Part shown: in pieces, positions 1 to 50,082 of the stretch
Layout of the letters: every line of letters starts with the position of its first letter
How positions within the stretch are numbered: position 1 is the stretch's first letter
NCBI GenBank assembly: GCA_050698135.1
Contig: JBOHBB010000166.1
Coordinates: forward strand, 1-50,082
From: Gaiellaceae bacterium
GTDB lineage: Bacteria; Actinomycetota; Thermoleophilia; Gaiellales; Gaiellaceae
Direction: 5' to 3'
DNA: 50,082 bases
Translations under genes and position numbers: made by a program
The notes under the pieces: model-generated
Database searches by the model: none
Told to the model about the DNA's origin: nothing
The model's input: only the letters and a program-made list of their open reading frames with translations

Positions 1-3000
1 GGGGAGCGTGGCGCGCGCGCGCGCGAAGCGGCGCGGACGGCGCTCCGGGCGGGGGGACTCGTAGCGCCGGGCGGCGCGAAGCGGCGCCCAGGCGTCGTTC
101 GTGACCTCTCCGGCCCACACGAGGTCCCACAGGGCGGCGAGGGCATCCCCGGCGTCGAGCCCGGAGGCCGCGAGGAGATCGGCCCAGAACAGCGCACCCT
201 GCGCGAGCGCGACCCGCAGCGCCGTCTGCGCCGCGCCCTCGGGCGGTGCCTCGGCCGGCGGGGCGCCGAGGAGCGGAGCGTCCTCTCGGAAGTACAGGGC
301 GACGCGGTCGAGCCCGGCCCCGACCCACACCACGTCGCCCGACGCGCAGAGCCCGTCCAGATCGGCGGGTCGGTACCCGGGGACGCGGCGCGGGAGCACG
401 TCGCTCTCCCAGAGCGAGACCGGCAGGGCGACCGCCTGCAGCGGGACGAGAGCCTCACGGAGCGTCTGGCGCCGGCCGATCCCGTGCCACGCGGGGAGGA
501 AGCGGCCGAAGGCCGCCTGCTCCGCCGGCTCGACCTCGCGCCGGAGCACCGCGAGCGTCGCCCGGCGGATCCGGCGGAGGACGTCGGGATCGCACCACTC
601 GCGCTCGGTGCCGCCGGGCCGGATCTCGCCGCGTACGAGCGCTTCCTGCTGCTCGAGGGCGCGCAGCTCCGGCTCGACGTCGTCCGGCTCGAGCCCGAAG
701 CGTGCGGCCACCTCGGCGGTCGTGAACGGGCCGTGCGTCCGCGCGAACCGCCGCAGCACGACCACACGCGCCTCGGGGACCGGCTCGAGGAAGACGTTGG
801 GGACGCCGCCGGGCGGAACGACCCCGAACGCGTCGCGGAGGAGACCGGCGTCATCGACGGCGGCGAGGGCCTCGCCGCCTCGCATGCGCGCACGAAACGC
901 CCGCCGCTCCCGCAGGAGCGTCTCGGCGAAGCCCGCGTCGTGCTCGCCGTCGAGCAGCGGTCCCGCGCGGCGCAGCAGATCGTGGAGCTCGTCCGCGTTT
1001 CGCGGCACGAGCCGGAGCGAGGCCTCGACCTGCTCGATCGCGCCGGCGTCGAGCAGCTCGCGGAGCTCCTCGACGCCCATCAGCTCTCGGAGGAGGTCGC
1101 GGTCGAGCGAGAGCGCCTGCGCACGTCGCTCTTCGGGCGGCGTGTCGTCCTCGTACATGTACGTCGCGACGTAGTCGAACAGCAGCGAGGCTGCCATCGG
1201 CGACGCCGACTGGGTCTCGACCTCGACGAGGTCGAGCTCGCGGGTCTGGATCCCTTTCAGGATCCGGCGCAGCGCGGGAAGGTCGAAGACGTCCTGGAGG
1301 CACTCGCGATACGTCTCGAGCACGATCGGGAACTGCGGGTACCGGCGCGCGACCTGGAGGAGGCTCTGCGGCTTGAGCCGCTGCTGCCAGAGCGGCGTGC
1401 GCTGACCGGGACGGCGACGCGGGATGAGGAGCGCGCGCGAGGCGTTCTCGCGAAAGCGTGCGCCGAAGAGCGCGGACTGCCCGAGCTCGGCGAGGACGAG
1501 GTCCTCGATCTCCACCGGATCCAGCTGGAGGTCCGAGAGCGGCGGCGGTGCGTCCGAGTCGGGGAAGTGGAGGGCGATGCCGTCGTCCGACCAGAGCGAC
1601 TGCGCCTGGACGTCGAGGGTGTCGCGCAGCCTGGCCGCGAGCGCCATCGCCCACGGCGCGTGCACGCGCCCGCCGAACGGCGTGAGGACGCACACGCGCC
1701 AGTCCCCGATCTCGTCGCGGAAGCGCTCGACGACGACCGTCCGGTCGGAGGGGACGACCCCGGTCGAGCCCTCCTGCTCGCGAAGGAAGGTGACGAGGTT
1801 CCGCGCCGCACGCTCGTCGAGCCCGTACTCCCGCTCGAGCCGCGCGGCCGCGTCGCCGTCATCGCGCGCGACGAGGTCGCGGGTCGCGGCACCGATGAGC
1901 TCGCCGAGCTCCGCCGGCCGGCCGATCCCCTCTCCCTTCCAGAACGGCGCGACGCCCGGAACGCCAGGAGCCGGGGAGACGAGGACCCGGTCGCGGGTGA
2001 TGTCCTCGATCCGCCACGTCGAGGCCCCGAGGAGGAACGTCTGGCCCTCGCGGGCCTCGTACACCATCTCCTCGTCGAGCTCGCCCACGCGACCGCCTCC
2101 GTCCACGAGGAAGACGCCGAAGAGCCCACGGTCCGGGATCGTTCCGGCGTTCGTCACCGCCAGCCGCCGGGCGCCAGTGCGCCCGCGGACGACGCCTGCC
2201 GTGCGGTCCCAGACGATCCGCGGCCGGAGCTCTGCGAACTCGTCCGACGGGTAGCGGCCCGCCAGCATGTCGAGGACGTTCTCGAGCTGCGCGCGCGAGA
2301 GGTCTGAGAACGGATGGGCGCCGCGGACGAGCTCATGGAGCTCGTCGACCGAGACCTCTTCGTCGGCGCAGACGGCGACGACCTGCTGCGCGAGCACGTC
2401 GAGCGGGTTGCGCGGGATCGAGGTCTCTTCGATCGCCCCCTCGCGCATCGCCTTCGCGACGACGGCGCACTCGAGCAGGTCGGCGCGGAACTTCGGGAAG
2501 ATCCGCCCCTTCGAGACCGAGTGGAGATCGTGCCCGGCGCGACCCACCCGCTGCAGCCCCCTGGCGACCGACTTCGGGCTCTCGACCTGGATCACGAGGT
2601 CGACCGCGCCCATGTCGATCCCGAGCTCGAGCGACGAGGTCGCGACGAGGCATGGGATGGCGCCCGCCTTCAGGAGCTCCTCGACCTGCACGCGCTGCTC
2701 GCGCGCGAGCGAGCCGTGGTGTGCCCGCGCGAGCTCCTCGCCGGCGAGCTCGTTCAGGCGGAGCGCGAGCCGCTCTGCGAGGCGCCGGTTGTTGACGAAC
2801 ACGATCGTCGAGCGGTGCTCGCGGACGAGCTCGAGGATCGCCGGGTAGATCGACGGCCAGATCGAGCGGCTCGACTGCTCCACGCCCGGCCCCAGCTCCA
2901 CCCCGTCCGCAAGCGGGGGGACCGAGAGGTGCGCCGTCGAGCCGAGCTCGCGCATGTCGTCGAGCGGGACGACCACCTCGAGGTTGAGCTCCTTGCGTAT

Positions 3001-3642
3001 GCCCGCGTCGACGAGCTCGATCTGCCGACCCGTGCCCGCGACGAACCGTCCGATCTCGGCGAGCGGCCGCTGGGTCGCCGAGAGACCGATCCGCTGGAAC
3101 GGCGCCACGACGATCCGCTCCAGGCGCTCGAGGGAGAGCGCGAGGTGCGCGCCGCGCTTCGTCCCGGCGACCGAGTGCACCTCGTCGAGGATCACCGTTT
3201 CGATCCCGCGCAGCGTCTCGCGCGCCTGCGACGTGAGGAGCAGGAACAGGCTCTCGGGCGTGGTGATGAGGACGTCGGGCGGGGACTTGAGCATCCGCCG
3301 CCGCTCCTCGGCCGGGGTGTCACCGGTGCGCACCGCGACGGAGAGCTCCGAGCGCAGGCCCGCCAGCGGGCTGCGCAGGTTCCGCTCGATGTCGTAGTTG
3401 AGCGCCTTGAGCGGGGAGACGTAGAGCAGGCGGAGGCCCGTCCCCGGGGTCTCGTGCAGGCGGTCGATCCCGATCAGGAACGCCGCGAGCGTCTTCCCGG
3501 AGCCGGTGGGCGCCTGGATCAGGACGTGCCCGCCGCGCGCGATCGCCGGCCAGCCGAGCTCCTGGGCGGGAGTCGGGCCTGCGAAAGCGCGATCGAACCA
3601 CTCCCTCGTCCCCGCGGTGAAGACGTCGAGTGCGCCGCCCAC
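1..3642 (-). CDS. lhr: Lhr-family ATP-dependent DEAD/DEAH-box helicase (C-terminus runs off the left edge; 1214 codons visible)
   Basis: Own translation of the minus strand. The frame is open to the window edge, so it is absent from the ORF track. GTG start at 3642 gives GGALDVFTAGTREWFDRAFAGPTPAQELGWPAIARGGHVLIQAPTGSGKTLAAF (Walker A). Also present: ILDEVHS (DEVH box), GLSATQRP, HHGSLAREQR, ATSSLELGIDMG and QRVGRAGH (motif VI), followed by a long Lhr-type C-terminal extension. Confidence 0.9.
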   Translation of the reverse strand, partial: MGGALDVFTAGTREWFDRAFAGPTPAQELGWPAIARGGHVLIQAPTGSGKTLAAFLIGIDRLHETPGTGLRLLYVSPLKALNYDIERNLRSPLAGLRSELSVAVRTGDTPAEERRRMLKSPPDVLITTPESLFLLLTSQARETLRGIETVILDEVHSVAGTKRGAHLALSLERLERIVVAPFQRIGLSATQRPLAEIGRFVAGTGRQIELVDAGIRKELNLEVVVPLDDMRELGSTAHLSVPPLADGVELGPGVEQSSRSIWPSIYPAILELVREHRSTIVFVNNRRLAERLALRLNELAGEELARAHHGSLAREQRVQVEELLKAGAIPCLVATSSLELGIDMGAVDLVIQVESPKSVARGLQRVGRAGHDLHSVSKGRIFPKFRADLLECAVVAKAMREGAIEETSIPRNPLDVLAQQVVAVCADEEVSVDELHELVRGAHPFSDLSRAQLENVLDMLAGRYPSDEFAELRPRIVWDRTAGVVRGRTGARRLAVTNAGTIPDRGLFGVFLVDGGGRVGELDEEMVYEAREGQTFLLGASTWRIEDITRDRVLVSPAPGVPGVAPFWKGEGIGRPAELGELIGAATRDLVARDDGDAAARLEREYGLDERAARNLVTFLREQEGSTGVVPSDRTVVVERFRDEIGDWRVCVLTPFGGRVHAPWAMALAARLRDTLDVQAQSLWSDDGIALHFPDSDAPPPLSDLQLDPVEIEDLVLAELGQSALFGARFRENASRALLIPRRRPGQRTPLWQQRLKPQSLLQVARRYPQFPIVLETYRECLQDVFDLPALRRILKGIQTRELDLVEVETQSASPMAASLLFDYVATYMYEDDTPPEERRAQALSLDRDLLRELMGVEELRELLDAGAIEQVEASLRLVPRNADELHDLLRRAGPLLDGEHDAGFAETLLRERRAFRARMRGGEALAAVDDAGLLRDAFGVVPPGGVPNVFLEPVPEARVVVLRRFARTHGPFTTAEVAARFGLEPDDVEPELRALEQQEALVRGEIRPGGTEREWCDPDVLRRIRRATLAVLRREVEPAEQAAFGRFLPAWHGIGRRQTLREALVPLQAVALPVSLWESDVLPRRVPGYRPADLDGLCASGDVVWVGAGLDRVALYFREDAPLLGAPPAEAPPEGAAQTALRVALAQGALFWADLLAASGLDAGDALAALWDLVWAGEVTNDAWAPLRAARRYESPRPERRPRRFARARATLP

Positions 3643-3680
3643 GAGTTCGAGGGTACCTCGGTCGTCATAGGCTGCGCCCC

Positions 3681-5090
3681 GTGCGCTACGACGTCGTCGT
3701 CGTGGGGGGCGGAACCGCGGGGTGCGTGCTCGCCGCGCGGCTGAGCGAGAGCCCCGATCGCCGCGTCTGCCTCGTCGAGGCCGGCTCCGACTACGGGCCG
3801 TTCGAGGGCGGCCGCTGGCCGGCGGAGATCCTCGACTCGCGGGCGCTCCCGGCGGGCCACGACTGGGGACCGGGTGGCGAAGACGGGCGCAGCCTGGGCG
3901 GCCGTGTCCTCGGCGGCTCGTCAGCGGTCAACGCGTGCATGGTGGTAGCAGGCTCGCCCGCCGACTACGACGAGTGGGGCCCCGGCTGGTCGTACGAGGA
4001 CCTGCGGCCCTACCTGGAGCCGGCATCCGCGGAGCTTCGGACGGCACGGTCGAACACGGGTCGGCCCGCACGCTTCCAGTCGGCCTTCCTCGATGCCGCC
4101 GAGACCGCGGGCTTCGCGCGTCTCCACGATCCGAACGACCCCAGCGCACCGGTGGGCGTGGCGCCCTTCCCGGCGAACGTCGTCGACGGACGCCGCTGGA
4201 ACGCAGCGTTCGCCTACCTCGACCCGGCCCGTGACCGGCCGAACCTGACGATCGCAAGCGAGACGCTCGTCGACCGGGTCGCGCTCGACCGCTCCCGGGC
4301 GACGGGCGTCGTCACCGCGGACGGCAGCCTGATCGAGGCCGAGATCGTGCTGCTCGCCGCGGGCGCGTACTTCTCGCCCGCGATCCTCGCTCGCAGCGGC
4401 GTCGGGCCCGAACCGGAGCTGCGCAGGCTCGGCATCCCGATCGTCGAATCGCTGCCGGTCGGGGAGCGCTTGCTCGACCACTGTGGGACCGACGTCGCCT
4501 GGGACCTCGCTCCGCTGCTCCAGGCGGAGACGGACGTCGAGGCGTGCGGAGCGGGGCTCTTCGAGGCCCACGCCTTGGCGAAGGCGGCGAGCACGGCCTG
4601 CGAGCACGGCAGCTGGGACCTCCATCTCCTGCCCTGGATCTCCGCCACGGGGGCCGGGTACAGGGCGAGCATCATCGCGTTCCACCTGAAACCGCTCTCG
4701 GCCGGACGGGTGCGACTCCGCTCCGCCGACCCTGTCGACCCGCCGATCGTCGAGCGCGGTTTCCTCACTCGCGAGGAGGACCTCGTCCCGCTGGTCGAGG
4801 GGATCGAGCTCGCTCGCGCGATCGGGGCCGCCGAGCCGCTGCTAGACCTGCTCGCCGCCGAGCTCTCGCCGGGCTCGGCCGATCCGGAGCAGTACGTGCG
4901 CGGCACGATCCGCAGCTACTTCCACCCGGCCGGGACCTGCCCGCTCGGGACGGTGGTGGACGCGCACGGCCGCGTGCTCGGGATCGAAGGGCTGTACGTC
5001 GCGGACGCGTCCTTCATGCCGACGATCCCGCGCGCGAACACGAACCTGACGACCGCCGTGATCGCCGAGCGCATCGCGGCGACGTTCTGA
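3681..5090 (+). CDS. GMC-family FAD-dependent oxidoreductase (choline dehydrogenase-like)
   Basis: ORF 3630..5090. I moved the start to GTG 3681 so that the FAD fingerprint YDVVVVGGGTAGCVLAARLSE is N-terminal. C-terminal GMC signature: HPAGTCPLG...GLYVADASFMPTIPRANTN. Confidence 0.85.
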   Translation: MRYDVVVVGGGTAGCVLAARLSESPDRRVCLVEAGSDYGPFEGGRWPAEILDSRALPAGHDWGPGGEDGRSLGGRVLGGSSAVNACMVVAGSPADYDEWGPGWSYEDLRPYLEPASAELRTARSNTGRPARFQSAFLDAAETAGFARLHDPNDPSAPVGVAPFPANVVDGRRWNAAFAYLDPARDRPNLTIASETLVDRVALDRSRATGVVTADGSLIEAEIVLLAAGAYFSPAILARSGVGPEPELRRLGIPIVESLPVGERLLDHCGTDVAWDLAPLLQAETDVEACGAGLFEAHALAKAASTACEHGSWDLHLLPWISATGAGYRASIIAFHLKPLSAGRVRLRSADPVDPPIVERGFLTREEDLVPLVEGIELARAIGAAEPLLDLLAAELSPGSADPEQYVRGTIRSYFHPAGTCPLGTVVDAHGRVLGIEGLYVADASFMPTIPRANTNLTTAVIAERIAATF

Positions 5091-5117
5091 CGGCGCCTCG
5101 CGTCTACTATCGGGTGG

Positions 5118-5678
5118 ATGGCCGAGGCGCTCTACTTCACGGAATCGCAGGAGGCTAACGAGCTCATCGCCCGCGAACCCCTCGCGCTCCTGATCGGGTT
5201 CGCGCTCGACCAGCAGGTAACCGTCCCGACGGCGTTCGCCGGCCCGCTGAAGCTGCAGCAGCGGATCGGGGAGCTCGACGCGTCCCGGATCGCCGCCATG
5301 GACCCGGCCGCGCTCGAGGAGGCCTTCCGGCAGAAGCCGGCGATCCACCGCTTCCCGGGTGCGATGGCACGGCGCGTGCAGGAGCTCTGCGCGCTCGTCG
5401 CCGACGAGTACGAAGGCCACGCCGAGCGGGTGTGGACGGAGGCCGAGGATGCGTCCGACCTCCGCCGCCGGATCGGGGCGCTCCCCGGCTTCGGGGAGAT
5501 GAAGGTCACCGGCCTCGGGTCCGTGCTCGCGCTCCGCTTCGGGGTCGACGCGGCGTCCGAGCTCGTGCCGGATCACCCGTGCCTCGGAGGAGTGGACTCG
5601 CCACAGGCACTCGCGGACTACCAGGCCGCGAAGCGCGCCCACAAGAAAGCCCGTCGAGAGGAACTTCGGACCACCTAG
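5118..5678 (+). CDS. HhH-GPD-type base-excision-repair family protein (uncharacterised subgroup)
   Basis: ORF 5118..5678 has high GC3 and a helix-hairpin-helix-like segment (IGALPGFGEMKVTGLGSVL). It resembles the short actinobacterial HhH-GPD-type proteins. Confidence 0.55.
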   Translation: MAEALYFTESQEANELIAREPLALLIGFALDQQVTVPTAFAGPLKLQQRIGELDASRIAAMDPAALEEAFRQKPAIHRFPGAMARRVQELCALVADEYEGHAERVWTEAEDASDLRRRIGALPGFGEMKVTGLGSVLALRFGVDAASELVPDHPCLGGVDSPQALADYQAAKRAHKKARREELRTT

Positions 5679-6115
5679 GCACTGGGCGTGAGTCCGTGTC
5701 TGCGCATGACTTCGCCCAGCGCGGCGAAGTCCGGCGGACCGCCGGCCGCAGCGCCGAGGATGATCGCGACCTCGCGGAAGTAGTCGGGACCCAGGACGCC
5801 GGGGGTGACGATCGCTAGCTGCCGTGCGTCGACATCGCCCACGTTGTCGAACTGGTGGACGGCGCCTCGCGGGATGACGAGCGTCTCGCCGGGACCGACG
5901 TCGGTGCGAACACCTTCGACAGTCCACTCCAAGACACCCTCGAGCCCGTAGATCGTCTCCTCGTACCCGTCGTGGCTGTGTCCAGCGGCGACCTTGGAGC
6001 CGGCGGGAACGTCGAACTCGAACACCGCGACCGATCCGTCCGACTCCTCGCCCTCGACCAGGAACCGAATCGCCAACTGCCCCACCGTGATCTCTTCGCG
6101 TATGACGGTTGCCAT
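5675..6115 (-). CDS. Cupin domain protein
   Basis: Both cupin motifs are present: AGHSHDGYEETIYGLEG and GPGETLVIPRGAVHQFDN. The start is set at ATG 6115, preceded by GAGGAGGAG. The ORF-track start at 6181 would overlap the marR start. Confidence 0.8.
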   Translation of the reverse strand: MATVIREEITVGQLAIRFLVEGEESDGSVAVFEFDVPAGSKVAAGHSHDGYEETIYGLEGVLEWTVEGVRTDVGPGETLVIPRGAVHQFDNVGDVDARQLAIVTPGVLGPDYFREVAIILGAAAGGPPDFAALGEVMRRHGLTPSA

Positions 6116-6159
6116 CGTGACTCCTCCTCGCGCTAGATGGTAAAGTGACTTGACTATAC

Positions 6160-6639
6160 ATGTCAGATCCCAGTTCGTCAAGCCCCTTTACTAAACCCGC
6201 GCCGTGGCCCAAGCAGGCGTTCGGGCCGCCGCTGATCGGCGCGCTCCTGCGCATGCCCTGGGACGACGTGCAGCGGCACATGCTCGAGCGCCTGCACGAG
6301 GAGGGCTTCGACGACTTCGATGCCGCATACCTGACGGTGTTCCAGTACCCCGGGCCCCAAGGTGCGAGGCCTTCCGAGCTCGCCGCTCGCCTGCGAATGA
6401 GCAAGCAGGCCCTCAATCATCTGCTCGGCGCGCTCGGGCGCCTCGGCTACCTCGAGCGCCGCCCGGATCCCGACGACCTGCGCTCCAAGCGAGTCGTTCT
6501 CACGCCGCGGGGCGCAGCGGTGATCGACGTGATCCGCGAGGCGGTCTCCGAGATGGAGTCCAGGTGGGCAGACCAACTCGGCCCTGACCGGTTCGCCGAG
6601 CTCCGCAAGCTTCTTCTCGCGCTCAACCGGATCGAGTAG
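6160..6639 (+). CDS. MarR-family transcriptional regulator
   Basis: Winged-helix segment ARPSELAARLRMSKQALNHLLGALGRLGYLERRPDPDDLRSKRVVLTPRG. The gene is divergent from the cupin gene across an AT-richer 44-nt spacer. Confidence 0.85.
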   Translation: MSDPSSSSPFTKPAPWPKQAFGPPLIGALLRMPWDDVQRHMLERLHEEGFDDFDAAYLTVFQYPGPQGARPSELAARLRMSKQALNHLLGALGRLGYLERRPDPDDLRSKRVVLTPRGAAVIDVIREAVSEMESRWADQLGPDRFAELRKLLLALNRIE

Positions 6640-6780
6640 ACGTCTGCCTCCCGGAGAAGCGCGCACGAGGCCTCGCTACGCGCCGCCAGACCGCGTGACG
6701 GATGCCTCGAGCCCTCGGTGCGGCGTCGAGATCCGGCTTCTGTCCTACCGGCCCACACGGGTCCACCGCCGCCCGAGAAC

Positions 6781-6808
6781 GGCGCCCGGCGCGGGACGCG
6801 CCGGCGCC
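6781..6808. terminator. GC-rich hairpin between convergent genes (possible bidirectional terminator)
   Basis: ggcgcccggcgcg-gga-cgcgccggcgcc forms a 12-bp stem with one bulged C and a 3-nt loop. There is no U-tract. Confidence 0.3.
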
Positions 6809-6832
6809 GATCCTGGGCGGAGCGTGCTCCTC

Positions 6833-8459
6833 CTACGGTGAGACCGTGAGTCGGTCGCCGTAGATGTTCTGGTTGCGGTTGCCCGTGTTGTTCGTCGGCG
6901 GTCCCGCAGCGGGGTCGACATCGCACGGACTCACATTGCGGTTGTCCGCCCACGTGACGTGAACGACGTGGTTCGCCCCGTCCCAGCTGGCGTCGAGCTC
7001 GTTGTAGTCGCCGTGGAACGCTGCGGTCCCACCTCCGAAGGTCAGGCAGTTGCCGTTGTGCGAGACGTCCGTGACGCGGACGTTCTCGCTGAACGTCGGA
7101 TAGGTGAAGCCCGCGCAGTCCGTGCAGGCGTAGAACACGTCGAGCGCCTCGTTGGCGGCTGTCGTGCTCAGCCGGAAGTCGTACCAGGCGGCGTGCAGCG
7201 CACCGTTCGAGACGTCGATCGTCGGGAAGATCTGGTGCCGTGCGCCCGGATCCTCGTTCATCCGCACCGGCGCCCCCCACGTCGCGCCGCCGTTCGTCGA
7301 GCGCTGCACGTAGACGTCGTAGTCGCCGGACAACGACTGTTACGCGACGTAGACGACGTCCGAGTCCGTGTCGTCAGCGGCGACGAAGGCGAACGTCGGC
7401 GTGCGGAACGCGACTCCGGGAGCCTGTCCACCCGTGAGCGTGCCGACGACGACGGGCTGGCTCCACTTGACGCCGCAGTCGGTCGACTTCACGAGGCTGA
7501 TCGTGTTCGCGCCGGTGCTCCGCTCGAAGGCGTTGTAGGCGACGTAGACGGTGCCGTCCGGCCCGACGGCGATGTCGGAGCCCTGGTTGTTCGGCGTTCC
7601 ACCCGGACCTCCGGTGGAGATCGTCTTCGGCCCCGTGAACGTGACTCCACCGTCCGAGGACGAGCTGAACACGATCGGCGAGGAGCCCGAGTGCGTGGAA
7701 GTTGGTGTGGGTGACGTACACGTTCCCCGCGCACGGGCTCGAGGAGGGTGCGTTCGTGTCGACCTCCATCCACTCCTTGTCCGTGAACGTGCCGGCGAAA
7801 CCGGCAACTCCCGGGACGGCGAAGCCGACAGCGCCTCGGTCGACCACGGTCGTCCGGGTGTACGTGAAGTTCGGCGGGTTCGCGGCCGAGCTCGGCGTGC
7901 TCGTCCCGCCCGGCGTGCCTGGCGTGTAGTTGTACTTCGCCACGTAGACGAGGTTGTCGACCGGCCGGTCCGGCTGGTCGAAGTCGCGGTTGAAGGCGAT
8001 CGCGGCGACGTACAGGTTCCCGGCGGCGTCGAACCTCACGACCGGGTCGCCGGATGCGTCGAGGCCTCGGAGCGGCGACGCGAGGCCCGCCGCTGACGTA
8101 TCGGTCGTGAAGCCCGGGACCATGGTGTTGAACCACGACGCCCCGCCGTCCGACGAGACGTAGACGCCGAGCCAGACGTCGCCCGCGACCGTCACCATCC
8201 GGTAGTCGTTCGCGCCGGCCGCGACGATGTTCGGGTTCGCTGGGCTTATCACCGTGGTCGTCTCGTTCGACTGGCGGTTCTGCGCGTCGAAGGACGGGTT
8301 CGGCGTCCCGCCGTCGACGTTGTTGTTGTCCAGCGTGACCTTCACGTCGATCCCGTCCGTCGCATGCGCCCCGAGTGCGCTCGGCACGGCGATGACGAGC
8401 ATGCTCGCGGCTGCTACGAGGACCGCGCGGCGAAGGTGCTGGCGTGCAAACGACCTCAT
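6833..8459 (-). pseudogene. BNR/Asp-box repeat (sialidase-like beta-propeller) secreted protein, apparently disrupted by one frameshift (about 7690-7697) and one in-frame TAA (7340-7342)
   Basis: Three ORF-track pieces join into one protein.
- Piece 1 runs from 8459 to about 7695, with signal peptide MRSFARQHLRRAVLVAAASMLVIAVPSALG and Asp-box SSDGGASW, and ends ...CAGNVYVTHTNFH.
- Piece 2 is in the +1 frame and begins ...HSGSSPIVFSSSSDGGVTF, with KSTDCGVKW further on.
- Piece 2 ends ...DSDVVYVA-TAA, and the same frame then continues QSLSGDYDVYVQRSTNGGATW to the stop at 6833. Confidence 0.7.
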
Positions 8460-8656
8460 GGCTATCCCCCTTTGCCAGTTGGCTGTTCGACCAGACGCGG
8501 CCGACCGCAACAAACGAGCACCGCACACGCCGCAGTCCGCCTGGAGCCCAGGACGTACGCTAGGGCCTCCATGGCTGGCCCGCCTCCCTCCTCGACGGGC
8601 GATCCGACAGACCGGGAAGCGCGCGCACAGACAATGCTTCACGCCGCCCAGACCGC

Positions 8657-9724
8657 ATGACCGAGCCCGCCGCAGCCTCGGCGGTCGAGCTCACGACGCT
8701 CTCGGACGGCGCCCAGCGCCCCGCCGACGTCGCGCGGGGCATCGCGGCGTTCCTCGCTCGGGCGGAGCGAACGCTCGACATCGCGGTCTACGACGTCCGC
8801 TTCGAGACCGACGCCGGGGCGCTCGTCCTTGCGGCCCTGCTCGCAGCGGTCCAGCGCGGCGTCGCCGTGCGACTGCTCTACAACGTCGCCCACCCTGGCC
8901 CCATCCCGGTCCCACCGCCTCCTGAGACAGCGCCGGAGGCGATCGAGGCGCTCCCGGTGGACACACGTGGCATCGCGGGGGTCCCCGACCTCATGCACCA
9001 CAAGTTCGTCGTCCGCGACGGAGCCGCAGTGTGGACGGGGTCGACGAACTGGACCGACGACTCGTGGTCGCGCCAGGAGAACGTCATCGTCACGGTCGCC
9101 GCGCCGGAGATCGCCTACGCGTACGCGCTCGCCTTCGAGCAGATGTGGACGAGCGGGACGGTCGAGGACACGGGCGACGTCGAGCCGCGCCCGCAGGACG
9201 TCGACGGCATGCGCGTTCGCGCGTGGTTCTGTCCCGAGTACGGCGAGGCGCTCTCGCATCGGATCGCGAAGCACATCGGGAAGGCGCGGAAGCGCGTCCG
9301 GATCGCGTCCCCGGTGATCACGTCCGGGCCGATCCTGGGCACGCTCGTCGAGGTGGTGAAGGAGGGCCGCAGCGACCTCGCGGGCGTCGTAGACGACACC
9401 CAGGTCGACCAGGTCTTCTACCAATGGAAGACGAACGGCGTGAGCGAGTGGAAGATCCCGCTCCTGCGCACCGTGATCGAGGGCGCGCCGTGGAGCGGCA
9501 AGGTCACCACCCCGTGGACCCCGGGCTCGGTCCACGACTTCATGCACGCGAAGGTCGTCGTCGCGGACGGCACGGCGTTCGTGGGGAGCTTCAACCTCTC
9601 CCGCTCGGGCGAGCGGAACGCGGAGAACGTCCTCGAGTTCGGGGACGCGGCGCTCGCCGACCGGCTCGCCGCATACATCGACGAGGTGCGCGCGCGCTAT
9701 CCGCAGGCGACTCCTCCCGGCTGA
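8657..9724 (+). CDS. Phospholipase D-like protein with two HKD motifs
   Basis: HHKFVVRDGAAVWTGSTNWT and HAKVVVADGTAFVGSFNLS are two HxK(x)4D...GSxN motifs. No signal peptide. Confidence 0.85.
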   Translation: MTEPAAASAVELTTLSDGAQRPADVARGIAAFLARAERTLDIAVYDVRFETDAGALVLAALLAAVQRGVAVRLLYNVAHPGPIPVPPPPETAPEAIEALPVDTRGIAGVPDLMHHKFVVRDGAAVWTGSTNWTDDSWSRQENVIVTVAAPEIAYAYALAFEQMWTSGTVEDTGDVEPRPQDVDGMRVRAWFCPEYGEALSHRIAKHIGKARKRVRIASPVITSGPILGTLVEVVKEGRSDLAGVVDDTQVDQVFYQWKTNGVSEWKIPLLRTVIEGAPWSGKVTTPWTPGSVHDFMHAKVVVADGTAFVGSFNLSRSGERNAENVLEFGDAALADRLAAYIDEVRARYPQATPPG

Positions 9725-9744
9725 GCTTCCACGCACTGAAAGAG

Positions 9745-9770
9745 CTGGGGGAACCTCCCGGTTCCCCCAG
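9745..9770. terminator. Perfect 11-bp hairpin between convergent PLD and CHRD genes
   Basis: ctgggggaacc-tccc-ggttcccccag. The arms are exact reverse complements with a 4-nt loop. No U-tract. Confidence 0.45.
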
Positions 9771-9814
9771 ACCCCCTCCACTGGTCCGCTTCCGCGGACA
9801 AGGCGCTTTCGCGC

Positions 9815-10363
9815 CTAGCGCTTCGTCGGGTTGTGCAGCTGCGCACGGAGCGCGCCCCCCGGATGGGCAGGCGTCGTCGTGTGCAGGTTGACGTAGTACG
9901 CGCGCGGGCTGTCGAGGATCGCCTGCAGCGTCGCCGGGGCCGCCGCGACGACCTTCGTCAGGTTGCCCACGCCGTCAGAGTCGGCAGGCTCGTTCGTGGT
10001 CGAATCCACGACGATGCCGCCGTTCGCGCCCTTCGCTCCCTGATGGATGTGGAGGCCCGAGATCGTCACCGAGCCCGGGAACGCGTAGTTGAAGTAGAAG
10101 ATCACCTCTCCGGAGGTGATCGCGCCCGACGAGTTGCGCGTCAGGTCGAACGTGACGCTCCCGACGGCGTCCGCCCGGAGGCCCTTGATCGCCGGCACTT
10201 CCTGGCTCGGCTTGAGCCGGAGCTTGAACACCGGCGTCGCCGAGGAGTTCGGCTTGCCCTTCGGCGGCTTCTTCGCGTCGGCGCCGCCGGCCACGCCTGT
10301 CACGACCAGTGCGAGGGCGCCGAGCAGCGCGAGTGAGGTCACGAGCAGCGTTCGCTTCGTCAT
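9815..10363 (-). CDS. CHRD domain-containing secreted protein
   Basis: Start at ATG 10363, preceded by AAGGAGG. Signal peptide MTKRTLLVTSLALLGALALVVTGVAGGADA. CHRD-type motif GLHIHQGAKGANGGIVV. Confidence 0.75.
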   Translation of the reverse strand: MTKRTLLVTSLALLGALALVVTGVAGGADAKKPPKGKPNSSATPVFKLRLKPSQEVPAIKGLRADAVGSVTFDLTRNSSGAITSGEVIFYFNYAFPGSVTISGLHIHQGAKGANGGIVVDSTTNEPADSDGVGNLTKVVAAAPATLQAILDSPRAYYVNLHTTTPAHPGGALRAQLHNPTKR

Positions 10364-10537
10364 GTCGCCTCCTTCGTTCGTTCGTCCGAGCACAGCCCGC
10401 CGCGCGGGCCACGCACCAGTTCGGATACCCGCCCGGGGCGGAACTTGCGCCCGCGGACGGCATTCGTACGAAATCCTTACGGGCACGTCACAAACCGCTC
10501 AAGGAATGAACACCGCTCGGTGTCTGACTTCGCCCGA

Positions 10538-10559
10538 GTCAATCGCTCCGCGTCAATCG
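10538..10559 (+). repeat. Direct 8-nt repeat GTCAATCG x2 (starts 14 nt apart) upstream of the DUF1996 gene
   Basis: gtcaatcg occurs at 10538-10545 and 10552-10559, ending 20 nt before ATG 10580. Possible regulator site. Confidence 0.25.
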
Positions 10560-10579
10560 TCCGTGGGGAGGTCAACGAC

Positions 10580-11431
10580 ATGAGAGCACGCGTCATCGTC
10601 ATCGCGCTCGCCGGCTTCGTCGTCGTCGCGGTCACGTCCGCCGCGCTCGCGAAGCCACCTGCCCGCGATCAGCGGGGCGACATCGGCCGCGCCGACCTGC
10701 GCGGCGTCAACTTCATCGAGAACTGTCGCTTCAGCCACCAGGCGCCGGACGACCCGATCGTCTTCCCGGGCAAGCCGGGCGCCTCGCACCAGCACACGTT
10801 CGTGGGCAACCGGACGACGAACGCGTTCTCGACCTTCGGCTCGCTGCGCTCGGGCCGGACGACGTGCATGCGCTCCGACGACACGGCCGCCTACTGGGTG
10901 CCCGCCCTCTACCAGGGCTCGAACGTCGTGCTCCCGCGGGCGGCGACGATCTACTACCGGCGCGGCACGCTCGCGCAGGTGACCACGTTCCCGAACGGCC
11001 TGCGGATGATCGCCGGCGACGCCGCCGCGACGAGCCCGCAGGGCATGCGCGCGACCTTCTGGAGCTGCGGCGTGCTGTCGGGGGTTCCCCTGTCGAGCAC
11101 CGTGCCTACCTGTCCCCAGGCACGGGGCTCCGGACTTCGCCTGCACGTCCGCTTCCCGAGCTGCTGGGACGGGCGGAGGCTCGACAGCCCGGACCACACG
11201 AGCCACATGGCCTACGCCGTGCGCGGGACCTGCCCCGCCACGCACCCGGTCGCCGTCCCCGCGATCGCCCAGATCTACCGCTATCCGACGCTCGGCGGCG
11301 AGGGCTTCACGCTTGCGTCGGGAGGCGAGTTCAGCGCGCACGCCGACTTCTTCAACGCGTGGAAGCCGGGAGCGCTGAAGAGGCTCGTCGAGGGCTGCCT
11401 GAATGCCCTCGTCCACTGCGGGCGCGGGTAA
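10580..11431 (+). CDS. DUF1996 domain-containing secreted protein
   Basis: ATG 10580 follows GGGGAGG. Signal peptide MRARVIVIALAGFVVVAVTSAALA. DUF1996-like core CRFSHQAPDDPIVFPGKPGASHQHTFVGN...AAYWVPALY. Confidence 0.75.
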   Translation: MRARVIVIALAGFVVVAVTSAALAKPPARDQRGDIGRADLRGVNFIENCRFSHQAPDDPIVFPGKPGASHQHTFVGNRTTNAFSTFGSLRSGRTTCMRSDDTAAYWVPALYQGSNVVLPRAATIYYRRGTLAQVTTFPNGLRMIAGDAAATSPQGMRATFWSCGVLSGVPLSSTVPTCPQARGSGLRLHVRFPSCWDGRRLDSPDHTSHMAYAVRGTCPATHPVAVPAIAQIYRYPTLGGEGFTLASGGEFSAHADFFNAWKPGALKRLVEGCLNALVHCGRG

Positions 11432-11567
11432 GCATCCCGCGTCGCACACCGGAGGCGCCGGTGTCTGCCGCCCGGCGCCTCTGCCGCATCGTGGTCACGA
11501 CCTCCCAGGGCCCGCGCGCGACCGAGCCCTAACGACGCGCTCACAGACCGCCGCTACGGTCGAGGCC

Positions 11568-13712
11568 GTGACACGCCTCCGGCTCACGGTCGTGCTGCTC
11601 GCCGCGCTCGCGCTCTCGGGCTCCGTGGCTCGGGCGACCTCCGTGGGCGAGACGCGCGAGGTTCCGGTCCCGTCGCTCGAGCCGGCCCGGACGGCTACCG
11701 AGTGGCGCGCGCTCACCCGGGAGCAGCCACGCGCGCGCGGCGCCCAGGCGCCCTGCCGCCCGCTGCGGGCAGTCTTCTACGCCGCCTCCGACTGGCTGCG
11801 CCTGGCGACGAAGCTCCGTGCGAGCGCGTCGCCGTGCGCGGAGTACTACGTCTCGGTGCCTCCGATCGTCGCGGACAAGACGACGTTCCGCCGCGACCAG
11901 GCGTGGCGCATCAGGGCGCTCGGGCCGAGCTTCCACGCGCTGGCGGAGATCCACTTCGCGACCTGGAGTCGCTGGGTCTCATCGACCGGCAGCTCATGGC
12001 ACACCGCCGGCGTCACCGCACGCGAGCGGATGGCCGCCGCCGGGTACGACGTCGCGCTCGGCGACTCGTGGATGCTGAACGAGCTGACGTCCGCGGTGCG
12101 CCGAGGAGACGGGAACGCCCGTGCGAACGTCCGCGAGTTCCTGCGTGGCCTCTACGAGGGCGACGGACGGAGACCGACGAAGGGGGCCGTCCTCGTCATC
12201 GGTTTCGGCCAGCGGACGAGCAACGTCAGCGTCTACCAGAGCACGCTCCAGTCGTGGCTCGCCGACTCGGCGTTCTGGACGGACATGGCGACCTACGTCG
12301 GCGACTGGTCGCAGGAGGTCTACGGCGACCTCCGCGCGCACGCTGTCCCCGGCGCGCCGACACCCGTGCGCCGGGAGTACCTGAACGACTACTTGCAGCA
12401 CCAGCTCGTGCTCGCCGGGGCAGGACCGCCGGAGATCGAGCCCGCCCGTGCCTACCTGCGCGAGGCGTACAGCCCTCTCGCGAACGGCGCGTGGCCACGC
12501 GAGACCGCCTGGGGGTGGACGATGGTCCCCGCCGAGCAGATGGCCGCGTATCTCTCGGCGCAGGTGGACGCGCTGCGCTCCTTCAGCGCGACGAGCGGGC
12601 AGGCTCGCGACCACTGGGGGTTCGCATGGGCGCCGAGCAACACCACCGGGATGCCGCCGGGCGACTTCGCGGCCCAGACGGGGGCGCTTCTCGACCGGCT
12701 CGCCGCCGCGGTCCGTGACTCGGGCGCGCCCGACGATCCCGAGAGCCCCGGGAGCGGCGCGTGCGGCGCCGACGAGTCCCTGTGCGCGGTCGATCTCGCG
12801 GACGCCCGGCACAACGAGGCCTGGCGTTCGTTCCGCGCCTGGGCGCAGTCGATCCTCTCGCTCGGGCCTGCCTCGCCGATCACCCTCGTCGCCGGCGTCG
12901 CATCGGGCCCGCTCGAGCTGTCGGTCGCGTCGGCGGTCGCTCGGCCGGTGGCCGTGACGCTCCGTTCGAGCTCACCCGGGGGCGGGTTCTCGACGAGCCC
13001 GGCGGGGCCGTGGACGAGCGCGCCGACCCTCTCCGTCGTGCCCGGAACGCCCGCCGCCTTCTACCACCGCGACACGCGGGCGGGCACGGCGACCGTCATC
13101 GCCTCCGCGCCGGGCATCACGCAGGCGATGCGAGCGGTCAGTGTGACCGCCGGCGTCGCTGCACGCGTTACGGTCACGCCCGGCGCACGTGAGGTACGGG
13201 CGCGTGGCGAGGTCGTGTTCACCGGCGCCGCGACGGACGCCTTCGGGAACGCCAATGCGTCGCCGCTCTCCTGGGCGGTCACGCCGGCGACGCTCGGCAC
13301 CTTCGTGCGCGGGCGGGGCGCCAGTGTACGGTTCCGCGCCGGGCGCGTGCTCGGCACTGGGACCGTGACCGCCCGGGCCGGCTCGCTCGGCGGCTCGGCG
13401 ACGGTCGTGGTGCGTCCTGGAACACTCCGCGTGCGGGCGGTCGACGTCACCCGAACGGCGCAGGGCGCTCGGGTGACGCTCACGGCGCTCGACGGCGCGC
13501 GCAGACCGATCTCGCAGGCGGCCGTCACGCTGGTCGCCCGCCTCGACGGCCGGCGCGTCGGCCGCGCGCAGGGGGTGACAGGTGCCGCCGGGAAGGCGCG
13601 GCTCCGACTCACGCTCGGGCGAGGCTGCGTCTCCCTCGTCGTCACTGGCGCGCGCGCGGAAGGCTTCCGCTGGGACGGCCGCTCGCCACACGTCCGCTTC
13701 TGCCGTCGGTAG
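11568..13712 (+). CDS. Secreted protein of unknown function with C-terminal Ig-like (Big_2-like) repeats
   Basis: In-frame GTG 11568 gives a signal-like N-terminus (VTRLRLTVVLLAALALSGSVARA). About 450 aa have no motif I recognise. Ig-like segments follow, e.g. VTVTPGAREVRARGEVVFTGAATDAFGNANASPLSWAV...GTGTVTARAG...ATVVVRPG. Confidence 0.65.
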   Translation: MTRLRLTVVLLAALALSGSVARATSVGETREVPVPSLEPARTATEWRALTREQPRARGAQAPCRPLRAVFYAASDWLRLATKLRASASPCAEYYVSVPPIVADKTTFRRDQAWRIRALGPSFHALAEIHFATWSRWVSSTGSSWHTAGVTARERMAAAGYDVALGDSWMLNELTSAVRRGDGNARANVREFLRGLYEGDGRRPTKGAVLVIGFGQRTSNVSVYQSTLQSWLADSAFWTDMATYVGDWSQEVYGDLRAHAVPGAPTPVRREYLNDYLQHQLVLAGAGPPEIEPARAYLREAYSPLANGAWPRETAWGWTMVPAEQMAAYLSAQVDALRSFSATSGQARDHWGFAWAPSNTTGMPPGDFAAQTGALLDRLAAAVRDSGAPDDPESPGSGACGADESLCAVDLADARHNEAWRSFRAWAQSILSLGPASPITLVAGVASGPLELSVASAVARPVAVTLRSSSPGGGFSTSPAGPWTSAPTLSVVPGTPAAFYHRDTRAGTATVIASAPGITQAMRAVSVTAGVAARVTVTPGAREVRARGEVVFTGAATDAFGNANASPLSWAVTPATLGTFVRGRGASVRFRAGRVLGTGTVTARAGSLGGSATVVVRPGTLRVRAVDVTRTAQGARVTLTALDGARRPISQAAVTLVARLDGRRVGRAQGVTGAAGKARLRLTLGRGCVSLVVTGARAEGFRWDGRSPHVRFCRR

Positions 13713-13718
13713 GGGCGG

Positions 13719-14333
13719 TCAGCCGCGCGTGAGAGCCACCGTCGCAGGCCCGGCGAGCCACACCGTCATCACGACGATCCAGACTCGCTGAACGACTCCG
13801 GGCGACTGGCCGCCGGTAGCGAGCAGGACGCCGAGCGTCGCCGCGGCCGCGACGGCGCTCGCGACTCCGGCCGCTCGTCGTCCGCTCCGGAACAGGGCGA
13901 GCGCGGCGAGCGCCACTGCGACGAGGACGAGGACGGTCGAGGCGACCGCGGCCGTCCAGTGGGTGATCGCAGGAGCGCCGTGCAGGTCGAGCCGACCGCC
14001 GAGCCCGCAGCGTGCCGCCCCGCTCGGGCAGTCGATTCGGACGAGTGCGACGACGACGAAGCCCACGCCTCCGCACGCGAGCGCGAGCGCGCCCGCCCGC
14101 GTCAGCGGCCGCACCAGCGCCGCTGCCCCGAGGCCAGCGACCCCGATCGCCACGATCGCGAGCATGCCCAGCCAAGCGTCCTCCACCCCGTGCGCCGCGA
14201 GCGAGCTGACGTAGTCGCGCCGGTGGGAGTACCCGGAGTTCGCGGCCCCGGCGAGGAGGAGCGCGATCCAGAAGACGCCGAGGCCCGCGAGGACGACCGC
14301 GGCGGCGTACCGTCCGCGCCGCGGCCGGGACAC
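13719..14333 (-). CDS. Polytopic membrane protein (DUF998-like)
   Basis: Start set at GTG 14333, because the longer ORF-track start would overlap the acyl-CoA dehydrogenase gene. About six hydrophobic segments. The family call is tentative. Confidence 0.5.
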   Translation of the reverse strand: MSRPRRGRYAAAVVLAGLGVFWIALLLAGAANSGYSHRRDYVSSLAAHGVEDAWLGMLAIVAIGVAGLGAAALVRPLTRAGALALACGGVGFVVVALVRIDCPSGAARCGLGGRLDLHGAPAITHWTAAVASTVLVLVAVALAALALFRSGRRAAGVASAVAAAATLGVLLATGGQSPGVVQRVWIVVMTVWLAGPATVALTRG

Positions 14334-14344
14334 GGCGCCTCGGG

Positions 14345-15526
14345 CTACCCGACGCCCGCGAGGAGGAACGCGCGCGATTCCTTGAGCATCTCGCGGGCGA
14401 TCACGAGGCGCTGGATCTCGTTCGTGCCCTCGTAGATCTGCGTGATCTTCGCGTCGCGCATCATGCGCTCGACCGGATACTCCTTGATGTAGCCGTAGCC
14501 GCCGAGGATCTGCACGGCCTCGGTCGTGACCCACATCGCCGCGTCCGTGCAGGCGAGCTTCGCCATCGCCGACGCCTTCGTCAGCTCGGCGTCGGCCGCG
14601 CCCTCGTCGACCATGCGTCCGAAGCGGTAGAGGAGGCCGCGCGCGCCCTCGGTGCGCGTCTCCATGTCCGCGAGCTTCGCGGCGAGGAGCTGGTGCTCGG
14701 CGATCGGCTTGCCCATCGTCTCCCGCGTTCGCGCATACTCGAGCGCGTAGTCGGTCGCGCCCTGCGCGATCCCGAGGCCCTGCGCCGCGACGCCGGGGCG
14801 CGAGCGGTCGAGGATGCGCATCGCGACCCTGAAGCCATGGCCCTCCCCGCCGAGGAGGTTGGCGGCTGGCACGCGTGCGCCGTCGAACGTGAGCTCCCCC
14901 GTCGTCGAGCCCGAGATGCCCATCTTGGGCTCGAGGCGGGCGACCTCGAAGCCGGGTGCCCCCGCCTCGACGACGAAGGCGGAGATGCCCGCGTGCAGCG
15001 CCTCCGGGTCGGTCTTCGCGAAGACCGTGTAGAGGTCCGCAACCGCAGCGTTCGTGATGAAGCGCTTCGAGCCGTCGAGGACGTACTCGTCGCCCTCGCG
15101 GCGGGCCGCCGTACGCATCGCAGCCGAGTCGGAGCCCGAGCCGGCCTCGGTCAGCGCGTACGCGGCGAGCGCCTCACCGGACGCGAGTCGAGGAAGGAAC
15201 CGCTCCTGCTGCTCGTCCGACCCGGCGAGCTTGAGGCCGAGCGAGCCGAGCTCCTGCACGGCGAGGATGAGCCCGCTCGTCGCGCAGACCTTCGAGACCT
15301 CCTCGATCGCGACGAGCGAGAGCAGCGTCCCCGTCCCGGTGCCACCGTGCTGCTCGCCGAAGAAGAGGCCGAAGATCCCGTGCTCGCGAAAGAGCTCGAC
15401 GACGTCCCAGGGGAACTCGTGCGACGCGTCGATCTCCGCCGCGCGCGGCGCGATCCGCTCGCGGGCGATCGTGCGGACGAGATCGCGGATCTCGAGCTGC
15501 TCGTCGGTCAGGGGCTCCCAGGGCAC
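14345..15526 (-). CDS. Acyl-CoA dehydrogenase
   Basis: LTEAGSGSDSAAMRT, GSKRFITNA and QILGGYGYIKEYPVERMMRDAKITQIYEGTNEIQRLVIAR. Confidence 0.9.
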   Translation of the reverse strand: MPWEPLTDEQLEIRDLVRTIARERIAPRAAEIDASHEFPWDVVELFREHGIFGLFFGEQHGGTGTGTLLSLVAIEEVSKVCATSGLILAVQELGSLGLKLAGSDEQQERFLPRLASGEALAAYALTEAGSGSDSAAMRTAARREGDEYVLDGSKRFITNAAVADLYTVFAKTDPEALHAGISAFVVEAGAPGFEVARLEPKMGISGSTTGELTFDGARVPAANLLGGEGHGFRVAMRILDRSRPGVAAQGLGIAQGATDYALEYARTRETMGKPIAEHQLLAAKLADMETRTEGARGLLYRFGRMVDEGAADAELTKASAMAKLACTDAAMWVTTEAVQILGGYGYIKEYPVERMMRDAKITQIYEGTNEIQRLVIAREMLKESRAFLLAGVG

Positions 15527-15547
15527 GGGCGGATTGTAGGGACGGAC

Positions 15548-16159
15548 CTAGGGCGAGAGCGCCCGCCGCAGCTCGCCGCGCGCGTCGTCCGCGACCGGGT
15601 CGCCATGGGTCGGCAGGAGCAGGTCCGCCGGCAGCTCGAGGAGGGGTTGCAGGCGCTCCCGCAGACCCGCCGTCGTATCGCCCTCCGCGAGCCACGACTC
15701 GGGCTGCAGCCGGAACCCGCGCCCGCCGCCGAGGAGGGCATCGCCGATCACGAGCGCCGAGTGTCCTCGGATCGAGAGGGTGCACTCGTTCGGGTACGCG
15801 CCGGGGTGCGGCTCCACGTCGCCCGCGAGGTCGTCCCCGACCGCGTACGGCCTGGCGGGGAGCCCGAGCTCGCCGAGGTCCGCCGCCGGCGCGTGCACCT
15901 TCGCGTCGAGCGCCTCCACGAGGTCGGAGGTGCTGCGGCGGTGCCAGAAGCAGGTCAGGACGACGACGACCGGCCGCCCGTCGGCGAGCGTCTCGACGTC
16001 CGCGACCTCGGCCTGCGGGTCGAAGAGGACGAGGGCGTCGCCTGCGTCGAGCGCGTACGAGCGGACGTCCTGCTCCCATCCGTCCGGCCCTCCCTGCTCT
16101 GGTGTCCACGACGGGTGCGCCGCGGTCCACGTCCACAGCCCGCGCCGGAGCTCCTCCAT
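15548..16159 (-). CDS. MBL-fold-like protein with a degenerate metal motif (paralog of 46169..46822)
   Basis: ATG 16159 (MEELRRGLWTW...) shares one base with the stop of the upstream VOC gene. It has VVVLTCFWHRR where HxHxDH is expected, and the C-terminal LLLPTHGDP. Similar along its length to 46169..46822. Confidence 0.55.
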   Translation of the reverse strand: MEELRRGLWTWTAAHPSWTPEQGGPDGWEQDVRSYALDAGDALVLFDPQAEVADVETLADGRPVVVVLTCFWHRRSTSDLVEALDAKVHAPAADLGELGLPARPYAVGDDLAGDVEPHPGAYPNECTLSIRGHSALVIGDALLGGGRGFRLQPESWLAEGDTTAGLRERLQPLLELPADLLLPTHGDPVADDARGELRRALSP

Positions 16160-16527
16160 CACGGCGCGTGGTGACAGACGGCCTCGATGTTGTTGCCGTC
16201 CGGGTCGAGGACGTACGCGGCGTAGTAGTTCGGGTCGTACCGGGCACGGATCCCCGGGGCGCCGTTGTCGCGGCCGCCGGCTGCGAGGCCGTTCGAATGG
16301 AAGCGGTCGACGGTCTCGCGATCGGGGCACTCGAAGGCGACGTGCGCGCCGCCGGCCGGGTCGCGTCGCCCGATGCCGAAGTCGAGGCCGCGCGCGTCGG
16401 CGTAGTAGGCGAGCGCCCCCTCCTCCTCGTACACGAGCCGGTAGCCGAGCGGCCCGAGCACGTCGGCGTAGAACCGCTTCGCGCGCTCCCAGTCCGTCAC
16501 GTTGACCGCGACGTGCGCGACCGTCAC
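16159..16527 (-). CDS. VOC/glyoxalase-family protein (tandem copy 2)
   Basis: VAHVAVNVTDWERAKRFY...GGAHVAFEC...DPDGNNIEAV. Confidence 0.8.
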   Translation of the reverse strand: MTVAHVAVNVTDWERAKRFYADVLGPLGYRLVYEEEGALAYYADARGLDFGIGRRDPAGGAHVAFECPDRETVDRFHSNGLAAGGRDNGAPGIRARYDPNYYAAYVLDPDGNNIEAVCHHAP

Positions 16528-16886
16528 TGCGGCTCCTGGCAGACGGCCTCGATGTTGTTGCCGTCAGCGTCGTGGACGAACGCCGCGTAGTAGTGCTCGT
16601 GGTAGTGGTCGCGATAGCCAGGCGGCCCGTTGTCGGTGCCACCCGCTGCCATCGCCGCCTCGTAGAACGCGTCCACCGTCGCGTGGCTCGCGCACTTGAA
16701 GGCGACGTGCGCCCCCCCGACCGGGTCACGTCGTACGACGCCGAGGGCTCCACCGTTCGGCTCGTTGAAGCCCACGAAGACTCCCACCTCGAAGAACAGC
16801 GAGTAGCCGAGCGGCTCGAGCGCCTTCGCATAGAAGCCCTTCGCCGCCTCCAGATCTGTGACGTTGACAGCCGTGTGGTCGATCAT
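16524..16886 (-). CDS. VOC/glyoxalase-family protein (tandem copy 1)
   Basis: ATG 16886 gives MIDHTAVNVTDLEAAKGFY...GGAHVAFKC...DADGNNIEAV. 4-nt overlap with the next VOC gene. Confidence 0.8.
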   Translation of the reverse strand: MIDHTAVNVTDLEAAKGFYAKALEPLGYSLFFEVGVFVGFNEPNGGALGVVRRDPVGGAHVAFKCASHATVDAFYEAAMAAGGTDNGPPGYRDHYHEHYYAAFVHDADGNNIEAVCQEPQ

Positions 16887-16920
16887 CTTCGCTCCTCCCG
16901 GCGTCGTTACAGTCGCGCCG

Positions 16921-18447
16921 ATGATCCTAGAGAACGGGCTCGTCCGGACGATGGACGCGTCGCTGCCGACCGCGCGGGCACTCGCGATCGCCGGCGACCG
17001 GGTCGCCGGCGGCGTCGGCACCCACGAGACCGCGCTTCCCTCCCCCGAGGTCGTCGACCTCGGCGGCCGCTGTGCCCTGCCCGGCTTCACGGACTCGCAC
17101 GTCCACTTCCCCACGTGGTCGCTCTCGCAGCGCGACGTGGGGCTCGAGGGAGTCTCGGATCTCGCGGAAGCGCTCGAGCGCGTGCGCGGCCATCCGCGCC
17201 GAGGAACCTGGATCCGCGGGACCGGCTGGCGCTCCGCCGAGTGGGAGACACAGCCGACGAAGGACGCCCTCGACGAGGTGACGGGCGATACGCCCGCGCT
17301 CCTGTGGTCGAAGGACTACCACTCCCTCTGGCTCAACTCGGCAGCGCTCGTGCAGGCGGGCGGCGACGTCCAGGTTCCTGGAGGAGTCGTCGAGCGGGAC
17401 GCGAGCGGAGAGCCGACCGGGATCCTGCGCGAGGAGTCCGCCTGGCAATTCCGGGCGCGCGTCGCGCTGCCGGGGGAGGACGAGTTCGTCGATGCGACGC
17501 GCGAGGGGCTCCGCATCGCGGCGGCCCGCGGCGTCGTCGCGATCCACGACAAGGACGGCTGGCTCGGCGCGCCCGGCATCTTCCAACGCGTCGCCGAGCG
17601 CGACGGCCTCACGCTCCGCGTCCGGCAGTCGGTCCCGTACGAGCGGACTGCCGAGCTCGCCGCCCTCGGTGTCCGCGCGGGCATCGGCGACGACTTCCTC
17701 CGCATCGGGTACCTGAAGGCGTTCATGGACGGGACGCTCGGGTCGCAGACCGCGTGGATGCTCGACGGATCGGGCGTCGTGATCACGAGCGGCGAGGAGC
17801 TCGCGGAGATCATCCGCGCGGCGGCGCGGATCGGGTGGCCGGTCGCGGTCCACGCGATCGGCGACCGTGCGAACCGCGAGGCGCTCGACGTTTTCGAGGC
17901 GACGCGCGACGAGTGGGCGCCGTTCGGCCTGCGGCAGCGGATCGAGCACGCCCAGTGCCTCGCGCCAGAGGACGTCGACCGCTTCGCGGCCCTGGGGGTC
18001 GCGTGCTCCGTCCAGTTCAGCCATGCACCTTCCGACCGCGACCTCGCGGAGCGGTTTTGGGGGGAGCGCGCCGACGGGGCGTACGTCTTCCGCTCGCTGT
18101 GGGACTCGGGCGCGCTCGTCGCGAACGGCTCGGACGCGCCAGTCGAGGAGCTCGACCCCCTCGCGGGCATCCGCGCGGGCGTCCTGCGAACGATCGACCA
18201 CCGGCCCGCGTGGCATCCCGAGCAGGCGGTGACCGTCGAGCAGGCGCTGCTCGCGAGCACGGTCAATCCCGCCTGGCTCACCGGGGACGAGCGCCGACGG
18301 GGGAAGCTCCTCCCCGGCTTTCTCGCCGACCTCGTCGTCCTCTCGCGAGATCCCCTGGAGGGCCCGCCGGACGAGCTCGAGTCGGTGGAGGTCGTCGCCA
18401 CGATGGTCGGCGGTCGCTGGGTGCACAACCCGCCGCCCTGGGACTGA
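16921..18447 (+). CDS. Amidohydrolase-family metal-dependent hydrolase (YtcJ-like)
   Basis: ATG 16921 gives MILENGLVRTMD.... Motifs PGFTDSHVHF (HxH), AVHAIGDRAN, IEHAQ and NGSDAPVE. Confidence 0.85.
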   Translation: MILENGLVRTMDASLPTARALAIAGDRVAGGVGTHETALPSPEVVDLGGRCALPGFTDSHVHFPTWSLSQRDVGLEGVSDLAEALERVRGHPRRGTWIRGTGWRSAEWETQPTKDALDEVTGDTPALLWSKDYHSLWLNSAALVQAGGDVQVPGGVVERDASGEPTGILREESAWQFRARVALPGEDEFVDATREGLRIAAARGVVAIHDKDGWLGAPGIFQRVAERDGLTLRVRQSVPYERTAELAALGVRAGIGDDFLRIGYLKAFMDGTLGSQTAWMLDGSGVVITSGEELAEIIRAAARIGWPVAVHAIGDRANREALDVFEATRDEWAPFGLRQRIEHAQCLAPEDVDRFAALGVACSVQFSHAPSDRDLAERFWGERADGAYVFRSLWDSGALVANGSDAPVEELDPLAGIRAGVLRTIDHRPAWHPEQAVTVEQALLASTVNPAWLTGDERRRGKLLPGFLADLVVLSRDPLEGPPDELESVEVVATMVGGRWVHNPPPWD

Positions 18448-18448
18448 G

Positions 18449-19246
18449 GTGCGTCCGCGCCTCTCGCGCGCCGAAGGGCGCAAGCTCTTCGGAACTGCAC
18501 CAGAGACGTACGACCGCGCGCGCCCGGGACACCCCGAGGCGGTCTACGACATCCTCCGCGACCGCTGCGGGCTGCGCCCAGGGTCGAAGGTGCTCGAGAT
18601 CGGGCCGGGCACGGGTCAGGCGACACGACGGCTGCTCGACCTCGGCGCCGACCCTGTCGTCGGGATCGAGCCCGACCCGGCCCTGGCCGAGTTCCTGCGG
18701 GCACGCTTCGGAGACCGCATCGAGCTCCGGGCGACGACGCTCGAGGACGCCGACCTCGAGGACGACTTCGACCTCGCCGTCGCCGCGTCGTCGTTCCACT
18801 GGGTCGACGAGGCGATCGGGCTCGAGTCGCTTCTCCGCGCGCTCCGGCCGGGTGGCTGGATCGCTCTCTGGTGGACCGTGTTCGGCGACGCGACGCGCGA
18901 GGACCCGTTCAGGGACGTGAGCGAGCCGCTCATGCGCGACCTCCCGCACAGCCCGTCGCAGCCGGAGAGTGGGCCTTCGTTCGGGCTCGACGCGGGTGCC
19001 CGGGTCGCGGCGCTCGAAGCGGCCGCCTTCGAGGACCCACGTCCGCACCGACTCCCGTGGACGCACACGTGGGACACCGAGGGCATCCGTGGCCTCTTCG
19101 AGAGCTTCTCGCCGGTCCTCGCCATGGAGCCCGACCGCCGGGAAGCGCTGCTCGACCGCGTGGCAGGCATCGCCGCTTCCGACTTCGGAGGACGGGTCAC
19201 GAAGCCGATCGTCACGGCGCTCTACACCGCGCGGAAGCCGTCCTGA
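18449..19246 (+). CDS. Class I SAM-dependent methyltransferase
   Basis: Motif I VLEIGPGTGQATRRLL, and post-I/II segments DLAVAASSFHW and LRPGGWIAL. Confidence 0.8.
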   Translation: MRPRLSRAEGRKLFGTAPETYDRARPGHPEAVYDILRDRCGLRPGSKVLEIGPGTGQATRRLLDLGADPVVGIEPDPALAEFLRARFGDRIELRATTLEDADLEDDFDLAVAASSFHWVDEAIGLESLLRALRPGGWIALWWTVFGDATREDPFRDVSEPLMRDLPHSPSQPESGPSFGLDAGARVAALEAAAFEDPRPHRLPWTHTWDTEGIRGLFESFSPVLAMEPDRREALLDRVAGIAASDFGGRVTKPIVTALYTARKPS

Positions 19247-19284
19247 ACAGCCGACCCTACAATGCGCTCGTGGCTAGCCGCACG

Positions 19285-19629
19285 ATGCTCCCCGTCCACG
19301 AGGCGCCGACGTGCTCGGTCGCCGGCGCCGCGGAGATCGTCGGCTCGAAGTGGACCGTGCTCATCGTCCACGACCTCTCGGAGGGGCCGAGGCGCTTCAC
19401 CGAGCTTGAGCGCTCCTGTGCCGGGATCAGCCCGCGGACGCTCGCCGAGCGGCTCCGCTGGCTCGAGGCGGAGGGGATCGTCCTCCGCGCAAGCTACCCG
19501 GAGTCGCCCCCGCGCGTCGAGTACGCGCTCACGCCGAAGGGCGAGGCGCTCCTCCCCGTCGTGCGCGAGATGCGCCGCTTCGGCCACGAGTGGCTCGGCT
19601 GCGGCGTCCACGACGCGACGAGCGCCTAA
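19285..19629 (+). CDS. HxlR-family transcriptional regulator
   Basis: ATG 19285. CSVAGAAEIVGSKWTVLIVHDLSEGPRRFTELERSCAGISPRTLAERLRWLEAEGIV...VEYALTPKG. Confidence 0.85.
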   Translation: MLPVHEAPTCSVAGAAEIVGSKWTVLIVHDLSEGPRRFTELERSCAGISPRTLAERLRWLEAEGIVLRASYPESPPRVEYALTPKGEALLPVVREMRRFGHEWLGCGVHDATSA

Positions 19630-19661
19630 CGAACCGCCGCGCCGCCCGTCTGAGGGGCTAG

Positions 19662-20486
19662 ATGGGCGAGCGCCCGAAGCCCACCCGGCCGGACGGGACC
19701 GAGCAGGCCCGGCGCGCAGTCGCGCAGGCGACGGTCGGCTCGTTCGAGCTGTTCCACCTCCGCTTTCCCCCGTCGTCCCGTCACGGGGTCGTCGATCCGC
19801 CCCGCGGCTATCTCGCGATCGCGCTCGAGGGGGCGGTGCACAAGACCTTCGTCGGGACGAGCTCGACGCTCTCCAGGGGCAGCTTCATGTCGATCCCCGC
19901 CGGCGCCGCGCATGCCAGTCGCTTCGGCGAGGAGGGCTGTCAGGTGCTCGTCATCCGCGCTCGGGACGAGGAGGGGCAGCGACTGTTCGGCCCACTCCTC
20001 GGTCGCCGGGCACACGTATCTGCGAGGGCCGCGAGCCTCCTCGGGTGGCAGCTGGCGGGGGAGCTGCGTTGCCGGGACGTCTCGTCGCCGCTCGCGCTCG
20101 AGGGGCTGACCCTGGAGCTCCTCGCTCGGGCCGGCCGCGCAGTCGTGCCCGGCACCGGTCGCCCGGAGCCGTGGGTGAAGACGGTGCGGGAGCTGCTCGA
20201 CGCCGCGACCCCTCGCTCGATCACCCTGCAGGAGCTCGGAGCGGCGGTGGGCCGCCACCCTGCCCAGGTCGCGCGTGTGTTCCGTCGTGCCCACGGCCTG
20301 AGCGTCGCGGAGTACGCGCGCTCGCTGCGACTCGAGTGGGCGACGGTCGCGGTCGCCTCGACCGACGATCCGCTGGCGCGCATCGCCCTCGATGCGGGAT
20401 TCGCGGACCAGAGCCACTTCACGCGCTGTTTCCGGCGCCACCACGGCGTGACGCCGGGCCGCTACCGCAAGCTCGTGCGCGCCTGA
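19662..20486 (+). CDS. AraC-family transcriptional regulator
   Basis: C-terminal double HTH: ITLQELGAAVGRHPAQVARVFRRAHGLSVAEYARSLRLEWA...IALDAGFADQSHFTRCFRRHHGVTPGRYR. Confidence 0.85.
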   Translation: MGERPKPTRPDGTEQARRAVAQATVGSFELFHLRFPPSSRHGVVDPPRGYLAIALEGAVHKTFVGTSSTLSRGSFMSIPAGAAHASRFGEEGCQVLVIRARDEEGQRLFGPLLGRRAHVSARAASLLGWQLAGELRCRDVSSPLALEGLTLELLARAGRAVVPGTGRPEPWVKTVRELLDAATPRSITLQELGAAVGRHPAQVARVFRRAHGLSVAEYARSLRLEWATVAVASTDDPLARIALDAGFADQSHFTRCFRRHHGVTPGRYRKLVRA

Positions 20487-20502
20487 CCGCCGGGGACGAC
20501 CC

Positions 20503-20530
20503 GGGGACCGGGCCTGTGTCGCCCGGCCCC
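20503..20530. terminator. GC-rich hairpin between convergent araC-like and secreted-protein genes
   Basis: ggggaccgggc-ctgtgtc-gcccggcccc forms a 10-bp stem with one bulged A and a 7-nt loop. Confidence 0.3.
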
Positions 20531-20545
20531 CGCGAGGCGACGCCG

Positions 20546-21055
20546 TCAGCGCCCGCTGCGGACCTGGAGGTTCCCGTCCTCGACGAGGAACGGGAACATC
20601 ACGGGCGGATGGTCGTCGCAGTACTGCTGCGCGGCCGGAGCGGCTGCTGCCCCGACCGTCGACGACATGTCCGGCGGAGAGTTCGCACCCTCGCCGTTGT
20701 CGCGAGCCTGGAACCACATGTCGAGACCCACGAGGCTCGCCCGGGAGCTCGCCTCGATCACGCCTCCGACCCAGACGTGGTCGCCTTCGAGGAACGCACA
20801 CGTCAGAGAGCCGCTCACGCTGAGCGAGACACCGTCCCGGACCTGCGTGTAGTCGAACGTGCCCTTCGTGCTGCCGTCGGCGCTCACCTGCACGTTCCAC
20901 GTGAACGGACCGATCTGGAACGTGCTTCCGGCCGCCTGCCCACTGAACGCGTAGTCGCCGCTCGCCGAGGCGACGACGCCGTTTCCGGCCGCGAGAGCGG
21001 ACGCCGCGACCGCGAGCGCGACGACGAGCGCGAGAGCAGCGAGCTTGAGCTTCAC
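20546..21055 (-). CDS. Secreted protein of unknown function
   Basis: Start GTG AAG CTC AAG is preceded by GGAGG. Signal peptide MKLKLAALALVVALAVAASALAAG. High GC3. No recognisable motif. Confidence 0.6.
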   Translation of the reverse strand: MKLKLAALALVVALAVAASALAAGNGVVASASGDYAFSGQAAGSTFQIGPFTWNVQVSADGSTKGTFDYTQVRDGVSLSVSGSLTCAFLEGDHVWVGGVIEASSRASLVGLDMWFQARDNGEGANSPPDMSSTVGAAAAPAAQQYCDDHPPVMFPFLVEDGNLQVRSGR

Positions 21056-21183
21056 GCGATACCTCCAATTTTCGGTGACGTCCGAAGCTCAGACGACGGC
21101 AGTCGCAACGTCTTGAACGAATGCACGCTCCTGGAACGCGCGGAGCGTCCGAGCCGGAGCTCCGCTCGCGATCGCGACCCCGA

Positions 21184-21999
21184 TCAGCCCGTCAGCACCC
21201 TGGACAGCACCCGGTCGCGAAGGCTCGTGGGGAGGCGTTCGACCCAGGCGCGCAGGTGCGCGTCGCGGCCGACGAGGTAGCGCGCTTTCGGCCGCCTCGC
21301 GATGAGCGCATGCTCCACCGCCTTCGCCACCACGTCCGCGTCGGCGCCGGGCCCGCGCGAGAGGGCGACCTGCCGGAAGCGCGCGATCGGCCGTGCGTAG
21401 AGCTCCGCGGCCTCCGGCGTGAAGCCCTCGCGGAGCTCGTCGGCCCGCGAGGCGCCCTTCCTCCAGATCGGGGTCGCGATGCTCCCGGGCTGGACGAGCG
21501 ACACCAGGATGCCCCACGGTCGGAGCTCGACCCGCAGGGAGTCGGCAACCGCCTCCAGCCCGTGCTTCGACGCGGCGTAGGGCCCGAGGAAGGGCAGCGC
21601 GCTCCGTCCCGCGATCGAGCCCATGATGACGATGCGCCCTCGCGCACGCCGGAGCGCCGGCAGGAGCGCCTGGACGACGGCGATCTGACCGACGACGTTG
21701 ACGTCGAGGTGGTGGCGGAGCTCGTAGAGCGGGACGAGCTCGAGCGGCGCCGCGATTGCGATCCCCGCGTTGTCGACGAGGCCGTGGAGCTCGGGGCCGA
21801 CCGTCTCCGAGGCGGCCGCGATCTGGGCTGCGTCCGTGACGTCGAGCTCGAGCGGCTGCACGCCGTGCCCTCGCAGGGCGTCGGCCGCCTCGGGTGTCCG
21901 CACGCCCCCGTACACCCGCCAGCCCGCACGCGCGAGCCGGAGCGCGCAGGCGTGCCCGATCCCGGACGAGGCGCCGGTGACGACGACCGTTCGCTTCAC
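21184..21999 (-). CDS. SDR-family oxidoreductase
   Basis: VVVTGASSGIG (TGxxxGxG), NAGI and YAASKHGL (YxxxK). Confidence 0.9.
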   Translation of the reverse strand: MKRTVVVTGASSGIGHACALRLARAGWRVYGGVRTPEAADALRGHGVQPLELDVTDAAQIAAASETVGPELHGLVDNAGIAIAAPLELVPLYELRHHLDVNVVGQIAVVQALLPALRRARGRIVIMGSIAGRSALPFLGPYAASKHGLEAVADSLRVELRPWGILVSLVQPGSIATPIWRKGASRADELREGFTPEAAELYARPIARFRQVALSRGPGADADVVAKAVEHALIARRPKARYLVGRDAHLRAWVERLPTSLRDRVLSRVLTG

Positions 22000-22017
22000 G
22001 TGCGCGATCGTCGCACG

Positions 22018-23446
22018 TCAGAGGCCACGGGCGGCGGCGAGCACCTCGTCGTCCGTGCCCGTGGCCTCGACGTCGACGCGGACGCCCGCGCCCTCGACGC
22101 AGCGCCCCTCGAGGTCGTACGTCAGCGCGGTCGACACCGTCAGCGTCCATCCGCGCAACAGGCGGAGCGAGCGGGGGCGCCCGCTGCCGCCGCCGCTCGG
22201 CGCCCCGACGACAGTCACGTGCTCGAGCCCTTGCAGCCCGAGCAGGAAGTCCTCGCTCGAGGAAAACGTGAGGGGGTCGGTGAGGTGACCAGCCTCCCCG
22301 ACCAGCGCTTCTCCACCGGCGCCGGCTCGGCGACGACGGGGACAGGCTCCGAGAGCCGTCCCTCGCCCGTGCTGTAGCGGATCGACCCGAGCGTCGTCCG
22401 CTCGCGCAGGAACCGGTCGCGGGTGCGCGTGGCGAGGAGGAGGTTGCCGCCCGGGGTCCCGCGCAGGTCGAGGATCAGCGTGGCGTAGCCCGCGAGGTCC
22501 GCGAGCGCCTCGTCGACGGCCTCGTCGATCCCCCGGCCGGCCGCCCAGACCCGGACCTGGACGTACCCGTGCTCGGCGTCGAGACGGCGCCACGTGACGA
22601 GCGGAAGCTCCGGTAACGGGGTCGGAGCCTCCTCCCAGCTCGCGCCCTCGCCGCCGGGAGAGACAGCAGTCAGCGCACGTGGGGTTCCGGACGGCCCCGC
22701 GAGCAGGCGTCGCCCGGCGATCAACGCGCGGGAGTGAGGAGGTGCCGCGGCTCGCGCGAGCCAGCCGTCCGCGTCGACCCTCGCCCCGTCGATCTCGTCC
22801 AGGCGCCAGCCGGGACGGACGCCCGCGTCGTGCGCGGCGGTTGCCTCGGGTACCCGCGAGAAGGTGGCGGCACCGTCGGAGACCCGCACCGCGTACGGGA
22901 GGTTGCCGATCGGCGCCCAAACCCAGGTGTGGCCGTCCTGCAGCTCGGCGAGCCAGCGCTGGAGCGCCGCGAGCGGATCGTCCGCTGCGCGGACGCGATC
23001 GGCGTGCCGTTCGCAGATCGTCGCCCAGTCGAGCCCGCGGAGCTCGAACGACGAGTACGTGTCGGCCACCTCCGCCTCCACCCGCTCGATCACCACCTCG
23101 AGGTCAGCGCAGTCGGTCGCCGCGAGCGTCGCGCCGCCCGTTCGCACGAGCGTGCGCCAGAGGTTCACCGACTCGAACAGCCCGCCGACGTCGGACGCTC
23201 GCGAGACGATCAGCAGCTGGTCCGGATCGAACTCGTGGCCGGCGCCCCCGGCTCGCCGTCGAGGCGGAGGAGCCAGCGCGGGCCCTCGCCGGGATCGGTC
23301 ACGGAGATCTCGACCGTCGTGCCGAGCTCGGCCTCGAACTCCGCCCGCTCGTGCTCGAGCAGCGCCGCCTCCCCGCCGAGCGTTGGGTCCTCCGCGGGCA
23401 GGACCACGACCGCGCGCGGCTCACCGGCGAACGGCTGGCGCTTCAC
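22018..23446 (-). pseudogene. S41-family peptidase gene, apparently broken by two frameshifts (about 23245-23249 and about 22283-22288)
   Basis: - The 22215..23168 frame carries DLEVVIERVEAEVADTYSSFELRGLDWATICERH and LILDLRGTPGGNLLLA. It turns to nonsense after ...PVEKRWSGRLV.
- The 22018.. frame picks up HLTDPLTFSSSEDFLLGLQGLEHVTVVGAPSGGGSG... to the stop.
- Upstream, the S41 frame stays coding-like with no start codon (GHEFDPDQLLIVSRASDVGGLFES).
- That stretch meets the 78-aa ORF 23210..23446 at a C5/G5 run. Confidence 0.6.
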
Positions 23447-23450
23447 GAGG

Positions 23451-23879
23451 TCAGTCTGCGAGGCCCTTGCCGCGCAGCTCGGTGACCGCGCGCTCGGACT
23501 TCTCGAGCCCGGCGAGGCCCATCCCCTCGAGGACGCGCGGCGCTTTCGTGAACTGGATGTCGCGGTAGTCGACGACCTGCCAGCGGTTCCCGGAGGGGTC
23601 GAGGAAGTCGTTCCGTCCGACCATGCGGGCGCCAGCCTCGCGCGCGCGCTCGAGCGTCTCCGCCGCGTCGTCGACGACGAGGCCGAAGTGGCCCGCGGTC
23701 ACCGGGTCACGGCGCACCGTCTCGAGAGCAACGAACTGGTCGCCCAGGTCGAGGAACGTCATGTTCGCGACGCTGCCGCGCAGCGCCACGTCGTCGAAGA
23801 CCCGACGGAAGAACGCGAGCGTCTCCGCGGCGTCTGCGACCTCGACCGCGATGTGGTTGATCCCGACGAGGCGCGGCAT
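23451..23879 (-). CDS. VOC/glyoxalase-family protein
   Basis: MPRLVGINHIAVEVADAAETLAFFRRVF...GHFGLVVDD...DPSGNRWQVV. Confidence 0.8.
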   Translation of the reverse strand: MPRLVGINHIAVEVADAAETLAFFRRVFDDVALRGSVANMTFLDLGDQFVALETVRRDPVTAGHFGLVVDDAAETLERAREAGARMVGRNDFLDPSGNRWQVVDYRDIQFTKAPRVLEGMGLAGLEKSERAVTELRGKGLAD

Positions 23880-23898
23880 GGCGCCAGCGTAACGCGCG

Positions 23899-25182
23899 TC
23901 AGGCGGGCTCGGCCCAGACGCCCGCGAGCTCGACGATCGTCGCCGCGGCAGCCGCCATGTCCTGCACGCTCGCCCACTCCCGCACCGAGTGATACTCCTG
24001 GCCGCCGGTGAAGATGTTCGGCGTCGGCAGGCCGAGCGCCGAGAGCACCGCGCCGTCCGTCCCGCCGCGTGTGATCGCCATCCTCGGCTCGACTCCCGCC
24101 CGGCGGATCGCCTCGAGCGCCGCGTCGACGACGCGCGGGCTCCGCTCGATGTACGGGCGCATGTTCCGGTACGAGTCGCGGACCTCGACCTCGAGCGCGG
24201 CCCGCGGCTCGCGCTCCGCCACCTGGGCGATGAGGCTCGAAAGCAGCTCGACGTGCTGCTCGAGGAGCGCGTCGTCGTGGTCGCGGGCGATGAAGTCGAC
24301 GATCGCCTCCTCGGCGTTGCCGGAGACCCGGTGTGGATGGAGGTAGCCCTCGCGCTCCTCCGTCGTCTCCGGCGAGAGCCGGTCGGCGGGAAGCGACTCG
24401 ACGAGCTGCGCCGCGAGCTTAACGGCGTTCACGAGCTTGCCCTTCGCCGTGCCCGGGTGCACCGAGAGCCCGTGGATCGTCACCCGGATCGACTTCGCCG
24501 AGAACGTCTCGATCTCGAGCTCGCCGAGCCCCGAGCCGTCGAGCGTGTACGCGACGTCGGCGCCGAAGGCGTCGAGGTCGAAGTCCTCTGCGCCGCGGCC
24601 GACCTCCTCGTCGACGGTGAACGCGACGCGGATCGGGGCCCGCGGGCGCTCCGGGTGACGCACGAGGTAGACGACCGCGGCCATGATCTCCGCGATCCCG
24701 GCCTTGTCGTCGGCGCCGAGGAGCGTCGTCCCGTCGCTCGTGACGATGTCGTGACCGACCCGCTCGCCGAGCGCGGGGAGCGCCTCGGGATCGAGCGCCT
24801 GCCGTGCGTCCCCCGGGAGTGCGATCGGGTCGCCTGCCCAGGCCCGGTGCACGATCGGCGAGACGCCCTGGGCGGTGACGTCGGGGGTCGTGTCCACGTG
24901 GGCGATGAGCCCCACCGCCGGTGCGGCCTCGGCGCCGGGCAGGCTCGCGAAGACGTTCGAGTCCTCGGTCAGCCGCGCATCCTCGAGCCCGATGTCGCGC
25001 AGCTCCTCGACGAGGAGCCGTGAGAGCTCGAGCTGCTTGTCGGTGCTCGGCCGCTCGGGCACGCGGTACGCACCCTGCGTGTCGATCCTCGCGTACCGGA
25101 GGAACCGCTCGAGCACGTCCTCCGCGAGGTCCTCCGCGAGCGGGCTCGCGAAGGGCGCGGCGATCGTCTCGGGCCTAGCCAA
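23899..25182 (-). CDS. pepT: Peptidase T (M20B tripeptide aminopeptidase)
   Basis: LERFLRYARIDTQ..., GLIAHVDTTPD, TLLGADDKAGIAEIM, FTVDEEVG and NIFTGGQEYHSVREW. Confidence 0.85.
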   Translation of the reverse strand: MARPETIAAPFASPLAEDLAEDVLERFLRYARIDTQGAYRVPERPSTDKQLELSRLLVEELRDIGLEDARLTEDSNVFASLPGAEAAPAVGLIAHVDTTPDVTAQGVSPIVHRAWAGDPIALPGDARQALDPEALPALGERVGHDIVTSDGTTLLGADDKAGIAEIMAAVVYLVRHPERPRAPIRVAFTVDEEVGRGAEDFDLDAFGADVAYTLDGSGLGELEIETFSAKSIRVTIHGLSVHPGTAKGKLVNAVKLAAQLVESLPADRLSPETTEEREGYLHPHRVSGNAEEAIVDFIARDHDDALLEQHVELLSSLIAQVAEREPRAALEVEVRDSYRNMRPYIERSPRVVDAALEAIRRAGVEPRMAITRGGTDGAVLSALGLPTPNIFTGGQEYHSVREWASVQDMAAAAATIVELAGVWAEPA

Positions 25183-26512
25183 GCTCGCCCAGTCGGCGAT
25201 AGGTCTCGCACACCGTGTCCACGCCGAGCGCCAGGTACTCGGCAGGCATGCGCTCGTTCGGCGCGTGGACGTTCGACTCCTCGAGCGCGAAGCCCGCCGC
25301 GATCACGGGGACCTTCCTCGCGCAGAGCGCGGACACGATCGGAATCGAGCCTCCGACACGGGCAAGCAGCGGTCTCGTTCCGACGACCTTCTCGAAAGCG
25401 TCACGACACAGCCCGATCGCGGGGGAGGCGACGTCGATCGACGCCGGTTCGCCGCTCGACACGCGTGTGATCTCGATCTCGGCGCCCGGGGGTGCCGCTT
25501 CGCGGACGAGCTTCTCGAACGCATCGCTCACCTGGGCCACGGTCTGTCCGGGAGCGATGCGTATCGACACGTTGGCGCGCGCCTCCACGGGAAGCACCGT
25601 CTTGACCAGGTCGGGCGAGCCGCCCGCGAGCCCGTGGACATCGAGGGACGGCTCGGCCCACGTCCGAAAGTAGAACTCGTCCGCAGCGTCGGGATCCATC
25701 GCCCGCGCACCGGCCGCGGAGAGCTTCCCGGCCGCCGGAGGCAGTGCTTTCCAGCCCTCGAGCTCGGCCTCCGTCGGCGGCTCGATGCCGACGCGGAGCT
25801 CGTCGGGAAGGCGCCCCGTGCGGGAGATCGCGGGAGACAACGCCTGGATCAACGCATGGGTGGCGTTCAGGGCGACGCCGCCGTAGATACCGGAGTGGAG
25901 GTCGCGCTCGCCCGTGCGGACGTGGACGTGGAAGTAGCAGAGCCCGCGCAAGGCGGTGTAGAAGATCGGCACACCTCGCTCGATCATCCCGCCGTCGAAG
26001 ACGAACGCCGCATCCGCGCCGCGCTCGTCGGCCATGACCCACTCGACGACGGACTGGCCGCCGACCTCCTCCTCGGAGTCGAGGGCGAAGCGGACGTTCA
26101 CCGGGAGCTCGCCTGCGGACGCGAGCCGCCGAGCGGCCTCGACGAGCATGAACAGGTGCGCCTTGTCGTCGGCGACGCCGCGCGCGTACAGCCACCCGTC
26201 TCGCTCCGCGAGCTCGAATGGCGGCGAGTCCCAGAGCTCGAGCGGGTCCGGGGGCTGCACGTCGAAGTGCGCGTAGCAGAGGATCGTCGGCGCCTGCTCG
26301 GGCCGCTCGGAGGCCGCCACCTCGCCGATGACGAGGGGCCGACCGCCGTTCCAGGGGACGACGTCGGCGCTGCCCCCGGCGCCGCGGATCCGCGTCGCGA
26401 CCCACTCGGCCGCATCCTCGACATCGCCGGCGTGCGCCGGGTCGGCGCTGACCGACGGGATCGCGATCAGCTCGGCGAGCTGGGCGCGAAGCTCCTCGTG
26501 CGTGGGTGCCAC
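25175..26512 (-). CDS. M20/M25/M40-family dipeptidase
   Basis: GTG 26512. LIAIPSVSADP, ILCYAHFDVQP, LYARGVADDKAHL, ALDSEEEVGG and HAPNERM. 8-nt overlap with pepT. Confidence 0.85.
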   Translation of the reverse strand: MAPTHEELRAQLAELIAIPSVSADPAHAGDVEDAAEWVATRIRGAGGSADVVPWNGGRPLVIGEVAASERPEQAPTILCYAHFDVQPPDPLELWDSPPFELAERDGWLYARGVADDKAHLFMLVEAARRLASAGELPVNVRFALDSEEEVGGQSVVEWVMADERGADAAFVFDGGMIERGVPIFYTALRGLCYFHVHVRTGERDLHSGIYGGVALNATHALIQALSPAISRTGRLPDELRVGIEPPTEAELEGWKALPPAAGKLSAAGARAMDPDAADEFYFRTWAEPSLDVHGLAGGSPDLVKTVLPVEARANVSIRIAPGQTVAQVSDAFEKLVREAAPPGAEIEITRVSSGEPASIDVASPAIGLCRDAFEKVVGTRPLLARVGGSIPIVSALCARKVPVIAAGFALEESNVHAPNERMPAEYLALGVDTVCETYRRLGELG

Positions 26513-26563
26513 GGGCGCGGAGTGTAGTCGGGGCGGAGCCTGCTCCGCCCCGGTCTACGACTC

Positions 26564-26890
26564 CTAGCCGAAGCTCTCGTCGAGCGCGACCTCGTAGATC
26601 TCGACGCCCGTCCGGCGGCCCATCGCGTCGCTCGGCGGCGACATCGCGTTCAGTGCCTCGTCGGCCCGCCGCATGTCGGCCTCGGTCTCGCTGAATGCCA
26701 GCCCGAGCGTGGTGCCGTTGCCGCGGTCGACGAGCTGTACGAAGCGGCCCACCGTCTCCATGAGCGTCTGCAGCTCGGGGGGCGCGTCGGCGGGGAGCTC
26801 GCGGGCCTGCATCTGCTGCCTCATCTCTGCGACCTGCTCGTCGATGCTGCCGACGTCGACTCCCTCGAAGCGGGCGATGCGTACGTACAT
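26564..26890 (-). CDS. Small conserved-looking protein of unknown function (108 aa)
   Basis: ATG 26890 is preceded by GAGGAGGA. MYVRIARFEGVDVGSIDEQVAEMRQQM.... High GC3. It may have a ferredoxin-like/ABM fold, but that is a guess. Confidence 0.6.
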   Translation of the reverse strand: MYVRIARFEGVDVGSIDEQVAEMRQQMQARELPADAPPELQTLMETVGRFVQLVDRGNGTTLGLAFSETEADMRRADEALNAMSPPSDAMGRRTGVEIYEVALDESFG

Positions 26891-26913
26891 GTGTCCTCCT
26901 CTCGGTTGCGGAC

Positions 26914-28113
26914 CTAGCCTAGGCCCTCGGGATCGAGCACGGGGTACGCGGCGCGCGCGTCCAGGCAGTCCGCGGCGTACAGCGCGACGCCGAGGTCTCC
27001 CGTCCAGAGCGAGTAGCGGCCGCGGCCGCGGTCGGCCCGTTCGCGCCGCGCCTGGTCGAGCACGTGCATGGCGAAGCGGCGGGCGCGGTCGAGCCAGCGC
27101 TCGTCGCCGGAACGCTCGAATGCCGCGAGGAGCGCGTAGCCGTTGCCAGCCGTTCCATGGCAGATCGACGGCCCCTTCTCCGCCCCGTGCGGCCCCGCCT
27201 TCCAGCAGAGCTCGGCACCTGCGAGGAGGAGGCCCTCGTCGAGGTAGCCGGCGGCGCCGACGACCGTGCCCGGCGCCCCTGCGCACCACTGGAGCCGGAT
27301 CTGGCCGTCCGGCCCGGGCAGGGTCGGACGGTCGCGCGGCGGCCAGTTGGCGAGGCCGTCCTCGACGACGGCGAGCCGCTCGAGAATCTCGGCGGTCTCC
27401 CGTTCGAGCGTCGCCCGGCGCACGTCGTCGAGCGCCGGCGCGAGCGCCTGCACGATGCCGACGAGCCCGTGCGGAGGCGTGAGCCCTCGCAGCTCCTGGC
27501 CGTAGATCCGCTGCAGCCAGATGCCGTCCTCGCCGCGGCGCGACCAGATGGCGTCCGCCGTCTCGGTACACGCGTCGCGCCAGCGGCTCTCTCCGGTCCA
27601 CTCGAGCATCGCGCGTGCGGCGATGAGCGTCCCCGGCGCTCCCCACATGACCCCCTCCGCCTCGTTCGCGACGTTTGCCCGCACGTGCCGGTGGAGATCG
27701 TTCGCCAGGTCGGCGCGCGGCTCGATCCTCCAGGCGACGAGCACGATGCCCGTCTCGCCGTCGAATAGCGAGGCCGTCGCCGGCTGGGGCAGCTTGATCT
27801 TCATGAGATCCGGCCGCGCCCGGGAGCGCTCGAGGGTGCGGAGTGAGAGATCGGCGAGGTCGAGCCGGGTCTCCGCGTGACCGCGCCTGCGCAGGAGCTC
27901 GAGAGCGAGGAGCACGCCGGCCGCGCCGCCGTAGAGGTTCTTCATCGGGCTCGTCGCCTGCCAGCTGTCCCAGGGGTCCGCGCGCCAGAGGAGCTTCGGG
28001 CCACGAAGCGCGACGTCGGTGTCGGAGACGATCTCGCGAATCCCCGCTCGCACGCGCTCCTCGTCCCACGGCGCATCCGTCAGCGGCTCGAACGCCTCCG
28101 CCCGGTACAGCAC
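26914..28113 (-). CDS. Stand-alone LanC-like (lanthionine synthetase C-like) protein
   Basis: GTG 28113. Repeated GxxG helices (LYGGAAGV, MWGAPGT) and the Zn-ligand motifs LQWCAGAPG and ICHGTAGNGY are present. Confidence 0.8.
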   Translation of the reverse strand: MLYRAEAFEPLTDAPWDEERVRAGIREIVSDTDVALRGPKLLWRADPWDSWQATSPMKNLYGGAAGVLLALELLRRRGHAETRLDLADLSLRTLERSRARPDLMKIKLPQPATASLFDGETGIVLVAWRIEPRADLANDLHRHVRANVANEAEGVMWGAPGTLIAARAMLEWTGESRWRDACTETADAIWSRRGEDGIWLQRIYGQELRGLTPPHGLVGIVQALAPALDDVRRATLERETAEILERLAVVEDGLANWPPRDRPTLPGPDGQIRLQWCAGAPGTVVGAAGYLDEGLLLAGAELCWKAGPHGAEKGPSICHGTAGNGYALLAAFERSGDERWLDRARRFAMHVLDQARRERADRGRGRYSLWTGDLGVALYAADCLDARAAYPVLDPEGLG

Positions 28114-28163
28114 CCAGACAGCGTACGCCGACGGCGTCGCCTGCCGAAGCTCCTACATGCCGG

Positions 28164-29255
28164 TCAGGCGACGTCGCGGACGCGCTGTGCGTCCGCGAGC
28201 GCGCGGAGCTTCTTCAGCCCCTGGTGCTCGATCTGGCGGATGCGCTCGCGCGTCACGTTGAACGCCCGACCCACCTCGTCGAGCGTGCGCGGCTGTTGCC
28301 CGTCGAGCCCGTACCGGAGCTCGAGCACCATGCGCTCGCGCTCCGAGAGCGCGCCGAGGATCGAACGCAGCGCCTCGCGCTGCAGCGCGGTCTCCGCGAG
28401 CTCGTCCGGGAGCGGCGTCGAGTCGTCGGCGAGGAAGTGCCCGAACTCGGACTCGTCGTCGTCGCCCACCGGCTTCTCGAGCGAGACCGGGGTCTGCGCG
28501 CTCCGCCGGATCTGCGCGACCTCCTCCTGGGACATGTCGAGGTCGCGGGCGATCTCGTCGATCGTCGGCTCGCGCCCGCGCTCGGCGCGGAGCTTCCGCT
28601 CGGCGCGGAGGATCCGGTTCAGCTTCTCGACGACGTGGACGGGCATCCGGATCGTGCGGCCCTTGTCCGCGATCGCGCGGGCGACCGCCTGCCGGATCCA
28701 CCAGGTCGCGTAGGTCGAGAACTTGAAGCCCTTGCGGTAGTCGAACTTCTCGGCCGCGCGCACGAGCCCGATCGTCCCCTCCTGGATCAGGTCGAGGAAG
28801 GGCAGGCCCTGGTTGCGGTAGCGCTTCGCGATCGAGACGACGAGCCGGAGGTTCGCCTCCACCATCGCCTGCTTCGCCGCGTGCTCGCCGCGCTCGATGC
28901 GCTTCGCGAGCTCGACCTCCTGCGCCGCGGTGAGGAGCGGCACCTTGCCAATGTCCTTGAGGAAGAGCTGCAGCGAGTCGGTGGTGATCTCCGCGGCCGG
29001 CTCGACCTCGACCTCGGGCTCGTCCGCCTCGGCGTGGACGACCGCGATCTGCGCCTCGTCGAGCGCGGCATAGAACTCGTCGAGCTGCGCGGGATCGAGC
29101 TCGAGCTCGTCGAGCGCGAGGGCGACCTCGTCGGCGTCCAGGCGTCCGGTCTGGAGACCGCTCTCCAGCAGCCGTTGCGCCTCGTCCGTCGCGAGCACGT
29201 CCTCGACGGGGGTCCGAGCGGTCGTGCCCTGCGGTTCCCGTTCCCGTGCGGCCAA
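28164..29255 (-). CDS. RNA polymerase sigma-70 factor, RpoD/SigA-like (group 1 or 2)
   Basis: TTG start at 29255 after GGAAGGGGGG. Regions: 1.2 [29 protein letters not shown]; 2 [56 protein letters not shown]; 3 [14 protein letters not shown]; 4.2 [28 protein letters not shown]. Confidence 0.9.
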
Positions 29256-29283
29256 CCCACCCCCCTTCCTCGTCGGCCGTCAC

Positions 29284-29312
29284 ACGGTAGTCGGCAGATC
29301 GGCGGTCGTCAA
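29284..29312 (-). promoter_or_regulatory. Candidate promoter of the sigma factor gene
   Basis: Minus strand reads TTGACG (29312-29307), a 17-nt spacer, then TACCGT (29289-29284, TANNNT type). The -10 ends 28 nt before the TTG start. Pattern match only. Confidence 0.3.
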
Positions 29313-29392
29313 AGACAGGGCCGAGCGGCTGTGTGGGCCAGCGGCTCCAGGACATCGGTCCGATCTCGAACACCCGGGGGATCTACGAAGCG

Positions 29393-29437
29393 CGTCGCCG
29401 GCTCGCCGTTCGCTCGGGAAACCGCGAGACGGCGACG
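29393..29437 (-). terminator. Compound stem structure downstream of the candidate immunity gene
   Basis: cgtcgccg (29393-29400) is the exact reverse complement of cggcgacg (29430-29437), enclosing an inner ctcg...cgag stem. It begins 20 nt after the stop at 29457. Confidence 0.25.
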
Positions 29438-29456
29438 GCCTGCGCGAAGCGCTGCA

Positions 29457-30041
29457 CTAGAAAACGAAGCCCGGAGGGACGTCGATCGCGGTGACGCGGT
29501 CCGCTCCTACCTGCGCTATCAGGAGCGGAACTCGACCGAAATCGTCCGACCGCCGCGCGACAAGCTCCCAGTGACCCGGCGTCGGTGGCTTGCTGACGTA
29601 GCGCGCTCTCGGGTACAGCTGGCGAATTCTCCGAACGGAGTCGCCGACGCGGAGCCCACTCGCAGTCTTCCACCCGGTACCCCACAGCCGCATTCCGAGC
29701 CACGAACTTCGGCGTCGCAACTCGGCGTCGCCACATCCAGCGGCTCCGACGAAGTCGACGTCCACTCCAGGCGACTCCCACCGAACCGTGCACGTCGTCG
29801 ACATGGGATCGGTCGTCCCGCGGGCGCTCGGAACTCCGAATGCGGCGACCGCACGTTCGTAAGCCTGCCCCTGGCCGAGCTTGCCCCAGTAGTGGTACGG
29901 CCCGGCGCGGAGGCGCAGCACGAGCGTCGTATCGGTCCGTTTCTCGCCTTGATCGTCCCATGGACGAGACACGGCGACCGCCGCCAGCGCAGCGCCCGCG
30001 ACGAGGAGAATCACCCAGATTGCGGATCGACGTAGCTTCAC
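29457..30041 (-). CDS. Membrane-anchored extracytoplasmic protein of unknown function; candidate immunity protein for the upstream RHS toxin
   Basis: GTG 30041 lies 20 nt after the RHS stop. N-terminal anchor MKLRRSAIWVILLVAGAALAAVAVS. By hand count, 50 of 194 codons end in A/T, versus 2 of 95 in cysO. No family recognised. Confidence 0.6.
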   Translation of the reverse strand: MKLRRSAIWVILLVAGAALAAVAVSRPWDDQGEKRTDTTLVLRLRAGPYHYWGKLGQGQAYERAVAAFGVPSARGTTDPMSTTCTVRWESPGVDVDFVGAAGCGDAELRRRSSWLGMRLWGTGWKTASGLRVGDSVRRIRQLYPRARYVSKPPTPGHWELVARRSDDFGRVPLLIAQVGADRVTAIDVPPGFVF

Positions 30042-30061
30042 TTCGTGATGGTCACGGTGGG

Positions 30062-33000
30062 CTAGAAGCAGCGGCCGAGATACGGCCCTGGGCAGAACCT
30101 CTCAGGGTTTCCCCGCTCGAGGGCGATGTGGAGATGGGGAGCACCATTCGACGACCTTCCGGATCTCCCGAGGACTTGATCCAGTCGCACCCTCTGCCCT
30201 CTTTCCACGAACCGCACCGACAGATGGTGGTAGAAGACCCGATCGGTACGCCCGGCGATCGTAATCGTGAGGCCATCACTGCCTTCTGAGTTGGCACTCT
30301 CGACCCGACCACCGAACACAGCGCAGACCCTTGTTCCGACTGGAACGGTGATGTCTTGGGCGTTGTCGCTCTTCCAACCAGTGAGTGGCTTTGCCCTGTG
30401 ACCGGCCCTTCCACCTGCATTTATGCCAACCCGAGACAGCGGGTGGCCAGGCCGAGCACCACACGTGATCGGCGGGCGCGCAGGACGTCCACCACACGCT
30501 CGCGTCTGGCACCGGATGTCCGGGAAGTCCCAGTTCAGGGCCGAGGCGGCGAACCACGCCACATCCATGCCGTCACGCCCGGGCGTGAAGAGCTCGCCAG
30601 ACGCGTCGACCATGACGGTCGGACGGTTCGCCACGTACGAGTACGCCGATATGGCGCGGTCGTCCGGCGACTGACCTGCGGGATCCAGGCGCAAGAATCT
30701 CCCGGTCGCGGGGTCGTACTGCCTTGCGCGCAGGTGGTAGAGCCCGGTCGGGTCGAGATACTCGCCCGTGAATCTCATGGCGCTTTCGGGCTGATTGCCG
30801 TTCGCCTTCTCCTCCGTGCGGATTTCCCCGAACGGCTCGTACGACCACGTCCGCTGCGTCTGCCCACTCGGCGAGGCGAGGTGAGCCACCGAGCCGAGCC
30901 CGTCGTAGACGAAGTAGCTCGTGCCGTTCCCCGCGGTCTGGGAGATGCGGCGCATGCCGTACACATAGCGCCTCAGCAGCTTCTCGCTGCCATCCCTCTC
31001 CAAGGCGATCTGCGGCAGTCCCCCATTCATGTCCCAGAGGAAGCTCGTCCTGCGGTTCGCCTGGGAGCCTGTCGACGCCTGCACGCGGAGGTCGTCTCCG
31101 TCGTAGGCGTAGGTCGTCGTCGTCGAGCCTTGGGTCGTCGTCTTCGGGCGGTTGGCGAGGTCGTACGTGAACGTTCGACTGCCCGCGGAGAGCTCGTTTC
31201 CGTTCTGGTCGTAGGTGAAGCTCGTCGAGCCTGCCGAGAGCAGCCGATCGCGAGCGTCGTAGGTGTATGTGGTGCTGGCGCCGGGACGCTGTTCGGTGAG
31301 GCGGTTTCCGACCTCGTCGTACGTCCAGCGGATGAAGGGGTCGGACGCTCCGGCACAGCTCCCCACCTGGAAGCAGACGCTCGTCAGGCGGGAGTTCGCG
31401 TCGTAGCCGTAGGTCTGCGTCTGCGCGAGCGAGCCCGAGCGCACGATCTGGGTTGGATTCCCGACGCGGTCGAGCGTGGAGACGAAGCGGGCGAGGATCG
31501 TCGCGCCTCTCTGGCTCGAGACCTCCGTGAGCCGACCGACGCGATCGTACGTGCGCGACTCGACGTAGCCATTCCCGGACGGCAGGGTCGTCTGCACGAG
31601 GTTCGAGCTCACGTCGTAGGCATAGCTCGTCGTCTGCCCGCCGCTCGTGACCGCCGTCAAGCGGTCGAGGGCGTCGTAGGTGTAGTCGGTGACGACGCCC
31701 CCGGGGTAGGCGCGCCGCGTGACGTTCCCGGCGGCGTCGTACACATACGAGAACGTGCTCGAGCCGCGCAGGACCGTGAGCGGCCGGTCGAGGCCGTCGT
31801 ACGTGCGCGTCTCGGTGCCCTGGCCGTCGGTCATCGTCACGCGGTTCCCTGCGGCGTCGTAGGTGAACGTCACGTCCGCCGTCGCGTCCGAGTAGTCGAT
31901 CGAGGTGAGGCGGTTCGCGCGGTCGTATCCGTACGTCGTCCGCCCGTCGCCCGATGTGGGCGTCGCGTTCCCGTTCGGGTCCGTCAGCGTGACCCGGTTA
32001 CCGTTCGGGTCGTACGTGTGCGAGGTGACAGGAGCCGCCTGCGGGCCGCCGCCGTCGGGATCCGGCCCTGTCTCGGTGAGAAGCCTCCCGGCGTCGTCGT
32101 ACGCGTACGTCGTCGTGTGACCGTTGTCGTCTCGGCGGGTGAGGAGGTTGCCGGCGTCGTCGTACGCATACGTCGTCACTCCACCGTCAGGCGCGGCGAC
32201 GACCAGGATTCGCCCCGCGGCGTCGTGCGCGTACCTCGTGACGTGGTCGCTGGCATCTTCGACCGAGGCGAGGTTCCCGACGGCGTCGTACGTGTTCGCG
32301 GTGACGTTGCCGAGCGGGTCGGTCGCCGTCAGCAACCTGCCCGCGGCGTCGTAGGTGGAGGTCGTCCGGAAGTCGTCCGGGGTCGCACCCGCGGCGTTGC
32401 CACGCGGCTCGACGGTGCTCGCGGTGTTCCCGTTCCGGTCGTAGGTGAACGCCGTGACCGGGGCGGCGAGTAGGCCCCCGCCGTCTGGATCCGGGCGCGT
32501 CTTGGACACGACGCTGTTCGCTGCGTCGTAGGCGAAGATCGTCGTCGCCCCGCGCGGATCGGTCTCGGTGAGCTTGTTCCCGACATCGTCGTAGGTGTAC
32601 GTCGTGCGCGGGGCGGCGAGCAGGCCCGCGCCGTCGGGGTCGGGGCCTGTCTCGGCCACGAGACGGTTCGCGCTGTCGTAGGAGTAGGTGGTCCTGTGGT
32701 CGTTCGCGTTTGTCGAGCTCTGGAGCCTGCCCGCCCCGTCGTAGACGCTCGTCGTCACGTGCCCGAGCGGGTCCGTCTCGCTCAACTGATTCCCCGCGGG
32801 GTCGTACGTGTACGCCCAGGTGAACTGCGCGGCGCAGCCGCAGCCCGCGACGTTCCCCTTCGGGTCGACGCGAGCCACCACTCTCCCTGCGCCGTCGTAC
32901 GTGTAGGTCGTCCTGTTCCCGAGCGGGTCGGTGATCGAGGCGAGGTAGCCCGACGCGGGAACGTAGGTGTACGTCGTCGTCTTCTCGTTGCCGTCGGTGG

Positions 33001-34915
33001 AGGTGAGGACTCGCCCGGCGACGTCGTAGGTGTGGGAGGCGACTCCGGTTCCGTCCTGGGTGACACTCGCGGTGTTCCCGGACGGCGTGTACGCGAAGCT
33101 CGTGATCGTGCCTCGGGCGTCGGTGACCCGGGTCGGATCGTTGCGCGTGTTGTAGGCGAACGTCTTCTGCACGCCACCGAGCGACGCAGGAGCGGTCGTG
33201 GCGAGCAGGTTGCCGGCCGCGTCGTAGGCCATGGTGGTCTTCTCGTTCGTCGGCGACGTGACCGCGTCCGTGTTCAGGTCCGAGTCGTGGCCGAGCTCCG
33301 TCTCGTTGCCCAGGGGATCGACCTCCTTCACGAGGATCCCCTGCTCATAGGCGTGCTTCCAGGACTTGCCGTTCGCGTCGGTGACCGTCGCGATCTCCTG
33401 CGCCGGATCCCAGGCGAACCGGGTCGTCTGCTGGTCGGCGTCGGTCTGCGTCTGCACGCGACCTTCGGCGCCGTACACGTTCGTCACCTGCACGTGGTTC
33501 AGCGGGTCGACGACCGTCGCCAGCCTGCCGCCTGCGTCGTACGAGTAGGCCCACTGCTTCCCGCGGACGTCCGTGACGGACGCGAGGCGGCCCGAGGCGT
33601 AGGCATACGAAACGCTCCGCCCGTCCTGCGTCGACACCGAGCTGACGAGGCTCGAGGCGTTGTAGGCGACGGCCGCCTGCCTGCCTGCGGCATCCGTGAC
33701 GGTCGCGACCCGTCCCTGCGTGTCGTAGGTGAGGTCGACGCCCTGGCCGTTGCGGTCCTCGATCGACAGCAGGCGCCCCGCGCTCGTGAACGTGTACAGC
33801 ACCTGGTCCGTGCGGCGGAGCTCGTAACCGCCGGCGCTCGCCGTCAGCGTCGCCCGCGCTCCGGCGGCGCCGACGAACGCGCCGTCCGCCTGCTTCGAGA
33901 AGAGCATCTCTTGGCCCTCCTCGCCACGGGCGACGACGTCGCCGTTCGTCTGCGGGACGAGGGAAGCCGCGTACGCGTGCGTCCAGCCCGGGCCGAGTGG
34001 GCCTGCGGGGGCATCGCTCGAGGTGTAGGTCCTCGTCCAGGCGAAGGCGACACCCGTGCCGGGTGTCGTCAGGTCCTCGACCTGCGTCGTGAAGGCGCCC
34101 GTGCGCGTGTTCACGGGGTCGGAGAAGCACCGGCTCCCGCTCAGCCCCAACGAGCCGGAGCCCGAGCACGTGCCGTTCGACTGGCCGGGAGGCGGGCCGG
34201 AGGAAGGCGTCGTGAGCGTTCCACCGCCGAAGTCGTCCCACGCGGGGCTCGTCGCAACCGCGACCGAGAGCCCGAGCCCGATGCGGAGGTCGGCGGTGTA
34301 CGTCGAGTCGCTCGCGGACACCTCGAGCGTCCAGGTCGCTCCCCCGTCCTTCGAGCGCCAGCCCTGCAAGGCGTTCCCCTGCCGGCGAAGGAGCACGATG
34401 TGACCCGTCGCGACCCCGCCGCCCACGAACCCGGCCTGCGCGAGGACCTGCACGCCTCCCCAGTTCGTGCGCTTCCTGATCTGCCAGCCCGCGAAGCCGA
34501 AGGTGTTGACCGCGCGGAGGACGTACCCGTCCATCTGGTTCGTTCCACCGACCTCGGTCACGATTCCGAGGTCCGCCGCGGCGCCGTCGTCGAGCGCGCC
34601 CTTGAACGTCGCCCACACCTCGACGTCGCCGTCGAGCGTCTGGGGGGCCCAGTGGTACAGGCTCGTGATCGAGGTTTGGCTCGGAAGCGTGACCTGGTTG
34701 TTCAGGAGTTGGATCACGTTCGAGCTGGTGTCCGCCTTCGCCCAGTTCCCGCCGCCCGAGAGCGTGCTCTCGTTCGGGCGGTCGAAGTCGTCGAGGAGCG
34801 GCGTGGTGCGGATGTCGGCGAGCGAAGCATTCTGCGCGGATGTGGCACGCGCGACGAGCGGAACGGCAACGAGCACGAGTGTTGCGAGGACGAACGCCAC
34901 CCGACGACGATTCAT
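30062..34915 (-). CDS. RHS/YD-repeat polymorphic toxin: signal peptide, N-terminal jelly-roll-like domain, RHS cage, and C-terminal M23/LytM-like peptidase domain
   Basis: - ATG 34915 follows AGGAGGAG.
- Signal peptide: MNRRRVAFVLATLVLVAVPLVARATSA.
- N-terminal plug: CFSDPVNTRTGAF.
- Dozens of YD repeats (e.g. YTYDxxGR, YAYDxAGN).
- Core end: LRARQYDPATGRFLRLDP...YSYVANRPTVMVDASGE.
- The 176-aa tail aligns by eye with lysostaphin-type M23: DITVPVGTRVCAVFGGRV...VFYHHLS...VLGRSGRSSNGAPHLHIAL. Confidence 0.9.
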   Translation of the reverse strand: MNRRRVAFVLATLVLVAVPLVARATSAQNASLADIRTTPLLDDFDRPNESTLSGGGNWAKADTSSNVIQLLNNQVTLPSQTSITSLYHWAPQTLDGDVEVWATFKGALDDGAAADLGIVTEVGGTNQMDGYVLRAVNTFGFAGWQIRKRTNWGGVQVLAQAGFVGGGVATGHIVLLRRQGNALQGWRSKDGGATWTLEVSASDSTYTADLRIGLGLSVAVATSPAWDDFGGGTLTTPSSGPPPGQSNGTCSGSGSLGLSGSRCFSDPVNTRTGAFTTQVEDLTTPGTGVAFAWTRTYTSSDAPAGPLGPGWTHAYAASLVPQTNGDVVARGEEGQEMLFSKQADGAFVGAAGARATLTASAGGYELRRTDQVLYTFTSAGRLLSIEDRNGQGVDLTYDTQGRVATVTDAAGRQAAVAYNASSLVSSVSTQDGRSVSYAYASGRLASVTDVRGKQWAYSYDAGGRLATVVDPLNHVQVTNVYGAEGRVQTQTDADQQTTRFAWDPAQEIATVTDANGKSWKHAYEQGILVKEVDPLGNETELGHDSDLNTDAVTSPTNEKTTMAYDAAGNLLATTAPASLGGVQKTFAYNTRNDPTRVTDARGTITSFAYTPSGNTASVTQDGTGVASHTYDVAGRVLTSTDGNEKTTTYTYVPASGYLASITDPLGNRTTYTYDGAGRVVARVDPKGNVAGCGCAAQFTWAYTYDPAGNQLSETDPLGHVTTSVYDGAGRLQSSTNANDHRTTYSYDSANRLVAETGPDPDGAGLLAAPRTTYTYDDVGNKLTETDPRGATTIFAYDAANSVVSKTRPDPDGGGLLAAPVTAFTYDRNGNTASTVEPRGNAAGATPDDFRTTSTYDAAGRLLTATDPLGNVTANTYDAVGNLASVEDASDHVTRYAHDAAGRILVVAAPDGGVTTYAYDDAGNLLTRRDDNGHTTTYAYDDAGRLLTETGPDPDGGGPQAAPVTSHTYDPNGNRVTLTDPNGNATPTSGDGRTTYGYDRANRLTSIDYSDATADVTFTYDAAGNRVTMTDGQGTETRTYDGLDRPLTVLRGSSTFSYVYDAAGNVTRRAYPGGVVTDYTYDALDRLTAVTSGGQTTSYAYDVSSNLVQTTLPSGNGYVESRTYDRVGRLTEVSSQRGATILARFVSTLDRVGNPTQIVRSGSLAQTQTYGYDANSRLTSVCFQVGSCAGASDPFIRWTYDEVGNRLTEQRPGASTTYTYDARDRLLSAGSTSFTYDQNGNELSAGSRTFTYDLANRPKTTTQGSTTTTYAYDGDDLRVQASTGSQANRRTSFLWDMNGGLPQIALERDGSEKLLRRYVYGMRRISQTAGNGTSYFVYDGLGSVAHLASPSGQTQRTWSYEPFGEIRTEEKANGNQPESAMRFTGEYLDPTGLYHLRARQYDPATGRFLRLDPAGQSPDDRAISAYSYVANRPTVMVDASGELFTPGRDGMDVAWFAASALNWDFPDIRCQTRACGGRPARPPITCGARPGHPLSRVGINAGGRAGHRAKPLTGWKSDNAQDITVPVGTRVCAVFGGRVESANSEGSDGLTITIAGRTDRVFYHHLSVRFVERGQRVRLDQVLGRSGRSSNGAPHLHIALERGNPERFCPGPYLGRCF

Positions 34916-34975
34916 GCTTTCTCCTCCTGCGGGCGGCGAGGAGTGCCACGACGATCCGATTAGGCGGGCGTTTCC

Positions 34976-35003
34976 ATTCTGCGAATGTCCAGCCTCGTGT
35001 CAA
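34976..35003 (-). promoter_or_regulatory. Candidate sigma-70-type promoter of the RHS gene
   Basis: Minus strand reads TTGACA (35003-34998), a 16-nt spacer, then CAGAAT (34981-34976), inside a locally AT-richer 146-nt intergenic region. Pattern match only. Confidence 0.3.
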
Positions 35004-35016
35004 TTGGCACAATTGG
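35001..35016. repeat. Tandem CAATTGG x2, each containing the palindrome CAATTG, overlapping the candidate -35
   Basis: caattgg occurs at 35001-35007 and 35010-35016, separated by ca. Confidence 0.4.
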
Positions 35017-35061
35017 GCAGGTCCGCAGCAGCCACGCACGGAGGAGGCCGTTCCGCAGAGC

Positions 35062-36033
35062 TCAGCCGCGCGCCTTGCGGATCGCCGCGAGGTAACGCTT
35101 CGCCTCGATGGCCAGCGGCGAGCCGGGCTGCGTGCGGGAGGCGCGCCGGAGCTGGCGCTCGGCCTCGTCGACCCGTGCGGTCCAGAGGAGGAGCACGCCG
35201 AGGTGGAAGCGCACCGTCGCCTCTTCGGGGAACCTGCGAGAGAGCGGTCCCAGCCGTCCGAACGCGAGCGCCGGGTTCGCCTTGTCGAACGCGCCGACCG
35301 CGGCGGCCACCTGGGCCTCCGCGTCGCGTGGAGCGCGGCGAGCCGCCTGCTCGAAGACACCGGCCGCCGACACCGGGCGCCCGACGCGCCGGAGGCCGAC
35401 CCCGTAGAGCAGTAGCTCGCGGACGCCGCCGCGCTCGGCGCGCACGCGGAGCGCCTCCAGCTGGCGCCCGGCCGGCAGCTTCGTGACCGCCGTGGGCGCC
35501 TCGAACGAAGGGATGAAGGTCGGCAGCCCCCGCGGCAGCTTCGGATGGAGGACGTTCCCGGCGAGGGTCGCGTACGGCGTGTCGGGCTCGGCCTCGGCCG
35601 CCGCCTGCCAGGCGGTGAGCGGGTCGCCCTCGTTCGCCCACAGGCGTGCGAGCCCGAGGTGGAGCTGGACGACCGCCTGCTCGGGATAGAGCTTCCCGAG
35701 CTGCTCGAGCCGGTCGAGCGAGCCCTCGGGCCACGACGCGAGCGCCCCACCGACCTTCGCCTCGAGCGAGTCGTGCTCCGTGAACAGCGCGGCGGCCTTC
35801 GCCGTCTCACCTCGGCCGTACAGCGCCGCACCGCGGGCGAGGTCCCGCGCCTCGCGGTCCGTGCGGAAGCCGAGTGCGAAGGCGAGCGGCGGACGGCCGG
35901 GCCGGAGGCCTGCCTCCTCCGTCGTCGGTGTCGCCGACTCGCCGTCGGCGGATACGACCGCCACCGCGACGACCGCGACTGCCGCGGCAGCGACGAGTGC
36001 GACGAGGAGGACGATGCGCCGGCGGGCCGTCAT
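35062..36033 (-). CDS. Membrane-anchored TPR-like helical-repeat protein
   Basis: N-terminal anchor MTARRRIVLLVALVAAAAVAVVAVAVV. Repeated helical hairpins follow, e.g. VVQLHLGLARLWANEGDPLTAWQAAAEAEPD and VRFHLGVLLLWTARVDEAERQLRRA. Confidence 0.6.
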   Translation of the reverse strand: MTARRRIVLLVALVAAAAVAVVAVAVVSADGESATPTTEEAGLRPGRPPLAFALGFRTDREARDLARGAALYGRGETAKAAALFTEHDSLEAKVGGALASWPEGSLDRLEQLGKLYPEQAVVQLHLGLARLWANEGDPLTAWQAAAEAEPDTPYATLAGNVLHPKLPRGLPTFIPSFEAPTAVTKLPAGRQLEALRVRAERGGVRELLLYGVGLRRVGRPVSAAGVFEQAARRAPRDAEAQVAAAVGAFDKANPALAFGRLGPLSRRFPEEATVRFHLGVLLLWTARVDEAERQLRRASRTQPGSPLAIEAKRYLAAIRKARG

Positions 36034-36077
36034 CCCGCGACGATAGCCAGCAGGCCGCCGCTATAGTTCGGAAAGTA

Positions 36078-37403
36078 ATGGCCGGCTACCGGGAGCTGCT
36101 CGCGAGCGTGCGCTCGGAGATCGAGGAGATCTCGACGATCGAGGCGCAGGAGCGGCACGCCGGCCCCGACTCGCCCCTCTTCGTCGACGTCCGCGAGCCG
36201 GACGAATGGGAGGAGGGCCACATCCCCGGCGCGGTGTACACGGGCCGCGGCCGGCTCGAGCAGCGGATCGAGGGGCTCGTCCCGGACAAGAGCCGCGCAC
36301 TCGTCGTCTACTGCTCCGCGGGCTCGCGCTCGGCGTTCGCGACGAAGGCGCTCGAGGAGCTCGGGTACCTCGACGTCGTCAACCTCGCGGGCGGCTTCTC
36401 CGACTGGAAGCGGAACGGCTTCGACGTCACCATCCCGCGCGTCCTCTCCACCGAGCAGCGCGCGCGCTACAGCCGCCACCTCCTCATCCCCGAGGTCGGC
36501 GAGGACGGGCAGCAGCGGCTGCTCGACGCACGCGTCCTCCTCGTCGGCGCCGGCGGCCTCGGCTCGCCCGCGTCGCTGTACCTCGCCGCAGCGGGCGTCG
36601 GCACGCTCGGGATCGTCGACGCGGACGTCGTCGACGAGTCGAACCTCCAGCGCCAGATCGTCCACGCCACCGACCGGCTCGGAGAGCCGAAGGTGCTCTC
36701 CGCGAAACGGACCGTCGAGGCGCTCAACCCCGACGTGCGTGTCGTCCCGTTCCAGGAGCGCCTGACCTCCGAGAACGTCGACCGCATCCTCGCCGACGGC
36801 TGGGACGTGATCGTCGACGGCGCGGACAACTTCCCCACGCGCTACCTCGTGAACGACGCCTCGGTCTGGCACGGGATCCCGGTCGTGCACGGCTCGATCT
36901 TCCGCTTCGAGGGGCAGGTCACCGTGTTCGCGCCGGGCGAGGGCCCGTGCTATCGCTGCCTCTTCCCGAAGCCGCCGCCCCCGGAGCTCGCCCCGAGCTG
37001 CGCGGAGGGCGGCGTCCTCGGCGTCCTGCCGGGGATCATCGGCTCGATCCAGGCGAGCGAGGCGCTGAAGCTGATCCTCGACCGGGGCGACTCGCTCTCC
37101 GGCCGGCTGCTCCTCTTCGACGCGCTCGGGACGACGCTCGACGAGGTGATCGTGCGCCGCGACCCGGAGTGCCCCGTGTGCGGCGAGCACCCGACGATCA
37201 CCGAGTACATCGACTACGTCGAGTTCTGCAACGCCTCTGCGGCATCCCGGCCGGAGTCGGCTCTCGCCGGGCGAAGCCCGGCTTCGCCGCCCCCTGCCGC
37301 CGTTGCCGGCACCTCGCCTTCCGGGCCCGTGCCTCGTCGCACTGTGCCCTCCGGCCCGGCACCGGCAACGGCGACCCGGGGAAGCGCAGAGGAGGGTGAC
37401 TGA
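36078..37403 (+). CDS. Rhodanese-E1 fusion: MoeB/ThiF/MoeZ-type sulfur-carrier adenylyltransferase with an N-terminal rhodanese domain
   Basis: - ATG 36078. The ORF-track start at 35874 would overlap the TPR gene.
- Rhodanese active-site loop: VVYCSAGSRS.
- E1 motifs: LLVGAGGLGSPASLYLAAAGVG, DESNLQRQ, CYRC...CPVC and PSCAEGGVLG.
- About 55 aa of P/S/A-rich tail. Confidence 0.85.
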   Translation: MAGYRELLASVRSEIEEISTIEAQERHAGPDSPLFVDVREPDEWEEGHIPGAVYTGRGRLEQRIEGLVPDKSRALVVYCSAGSRSAFATKALEELGYLDVVNLAGGFSDWKRNGFDVTIPRVLSTEQRARYSRHLLIPEVGEDGQQRLLDARVLLVGAGGLGSPASLYLAAAGVGTLGIVDADVVDESNLQRQIVHATDRLGEPKVLSAKRTVEALNPDVRVVPFQERLTSENVDRILADGWDVIVDGADNFPTRYLVNDASVWHGIPVVHGSIFRFEGQVTVFAPGEGPCYRCLFPKPPPPELAPSCAEGGVLGVLPGIIGSIQASEALKLILDRGDSLSGRLLLFDALGTTLDEVIVRRDPECPVCGEHPTITEYIDYVEFCNASAASRPESALAGRSPASPPPAAVAGTSPSGPVPRRTVPSGPAPATATRGSAEEGD

Positions 37404-37690
37404 TGGCCGCGGTCCGCATCCCGCCCACGCTCCGCGCGGAGGTCGGCGGCGCCCGGCAGCTCGAGGCCGACGGGGAGACCGTCGCCGACGTCCTCGACGA
37501 CCTCGTCGAGCGGCATCCCGCCCTCCGCCCGCAGCTCCTCGCGGACGGCGAGCTCGCGCCCTTCGTGAACGTGTTCGTCGGCGGCGAGGACATCCGCACG
37601 CTCGACGGCACGGAGACGCCGGTCCGGAACGGCGACAGCCTCATCCTCCTGCCCGCCATGGCGGGCGGCAGCCCCTCCGCTGCCGCGTAG
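37403..37690 (+). CDS. cysO: MoaD/ThiS-family sulfur-carrier protein (CysO-like) with a 6-residue extension after Gly-Gly
   Basis: The ATG shares one base with the E1 stop (TGATG), and GGAGGG lies upstream. 95 aa ending ...GDSLILLPAMAGG-SPSAAA. Confidence 0.8.
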   Translation: MAAVRIPPTLRAEVGGARQLEADGETVADVLDDLVERHPALRPQLLADGELAPFVNVFVGGEDIRTLDGTETPVRNGDSLILLPAMAGGSPSAAA

Positions 37691-37697
37691 CGGCTGC

Positions 37698-38636
37698 ATG
37701 GCCAGGGCGCTCGCACCCTCGCTTCTCGACCTCGTCGGGTCGACGCCGCTCGTCGAGCTGCCGCGACTCTCGCCGAAGCCTGCGGTCCGCCTGTACGCGA
37801 AGCTCGAGGGCCAGAACCCGACCGGCTCGATCAAGGACCGCGTCGCGAAGGCGATGATCGACGCGGCCGAGGCGTCTGGGGAGCTCGAGCCGGGACGCCG
37901 CCTGCTCGAGCCGACGAGCGGGAACACCGGGATCTCGCTCGCGCTCCTCGCGAAGCTCCGGGGGTACGCGCTCACCTGCGTGATGCCGGCGAGCGTGACC
38001 GAGGAGCGGCGTCGGCTTCTTCGCCTGTACGGCGCCGAGATCGTCGAGTCGCCGGCGGAGGAGGGATCGAACGGCGCCGTCCGCCTCGCGCTCCGGCTCG
38101 CGGAGCAGGATCCCACGTACTTCATGCCGTTCCAGTACGCGAACGAGGCGAACCCGCGCGCGCACTACGAAGGCACCGGCGCGGAGATCGCCGCCGAGCT
38201 CGATCGCGTCGACGTCCTCGTCGCCGGGCTCGGGACCGGCGGCACGCTGATGGGGGCGGGCGACCGACTGCGCGAGGCGTTCCCGGGCCTCGTCGTCGCC
38301 GCGGCCGAGCCGCTCCCGGGCGACGAGGTCATGGGCCTGCGCTCGCTCGCGGACGGCTACGTCCCGCCGATCCTCGACGTCTCGAAGCTCGACCGGAAGC
38401 TCCTCGTCTCGAACGAGGAGTCGGTCGCGGGGCTCCGGCTCCTGCTCGAGCGGGAAGGCGTGTTCGGCGGCGTCTCCTCGGGCGCCGTGATCCATGCCGC
38501 GCGCAGGGTGGCCGACGAGCTCGACGAGGGCGTCGTCGTCTGCGTCCTCGCGGACGGCGGCTGGAAGTACCTGTCCGCAGGCTTCTGGGACGCCGAGGAC
38601 GTCGAGGCGGCGATGGAGCGCTCCGTCTGGTGGTGA
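37698..38636 (+). CDS. cysM: PLP-dependent cysteine synthase, CysM-type by context
   Basis: GQNPTGSIKDRVA (PLP lysine), TSGNTGISLA and GLGTGGTLMG. It is flanked by the CysO-like and JAMM genes. Confidence 0.85.
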   Translation: MARALAPSLLDLVGSTPLVELPRLSPKPAVRLYAKLEGQNPTGSIKDRVAKAMIDAAEASGELEPGRRLLEPTSGNTGISLALLAKLRGYALTCVMPASVTEERRRLLRLYGAEIVESPAEEGSNGAVRLALRLAEQDPTYFMPFQYANEANPRAHYEGTGAEIAAELDRVDVLVAGLGTGGTLMGAGDRLREAFPGLVVAAAEPLPGDEVMGLRSLADGYVPPILDVSKLDRKLLVSNEESVAGLRLLLEREGVFGGVSSGAVIHAARRVADELDEGVVVCVLADGGWKYLSAGFWDAEDVEAAMERSVWW

Positions 38637-39034
38637 TCCCGGCTCCCGTGCTCCGCGAGCTCGAGGAGCACGCGCGGACGGAGGAGCCGAACGAGGCGTG
38701 CGGCCTCGTCGTCCTCGAGGACGGCGTCGCCACGCGCTACGTGCGCGGGCGGAACGCGGCCGCGTCGCCGTACCGGTTCGAGCTCGAGGTCGACCCCGAG
38801 ACGTGGTTCCTCGAGGACGACGGGTACGAGCTCGCGGTCTTCCACTCGCACCTCTCGTCGCCCCCGCGCCCCTCGCGGACGGACGTCGAGAACATCGGGC
38901 TCTGGGCCGGGCGCCCGTACCTCATCTACACGCTGCGGACGGGCGAGCTCGCCGCCTGGCGGATCGAGCACGGCAGGATCGAGCCGCTCGCGATCGCCGC
39001 GTCGCCCGCGCGCACCGTCCCGAGGCCCGGCTAG
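38630..39034 (+). CDS. mec: JAMM/MPN+ metalloprotease (Mec+-like)
   Basis: GTG 38630 overlaps the cysM end by 7 nt. EACGLVV and FHSHLSSPPRPSRTD (HxHx7Sx2D). Confidence 0.85.
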   Translation: MVIPAPVLRELEEHARTEEPNEACGLVVLEDGVATRYVRGRNAAASPYRFELEVDPETWFLEDDGYELAVFHSHLSSPPRPSRTDVENIGLWAGRPYLIYTLRTGELAAWRIEHGRIEPLAIAASPARTVPRPG

Positions 39035-39999
39035 AGCTCGACGGCGCCGCGCTCCGCGGCCGAGCGGTAGAGGGCGTCGATCGCGCGCGCCTGGCCGAGC
39101 GCGTCCTCGCGGCCGAGGAGCGCCGGAGCCACGCCCGCCGCGGCGTCGGCGAAGTTCGCGAGCTGGCGCACGTACGAGTCGGCTTCGGGCACGTCGACGC
39201 GGGTCACCTCGCCGTCGCGCTCGAGGAGCACGTCGCCGCCCCAGTCGACCCGCCACGGCGCCTCGACTCGCAGGCGTCCGTTCTCCCCGACGACCTGGAG
39301 CTCCTGGTGTCGCGGCGCCTCGAGCGAGCATCGGAGCTCGCCGACGGTGCCGTCGGGAAAGCGCAGCGCGCCCCGGAAGGACATGTCGACGCCACTCGAT
39401 CCGACGATCTGCTCACCGACAGCCGACTCGGGCTCGCCCGCGAGCAGGCGCAACCCGGAGACGCAGTAGCAGCCGACGTCCATGAGCGACCCTCCCTCGA
39501 GCTCGGCGCTTGCCCGGATGTCCTCCATGCTCCCGAGCTGGAACGCGAACGCGGCCCGGACGAGACGCGGAGCGCCGATCGCCCCCTCGCGGACGAGGCC
39601 GGCGACGACGGCCGTCTGAGGGTGGTGGCGGTACATGAACGCCTCCATGAGCACGAGTCCCGACCGCCCCGCGACGGCGAACGCCTCCTCGACCTCGCCC
39701 GGATGCCGCGAGTACGGCTTCTCGCACAGCACGTGTTTCCCCGCCGCCAGCGCGCGCATCGTCCACTCGTGGTGGAGCCCGTTCGGCAGCGAGACGTACA
39801 CGGCGTCGACCTCGGCGTCGGCGAGCAGCCCCTCGTAGGAGCCGTGCGCCCACTCGAGCCCGCGCTCGCGCGCGTAGGCCTCCGCCCGCACGAGGTCGCG
39901 GCTGGCCACCGCGACGACCGAGATGTCGTCACGGGCCGCGGCCGCGGCGAGGATCTCGCGGTTGATGTTCGCGGTCGACAGCAGCCCGAGCCGGAGCAC
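39031..39999 (-). CDS. Gfo/Idh/MocA-family oxidoreductase
   Basis: GTG 39999. LGLLSTANINREIL, VYVSLPNGLHHEW and GKHVLCEKP. Confidence 0.85.
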   Translation of the reverse strand: MLRLGLLSTANINREILAAAAARDDISVVAVASRDLVRAEAYARERGLEWAHGSYEGLLADAEVDAVYVSLPNGLHHEWTMRALAAGKHVLCEKPYSRHPGEVEEAFAVAGRSGLVLMEAFMYRHHPQTAVVAGLVREGAIGAPRLVRAAFAFQLGSMEDIRASAELEGGSLMDVGCYCVSGLRLLAGEPESAVGEQIVGSSGVDMSFRGALRFPDGTVGELRCSLEAPRHQELQVVGENGRLRVEAPWRVDWGGDVLLERDGEVTRVDVPEADSYVRQLANFADAAAGVAPALLGREDALGQARAIDALYRSAAERGAVEL

Positions 40000-40002
40000 G
40001 GC

Positions 40003-41193
<1,191 letters not shown>

Positions 41194-41199
41194 CGGTCA

Positions 41200-42072
41200 T
41201 CAGCCTTTCAGCGCTCCGGCCATCAGGCCGCGCATGAAGTAGCGGCCCAGCAGGATGTACACGATGAGTGTCGGCAGCGAGGCGATCAGCGCCGCGGCCA
41301 TCTGCACGTTGTAGGGGGTCACGAGCGATCCGGTCGTGTTGTTGAGCGCGACGGTCACGGGCCAGGACGCAGGGTCGGTGACGATGAACACCGCGAACAG
41401 GAAGTCGTTCCAGATCGAGGTGAACTGCCAGATCGCGGTCACGACGAAGGCGGGCGCCGAGATCGGGAGCACGACGGACCAGTATGTCCGCAGCATCCCG
41501 GCCCGGTCCATCCGCGCCGCCTCGATCAGGTCCTCGGGGATCGTGGCGTAGTAGCTGCGGAAGATCAGCGTCGTGATCGGAATGCCGTAGACGATGTGCG
41601 CGAACGCGAGCCGTGGGATTCCCTCCGGGAAGTCGACGTCGATGAAGATCTGCGTGAGCGGGATCATCACCGCCTGGTACGGGATGAAGAGGCCGAACAG
41701 CAGGAAGAGGAAGACGAGGTCGGCGCCGGGGAAGCGCCATCGCGACAGGACGAAGCCGTTCAGCGAGCCGATGACCGTGGAGATGAGCGTCGCGGGGATG
41801 ACGAGCTTGAGGCTGTTCTTCAGGAACGGGAGGAGGCCGTACTGCTCGCCGTTCCACGCCTCGCGCCACGCGTCGAGGCTCCACGACTCCGGCAACGCCC
41901 AGGCGCGGCTCGGGTCCGCCTCGCCGGCCCCTTTGAAGCTCGCGACGAGCAGCACGTAGATGGGCAGGAGGACGACGATCGCGGCGAAGACGAGCGCCGC
42001 GTACTTGAGTACGCGCACGCCCGTGCCGCGACGGCGGCGGCGGCGCATGCGGCCGAGGGCGACCGAGGTCAT
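41200..42072 (-). CDS. Carbohydrate ABC transporter permease (CUT1)
   Basis: ATG 42072 (4-nt overlap with the upstream permease). EAA loop: IEAARMDRAGMLRTYWSVVLP. Confidence 0.85.
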   Translation of the reverse strand: MTSVALGRMRRRRRRGTGVRVLKYAALVFAAIVVLLPIYVLLVASFKGAGEADPSRAWALPESWSLDAWREAWNGEQYGLLPFLKNSLKLVIPATLISTVIGSLNGFVLSRWRFPGADLVFLFLLFGLFIPYQAVMIPLTQIFIDVDFPEGIPRLAFAHIVYGIPITTLIFRSYYATIPEDLIEAARMDRAGMLRTYWSVVLPISAPAFVVTAIWQFTSIWNDFLFAVFIVTDPASWPVTVALNNTTGSLVTPYNVQMAAALIASLPTLIVYILLGRYFMRGLMAGALKG

Positions 42073-43025
42073 ACGCGCCGCTCCGAGCGAACGGTGTAGA
42101 TCAGGTACGGGACGATGAGCACCGAGATCCCGACCAGGAGGAGCGTCGCGATCGCAGCTCCCTTCGCGTAGTCGCGCGCGTCGTAGATCAGGATCCACAT
42201 GTAGACCGCCGGCGTCTGCGTGATCAGCTGCTTCCCGCCGATGGCGACGATCAGGTCGAAGACCTTGATCGAGATGTGGCCGAGGATGATGAGCGCGGAC
42301 AGCGTCACCGGGCGCAGGTGCGGGAAGACCACGTGGCGGTACACGCGCCACTCCGAGGCGCCGTCCATGCGCGCCGCCTCGCGGAGCTCCTCGGGGACGC
42401 CGCGGAAGCCCGCGAGGTAGAGCGCCATGATGTACCCGGAGAGCGCCCACATCGCCGGCAGCGCGAGCGCGGCCGCGCCCCAGTCGGCCCCCAGGTACCA
42501 CTCGTTCGCGAGGAAGCCGAGACCGAGCCTGTCGAAGAGCAGGTTGAAGCCCGTGGCCCGGTCGCCCGGGGCGGGGTTCATCAGCCACCGCCAGACGACG
42601 CCGGCCGCGATGAACGACACCGCCATCGGGAAGAGGTAGATCGCGCGGAACATCCCCTCGCCCTTCACGCCCTTGTCGAGCAGGAACGCGAGCGAGCCGC
42701 CGACGATCAGCGCCCCGAGCACAAACGCCACGGTGAAGAGCAGCGCGTGGTGCAGGTCGATGATCCAGGCAGGATCGGTGCTGAGGCTCTCCGGCTGGTC
42801 GCCCGTCGCGACGGCGCGGACGAACTCACCCGTCTCCCCCGCTCCGGAAGGGAACAGCTCCTTGTACGCGCTCGTGTCGAACCCCGAGGTCTCCTCCGCC
42901 TGGCGCCAGTCGGAGAGGGAGACCTTGACGTTCCAGCCGATGAGCCCGTAGACGAAGACCGCGACGAGCAAGATCGACGGGGAGACCAGGAGAAGCCCTG
43001 GTCCCCACCGTCTGATCTTCCTCAC
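42069..43025 (-). CDS. Carbohydrate ABC transporter permease (CUT1)
   Basis: GTG 43025 follows GGAGG. EAA loop: REAARMDGASEWRVYRHVVFP. Confidence 0.85.
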   Translation of the reverse strand: MRKIRRWGPGLLLVSPSILLVAVFVYGLIGWNVKVSLSDWRQAEETSGFDTSAYKELFPSGAGETGEFVRAVATGDQPESLSTDPAWIIDLHHALLFTVAFVLGALIVGGSLAFLLDKGVKGEGMFRAIYLFPMAVSFIAAGVVWRWLMNPAPGDRATGFNLLFDRLGLGFLANEWYLGADWGAAALALPAMWALSGYIMALYLAGFRGVPEELREAARMDGASEWRVYRHVVFPHLRPVTLSALIILGHISIKVFDLIVAIGGKQLITQTPAVYMWILIYDARDYAKGAAIATLLLVGISVLIVPYLIYTVRSERRV

Positions 43026-43083
43026 AGGATGCCTCCGGCCGTCGCGTGTGGGGGCATCGCCGTGTTTCTCGCTCCTGTTGCTC

Positions 43084-44415
43084 CTACTTCGCGTTCTTCT
43101 TCGCGGCCGCGACGAGCGCGGTCTGGAATCGAGAGACGCTCTTGTTCTGCAGGAACAGCCCGAGCGCGGTGTCGATGTCCGCGTTCCAGGCGTTCGATGC
43201 CACGACGCCGTGGGCCAGCGACCCTGCCAGCGCATCGGACTTCCAGTCCCTGAGCGCGGTCTTCAGGTACGGGCCGTAGAGCCTCGTGTTCGCGTCCTTC
43301 CGGGCCGGAATCGAGCCCTTCACCGGGTTGAACGTGTCCTGGGCGAGCCTGCTCCCGAGGAACGTCAGCCACTTCACGGCCGCCGCGCGATGCGGTGCGC
43401 CCTTCGGCAGCGTGAAGCTGTCGGACAGCCAGTCGTAGACGTTGTCCGTGCCCGGCACCGGCGCCCAGCCGTAGCCGGTCCCCGGCTTCAGGGCGAGGTT
43501 GCCGCCCTTCTTCGTGCCGCTGAAGTAGCCGTCCTGCCAGTCACCCATGATGTTGAAGGCGGCCTTCCCGTCAGCGACGAGCTTCCCCGCCTCCTGCCAG
43601 GTGAGCGATCCCGCGTCCGAGTTCGTGAACTCGAGGACCGCGTTGTAGCGGTTGAGCGCGGCGGTGACGTTCCTGGCCGACCACTTGCTCGCCGAGCCCG
43701 GCCGCCAGAGAGCCGCCCAGCCCTTCGGGCCGAGCGCGCCGATCATGACGGTCTCGAGCAGGTGCTTCGCGGTCCACTGCTCGCCCATCGCGAGCGGGGT
43801 CAGCCCGGCGTCCTCGGCCTTCTGGAGCGCCGTCATGAACTGCCCCCAGGTCCTCGGGACCGTGATGCCGTTCGACCGCAGCGTCCTCGGATTGAACCAG
43901 AGGACGTTCGCCCGGTGGATGTTCACCGGCACCGAGTAGATCTTGCCCTGGTACCGGATCTGGCTGAGGAGCGACGCGGGCATCGACTTCCCGAATCCGG
44001 CCTGCCTGTAGATGAAGTCGACCGGCAGGACCTGGCCGGCCTTGATGTAGTCGCGGAGCTCCGCCCCGGCGTGGCCCTGGAACGAGTCGGGCGGGTTGCC
44101 CGCGGCGAGCCGCTGGGCGAGGACGGCCTTGGCGTTCGATCCCGCGCCGCCCGCAACCGTCTCGTTCTTGAACTGGCAGTCCGGGTTCTGCCTGTTCCAG
44201 ATCTTGATCAGGCGGTCGAGGCCTGCCGCCTCGCCCCCGCCCGTCCACCACGAGAACACGGACAGCTGACATGCCTGGTCGCTCGTCCCCTGGACTCCGA
44301 GCCCGGAAGCCGGGAGCGCGAGCGCCGCGACGACCGCGACGACCGCCGCTGCGAGCACGGTCGGGCGCGAGATACGCACGCGACGTGCCCGCCTAGGTCT
44401 CTCCCACATCACCAT
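43084..44415 (-). CDS. ABC transporter extracellular solute-binding protein (family 1)
   Basis: Signal/anchor RISRPTVLAAAVVAVVAALALPASG. Typical SBP_bac_1 features (FSWWTGGGE, DSFQGHAG, NIMGDWQ). GAGGAGGA abuts ATG 44415, so the ATG at 44409 may be the real start. Confidence 0.85.
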   Translation of the reverse strand: MVMWERPRRARRVRISRPTVLAAAVVAVVAALALPASGLGVQGTSDQACQLSVFSWWTGGGEAAGLDRLIKIWNRQNPDCQFKNETVAGGAGSNAKAVLAQRLAAGNPPDSFQGHAGAELRDYIKAGQVLPVDFIYRQAGFGKSMPASLLSQIRYQGKIYSVPVNIHRANVLWFNPRTLRSNGITVPRTWGQFMTALQKAEDAGLTPLAMGEQWTAKHLLETVMIGALGPKGWAALWRPGSASKWSARNVTAALNRYNAVLEFTNSDAGSLTWQEAGKLVADGKAAFNIMGDWQDGYFSGTKKGGNLALKPGTGYGWAPVPGTDNVYDWLSDSFTLPKGAPHRAAAVKWLTFLGSRLAQDTFNPVKGSIPARKDANTRLYGPYLKTALRDWKSDALAGSLAHGVVASNAWNADIDTALGLFLQNKSVSRFQTALVAAAKKNAK

Positions 44416-44511
44416 TCCTCCTCTTCTCGATCGACGTATCGCCGGGGAGTCAAGTTCACCCCGCGTGTCGTGTCAACCGGATTTTCCCGCAGGACGGTCG
44501 CGCACGTCTCC

Positions 44512-45552
44512 TCAGCGCGTGGGAGGCTCGAGCGACCCGGCGCCGTCGACGGCCCGGGGGCGAATGGCCCACGCCTCGCGACCCGTGCGCTCCTCGTACC
44601 GGACGGTCGCTTCCCGCGCGATCCGGTCCGCCCGGGTGGCGTCGCAGACGGCAACCGCGCAGCCACCGAAGCCGCCGCCCATCAACCGGGCGCCGAGTGC
44701 GCCGGCGCCCTCGAGCTCGGCGACGAGGGCGTCGAGCTCCGGCGTGGAGATGCGGAAGTCGTCGCGCAGGCTCGCGTGGCTCTCGGCCAGCAGCCGACCG
44801 AGCCGCTCGACGTCGCCCGCCTCGAGCGCACCTGCTGCCTCGAGCACTCTCGCGTTCTCGCCGACGACGTGGCGTCCGAGCGGCTCGTCGGCGACCTGCT
44901 CCCACGTGGCGTCGCGAAGCGCGCGGACGCCGAGGCGCCGTGCGAGCAGCGCGCACTCGCTCCTCCGATCGGCGTACCCGGTCGCGTCCAGGGCGCGGGA
45001 CGTCCCCGAGTCGACGACGAGGACGCCGAGGTCCTCCGGCAGGGCGACGAGGCGGATCTCGAGCGAGCGGCAATCGACGAGGAGCGCGTGGCCGGCGCTG
45101 CCGAGGGCCGAGGTCAGCTGGTCCATGATCCCGCAGGGGACGCCGGTCGCGACCTCCTCGGCCCTGCGGCAGGCTTCGGCGAGCTCGTGCGGCGTGGCCT
45201 GCCAGCCCGCGGTGTCGGACAGCGCCGTCGCCACCGCCACCTCGAGCGCCGCGCTGGAGGACAGGCCTGCGCCGAGTGGCACGTCCGAGGCGAGCACGGC
45301 GTCGATGCCGACCGGCGGGCGGCCGAGCGCCGCGAGCTCGCGGACGACGCCACCGACGTACCTGCCCCAGGCCGGCCGTACGGCGGCGGGATCGGCCGTC
45401 CCGTCCGGCGGGACCTCGACGTCGTCTCCGGTGTCGAGCGAGCGCACCCGCACGACCTCGGCGGGGCGAGCAGCGAGGACGCACGACCGGTCGAGCGCGA
45501 ACGGGAGGACGAGCCCCTCGTTGTAGTCCGTGTGCTCGCCGATCAGGTTCAC
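44512..45552 (-). CDS. galK: Galactokinase (N-terminal boundary unresolved)
   Basis: VNLIGEHTDYNEG (motif I), PLGAGLSSSAALEVAVA (GHMP motif II) and MGGGFGGCAVAV (motif III). The frame is open and coding-like upstream (...TRWFRAPGR), but contains no ATG/GTG/TTG. Confidence 0.8.
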   Translation of the reverse strand: MNLIGEHTDYNEGLVLPFALDRSCVLAARPAEVVRVRSLDTGDDVEVPPDGTADPAAVRPAWGRYVGGVVRELAALGRPPVGIDAVLASDVPLGAGLSSSAALEVAVATALSDTAGWQATPHELAEACRRAEEVATGVPCGIMDQLTSALGSAGHALLVDCRSLEIRLVALPEDLGVLVVDSGTSRALDATGYADRRSECALLARRLGVRALRDATWEQVADEPLGRHVVGENARVLEAAGALEAGDVERLGRLLAESHASLRDDFRISTPELDALVAELEGAGALGARLMGGGFGGCAVAVCDATRADRIAREATVRYEERTGREAWAIRPRAVDGAGSLEPPTR

Positions 45553-45641
45553 CCGCCCGGGAGCGCGGAACCAACGCGTCCCCCCGGCCGGGTCGATCGC
45601 AGCGGCGACCCGGGCTGCGGCGCTCTCTCCGACCGGCGGCC

Positions 45642-46076
45642 CTACGAGCCGGAGACCTCGAGGCTCCCGTTCATCGAGCTCGCGTGCGGATCGCAGACGA
45701 ACGAGTACGTCCCCGGCTCGAGCTCGACCTGGAAGGTCTCCGTGCCCGACTCGCCCACCTCGGTCGACACGTCGATGCCTCCGGGACCGGTCAGGTGGAA
45801 GTTGTGGGCCGACGACTTGTCGTCGACCTGGAGCTCGTAGCTCCCGGGGGCGAGGACGCCAGGAGCCTGGCGGGTCGCGGTCGTGACGCTGATCTCGAAC
45901 CCGGGGCCGACGCTGCCGAGGAGGGTGCTGCCCGCCTGGGTGGCTTCCGTCGTCGTCTCCGTCGTCGTGTCGGTGTCGGTCCCGCTCTCCTCGTCGTCGC
46001 CGCCGCAGCCCGCTGCCGCAAGGACGCCCACGGCGAGGAGCGCCGCGAGTCCAAATCGCACCGAGCTCGCTCTCAT
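45642..46076 (-). CDS. Cupredoxin-like lipoprotein
   Basis: ATG 46076 follows GGAAGGAGGGG. Lipobox LAAAGC. D/E/T-rich linker. Type-1 copper-like ligands: AHNFHL and FVCDPHASSM. Confidence 0.7.
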   Translation of the reverse strand: MRASSVRFGLAALLAVGVLAAAGCGGDDEESGTDTDTTTETTTEATQAGSTLLGSVGPGFEISVTTATRQAPGVLAPGSYELQVDDKSSAHNFHLTGPGGIDVSTEVGESGTETFQVELEPGTYSFVCDPHASSMNGSLEVSGS

Positions 46077-46168
46077 CCGTCCCCTCCTTCCTTGCTCGCT
46101 GGACGATACGTCACTTCGGAGCGAACGGATGCCTCGAGGCGCCGGCACGGCCTCCGTAGAATCGCGGC

Positions 46169-46822
46169 GTGGACGTCGTCGAGATCGCCCCGCGGCTGTG
46201 GAGGTGGACCGGCCGCCACGAGGAGTGGGAGGAGAACGTCGGCTCGATCTACTACGAGACGAGGGATGGCGTCGTCCTGATCGATCCGATCCTGCCGCCG
46301 GAGGACGCCGAGCGCTTCCTCGGCCAGCTCGATCGCGAGGTTGCCGGCCAGCAGGTCCACGTGCTCGTCACGGTGTTCTGGCACACGAGGAACGCGGCAG
46401 CGATGGTCGAGCGCTACGGGGCGCGGGTGTGGGCCCCCGCGAAGGGGAAGGCCGCGATCGCGCGGCGCGCAGGGGTGGTCACCGACCCGTTCCGCGCGGG
46501 CGCCGAGCTTCCCGGCGACCTGCAGGCCTTCCCGACCGCGCGCGCCTCGGAGGTCGTCTACTGGATCCCGCGGCACGGGTCGCTCGTCCCAGGGGACGTC
46601 CTCCTCGGCGAGGGGGCGAAAGGTGGAGGGACGCGGCGGGCCGGCCAGGGCGGCATCCGGATGTGCCCGGAGTCCTGGCTGCCGGAGGGCAAGGGCCACG
46701 CGGAGCTCGCAGCGTCGCTGCGCCCGCTGCTCGACCTGCCCGTCGACCGGATCCTCATGTCGCACGGGACGCCCGTTCTCGAGCGCGCGCGAGAAGCGCT
46801 GTCCCTAGCGCTGGACGCGTAA
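46169..46822 (+). CDS. MBL-fold-like protein with a degenerate metal motif (paralog of 15548..16159)
   Basis: VVLIDPILPPED..., HVLVTVFWHTRN, PESWLPEG and ILMSHGTP. It can be aligned by eye along its length with 15548..16159. Confidence 0.55.
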   Translation: MDVVEIAPRLWRWTGRHEEWEENVGSIYYETRDGVVLIDPILPPEDAERFLGQLDREVAGQQVHVLVTVFWHTRNAAAMVERYGARVWAPAKGKAAIARRAGVVTDPFRAGAELPGDLQAFPTARASEVVYWIPRHGSLVPGDVLLGEGAKGGGTRRAGQGGIRMCPESWLPEGKGHAELAASLRPLLDLPVDRILMSHGTPVLERAREALSLALDA

Positions 46823-46825
46823 GGC

Positions 46826-47380
46826 ATGCCCTGGCTCTGGATCCTCGTCGGGGCGCTCGTCATCCTCCTGCTCCTCGCCGCGTACGGGTACAACCGGCTC
46901 GTTCGGCTGCGCAACGAGGTGGGAACGGGCTGGGCGAACATCGACGTCCAGCTCCAGCGGCGCGCCGACCTGATCCCGAACCTCGTGGAGGCTGTGCGCG
47001 CGTACGCCGCCCACGAGCGCGGGGTCTTCGAGGAGGTCACGCGGGCTCGCGCCGCGCTTCAGCGGGCGACGTCGCCCGGATCGGCCGCCGCTGCCAACGA
47101 GGGGCTGACCGCGGCGCTCGGCGGCCTCTTCGCCGTCGCCGAGGCCTATCCCGAGCTCCGGGCGTCGGAGAACTTCCTGATCCTGCAGGACGACCTGACC
47201 GACACCGAGGACAAGATCAGCGCCGCACGCCGCTACTACAACTCGACGGTCATGCACTTCAACACCGCGGTGCAGAGCGTCCCCTGGATCGTCCTCGCGC
47301 GACCGCTCGGCTTCCGTGAGCGCGAGTTCTTCTCCGCCGACGGGGACACGGCGCCGCCCGAGGTGTCGTTCGCGTCGTGA
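46826..47380 (+). CDS. lemA: LemA-family membrane protein
   Basis: N-terminal TM, then YNRLVRLRNEV...WANIDVQLQRRADLIPNLVE...YPELRASENF...RRYYN. Confidence 0.9.
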   Translation: MPWLWILVGALVILLLLAAYGYNRLVRLRNEVGTGWANIDVQLQRRADLIPNLVEAVRAYAAHERGVFEEVTRARAALQRATSPGSAAAANEGLTAALGGLFAVAEAYPELRASENFLILQDDLTDTEDKISAARRYYNSTVMHFNTAVQSVPWIVLARPLGFREREFFSADGDTAPPEVSFAS

Positions 47381-48336
47381 CGCTGCAGCAGCAGATTCGC
47401 TCGAACCGGTTCCGGAGCACGATCGTCGTGGCCGGGTTCGCGCTCCTCCTCCTGCTCGTCGCAGGGCTGATCGGGCTCGCGTTCGACCTCTCGCTCGGCG
47501 CGCTCGCCCTCGGCGCCGCCGCCCTCTACGCGGTCTTCGCGCTCCTCCGCTCGAGCCGGATGATCTCCGGCTTCACGAAGGCCCACGAGATCGCTCCCGG
47601 CGAGCTCGCTCCACTCCGCCGGCTCGTCGAGAACGTGTCGATCGCGGCGGGGCTCCCCGTGACGCCGGAGGTGAGGGTCGTCGAGGACGCGGCGCCGAAC
47701 GCGTTCGCCGCCGGCCTGCGGCCCGAGTCGAGCTACGTCGGCGTCACGACCGGGTTGCTCCGGGTCATGCCGAAGCGCGAGCTCGAGGCGGTCCTCGCCC
47801 ACGAGGTCTCGCACATCAGGAACCGCGACACGTACCTCATGACGATGGCCACCGTCTTCGCCGGCGTCATCGCGCTCGTGGCCGACATCGGCTTTCGCAC
47901 GCTCGCCTACGGCGGACGTTCCCGGAAGGCGGGCGCGCTCGTGGCCGTGCTCGCCGTCGTCGGCCTGTTGCTCGCGCCCTATGCCGCGCTCCTCCTGCGC
48001 ATGAGCCTCTCCCGCCGGCGGGAGTTCCTGGCCGACGCGGGTGCCGCCGAGATCCTGAACGACCCGGAAGCGATGGCGCTCGCGCTCCGCCGCCTCGAGG
48101 TCGACACGACGACGATCCGGTACGCCGACGCGTCGACCGCGCACCTCTGGGTCGAGAGCCCGACGGAGCGCGTCGGCTCGGAAGGCGCCGGCATCCTCGA
48201 GTTCTCGAGCTGGTTCAACACGCATCCGCCGATGCGTTCGCGCATCGCCGCGCTCGAGGAGGCAGGCGGTTTTCGACTGCCCGAGCGGCTGCCCCGGGCG
48301 CAGGCGTTCGCCGAGGAGCTGCACGCCTCCGGCTGA
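47377..48336 (+). CDS. M48-family zinc metallopeptidase (HtpX-like)
   Basis: GTG 47377 overlaps the lemA stop by 4 nt. TM segments, HEVSHIRNRD (HExxH), REFLADAGAAE and THPPMRSRI. Confidence 0.85.
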   Translation: MTLQQQIRSNRFRSTIVVAGFALLLLLVAGLIGLAFDLSLGALALGAAALYAVFALLRSSRMISGFTKAHEIAPGELAPLRRLVENVSIAAGLPVTPEVRVVEDAAPNAFAAGLRPESSYVGVTTGLLRVMPKRELEAVLAHEVSHIRNRDTYLMTMATVFAGVIALVADIGFRTLAYGGRSRKAGALVAVLAVVGLLLAPYAALLLRMSLSRRREFLADAGAAEILNDPEAMALALRRLEVDTTTIRYADASTAHLWVESPTERVGSEGAGILEFSSWFNTHPPMRSRIAALEEAGGFRLPERLPRAQAFAEELHASG

Positions 48337-48389
48337 GATTCCGAAAGGGGGCTTCAGCTGGCTTCGTCTGCAGCCGAAACAGGTCGATA

Positions 48390-50082
48390 ATGGGCGTTGC
48401 CGTGAAGAGGCTTCGCATCGGGCGTCGTCGCGCGGGTGCCGAGCAACAGAGCTCACCGCTCGAGCTCGCGATCGCGCCTGCGCTCGTGGACGAGCGCTGG
48501 CGCGTGCCCGACCACTTCAACTTCACTCGAGACGTCGTCGAGGCCCTCGCGACGGACCCGAAGCGCCGAGCGCTCACGTTCTCGGGTCACGACGGGATCA
48601 TCGAGCCGCGCACCTTCCGCCAGCTGTCCGAATCGGCCGCGCACTGGGCATCGCTCCTCCGGGAGCGCGGTGTCGCTCCGGGCGACCGCGTCCTCGTCCT
48701 CGTGAGCGGGGGAGCGAGCTGGCTCGAGGTCATGCTCGGCTGCATCAAGGCCGGCGCCGTCACCGTGCCCTGCCGCCCAGGGTCGCCCGCGTCCGTGCTC
48801 GAGGCGCGCGTCGCGACGACTGGCGCCTCGCTGATCGTCGCCGACCACGTCTCGGACGCCGCGATCGCGCAGATGTCCTTCGCACCCGACGTCCAGCTCG
48901 TCGTGGACGCGGGGCAACCCAACGCGGCCGACGCGGCCGGTGTACCGACGCACGACACGTCGTCGCGCGACGTCGCCTTCGTCCTCTGGTCGTCGGAGAC
49001 CGCGAGCGGGCCGCGCGCCGTCGCGCACACGCACGGCGCCGCGTACGCCTCGCGCGTGCAGGCCGAGCACTGGCTCGACGCGGGCCGGGGAGACGCCGTC
49101 TGGTGCACTGCAGACACGGGCTCGGCACAAGCGATCTGGAGCGGGCTGATCGGGCCGTGGTCGCGCGGCGCCGAGATCGTCCACCACACGGGCGACTTCG
49201 ACGCCGCCGAGCAGCTCGACCTCATCCATCGGCTCGGCGTGACGATCCTCTGCCAGTCGCCGGCCGAGTACCGCGCACTCGCGGAGCTCCGCGAGCGTGA
49301 CCTCGAGCGCTTCCGCTCCCGCAACCTTCGTCGCCTCGTCTCGACGGGCGACTACCTCGAGCCGGATGTCGCCGCGCTCTTCGAGGAGGTGTGGGGCCTG
49401 AAGATCCACGACGGATACGGGCAGACGGAGACGAACGTCGTCGTCGCGAACGGCGGCACGCACATCCCCTTCAAGCCCGGCTCGCTCGGGCATCCTCTGC
49501 CCGGCCACCACGTCGCCGTCGTGGACGGCCAAGGGAACGAGCTGCCGCCGGGGATCGAGGGCGACCTCGCGGTTCGCGGCCGGCCCCCGACGCTCTTCGC
49601 CGGTTACTGGGACTCGCCCGACGAGACGAAGGGCGCCTTCAGCGGCGACTGGTACCTGACCGGCGACGTCGCCACCCGCGACGAGGAGGGCTACCTGTGG
49701 TTCGTCGGACGCGCGGCCGACGTGATCGCGAGTCGCGGCCGGACCTTCGGCCCCCACGAGGTGGAGGCCGTGCTCCGGGGTCACAACGCGGTGCGTCGCT
49801 CCGCCGTGGTCGGTATCCGCGACCTCGAGCGCGGCGGACAGTTCGTGCGCGCGTACGTCGTCCTCGAGCCGCGCTCCAAGCCTTCCGAGCAGCTCGGCGC
49901 CGAGCTCCGCCAGCACGTGGCCGACGCTCTCCCGGAGCAGCACGTGCCCCGAGAGATCGAGTTCGTCGACGACCTGCCGAGGACCGCCAGCGGGATGATC
50001 CGGCGCGACGAGCTCCGCGAGAGGCCGGCCTCCGGCAGGCCGCTGTGGGAGGCCGAGGCCCCCACGGGCGCGGCCGGCGCGG
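48390..50082 (+). CDS. ANL-superfamily adenylate-forming enzyme (acyl-CoA synthetase-like), open to the right edge
   Basis: Own translation; the frame is open to the window edge, so it is absent from the ORF track. Candidate ATG 48390 (or GTG 48402). HDGYGQTET, GDWYLTGDVATRDEEGYLWFVGRAADVI and IEFVDDLPRTASGMIRR. Confidence 0.8.
   Translation, partial: MGVAVKRLRIGRRRAGAEQQSSPLELAIAPALVDERWRVPDHFNFTRDVVEALATDPKRRALTFSGHDGIIEPRTFRQLSESAAHWASLLRERGVAPGDRVLVLVSGGASWLEVMLGCIKAGAVTVPCRPGSPASVLEARVATTGASLIVADHVSDAAIAQMSFAPDVQLVVDAGQPNAADAAGVPTHDTSSRDVAFVLWSSETASGPRAVAHTHGAAYASRVQAEHWLDAGRGDAVWCTADTGSAQAIWSGLIGPWSRGAEIVHHTGDFDAAEQLDLIHRLGVTILCQSPAEYRALAELRERDLERFRSRNLRRLVSTGDYLEPDVAALFEEVWGLKIHDGYGQTETNVVVANGGTHIPFKPGSLGHPLPGHHVAVVDGQGNELPPGIEGDLAVRGRPPTLFAGYWDSPDETKGAFSGDWYLTGDVATRDEEGYLWFVGRAADVIASRGRTFGPHEVEAVLRGHNAVRRSAVVGIRDLERGGQFVRAYVVLEPRSKPSEQLGAELRQHVADALPEQHVPREIEFVDDLPRTASGMIRRDELRERPASGRPLWEAEAPTGAAGA

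Follow-up and report, generated by a model that had tools for sequence, protein, structure and literature searches.

The locus lies on the reverse strand of a contig from a Gaiellaceae bacterium, within the window (the whole stretch of 50,082 nucleotides that was analysed). It comprises an RHS polymorphic-toxin gene and, beginning 20 nt past the RHS stop codon, an ORF for a 194-aa protein. All the features named in a preliminary description of this DNA were recovered where it had placed them, and the profile and fold matches are far beyond what chance could produce. The features, with the evidence for each, are as follows.

34976..35003, minus strand: promoter-like site, TTGACA-16 nt-CAGAAT (consensus match only, 10/12 positions)
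30062..34915, minus strand: RHS polymorphic-toxin gene, 1617 aa plus stop codon (ORF call and profile matches)
34844..34915, minus strand: signal peptide, aa 1-24, MNRRRVAFVLATLVLVAVPLVARA followed by TSA (read from the sequence)
34211..34804, minus strand: N-terminal domain, aa ~38-235, from LDDFDR to WDDFGGG (conserved in homologue P0019)
33899..34120, minus strand: DUF6531 plug, aa 266-339, covering DPVNTRTGAF (profile, E=2.4e-19)
30842..33898, minus strand: YD/RHS-repeat shell, aa 340-1358 (profile matches)
30593..30841, minus strand: Rhs-associated core, aa 1359-1441, ending RARQYDPATGRFLRLDP...VMVDASGE (TIGR03696)
30065..30592, minus strand: variable C-terminal tail, type A, aa 1442-1617 (profile, model, Foldseek, GC3)
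30113..30364, minus strand: Peptidase_M23 Pfam match, aa 1518-1601 (PF01551)
29457..30041, minus strand: candidate immunity gene (A1 family), 194 aa (ORF, hydrophobic N-terminus, model)

The promoter-like site is situated ∼60 nt 5' of the RHS start codon (one such site is present, where shuffled sequences give an expectation of 0.3), and a GGAGGAG Shine-Dalgarno sequence precedes the ATG by 5 nt. The third-position GC content (GC3) is 0.91 in the RHS body and 0.91–0.96 in the neighbouring genes; it falls to 0.68 in the tail and 0.74 in the partner gene. The tail and its partner are therefore foreign in codon composition relative to the RHS body.

The signal peptide, plug, YD-repeat cage and RHS core proposed for the large protein are all borne out by direct reading or by profile matches. 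In the stretch MNRRRVAFVLATLVLVAVPLVARA before TSA, a basic n-region leads into a hydrophobic core and then an A-x-A site. The N-terminal domain that follows is conserved in P0019 and present in two copies in a further homologue, L010; Pfam and PDB sequence searches returned no match for it, and that it binds the wall or carbohydrate is conjecture. Profile-HMM searches, suggested as a check on the body, matched RHS_repeat at E=2e-125 (25 stretches) and YD_repeat_2x at 1.5e-98, and the Rhs_assc_core model TIGR03696 scored 67 bits at aa 1359-1440 against a cut-off of 32.5. The end of the core, RARQYDPATGRFLRLDP...VMVDASGE, is a putative aspartyl autoprotease with its cleavage site. It reads RARQYDPATGRF...VDASGE here and DPSG[EAKQM] in relatives: the Asp is kept and the Pro is replaced by Ala. 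The presence of DASGE instead of DPSGx might affect autocleavage. The protein thus displays the marks of an RHS/YD polymorphic toxin: a repeat shell, an N-terminal plug, an Rhs core directly before the tip and, as set out below, a tip that varies on a conserved shell and shows evidence of replacement.

The preliminary description had also held that dedicated secretion genes are missing from the window, and the ORFs scanned across the 50 kb indeed include no T6SS or T7SS genes. No Pfam match to PAAR, VgrG-binding or LXG/WXG-type N-termini was found in the RHS protein. A T6SS- or T7SS-delivered Rhs effector was considered and rejected, as the N-terminus consists of a signal peptide and the N-terminal domain and the ORFs scanned across the window yielded no T6SS or T7SS genes.

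The 176-aa tail begins with a low-confidence linker of ∼40 aa, followed by a Cys-rich domain of predicted M23 fold; six cysteines are present in the tail. When residues 1442-1617 were compared with PF01551, as had been recommended, the Peptidase_M23 score was 49–51 bits, the gathering score being 28.7. The NCBIfam models MepM, ShyA and DipM match more weakly, below their equivalog cut-offs. An AlphaFold2 model of the tip alone, another check advised at the outset, has a mean pLDDT of 84, exceeding 90 across residues ∼45–165, and adopts an M23/LytM fold. Foldseek returned 61 PDB matches at E≤1e-3, the best 50 of the 61 being all M23/LytM with a probability of 1.00. TM across these matches is ∼0.5–0.6, normalised to the target domain. 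ShyA, Csd3, lysostaphin and LytM are among them, and the LytM domains of EnvC as well as SpoIIQ also occur among the structural matches. In the viral Foldseek search the matches listed are all M23 domains. Profile and modelled fold both support placing the tail in the M23 family.

At the level of residues, VPVGTRVCAVFGGRV aligns with the M23 core, FYHHLS with the catalytic His and APHLHIAL with HxH. The catalytic His corresponds to H1564 (YHHLS) and HxH to H1594/H1596 (PHLHI). Across 42 subfamily members D1521, H1564, H1594 and H1596 vary hardly or not at all; in tail numbering, H123 and H155 never change and conservation of H153 is at least 90%. The canonical HxxxD is absent: DNAQD aligns with HNGTD of ShyA and HNGID of 9gy1, such that D1521 represents the motif Asp and D1517 fills the position of the canonical first His. 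As this first zinc-ligand His is missing, catalytic competence can only be presumed. A canonical M23 peptidase was accordingly rejected for the tail, which is better placed in a divergent subfamily that has the M23 fold. The M23/LytM-like tip first proposed is upheld by profile, fold, catalytic His and HxH; the altered HxxxD had gone unnoticed, and the nearest relatives form a distinct M23 subfamily, separate from lysostaphin and LytM.

The subfamily is characterized by the signature W-x-S-D-N-A-x-D and its members reside mostly outside RHS proteins. At E≤1e-10 it runs to 215 cluster representatives, and the signature is found in 137 of the best 150 of these 215. The first-His position is occupied by D, E, S, K or C in the relatives, with Lys in the tail of L090. 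A His within 12 residues upstream of the signature is kept in 132 of the 137 signature-bearing relatives (among the best 150 of 215); in the window tail this is H1506, and the conserved residue sits 11–15 residues upstream of the motif Asp. It could supply the missing zinc ligand. Among the nearest non-RHS relatives that share the signature are long coiled-coil proteins that also bear lytic-transglycosylase modules and are apparently phage tape-measure-like. In a separate search of an annotated phage collection, matches fell inside annotated tape-measure genes; one annotated example, from Streptomyces phage TunaTartare, has a non-canonical His...Asp spacing without the signature. M23 domains of phage tape-measure proteins and tail lysins probably aid wall penetration during infection. 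These phage domains differ from the window tail in being embedded in virion proteins with no immunity partner, and the RHS-borne versions are set apart by extra cysteines and by a C-terminus that conserves ...FC...PC[FY].

The 194-aa partner was found where it had been announced, complete with its hydrophobic N-terminal segment. It consists of a hydrophobic signal or anchor (aa ∼7–25), a disordered linker and an alpha/beta body (aa ∼55–190) with two invariant cysteines. The hydrophobic segment recurs in all partner homologues, which upholds an exported type of protein; membrane anchoring, also claimed beforehand, is less secure, as the segment could be a cleavable signal peptide. The six tail cysteines, the two partner cysteines and the hydrophobic N-termini support an extracytoplasmic character for both products. 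The partner belongs to a family of 72 members, here called A1, which has no name and no Pfam domain and was not found in 185,579 species-representative genomes. The partner model has no significant or confident structural relative, so an inhibitor role gains no support from the fold. Four of the 12 A1 homologues with readable context (L008, L009, which is frameshifted, L093 and L098) are not preceded by an RHS tail, and that of L008 stands alone in housekeeping surroundings between polA and rpsA. Solitary A1 genes fit orphan immunity genes, but also an independent function.

The identification of the downstream ORF as the partner of the tail, made before any relatives were compared, is strengthened by recurrence. 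A type-A tail lies directly upstream of a partner homologue in seven independent loci: the A1 gene starts between −10 and +44 nt after the tail in the window, L002, L005, L090/091, L095 and L096/097, and L092 begins inside the end of a type-A tail directly upstream of an A1 gene. In L004 the RHS protein bears a different M23 tail, type B, and ∼1 kb downstream are found a type-A tail remnant ending in GNPERFCPGPYRRPCY and a stop codon, together with an intact A1 gene. As read from the sequence, L004 is a case of tip replacement in which the remnant of the old tail and its partner were retained behind a newer tip.

Related RHS proteins have shells that are 62–67% identical and tails that are 35–49% identical. 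The type B tails of L004 and L010 (Pfam M23, 29–33 bits) are followed by a small signal-peptide protein, and the type C tail of P0019/L006 by one that has PD40 beta-propeller repeats behind a hydrophobic N-terminus. Sister RHS proteins carry these two M23 tail types besides type A; the exported partner differs from type to type, and the three partners are unrelated to one another. All the tips seen in this RHS clade are of M23 type, which is unusual, RHS tips being commonly of unrelated folds. Tail and partner divergence are correlated over 15 pairs (r=0.90, not corrected for shared ancestry), and the cassette sits at different chromosomal sites in related genomes.

The locus is probably a two-gene RHS-class polymorphic toxin/immunity cassette of an uncultured high-G+C soil actinobacterium, with a tip that cuts cell walls. 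The RHS protein would be made with its signal peptide and exported via the general (Sec) pathway. Outside the membrane the YD-repeat shell, plugged by DUF6531, would enclose the 176-aa tail until the Rhs core, acting as an aspartyl autoprotease, frees it between VDASGE and LFTPG. The tail, a putative disulfide-rich metallopeptidase of M23/LytM fold that presumably binds zinc, would then be toxic by hydrolysing peptide cross-links in the peptidoglycan of neighbours; since its predicted target is the wall, it would act from outside and import would not be needed. The 194-aa protein, predicted to be co-transcribed and either exported or tethered to the membrane at the producer surface, most likely protects the producer by neutralising the type-A tail, and direct binding is the most likely means.

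Other readings of the locus are each improbable, and the evidence touches them in different ways. The missing first zinc ligand, whose position varies across the subfamily, and the appearance of the EnvC LytM domains and SpoIIQ among the structural matches, would suit a catalytically dead LytM-type tail like that of EnvC, NlpD or SpoIIQ, which would bind peptidoglycan or mis-activate the amidases of the target, the partner blocking that interaction. We give this little credence: the Asp, the catalytic His and HxH are fully or almost fully preserved in the subfamily, the widely conserved upstream His could be a ligand, and the apparent tape-measure-like carriers with lytic-transglycosylase modules suggest a hydrolytic role. 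Degenerate LytM factors, moreover, usually lack several active-site residues, which counts against a dead domain. It is similarly unlikely that the locus is no weapon at all, i.e. that the RHS protein remodels the surface or wall of its own cell and the 194-aa protein is a regulator or an unrelated wall protein that happens to adjoin it. Solitary A1 homologues among housekeeping genes, as in L008, and the single enzyme fold shared by the three tail types would agree with this idea; however, the foreign composition of tail and partner, the replaced tip of L004 with its retained remnant and partner, the match of three tail types to three unrelated exported partners, the varied chromosomal sites and the absence of the partner family from 185,579 species-representative genomes all point to an accessory conflict system.

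A toxin/immunity cassette delivered by something other than Sec alone has only a slim chance of being correct. Under an outer layer the RHS protein would be confined to a periplasm-like space and would need an unlinked dedicated system or lysis; alternatively, the RRR run in the signal peptide (RRRVAF) would direct it to Tat. The view of the genome is confined to 50 kb, and Gaiella occulta, the sole member of the Gaiellaceae in culture, gives a Gram-negative stain and is thin-walled (PMC6741124). The legend to the electron micrographs of G. occulta, however, describes a thin peptidoglycan layer and a cell membrane, and the term 'outer membrane' is absent from the paper (PMC6741124); the host may have either kind of envelope. 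Secretion genes are missing from the window, and WapA offers a precedent for Sec export (PMC4436062). The N-termini of P0019 and L010 are hydrophobic and signal-like too, but have no RR pair, and for this reason Sec is favoured over Tat.

The preferred reading, a Sec-exported wall-cutting toxin with its immunity protein, can be compared with characterized systems. WapA of Bacillus subtilis is a Sec-exported RHS toxin whose immunity gene, WapI, lies directly downstream; signal peptide, YD/RHS repeats, Rhs core, variable C-terminal toxin and an adjoining gene, for immunity in WapA and a candidate for it in the window, are common to both loci, and WapA requires no dedicated secretion system, as proposed here (PMC4436062). 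WapA tips, unlike that of the window, have nuclease activity, the one in strain 168 being a tRNase, and must reach the target cytoplasm. WapI is cytoplasmic, whereas the window combines a tip of wall-peptidase fold with an exported partner, and no sequence relation is detectable between the WapI and partner families.

The catalogue of Zhang et al. 2012 includes RHS toxins with predicted L,D-peptidase or NlpC/P60 wall-peptidase tips, and these share with the proposed reading the concept of an RHS or other stalk, a peptidoglycan-cleaving tip and a linked immunity gene, as well as N-terminal adhesion-type domains after a signal peptide (PMC3482391). Their tips are thiol peptidases, compared with a metallopeptidase fold in the window; neither 'M23' nor 'LytM' occurs in the first 300,000 of the ∼358,000 characters of that paper (PMC3482391). 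A literature text search found no publication containing both 'RHS repeat' and 'Peptidase_M23'.

Lysostaphin and zoocin A share the M23 fold, the catalytic His and HxH with the window tail. Secreted M23 bacteriolysins act from outside on the walls of competitors. Lysostaphin and zoocin A, however, are stand-alone enzymes with wall-targeting domains, no RHS cage and a canonical HxxxD, which the window tail lacks. Immunity of their producers stems from FemABX-like cross-bridge modification, not from a small exported protein. T6SS M23 effectors, such as the Acinetobacter Tse4/Tpe groups and WHIX-M23, have periplasmic immunity proteins and, as proposed for the window, pair an interbacterial wall-degrading M23 domain with an adjacent immunity gene (PMC6833914, PMC12135965). 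They travel via the T6SS into the diderm periplasm, and the window contains no T6SS genes; in the effector tables of these two papers M23 and RHS domains appear in separate groups and are not fused (PMC6833914, PMC12135965).

A more far-reaching interpretation, offered tentatively and on balance doubtful, joins these strands. A1 would found a family of small exported inhibitors of M23 metallopeptidases, and tips would diversify within M23, types A, B and C being matched by A1, the small signal-peptide protein and the PD40 beta-propeller. The first zinc ligand would have moved from HxxxD to the His 11–15 residues upstream, a previously undescribed active-site variant. The tips would derive from the M23 subfamily that also occurs in tape-measure-like proteins, and enclosure in the RHS shell would stop a wall-cutting enzyme from doing damage while it is exported.

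The locus can be read as a well-supported case of an already familiar type of bacterial weapon, and the remainder of its architecture is as the polymorphic-toxin framework predicts. A large M23 subfamily with an altered textbook HxxxD is brought to attention, and because of that alteration its metal site merits study. The three M23 tip types and their three exported partners provide a compact system for specific inhibition of M23 peptidases by proteins, a matter that bears on lysostaphin-like enzybiotics. If the proposed reading is true, actinobacterial RHS toxins would gain a payload able to kill through wall cleavage from the exterior, which would remove the problem of target-cell entry faced by Sec-exported RHS toxins.

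The RHS protein and its partner lie in DNA of high G+C content (∼0.64–0.77 per kb across the window) and are encoded on the same strand:

29457..30041, minus strand: partner gene, 194 aa (ORF call), after a 20-nt gap from the RHS gene
30062..34915, minus strand: RHS gene, 1617 aa (ORF call)
34211–34804, minus strand: N-terminal domain of the RHS protein, aa ∼38–235, bounded by LDxFxR... and ...WDDFGG; also found in the RHS locus L010 and the protein relative P0019

The preliminary description had assigned to the 1617-aa ORF a signal peptide, a plug, a YD-repeat cage and an RHS core, followed 20 nt further on by a 194-aa ORF with a membrane anchor at its N-terminus. The ORF call and profile matches bear out this organization. 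RHS_repeat covers 25 stretches of the protein (E=2e-125) and is accompanied by YD_repeat_2x (E=1.5e-98) and DUF6531 (aa 266–339, E=2.4e-19). The Rhs-associated core TIGR03696 occupies aa 1359–1440 with 67 bits against a cut-off of 32.5, and Peptidase_M23 follows at aa 1518–1601 with 49–51 bits against a gathering score of 28.7: the three profiles singled out earlier, Peptidase_M23, RHS_repeat and TIGR03696, thus all match above cut-off or significantly. The protein begins with MNRRRVAFVLATLVLVAVPLVARA/TSA, which looks like a signal peptide. A ribosome-binding site, GGAGGAG, is located 5 nt upstream of the RHS start codon and a promoter-like TTGACA-16-CAGAAT ∼60 nt upstream of it; no terminator-like sites were found in 29100–35300.

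The N-terminal domain has no Pfam match, and a four-sequence profile of it retrieved nothing from the PDB sequences even at E≤10; the impression is of a candidate lectin-like jelly roll. The RHS protein of L010 carries two tandem copies of this domain, and extra N-terminal modules are present in P0019 and in the 2258-aa RHS protein of L095. The canonical core-end motif is DPxGL. At aa 1436–1441 (30593–30610) the window has VDASGE, compared with DPSG[EAKQM] in all relatives examined, and throughout the clade the last residue of the motif differs from the canonical Leu. The catalytic Asp of this autoprotease motif is kept, and the Pro is replaced by Ala in the window copy.

The tail, comprising the 176 residues from 1442 to 1617, had been likened by eye to lysostaphin/LytM-type M23 peptidases, an assignment upheld by the Pfam score and by structure comparison. 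An AlphaFold2 model built on an alignment of 42 subfamily sequences shows a confident M23 fold (mean pLDDT 84, exceeding 90 over tail residues ∼45–165). With Foldseek the model matches 61 PDB entries at E≤1e-3; all 50 of those listed are M23/LytM domains, ShyA, Csd3, lysostaphin, LytM and EnpA among them. In a viral library the model gave 119 matches; the named ones in the top 50 comprise phage M23 peptidases and endolysins, tape-measure proteins and further proteins of tail or lysis function.

The metal site departs from the M23 pattern. The HxH pair reported earlier is recovered, as PHLHI aligns as the HxH motif and FYHHLS supplies the catalytic His. Sequence alignment places the Asp of the HxxxD motif at D1521; the His of this motif is missing, the tail having DNAQD where ShyA has HNGTD and 9gy1 HNGID. 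On its predicted structure and aligned motifs, the tail is therefore an M23-fold domain with a non-canonical motif. The signature W-x-S-D-N-A-x-D recurs in 137 of the 150 best relatives, in which the canonical His position is filled by D (124), E (7), S (4), K (1) or C (1), and the RHS tail of L090 has Lys there. This variation implies that the position is not a conserved ligand. A His no more than 12 residues upstream of the signature is present in 132 of the 137; in the window it is H1506, within GHRAKPLTGW, the obvious candidate for a replacement zinc ligand. Profile alignments of the tail to all solved M23 structures begin only at the Asp, and a search for a solved M23 structure with the SDNAxD signature found none. 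The canonical HxxxD spacing is also absent from the tape-measure protein of Streptomyces phage TunaTartare (L094, NHSNLPRATDF) and from tails of a second kind, type B (PHYRALDF in L010, NHGTAGLAGYVARDF in L004). M23 domains of the phage and toxin types may commonly have a variable loop separating the first His from the Asp.

A word-indexed search with the tail returned a single generic M23 protein, which reflects a limit of sensitivity: when 1.84 billion cluster representatives were searched exhaustively with phmmer, 3879 M23 proteins matched at E≤1e-3. Of these, 215 reached E≤1e-10 and just 2 reached E≤1e-30. Five of the 150 best relatives have an Rhs core (P0013, P0015, P0016, P0017 and P0019). 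P0018, which starts with the core-end motif DPSGL and was left out of this count since the regular expression missed it, is probably a sixth. The other relatives are either small secreted or SLT-fused proteins, or coiled-coil proteins of great length that also carry lytic-transglycosylase modules and look like phage tape-measure proteins. In annotated phage genomes the tail likewise finds matches within 'tape measure protein' genes of Streptomyces and Staphylococcus phages. The make-up of this set places the RHS tip in a subfamily residing mostly outside RHS proteins. In a set of 80 RHS loci taken from species-representative genomes, L010 is the only one whose tail is of the M23 type.

Homologs of the partner, here called the A1 family, numbered 11 in a first search and 72 by profile search, all unnamed and devoid of Pfam domains. 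They share a common plan, in which a hydrophobic segment at the N-terminus is joined through a variable linker to a conserved body of ∼140 aa with two invariant Cys. The body is modelled by AlphaFold2 at a pLDDT of ∼87 over aa 55–190, and Foldseek gave no match to the partner model at E≤1e-3. The best structural matches, small extracellular proteins (the 4ifa C-terminal domain, the DUF4309 protein YjgB and YfeY), have TM scores of 0.5 or less and were not interpreted; a DUF4129 Pfam match at E=0.005 is under the cut-off and was disregarded. No A1 relatives were found in 185,579 species-representative genomes.

Every A1 homolog that could be placed was included in a survey of genomic context. 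A tail of the window's kind, type A, lies directly upstream of an A1 gene in the window, L002, L005, L090/L091, L095 and L096/L097, and L092 begins within a type-A tail end (...HLHIALRFGNPTRFCRPGRILSPC). Wherever a type-A tail was found complete, an A1 gene comes next. The contig of L001, from the same species as the window, starts 106 nt upstream of its A1 gene and so offers no context. In L004 (identical to L007), positions 1–2490 hold, in order, an RHS gene with a type-B tail, what may be a new partner bearing a signal peptide (MRSTFAMLACFFLLGVVSALS...), the remnant 3′ end of a type-A tail ∼1 kb downstream of the RHS gene, terminating in ...GNPERFCPGPYRRPCY and a stop codon, and an intact A1 gene. 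Displaced tips arranged in this way are known from rhs loci (PMC4436062). The identities of tail and partner vary in step, with r=0.90 (15 pairs from six loci, shared descent uncorrected). Judged by these sequences, the partner is a conserved, presumably exported companion of the type-A tail. A1 genes with no RHS gene upstream occur in L093 and in three further loci:

L008, 3881–4549: stand-alone A1 gene between polA and rpsA
L009, 2981–3456: stand-alone A1 gene split by a frameshift
L098, 3796–4299: stand-alone A1 gene, a distant member, in a toxin-antitoxin-rich region (PIN/RHH and RES genes), with a DUF6636 protein encoded next

These may be orphan immunity genes.

Tail and partner also differ from the RHS body in composition, with GC3 values of 0.68 and 0.74, respectively, against 0.91. 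Relatives are 62–67% identical to the window protein in their shells, the RHS-repeat cages, and 35–49% in their tails. Three tail types are found on one shell family. Tails of type A are paired with A1 proteins. Behind type B (L004, L010), which exceeds the Pfam M23 cut-off with 29–33 bits, comes a small protein that has a signal peptide and matches nothing in Pfam. The protein encoded after type C (P0019/L006) combines a hydrophobic N-terminus with PD40 beta-propeller repeats. The cassette adjoins lhr in L002, L095 and L096, with an HhH-GPD gene after it in the latter two. In the window, positions 1–5678 hold lhr (1–3927), a GMC oxidoreductase gene and HhH-GPD (5091–5678) with no cassette among them; the cassette (29457–34915) is ∼25 kb away, flanked by sigma-70 and TPR genes. 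It thus occupies differing sites in syntenic genomes. The sigma-70 assignment, like that of LanC, comes from Pfam matches in the near-identical locus L001.

Elsewhere in the window, a secreted DUF1996 protein gene (10445–11431, plus strand) just precedes a 769-aa ORF (11403–13712, plus strand) with no Pfam match, repetitive Ig-like C-terminal segments and an internal signal-peptide-like start (VTRLRLTVVLLAALALSGSVARATS). Three adjacent ORFs at ∼36000–38636 (plus strand), by eye ThiF/MoeB-rhodanese-like, ThiS/CysO-like and CysM-like cysteine synthase, would make up a sulfur-carrier pathway to cysteine of the actinobacterial type; the 95-aa carrier has a short extension past GG (…AMAGGSPSAAA). 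A 121-aa ORF (41594–41959, plus strand), antisense to an ABC permease gene (41200–42588, minus strand) and extreme in codon-position composition (GC1 0.41, GC3 0.97), was rejected as almost certainly spurious.

The closest RHS shells in named genomes, at 59% identity, belong to two MAGs, one from Actinomycetota and the other from Gaiellaceae. Gaiellaceae has a single cultured species, which stains Gram-negative and has a thin peptidoglycan layer (PMC6741124). Tat was considered as the main export route on account of an RRR in the signal peptide and rejected, as homologs lack the pair, which makes Sec the likelier route; Sec has also been proposed for WapA (PMC4436062). After export by Sec, the shell would assemble, enclose the tail and, going by the behaviour of the family, cleave itself between VDASGE and L. 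A disulfide-rich M23-fold enzyme would be set free to cut peptide cross-links in the walls of neighbours, and the exported partner would shield the producer. We infer that the tail binds zinc, is active on these bonds and is toxic, and that the partner gives protection.

Other readings carry little weight beside this antagonistic one. The missing His would suit an inactive LytM-type domain working through binding, the recurrent upstream His an active one, and inactivity appears improbable. It is similarly doubtful that the system is non-antagonistic and serves the cell's own wall. That delivery requires more than Sec is equally unlikely: the ORFs scanned across the 50-kb window are metabolic and housekeeping and include no T6SS or T7SS genes, as noted from the outset.

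Most components of the system have precedents. M23 bacteriolysins exist. Sec-exported RHS toxins such as WapA (PMC4436062) and T6SS M23 effectors with immunity proteins (PMC6833914, PMC12135965) are on record, as are polymorphic toxins, of RHS and other kinds, whose tips are wall peptidases and whose N-termini hold adhesion domains; these are listed in the 2012 catalogue (PMC3482391), most of whose text makes no mention of M23 or LytM. A literature search found no paper combining 'RHS repeat' with 'Peptidase_M23'. On these grounds, the RHS-M23 fusion, the A1 family and the altered M23 motif appear new to the literature, and the set of three tips with three partners and the non-canonical metal site add somewhat to the interest of the system.
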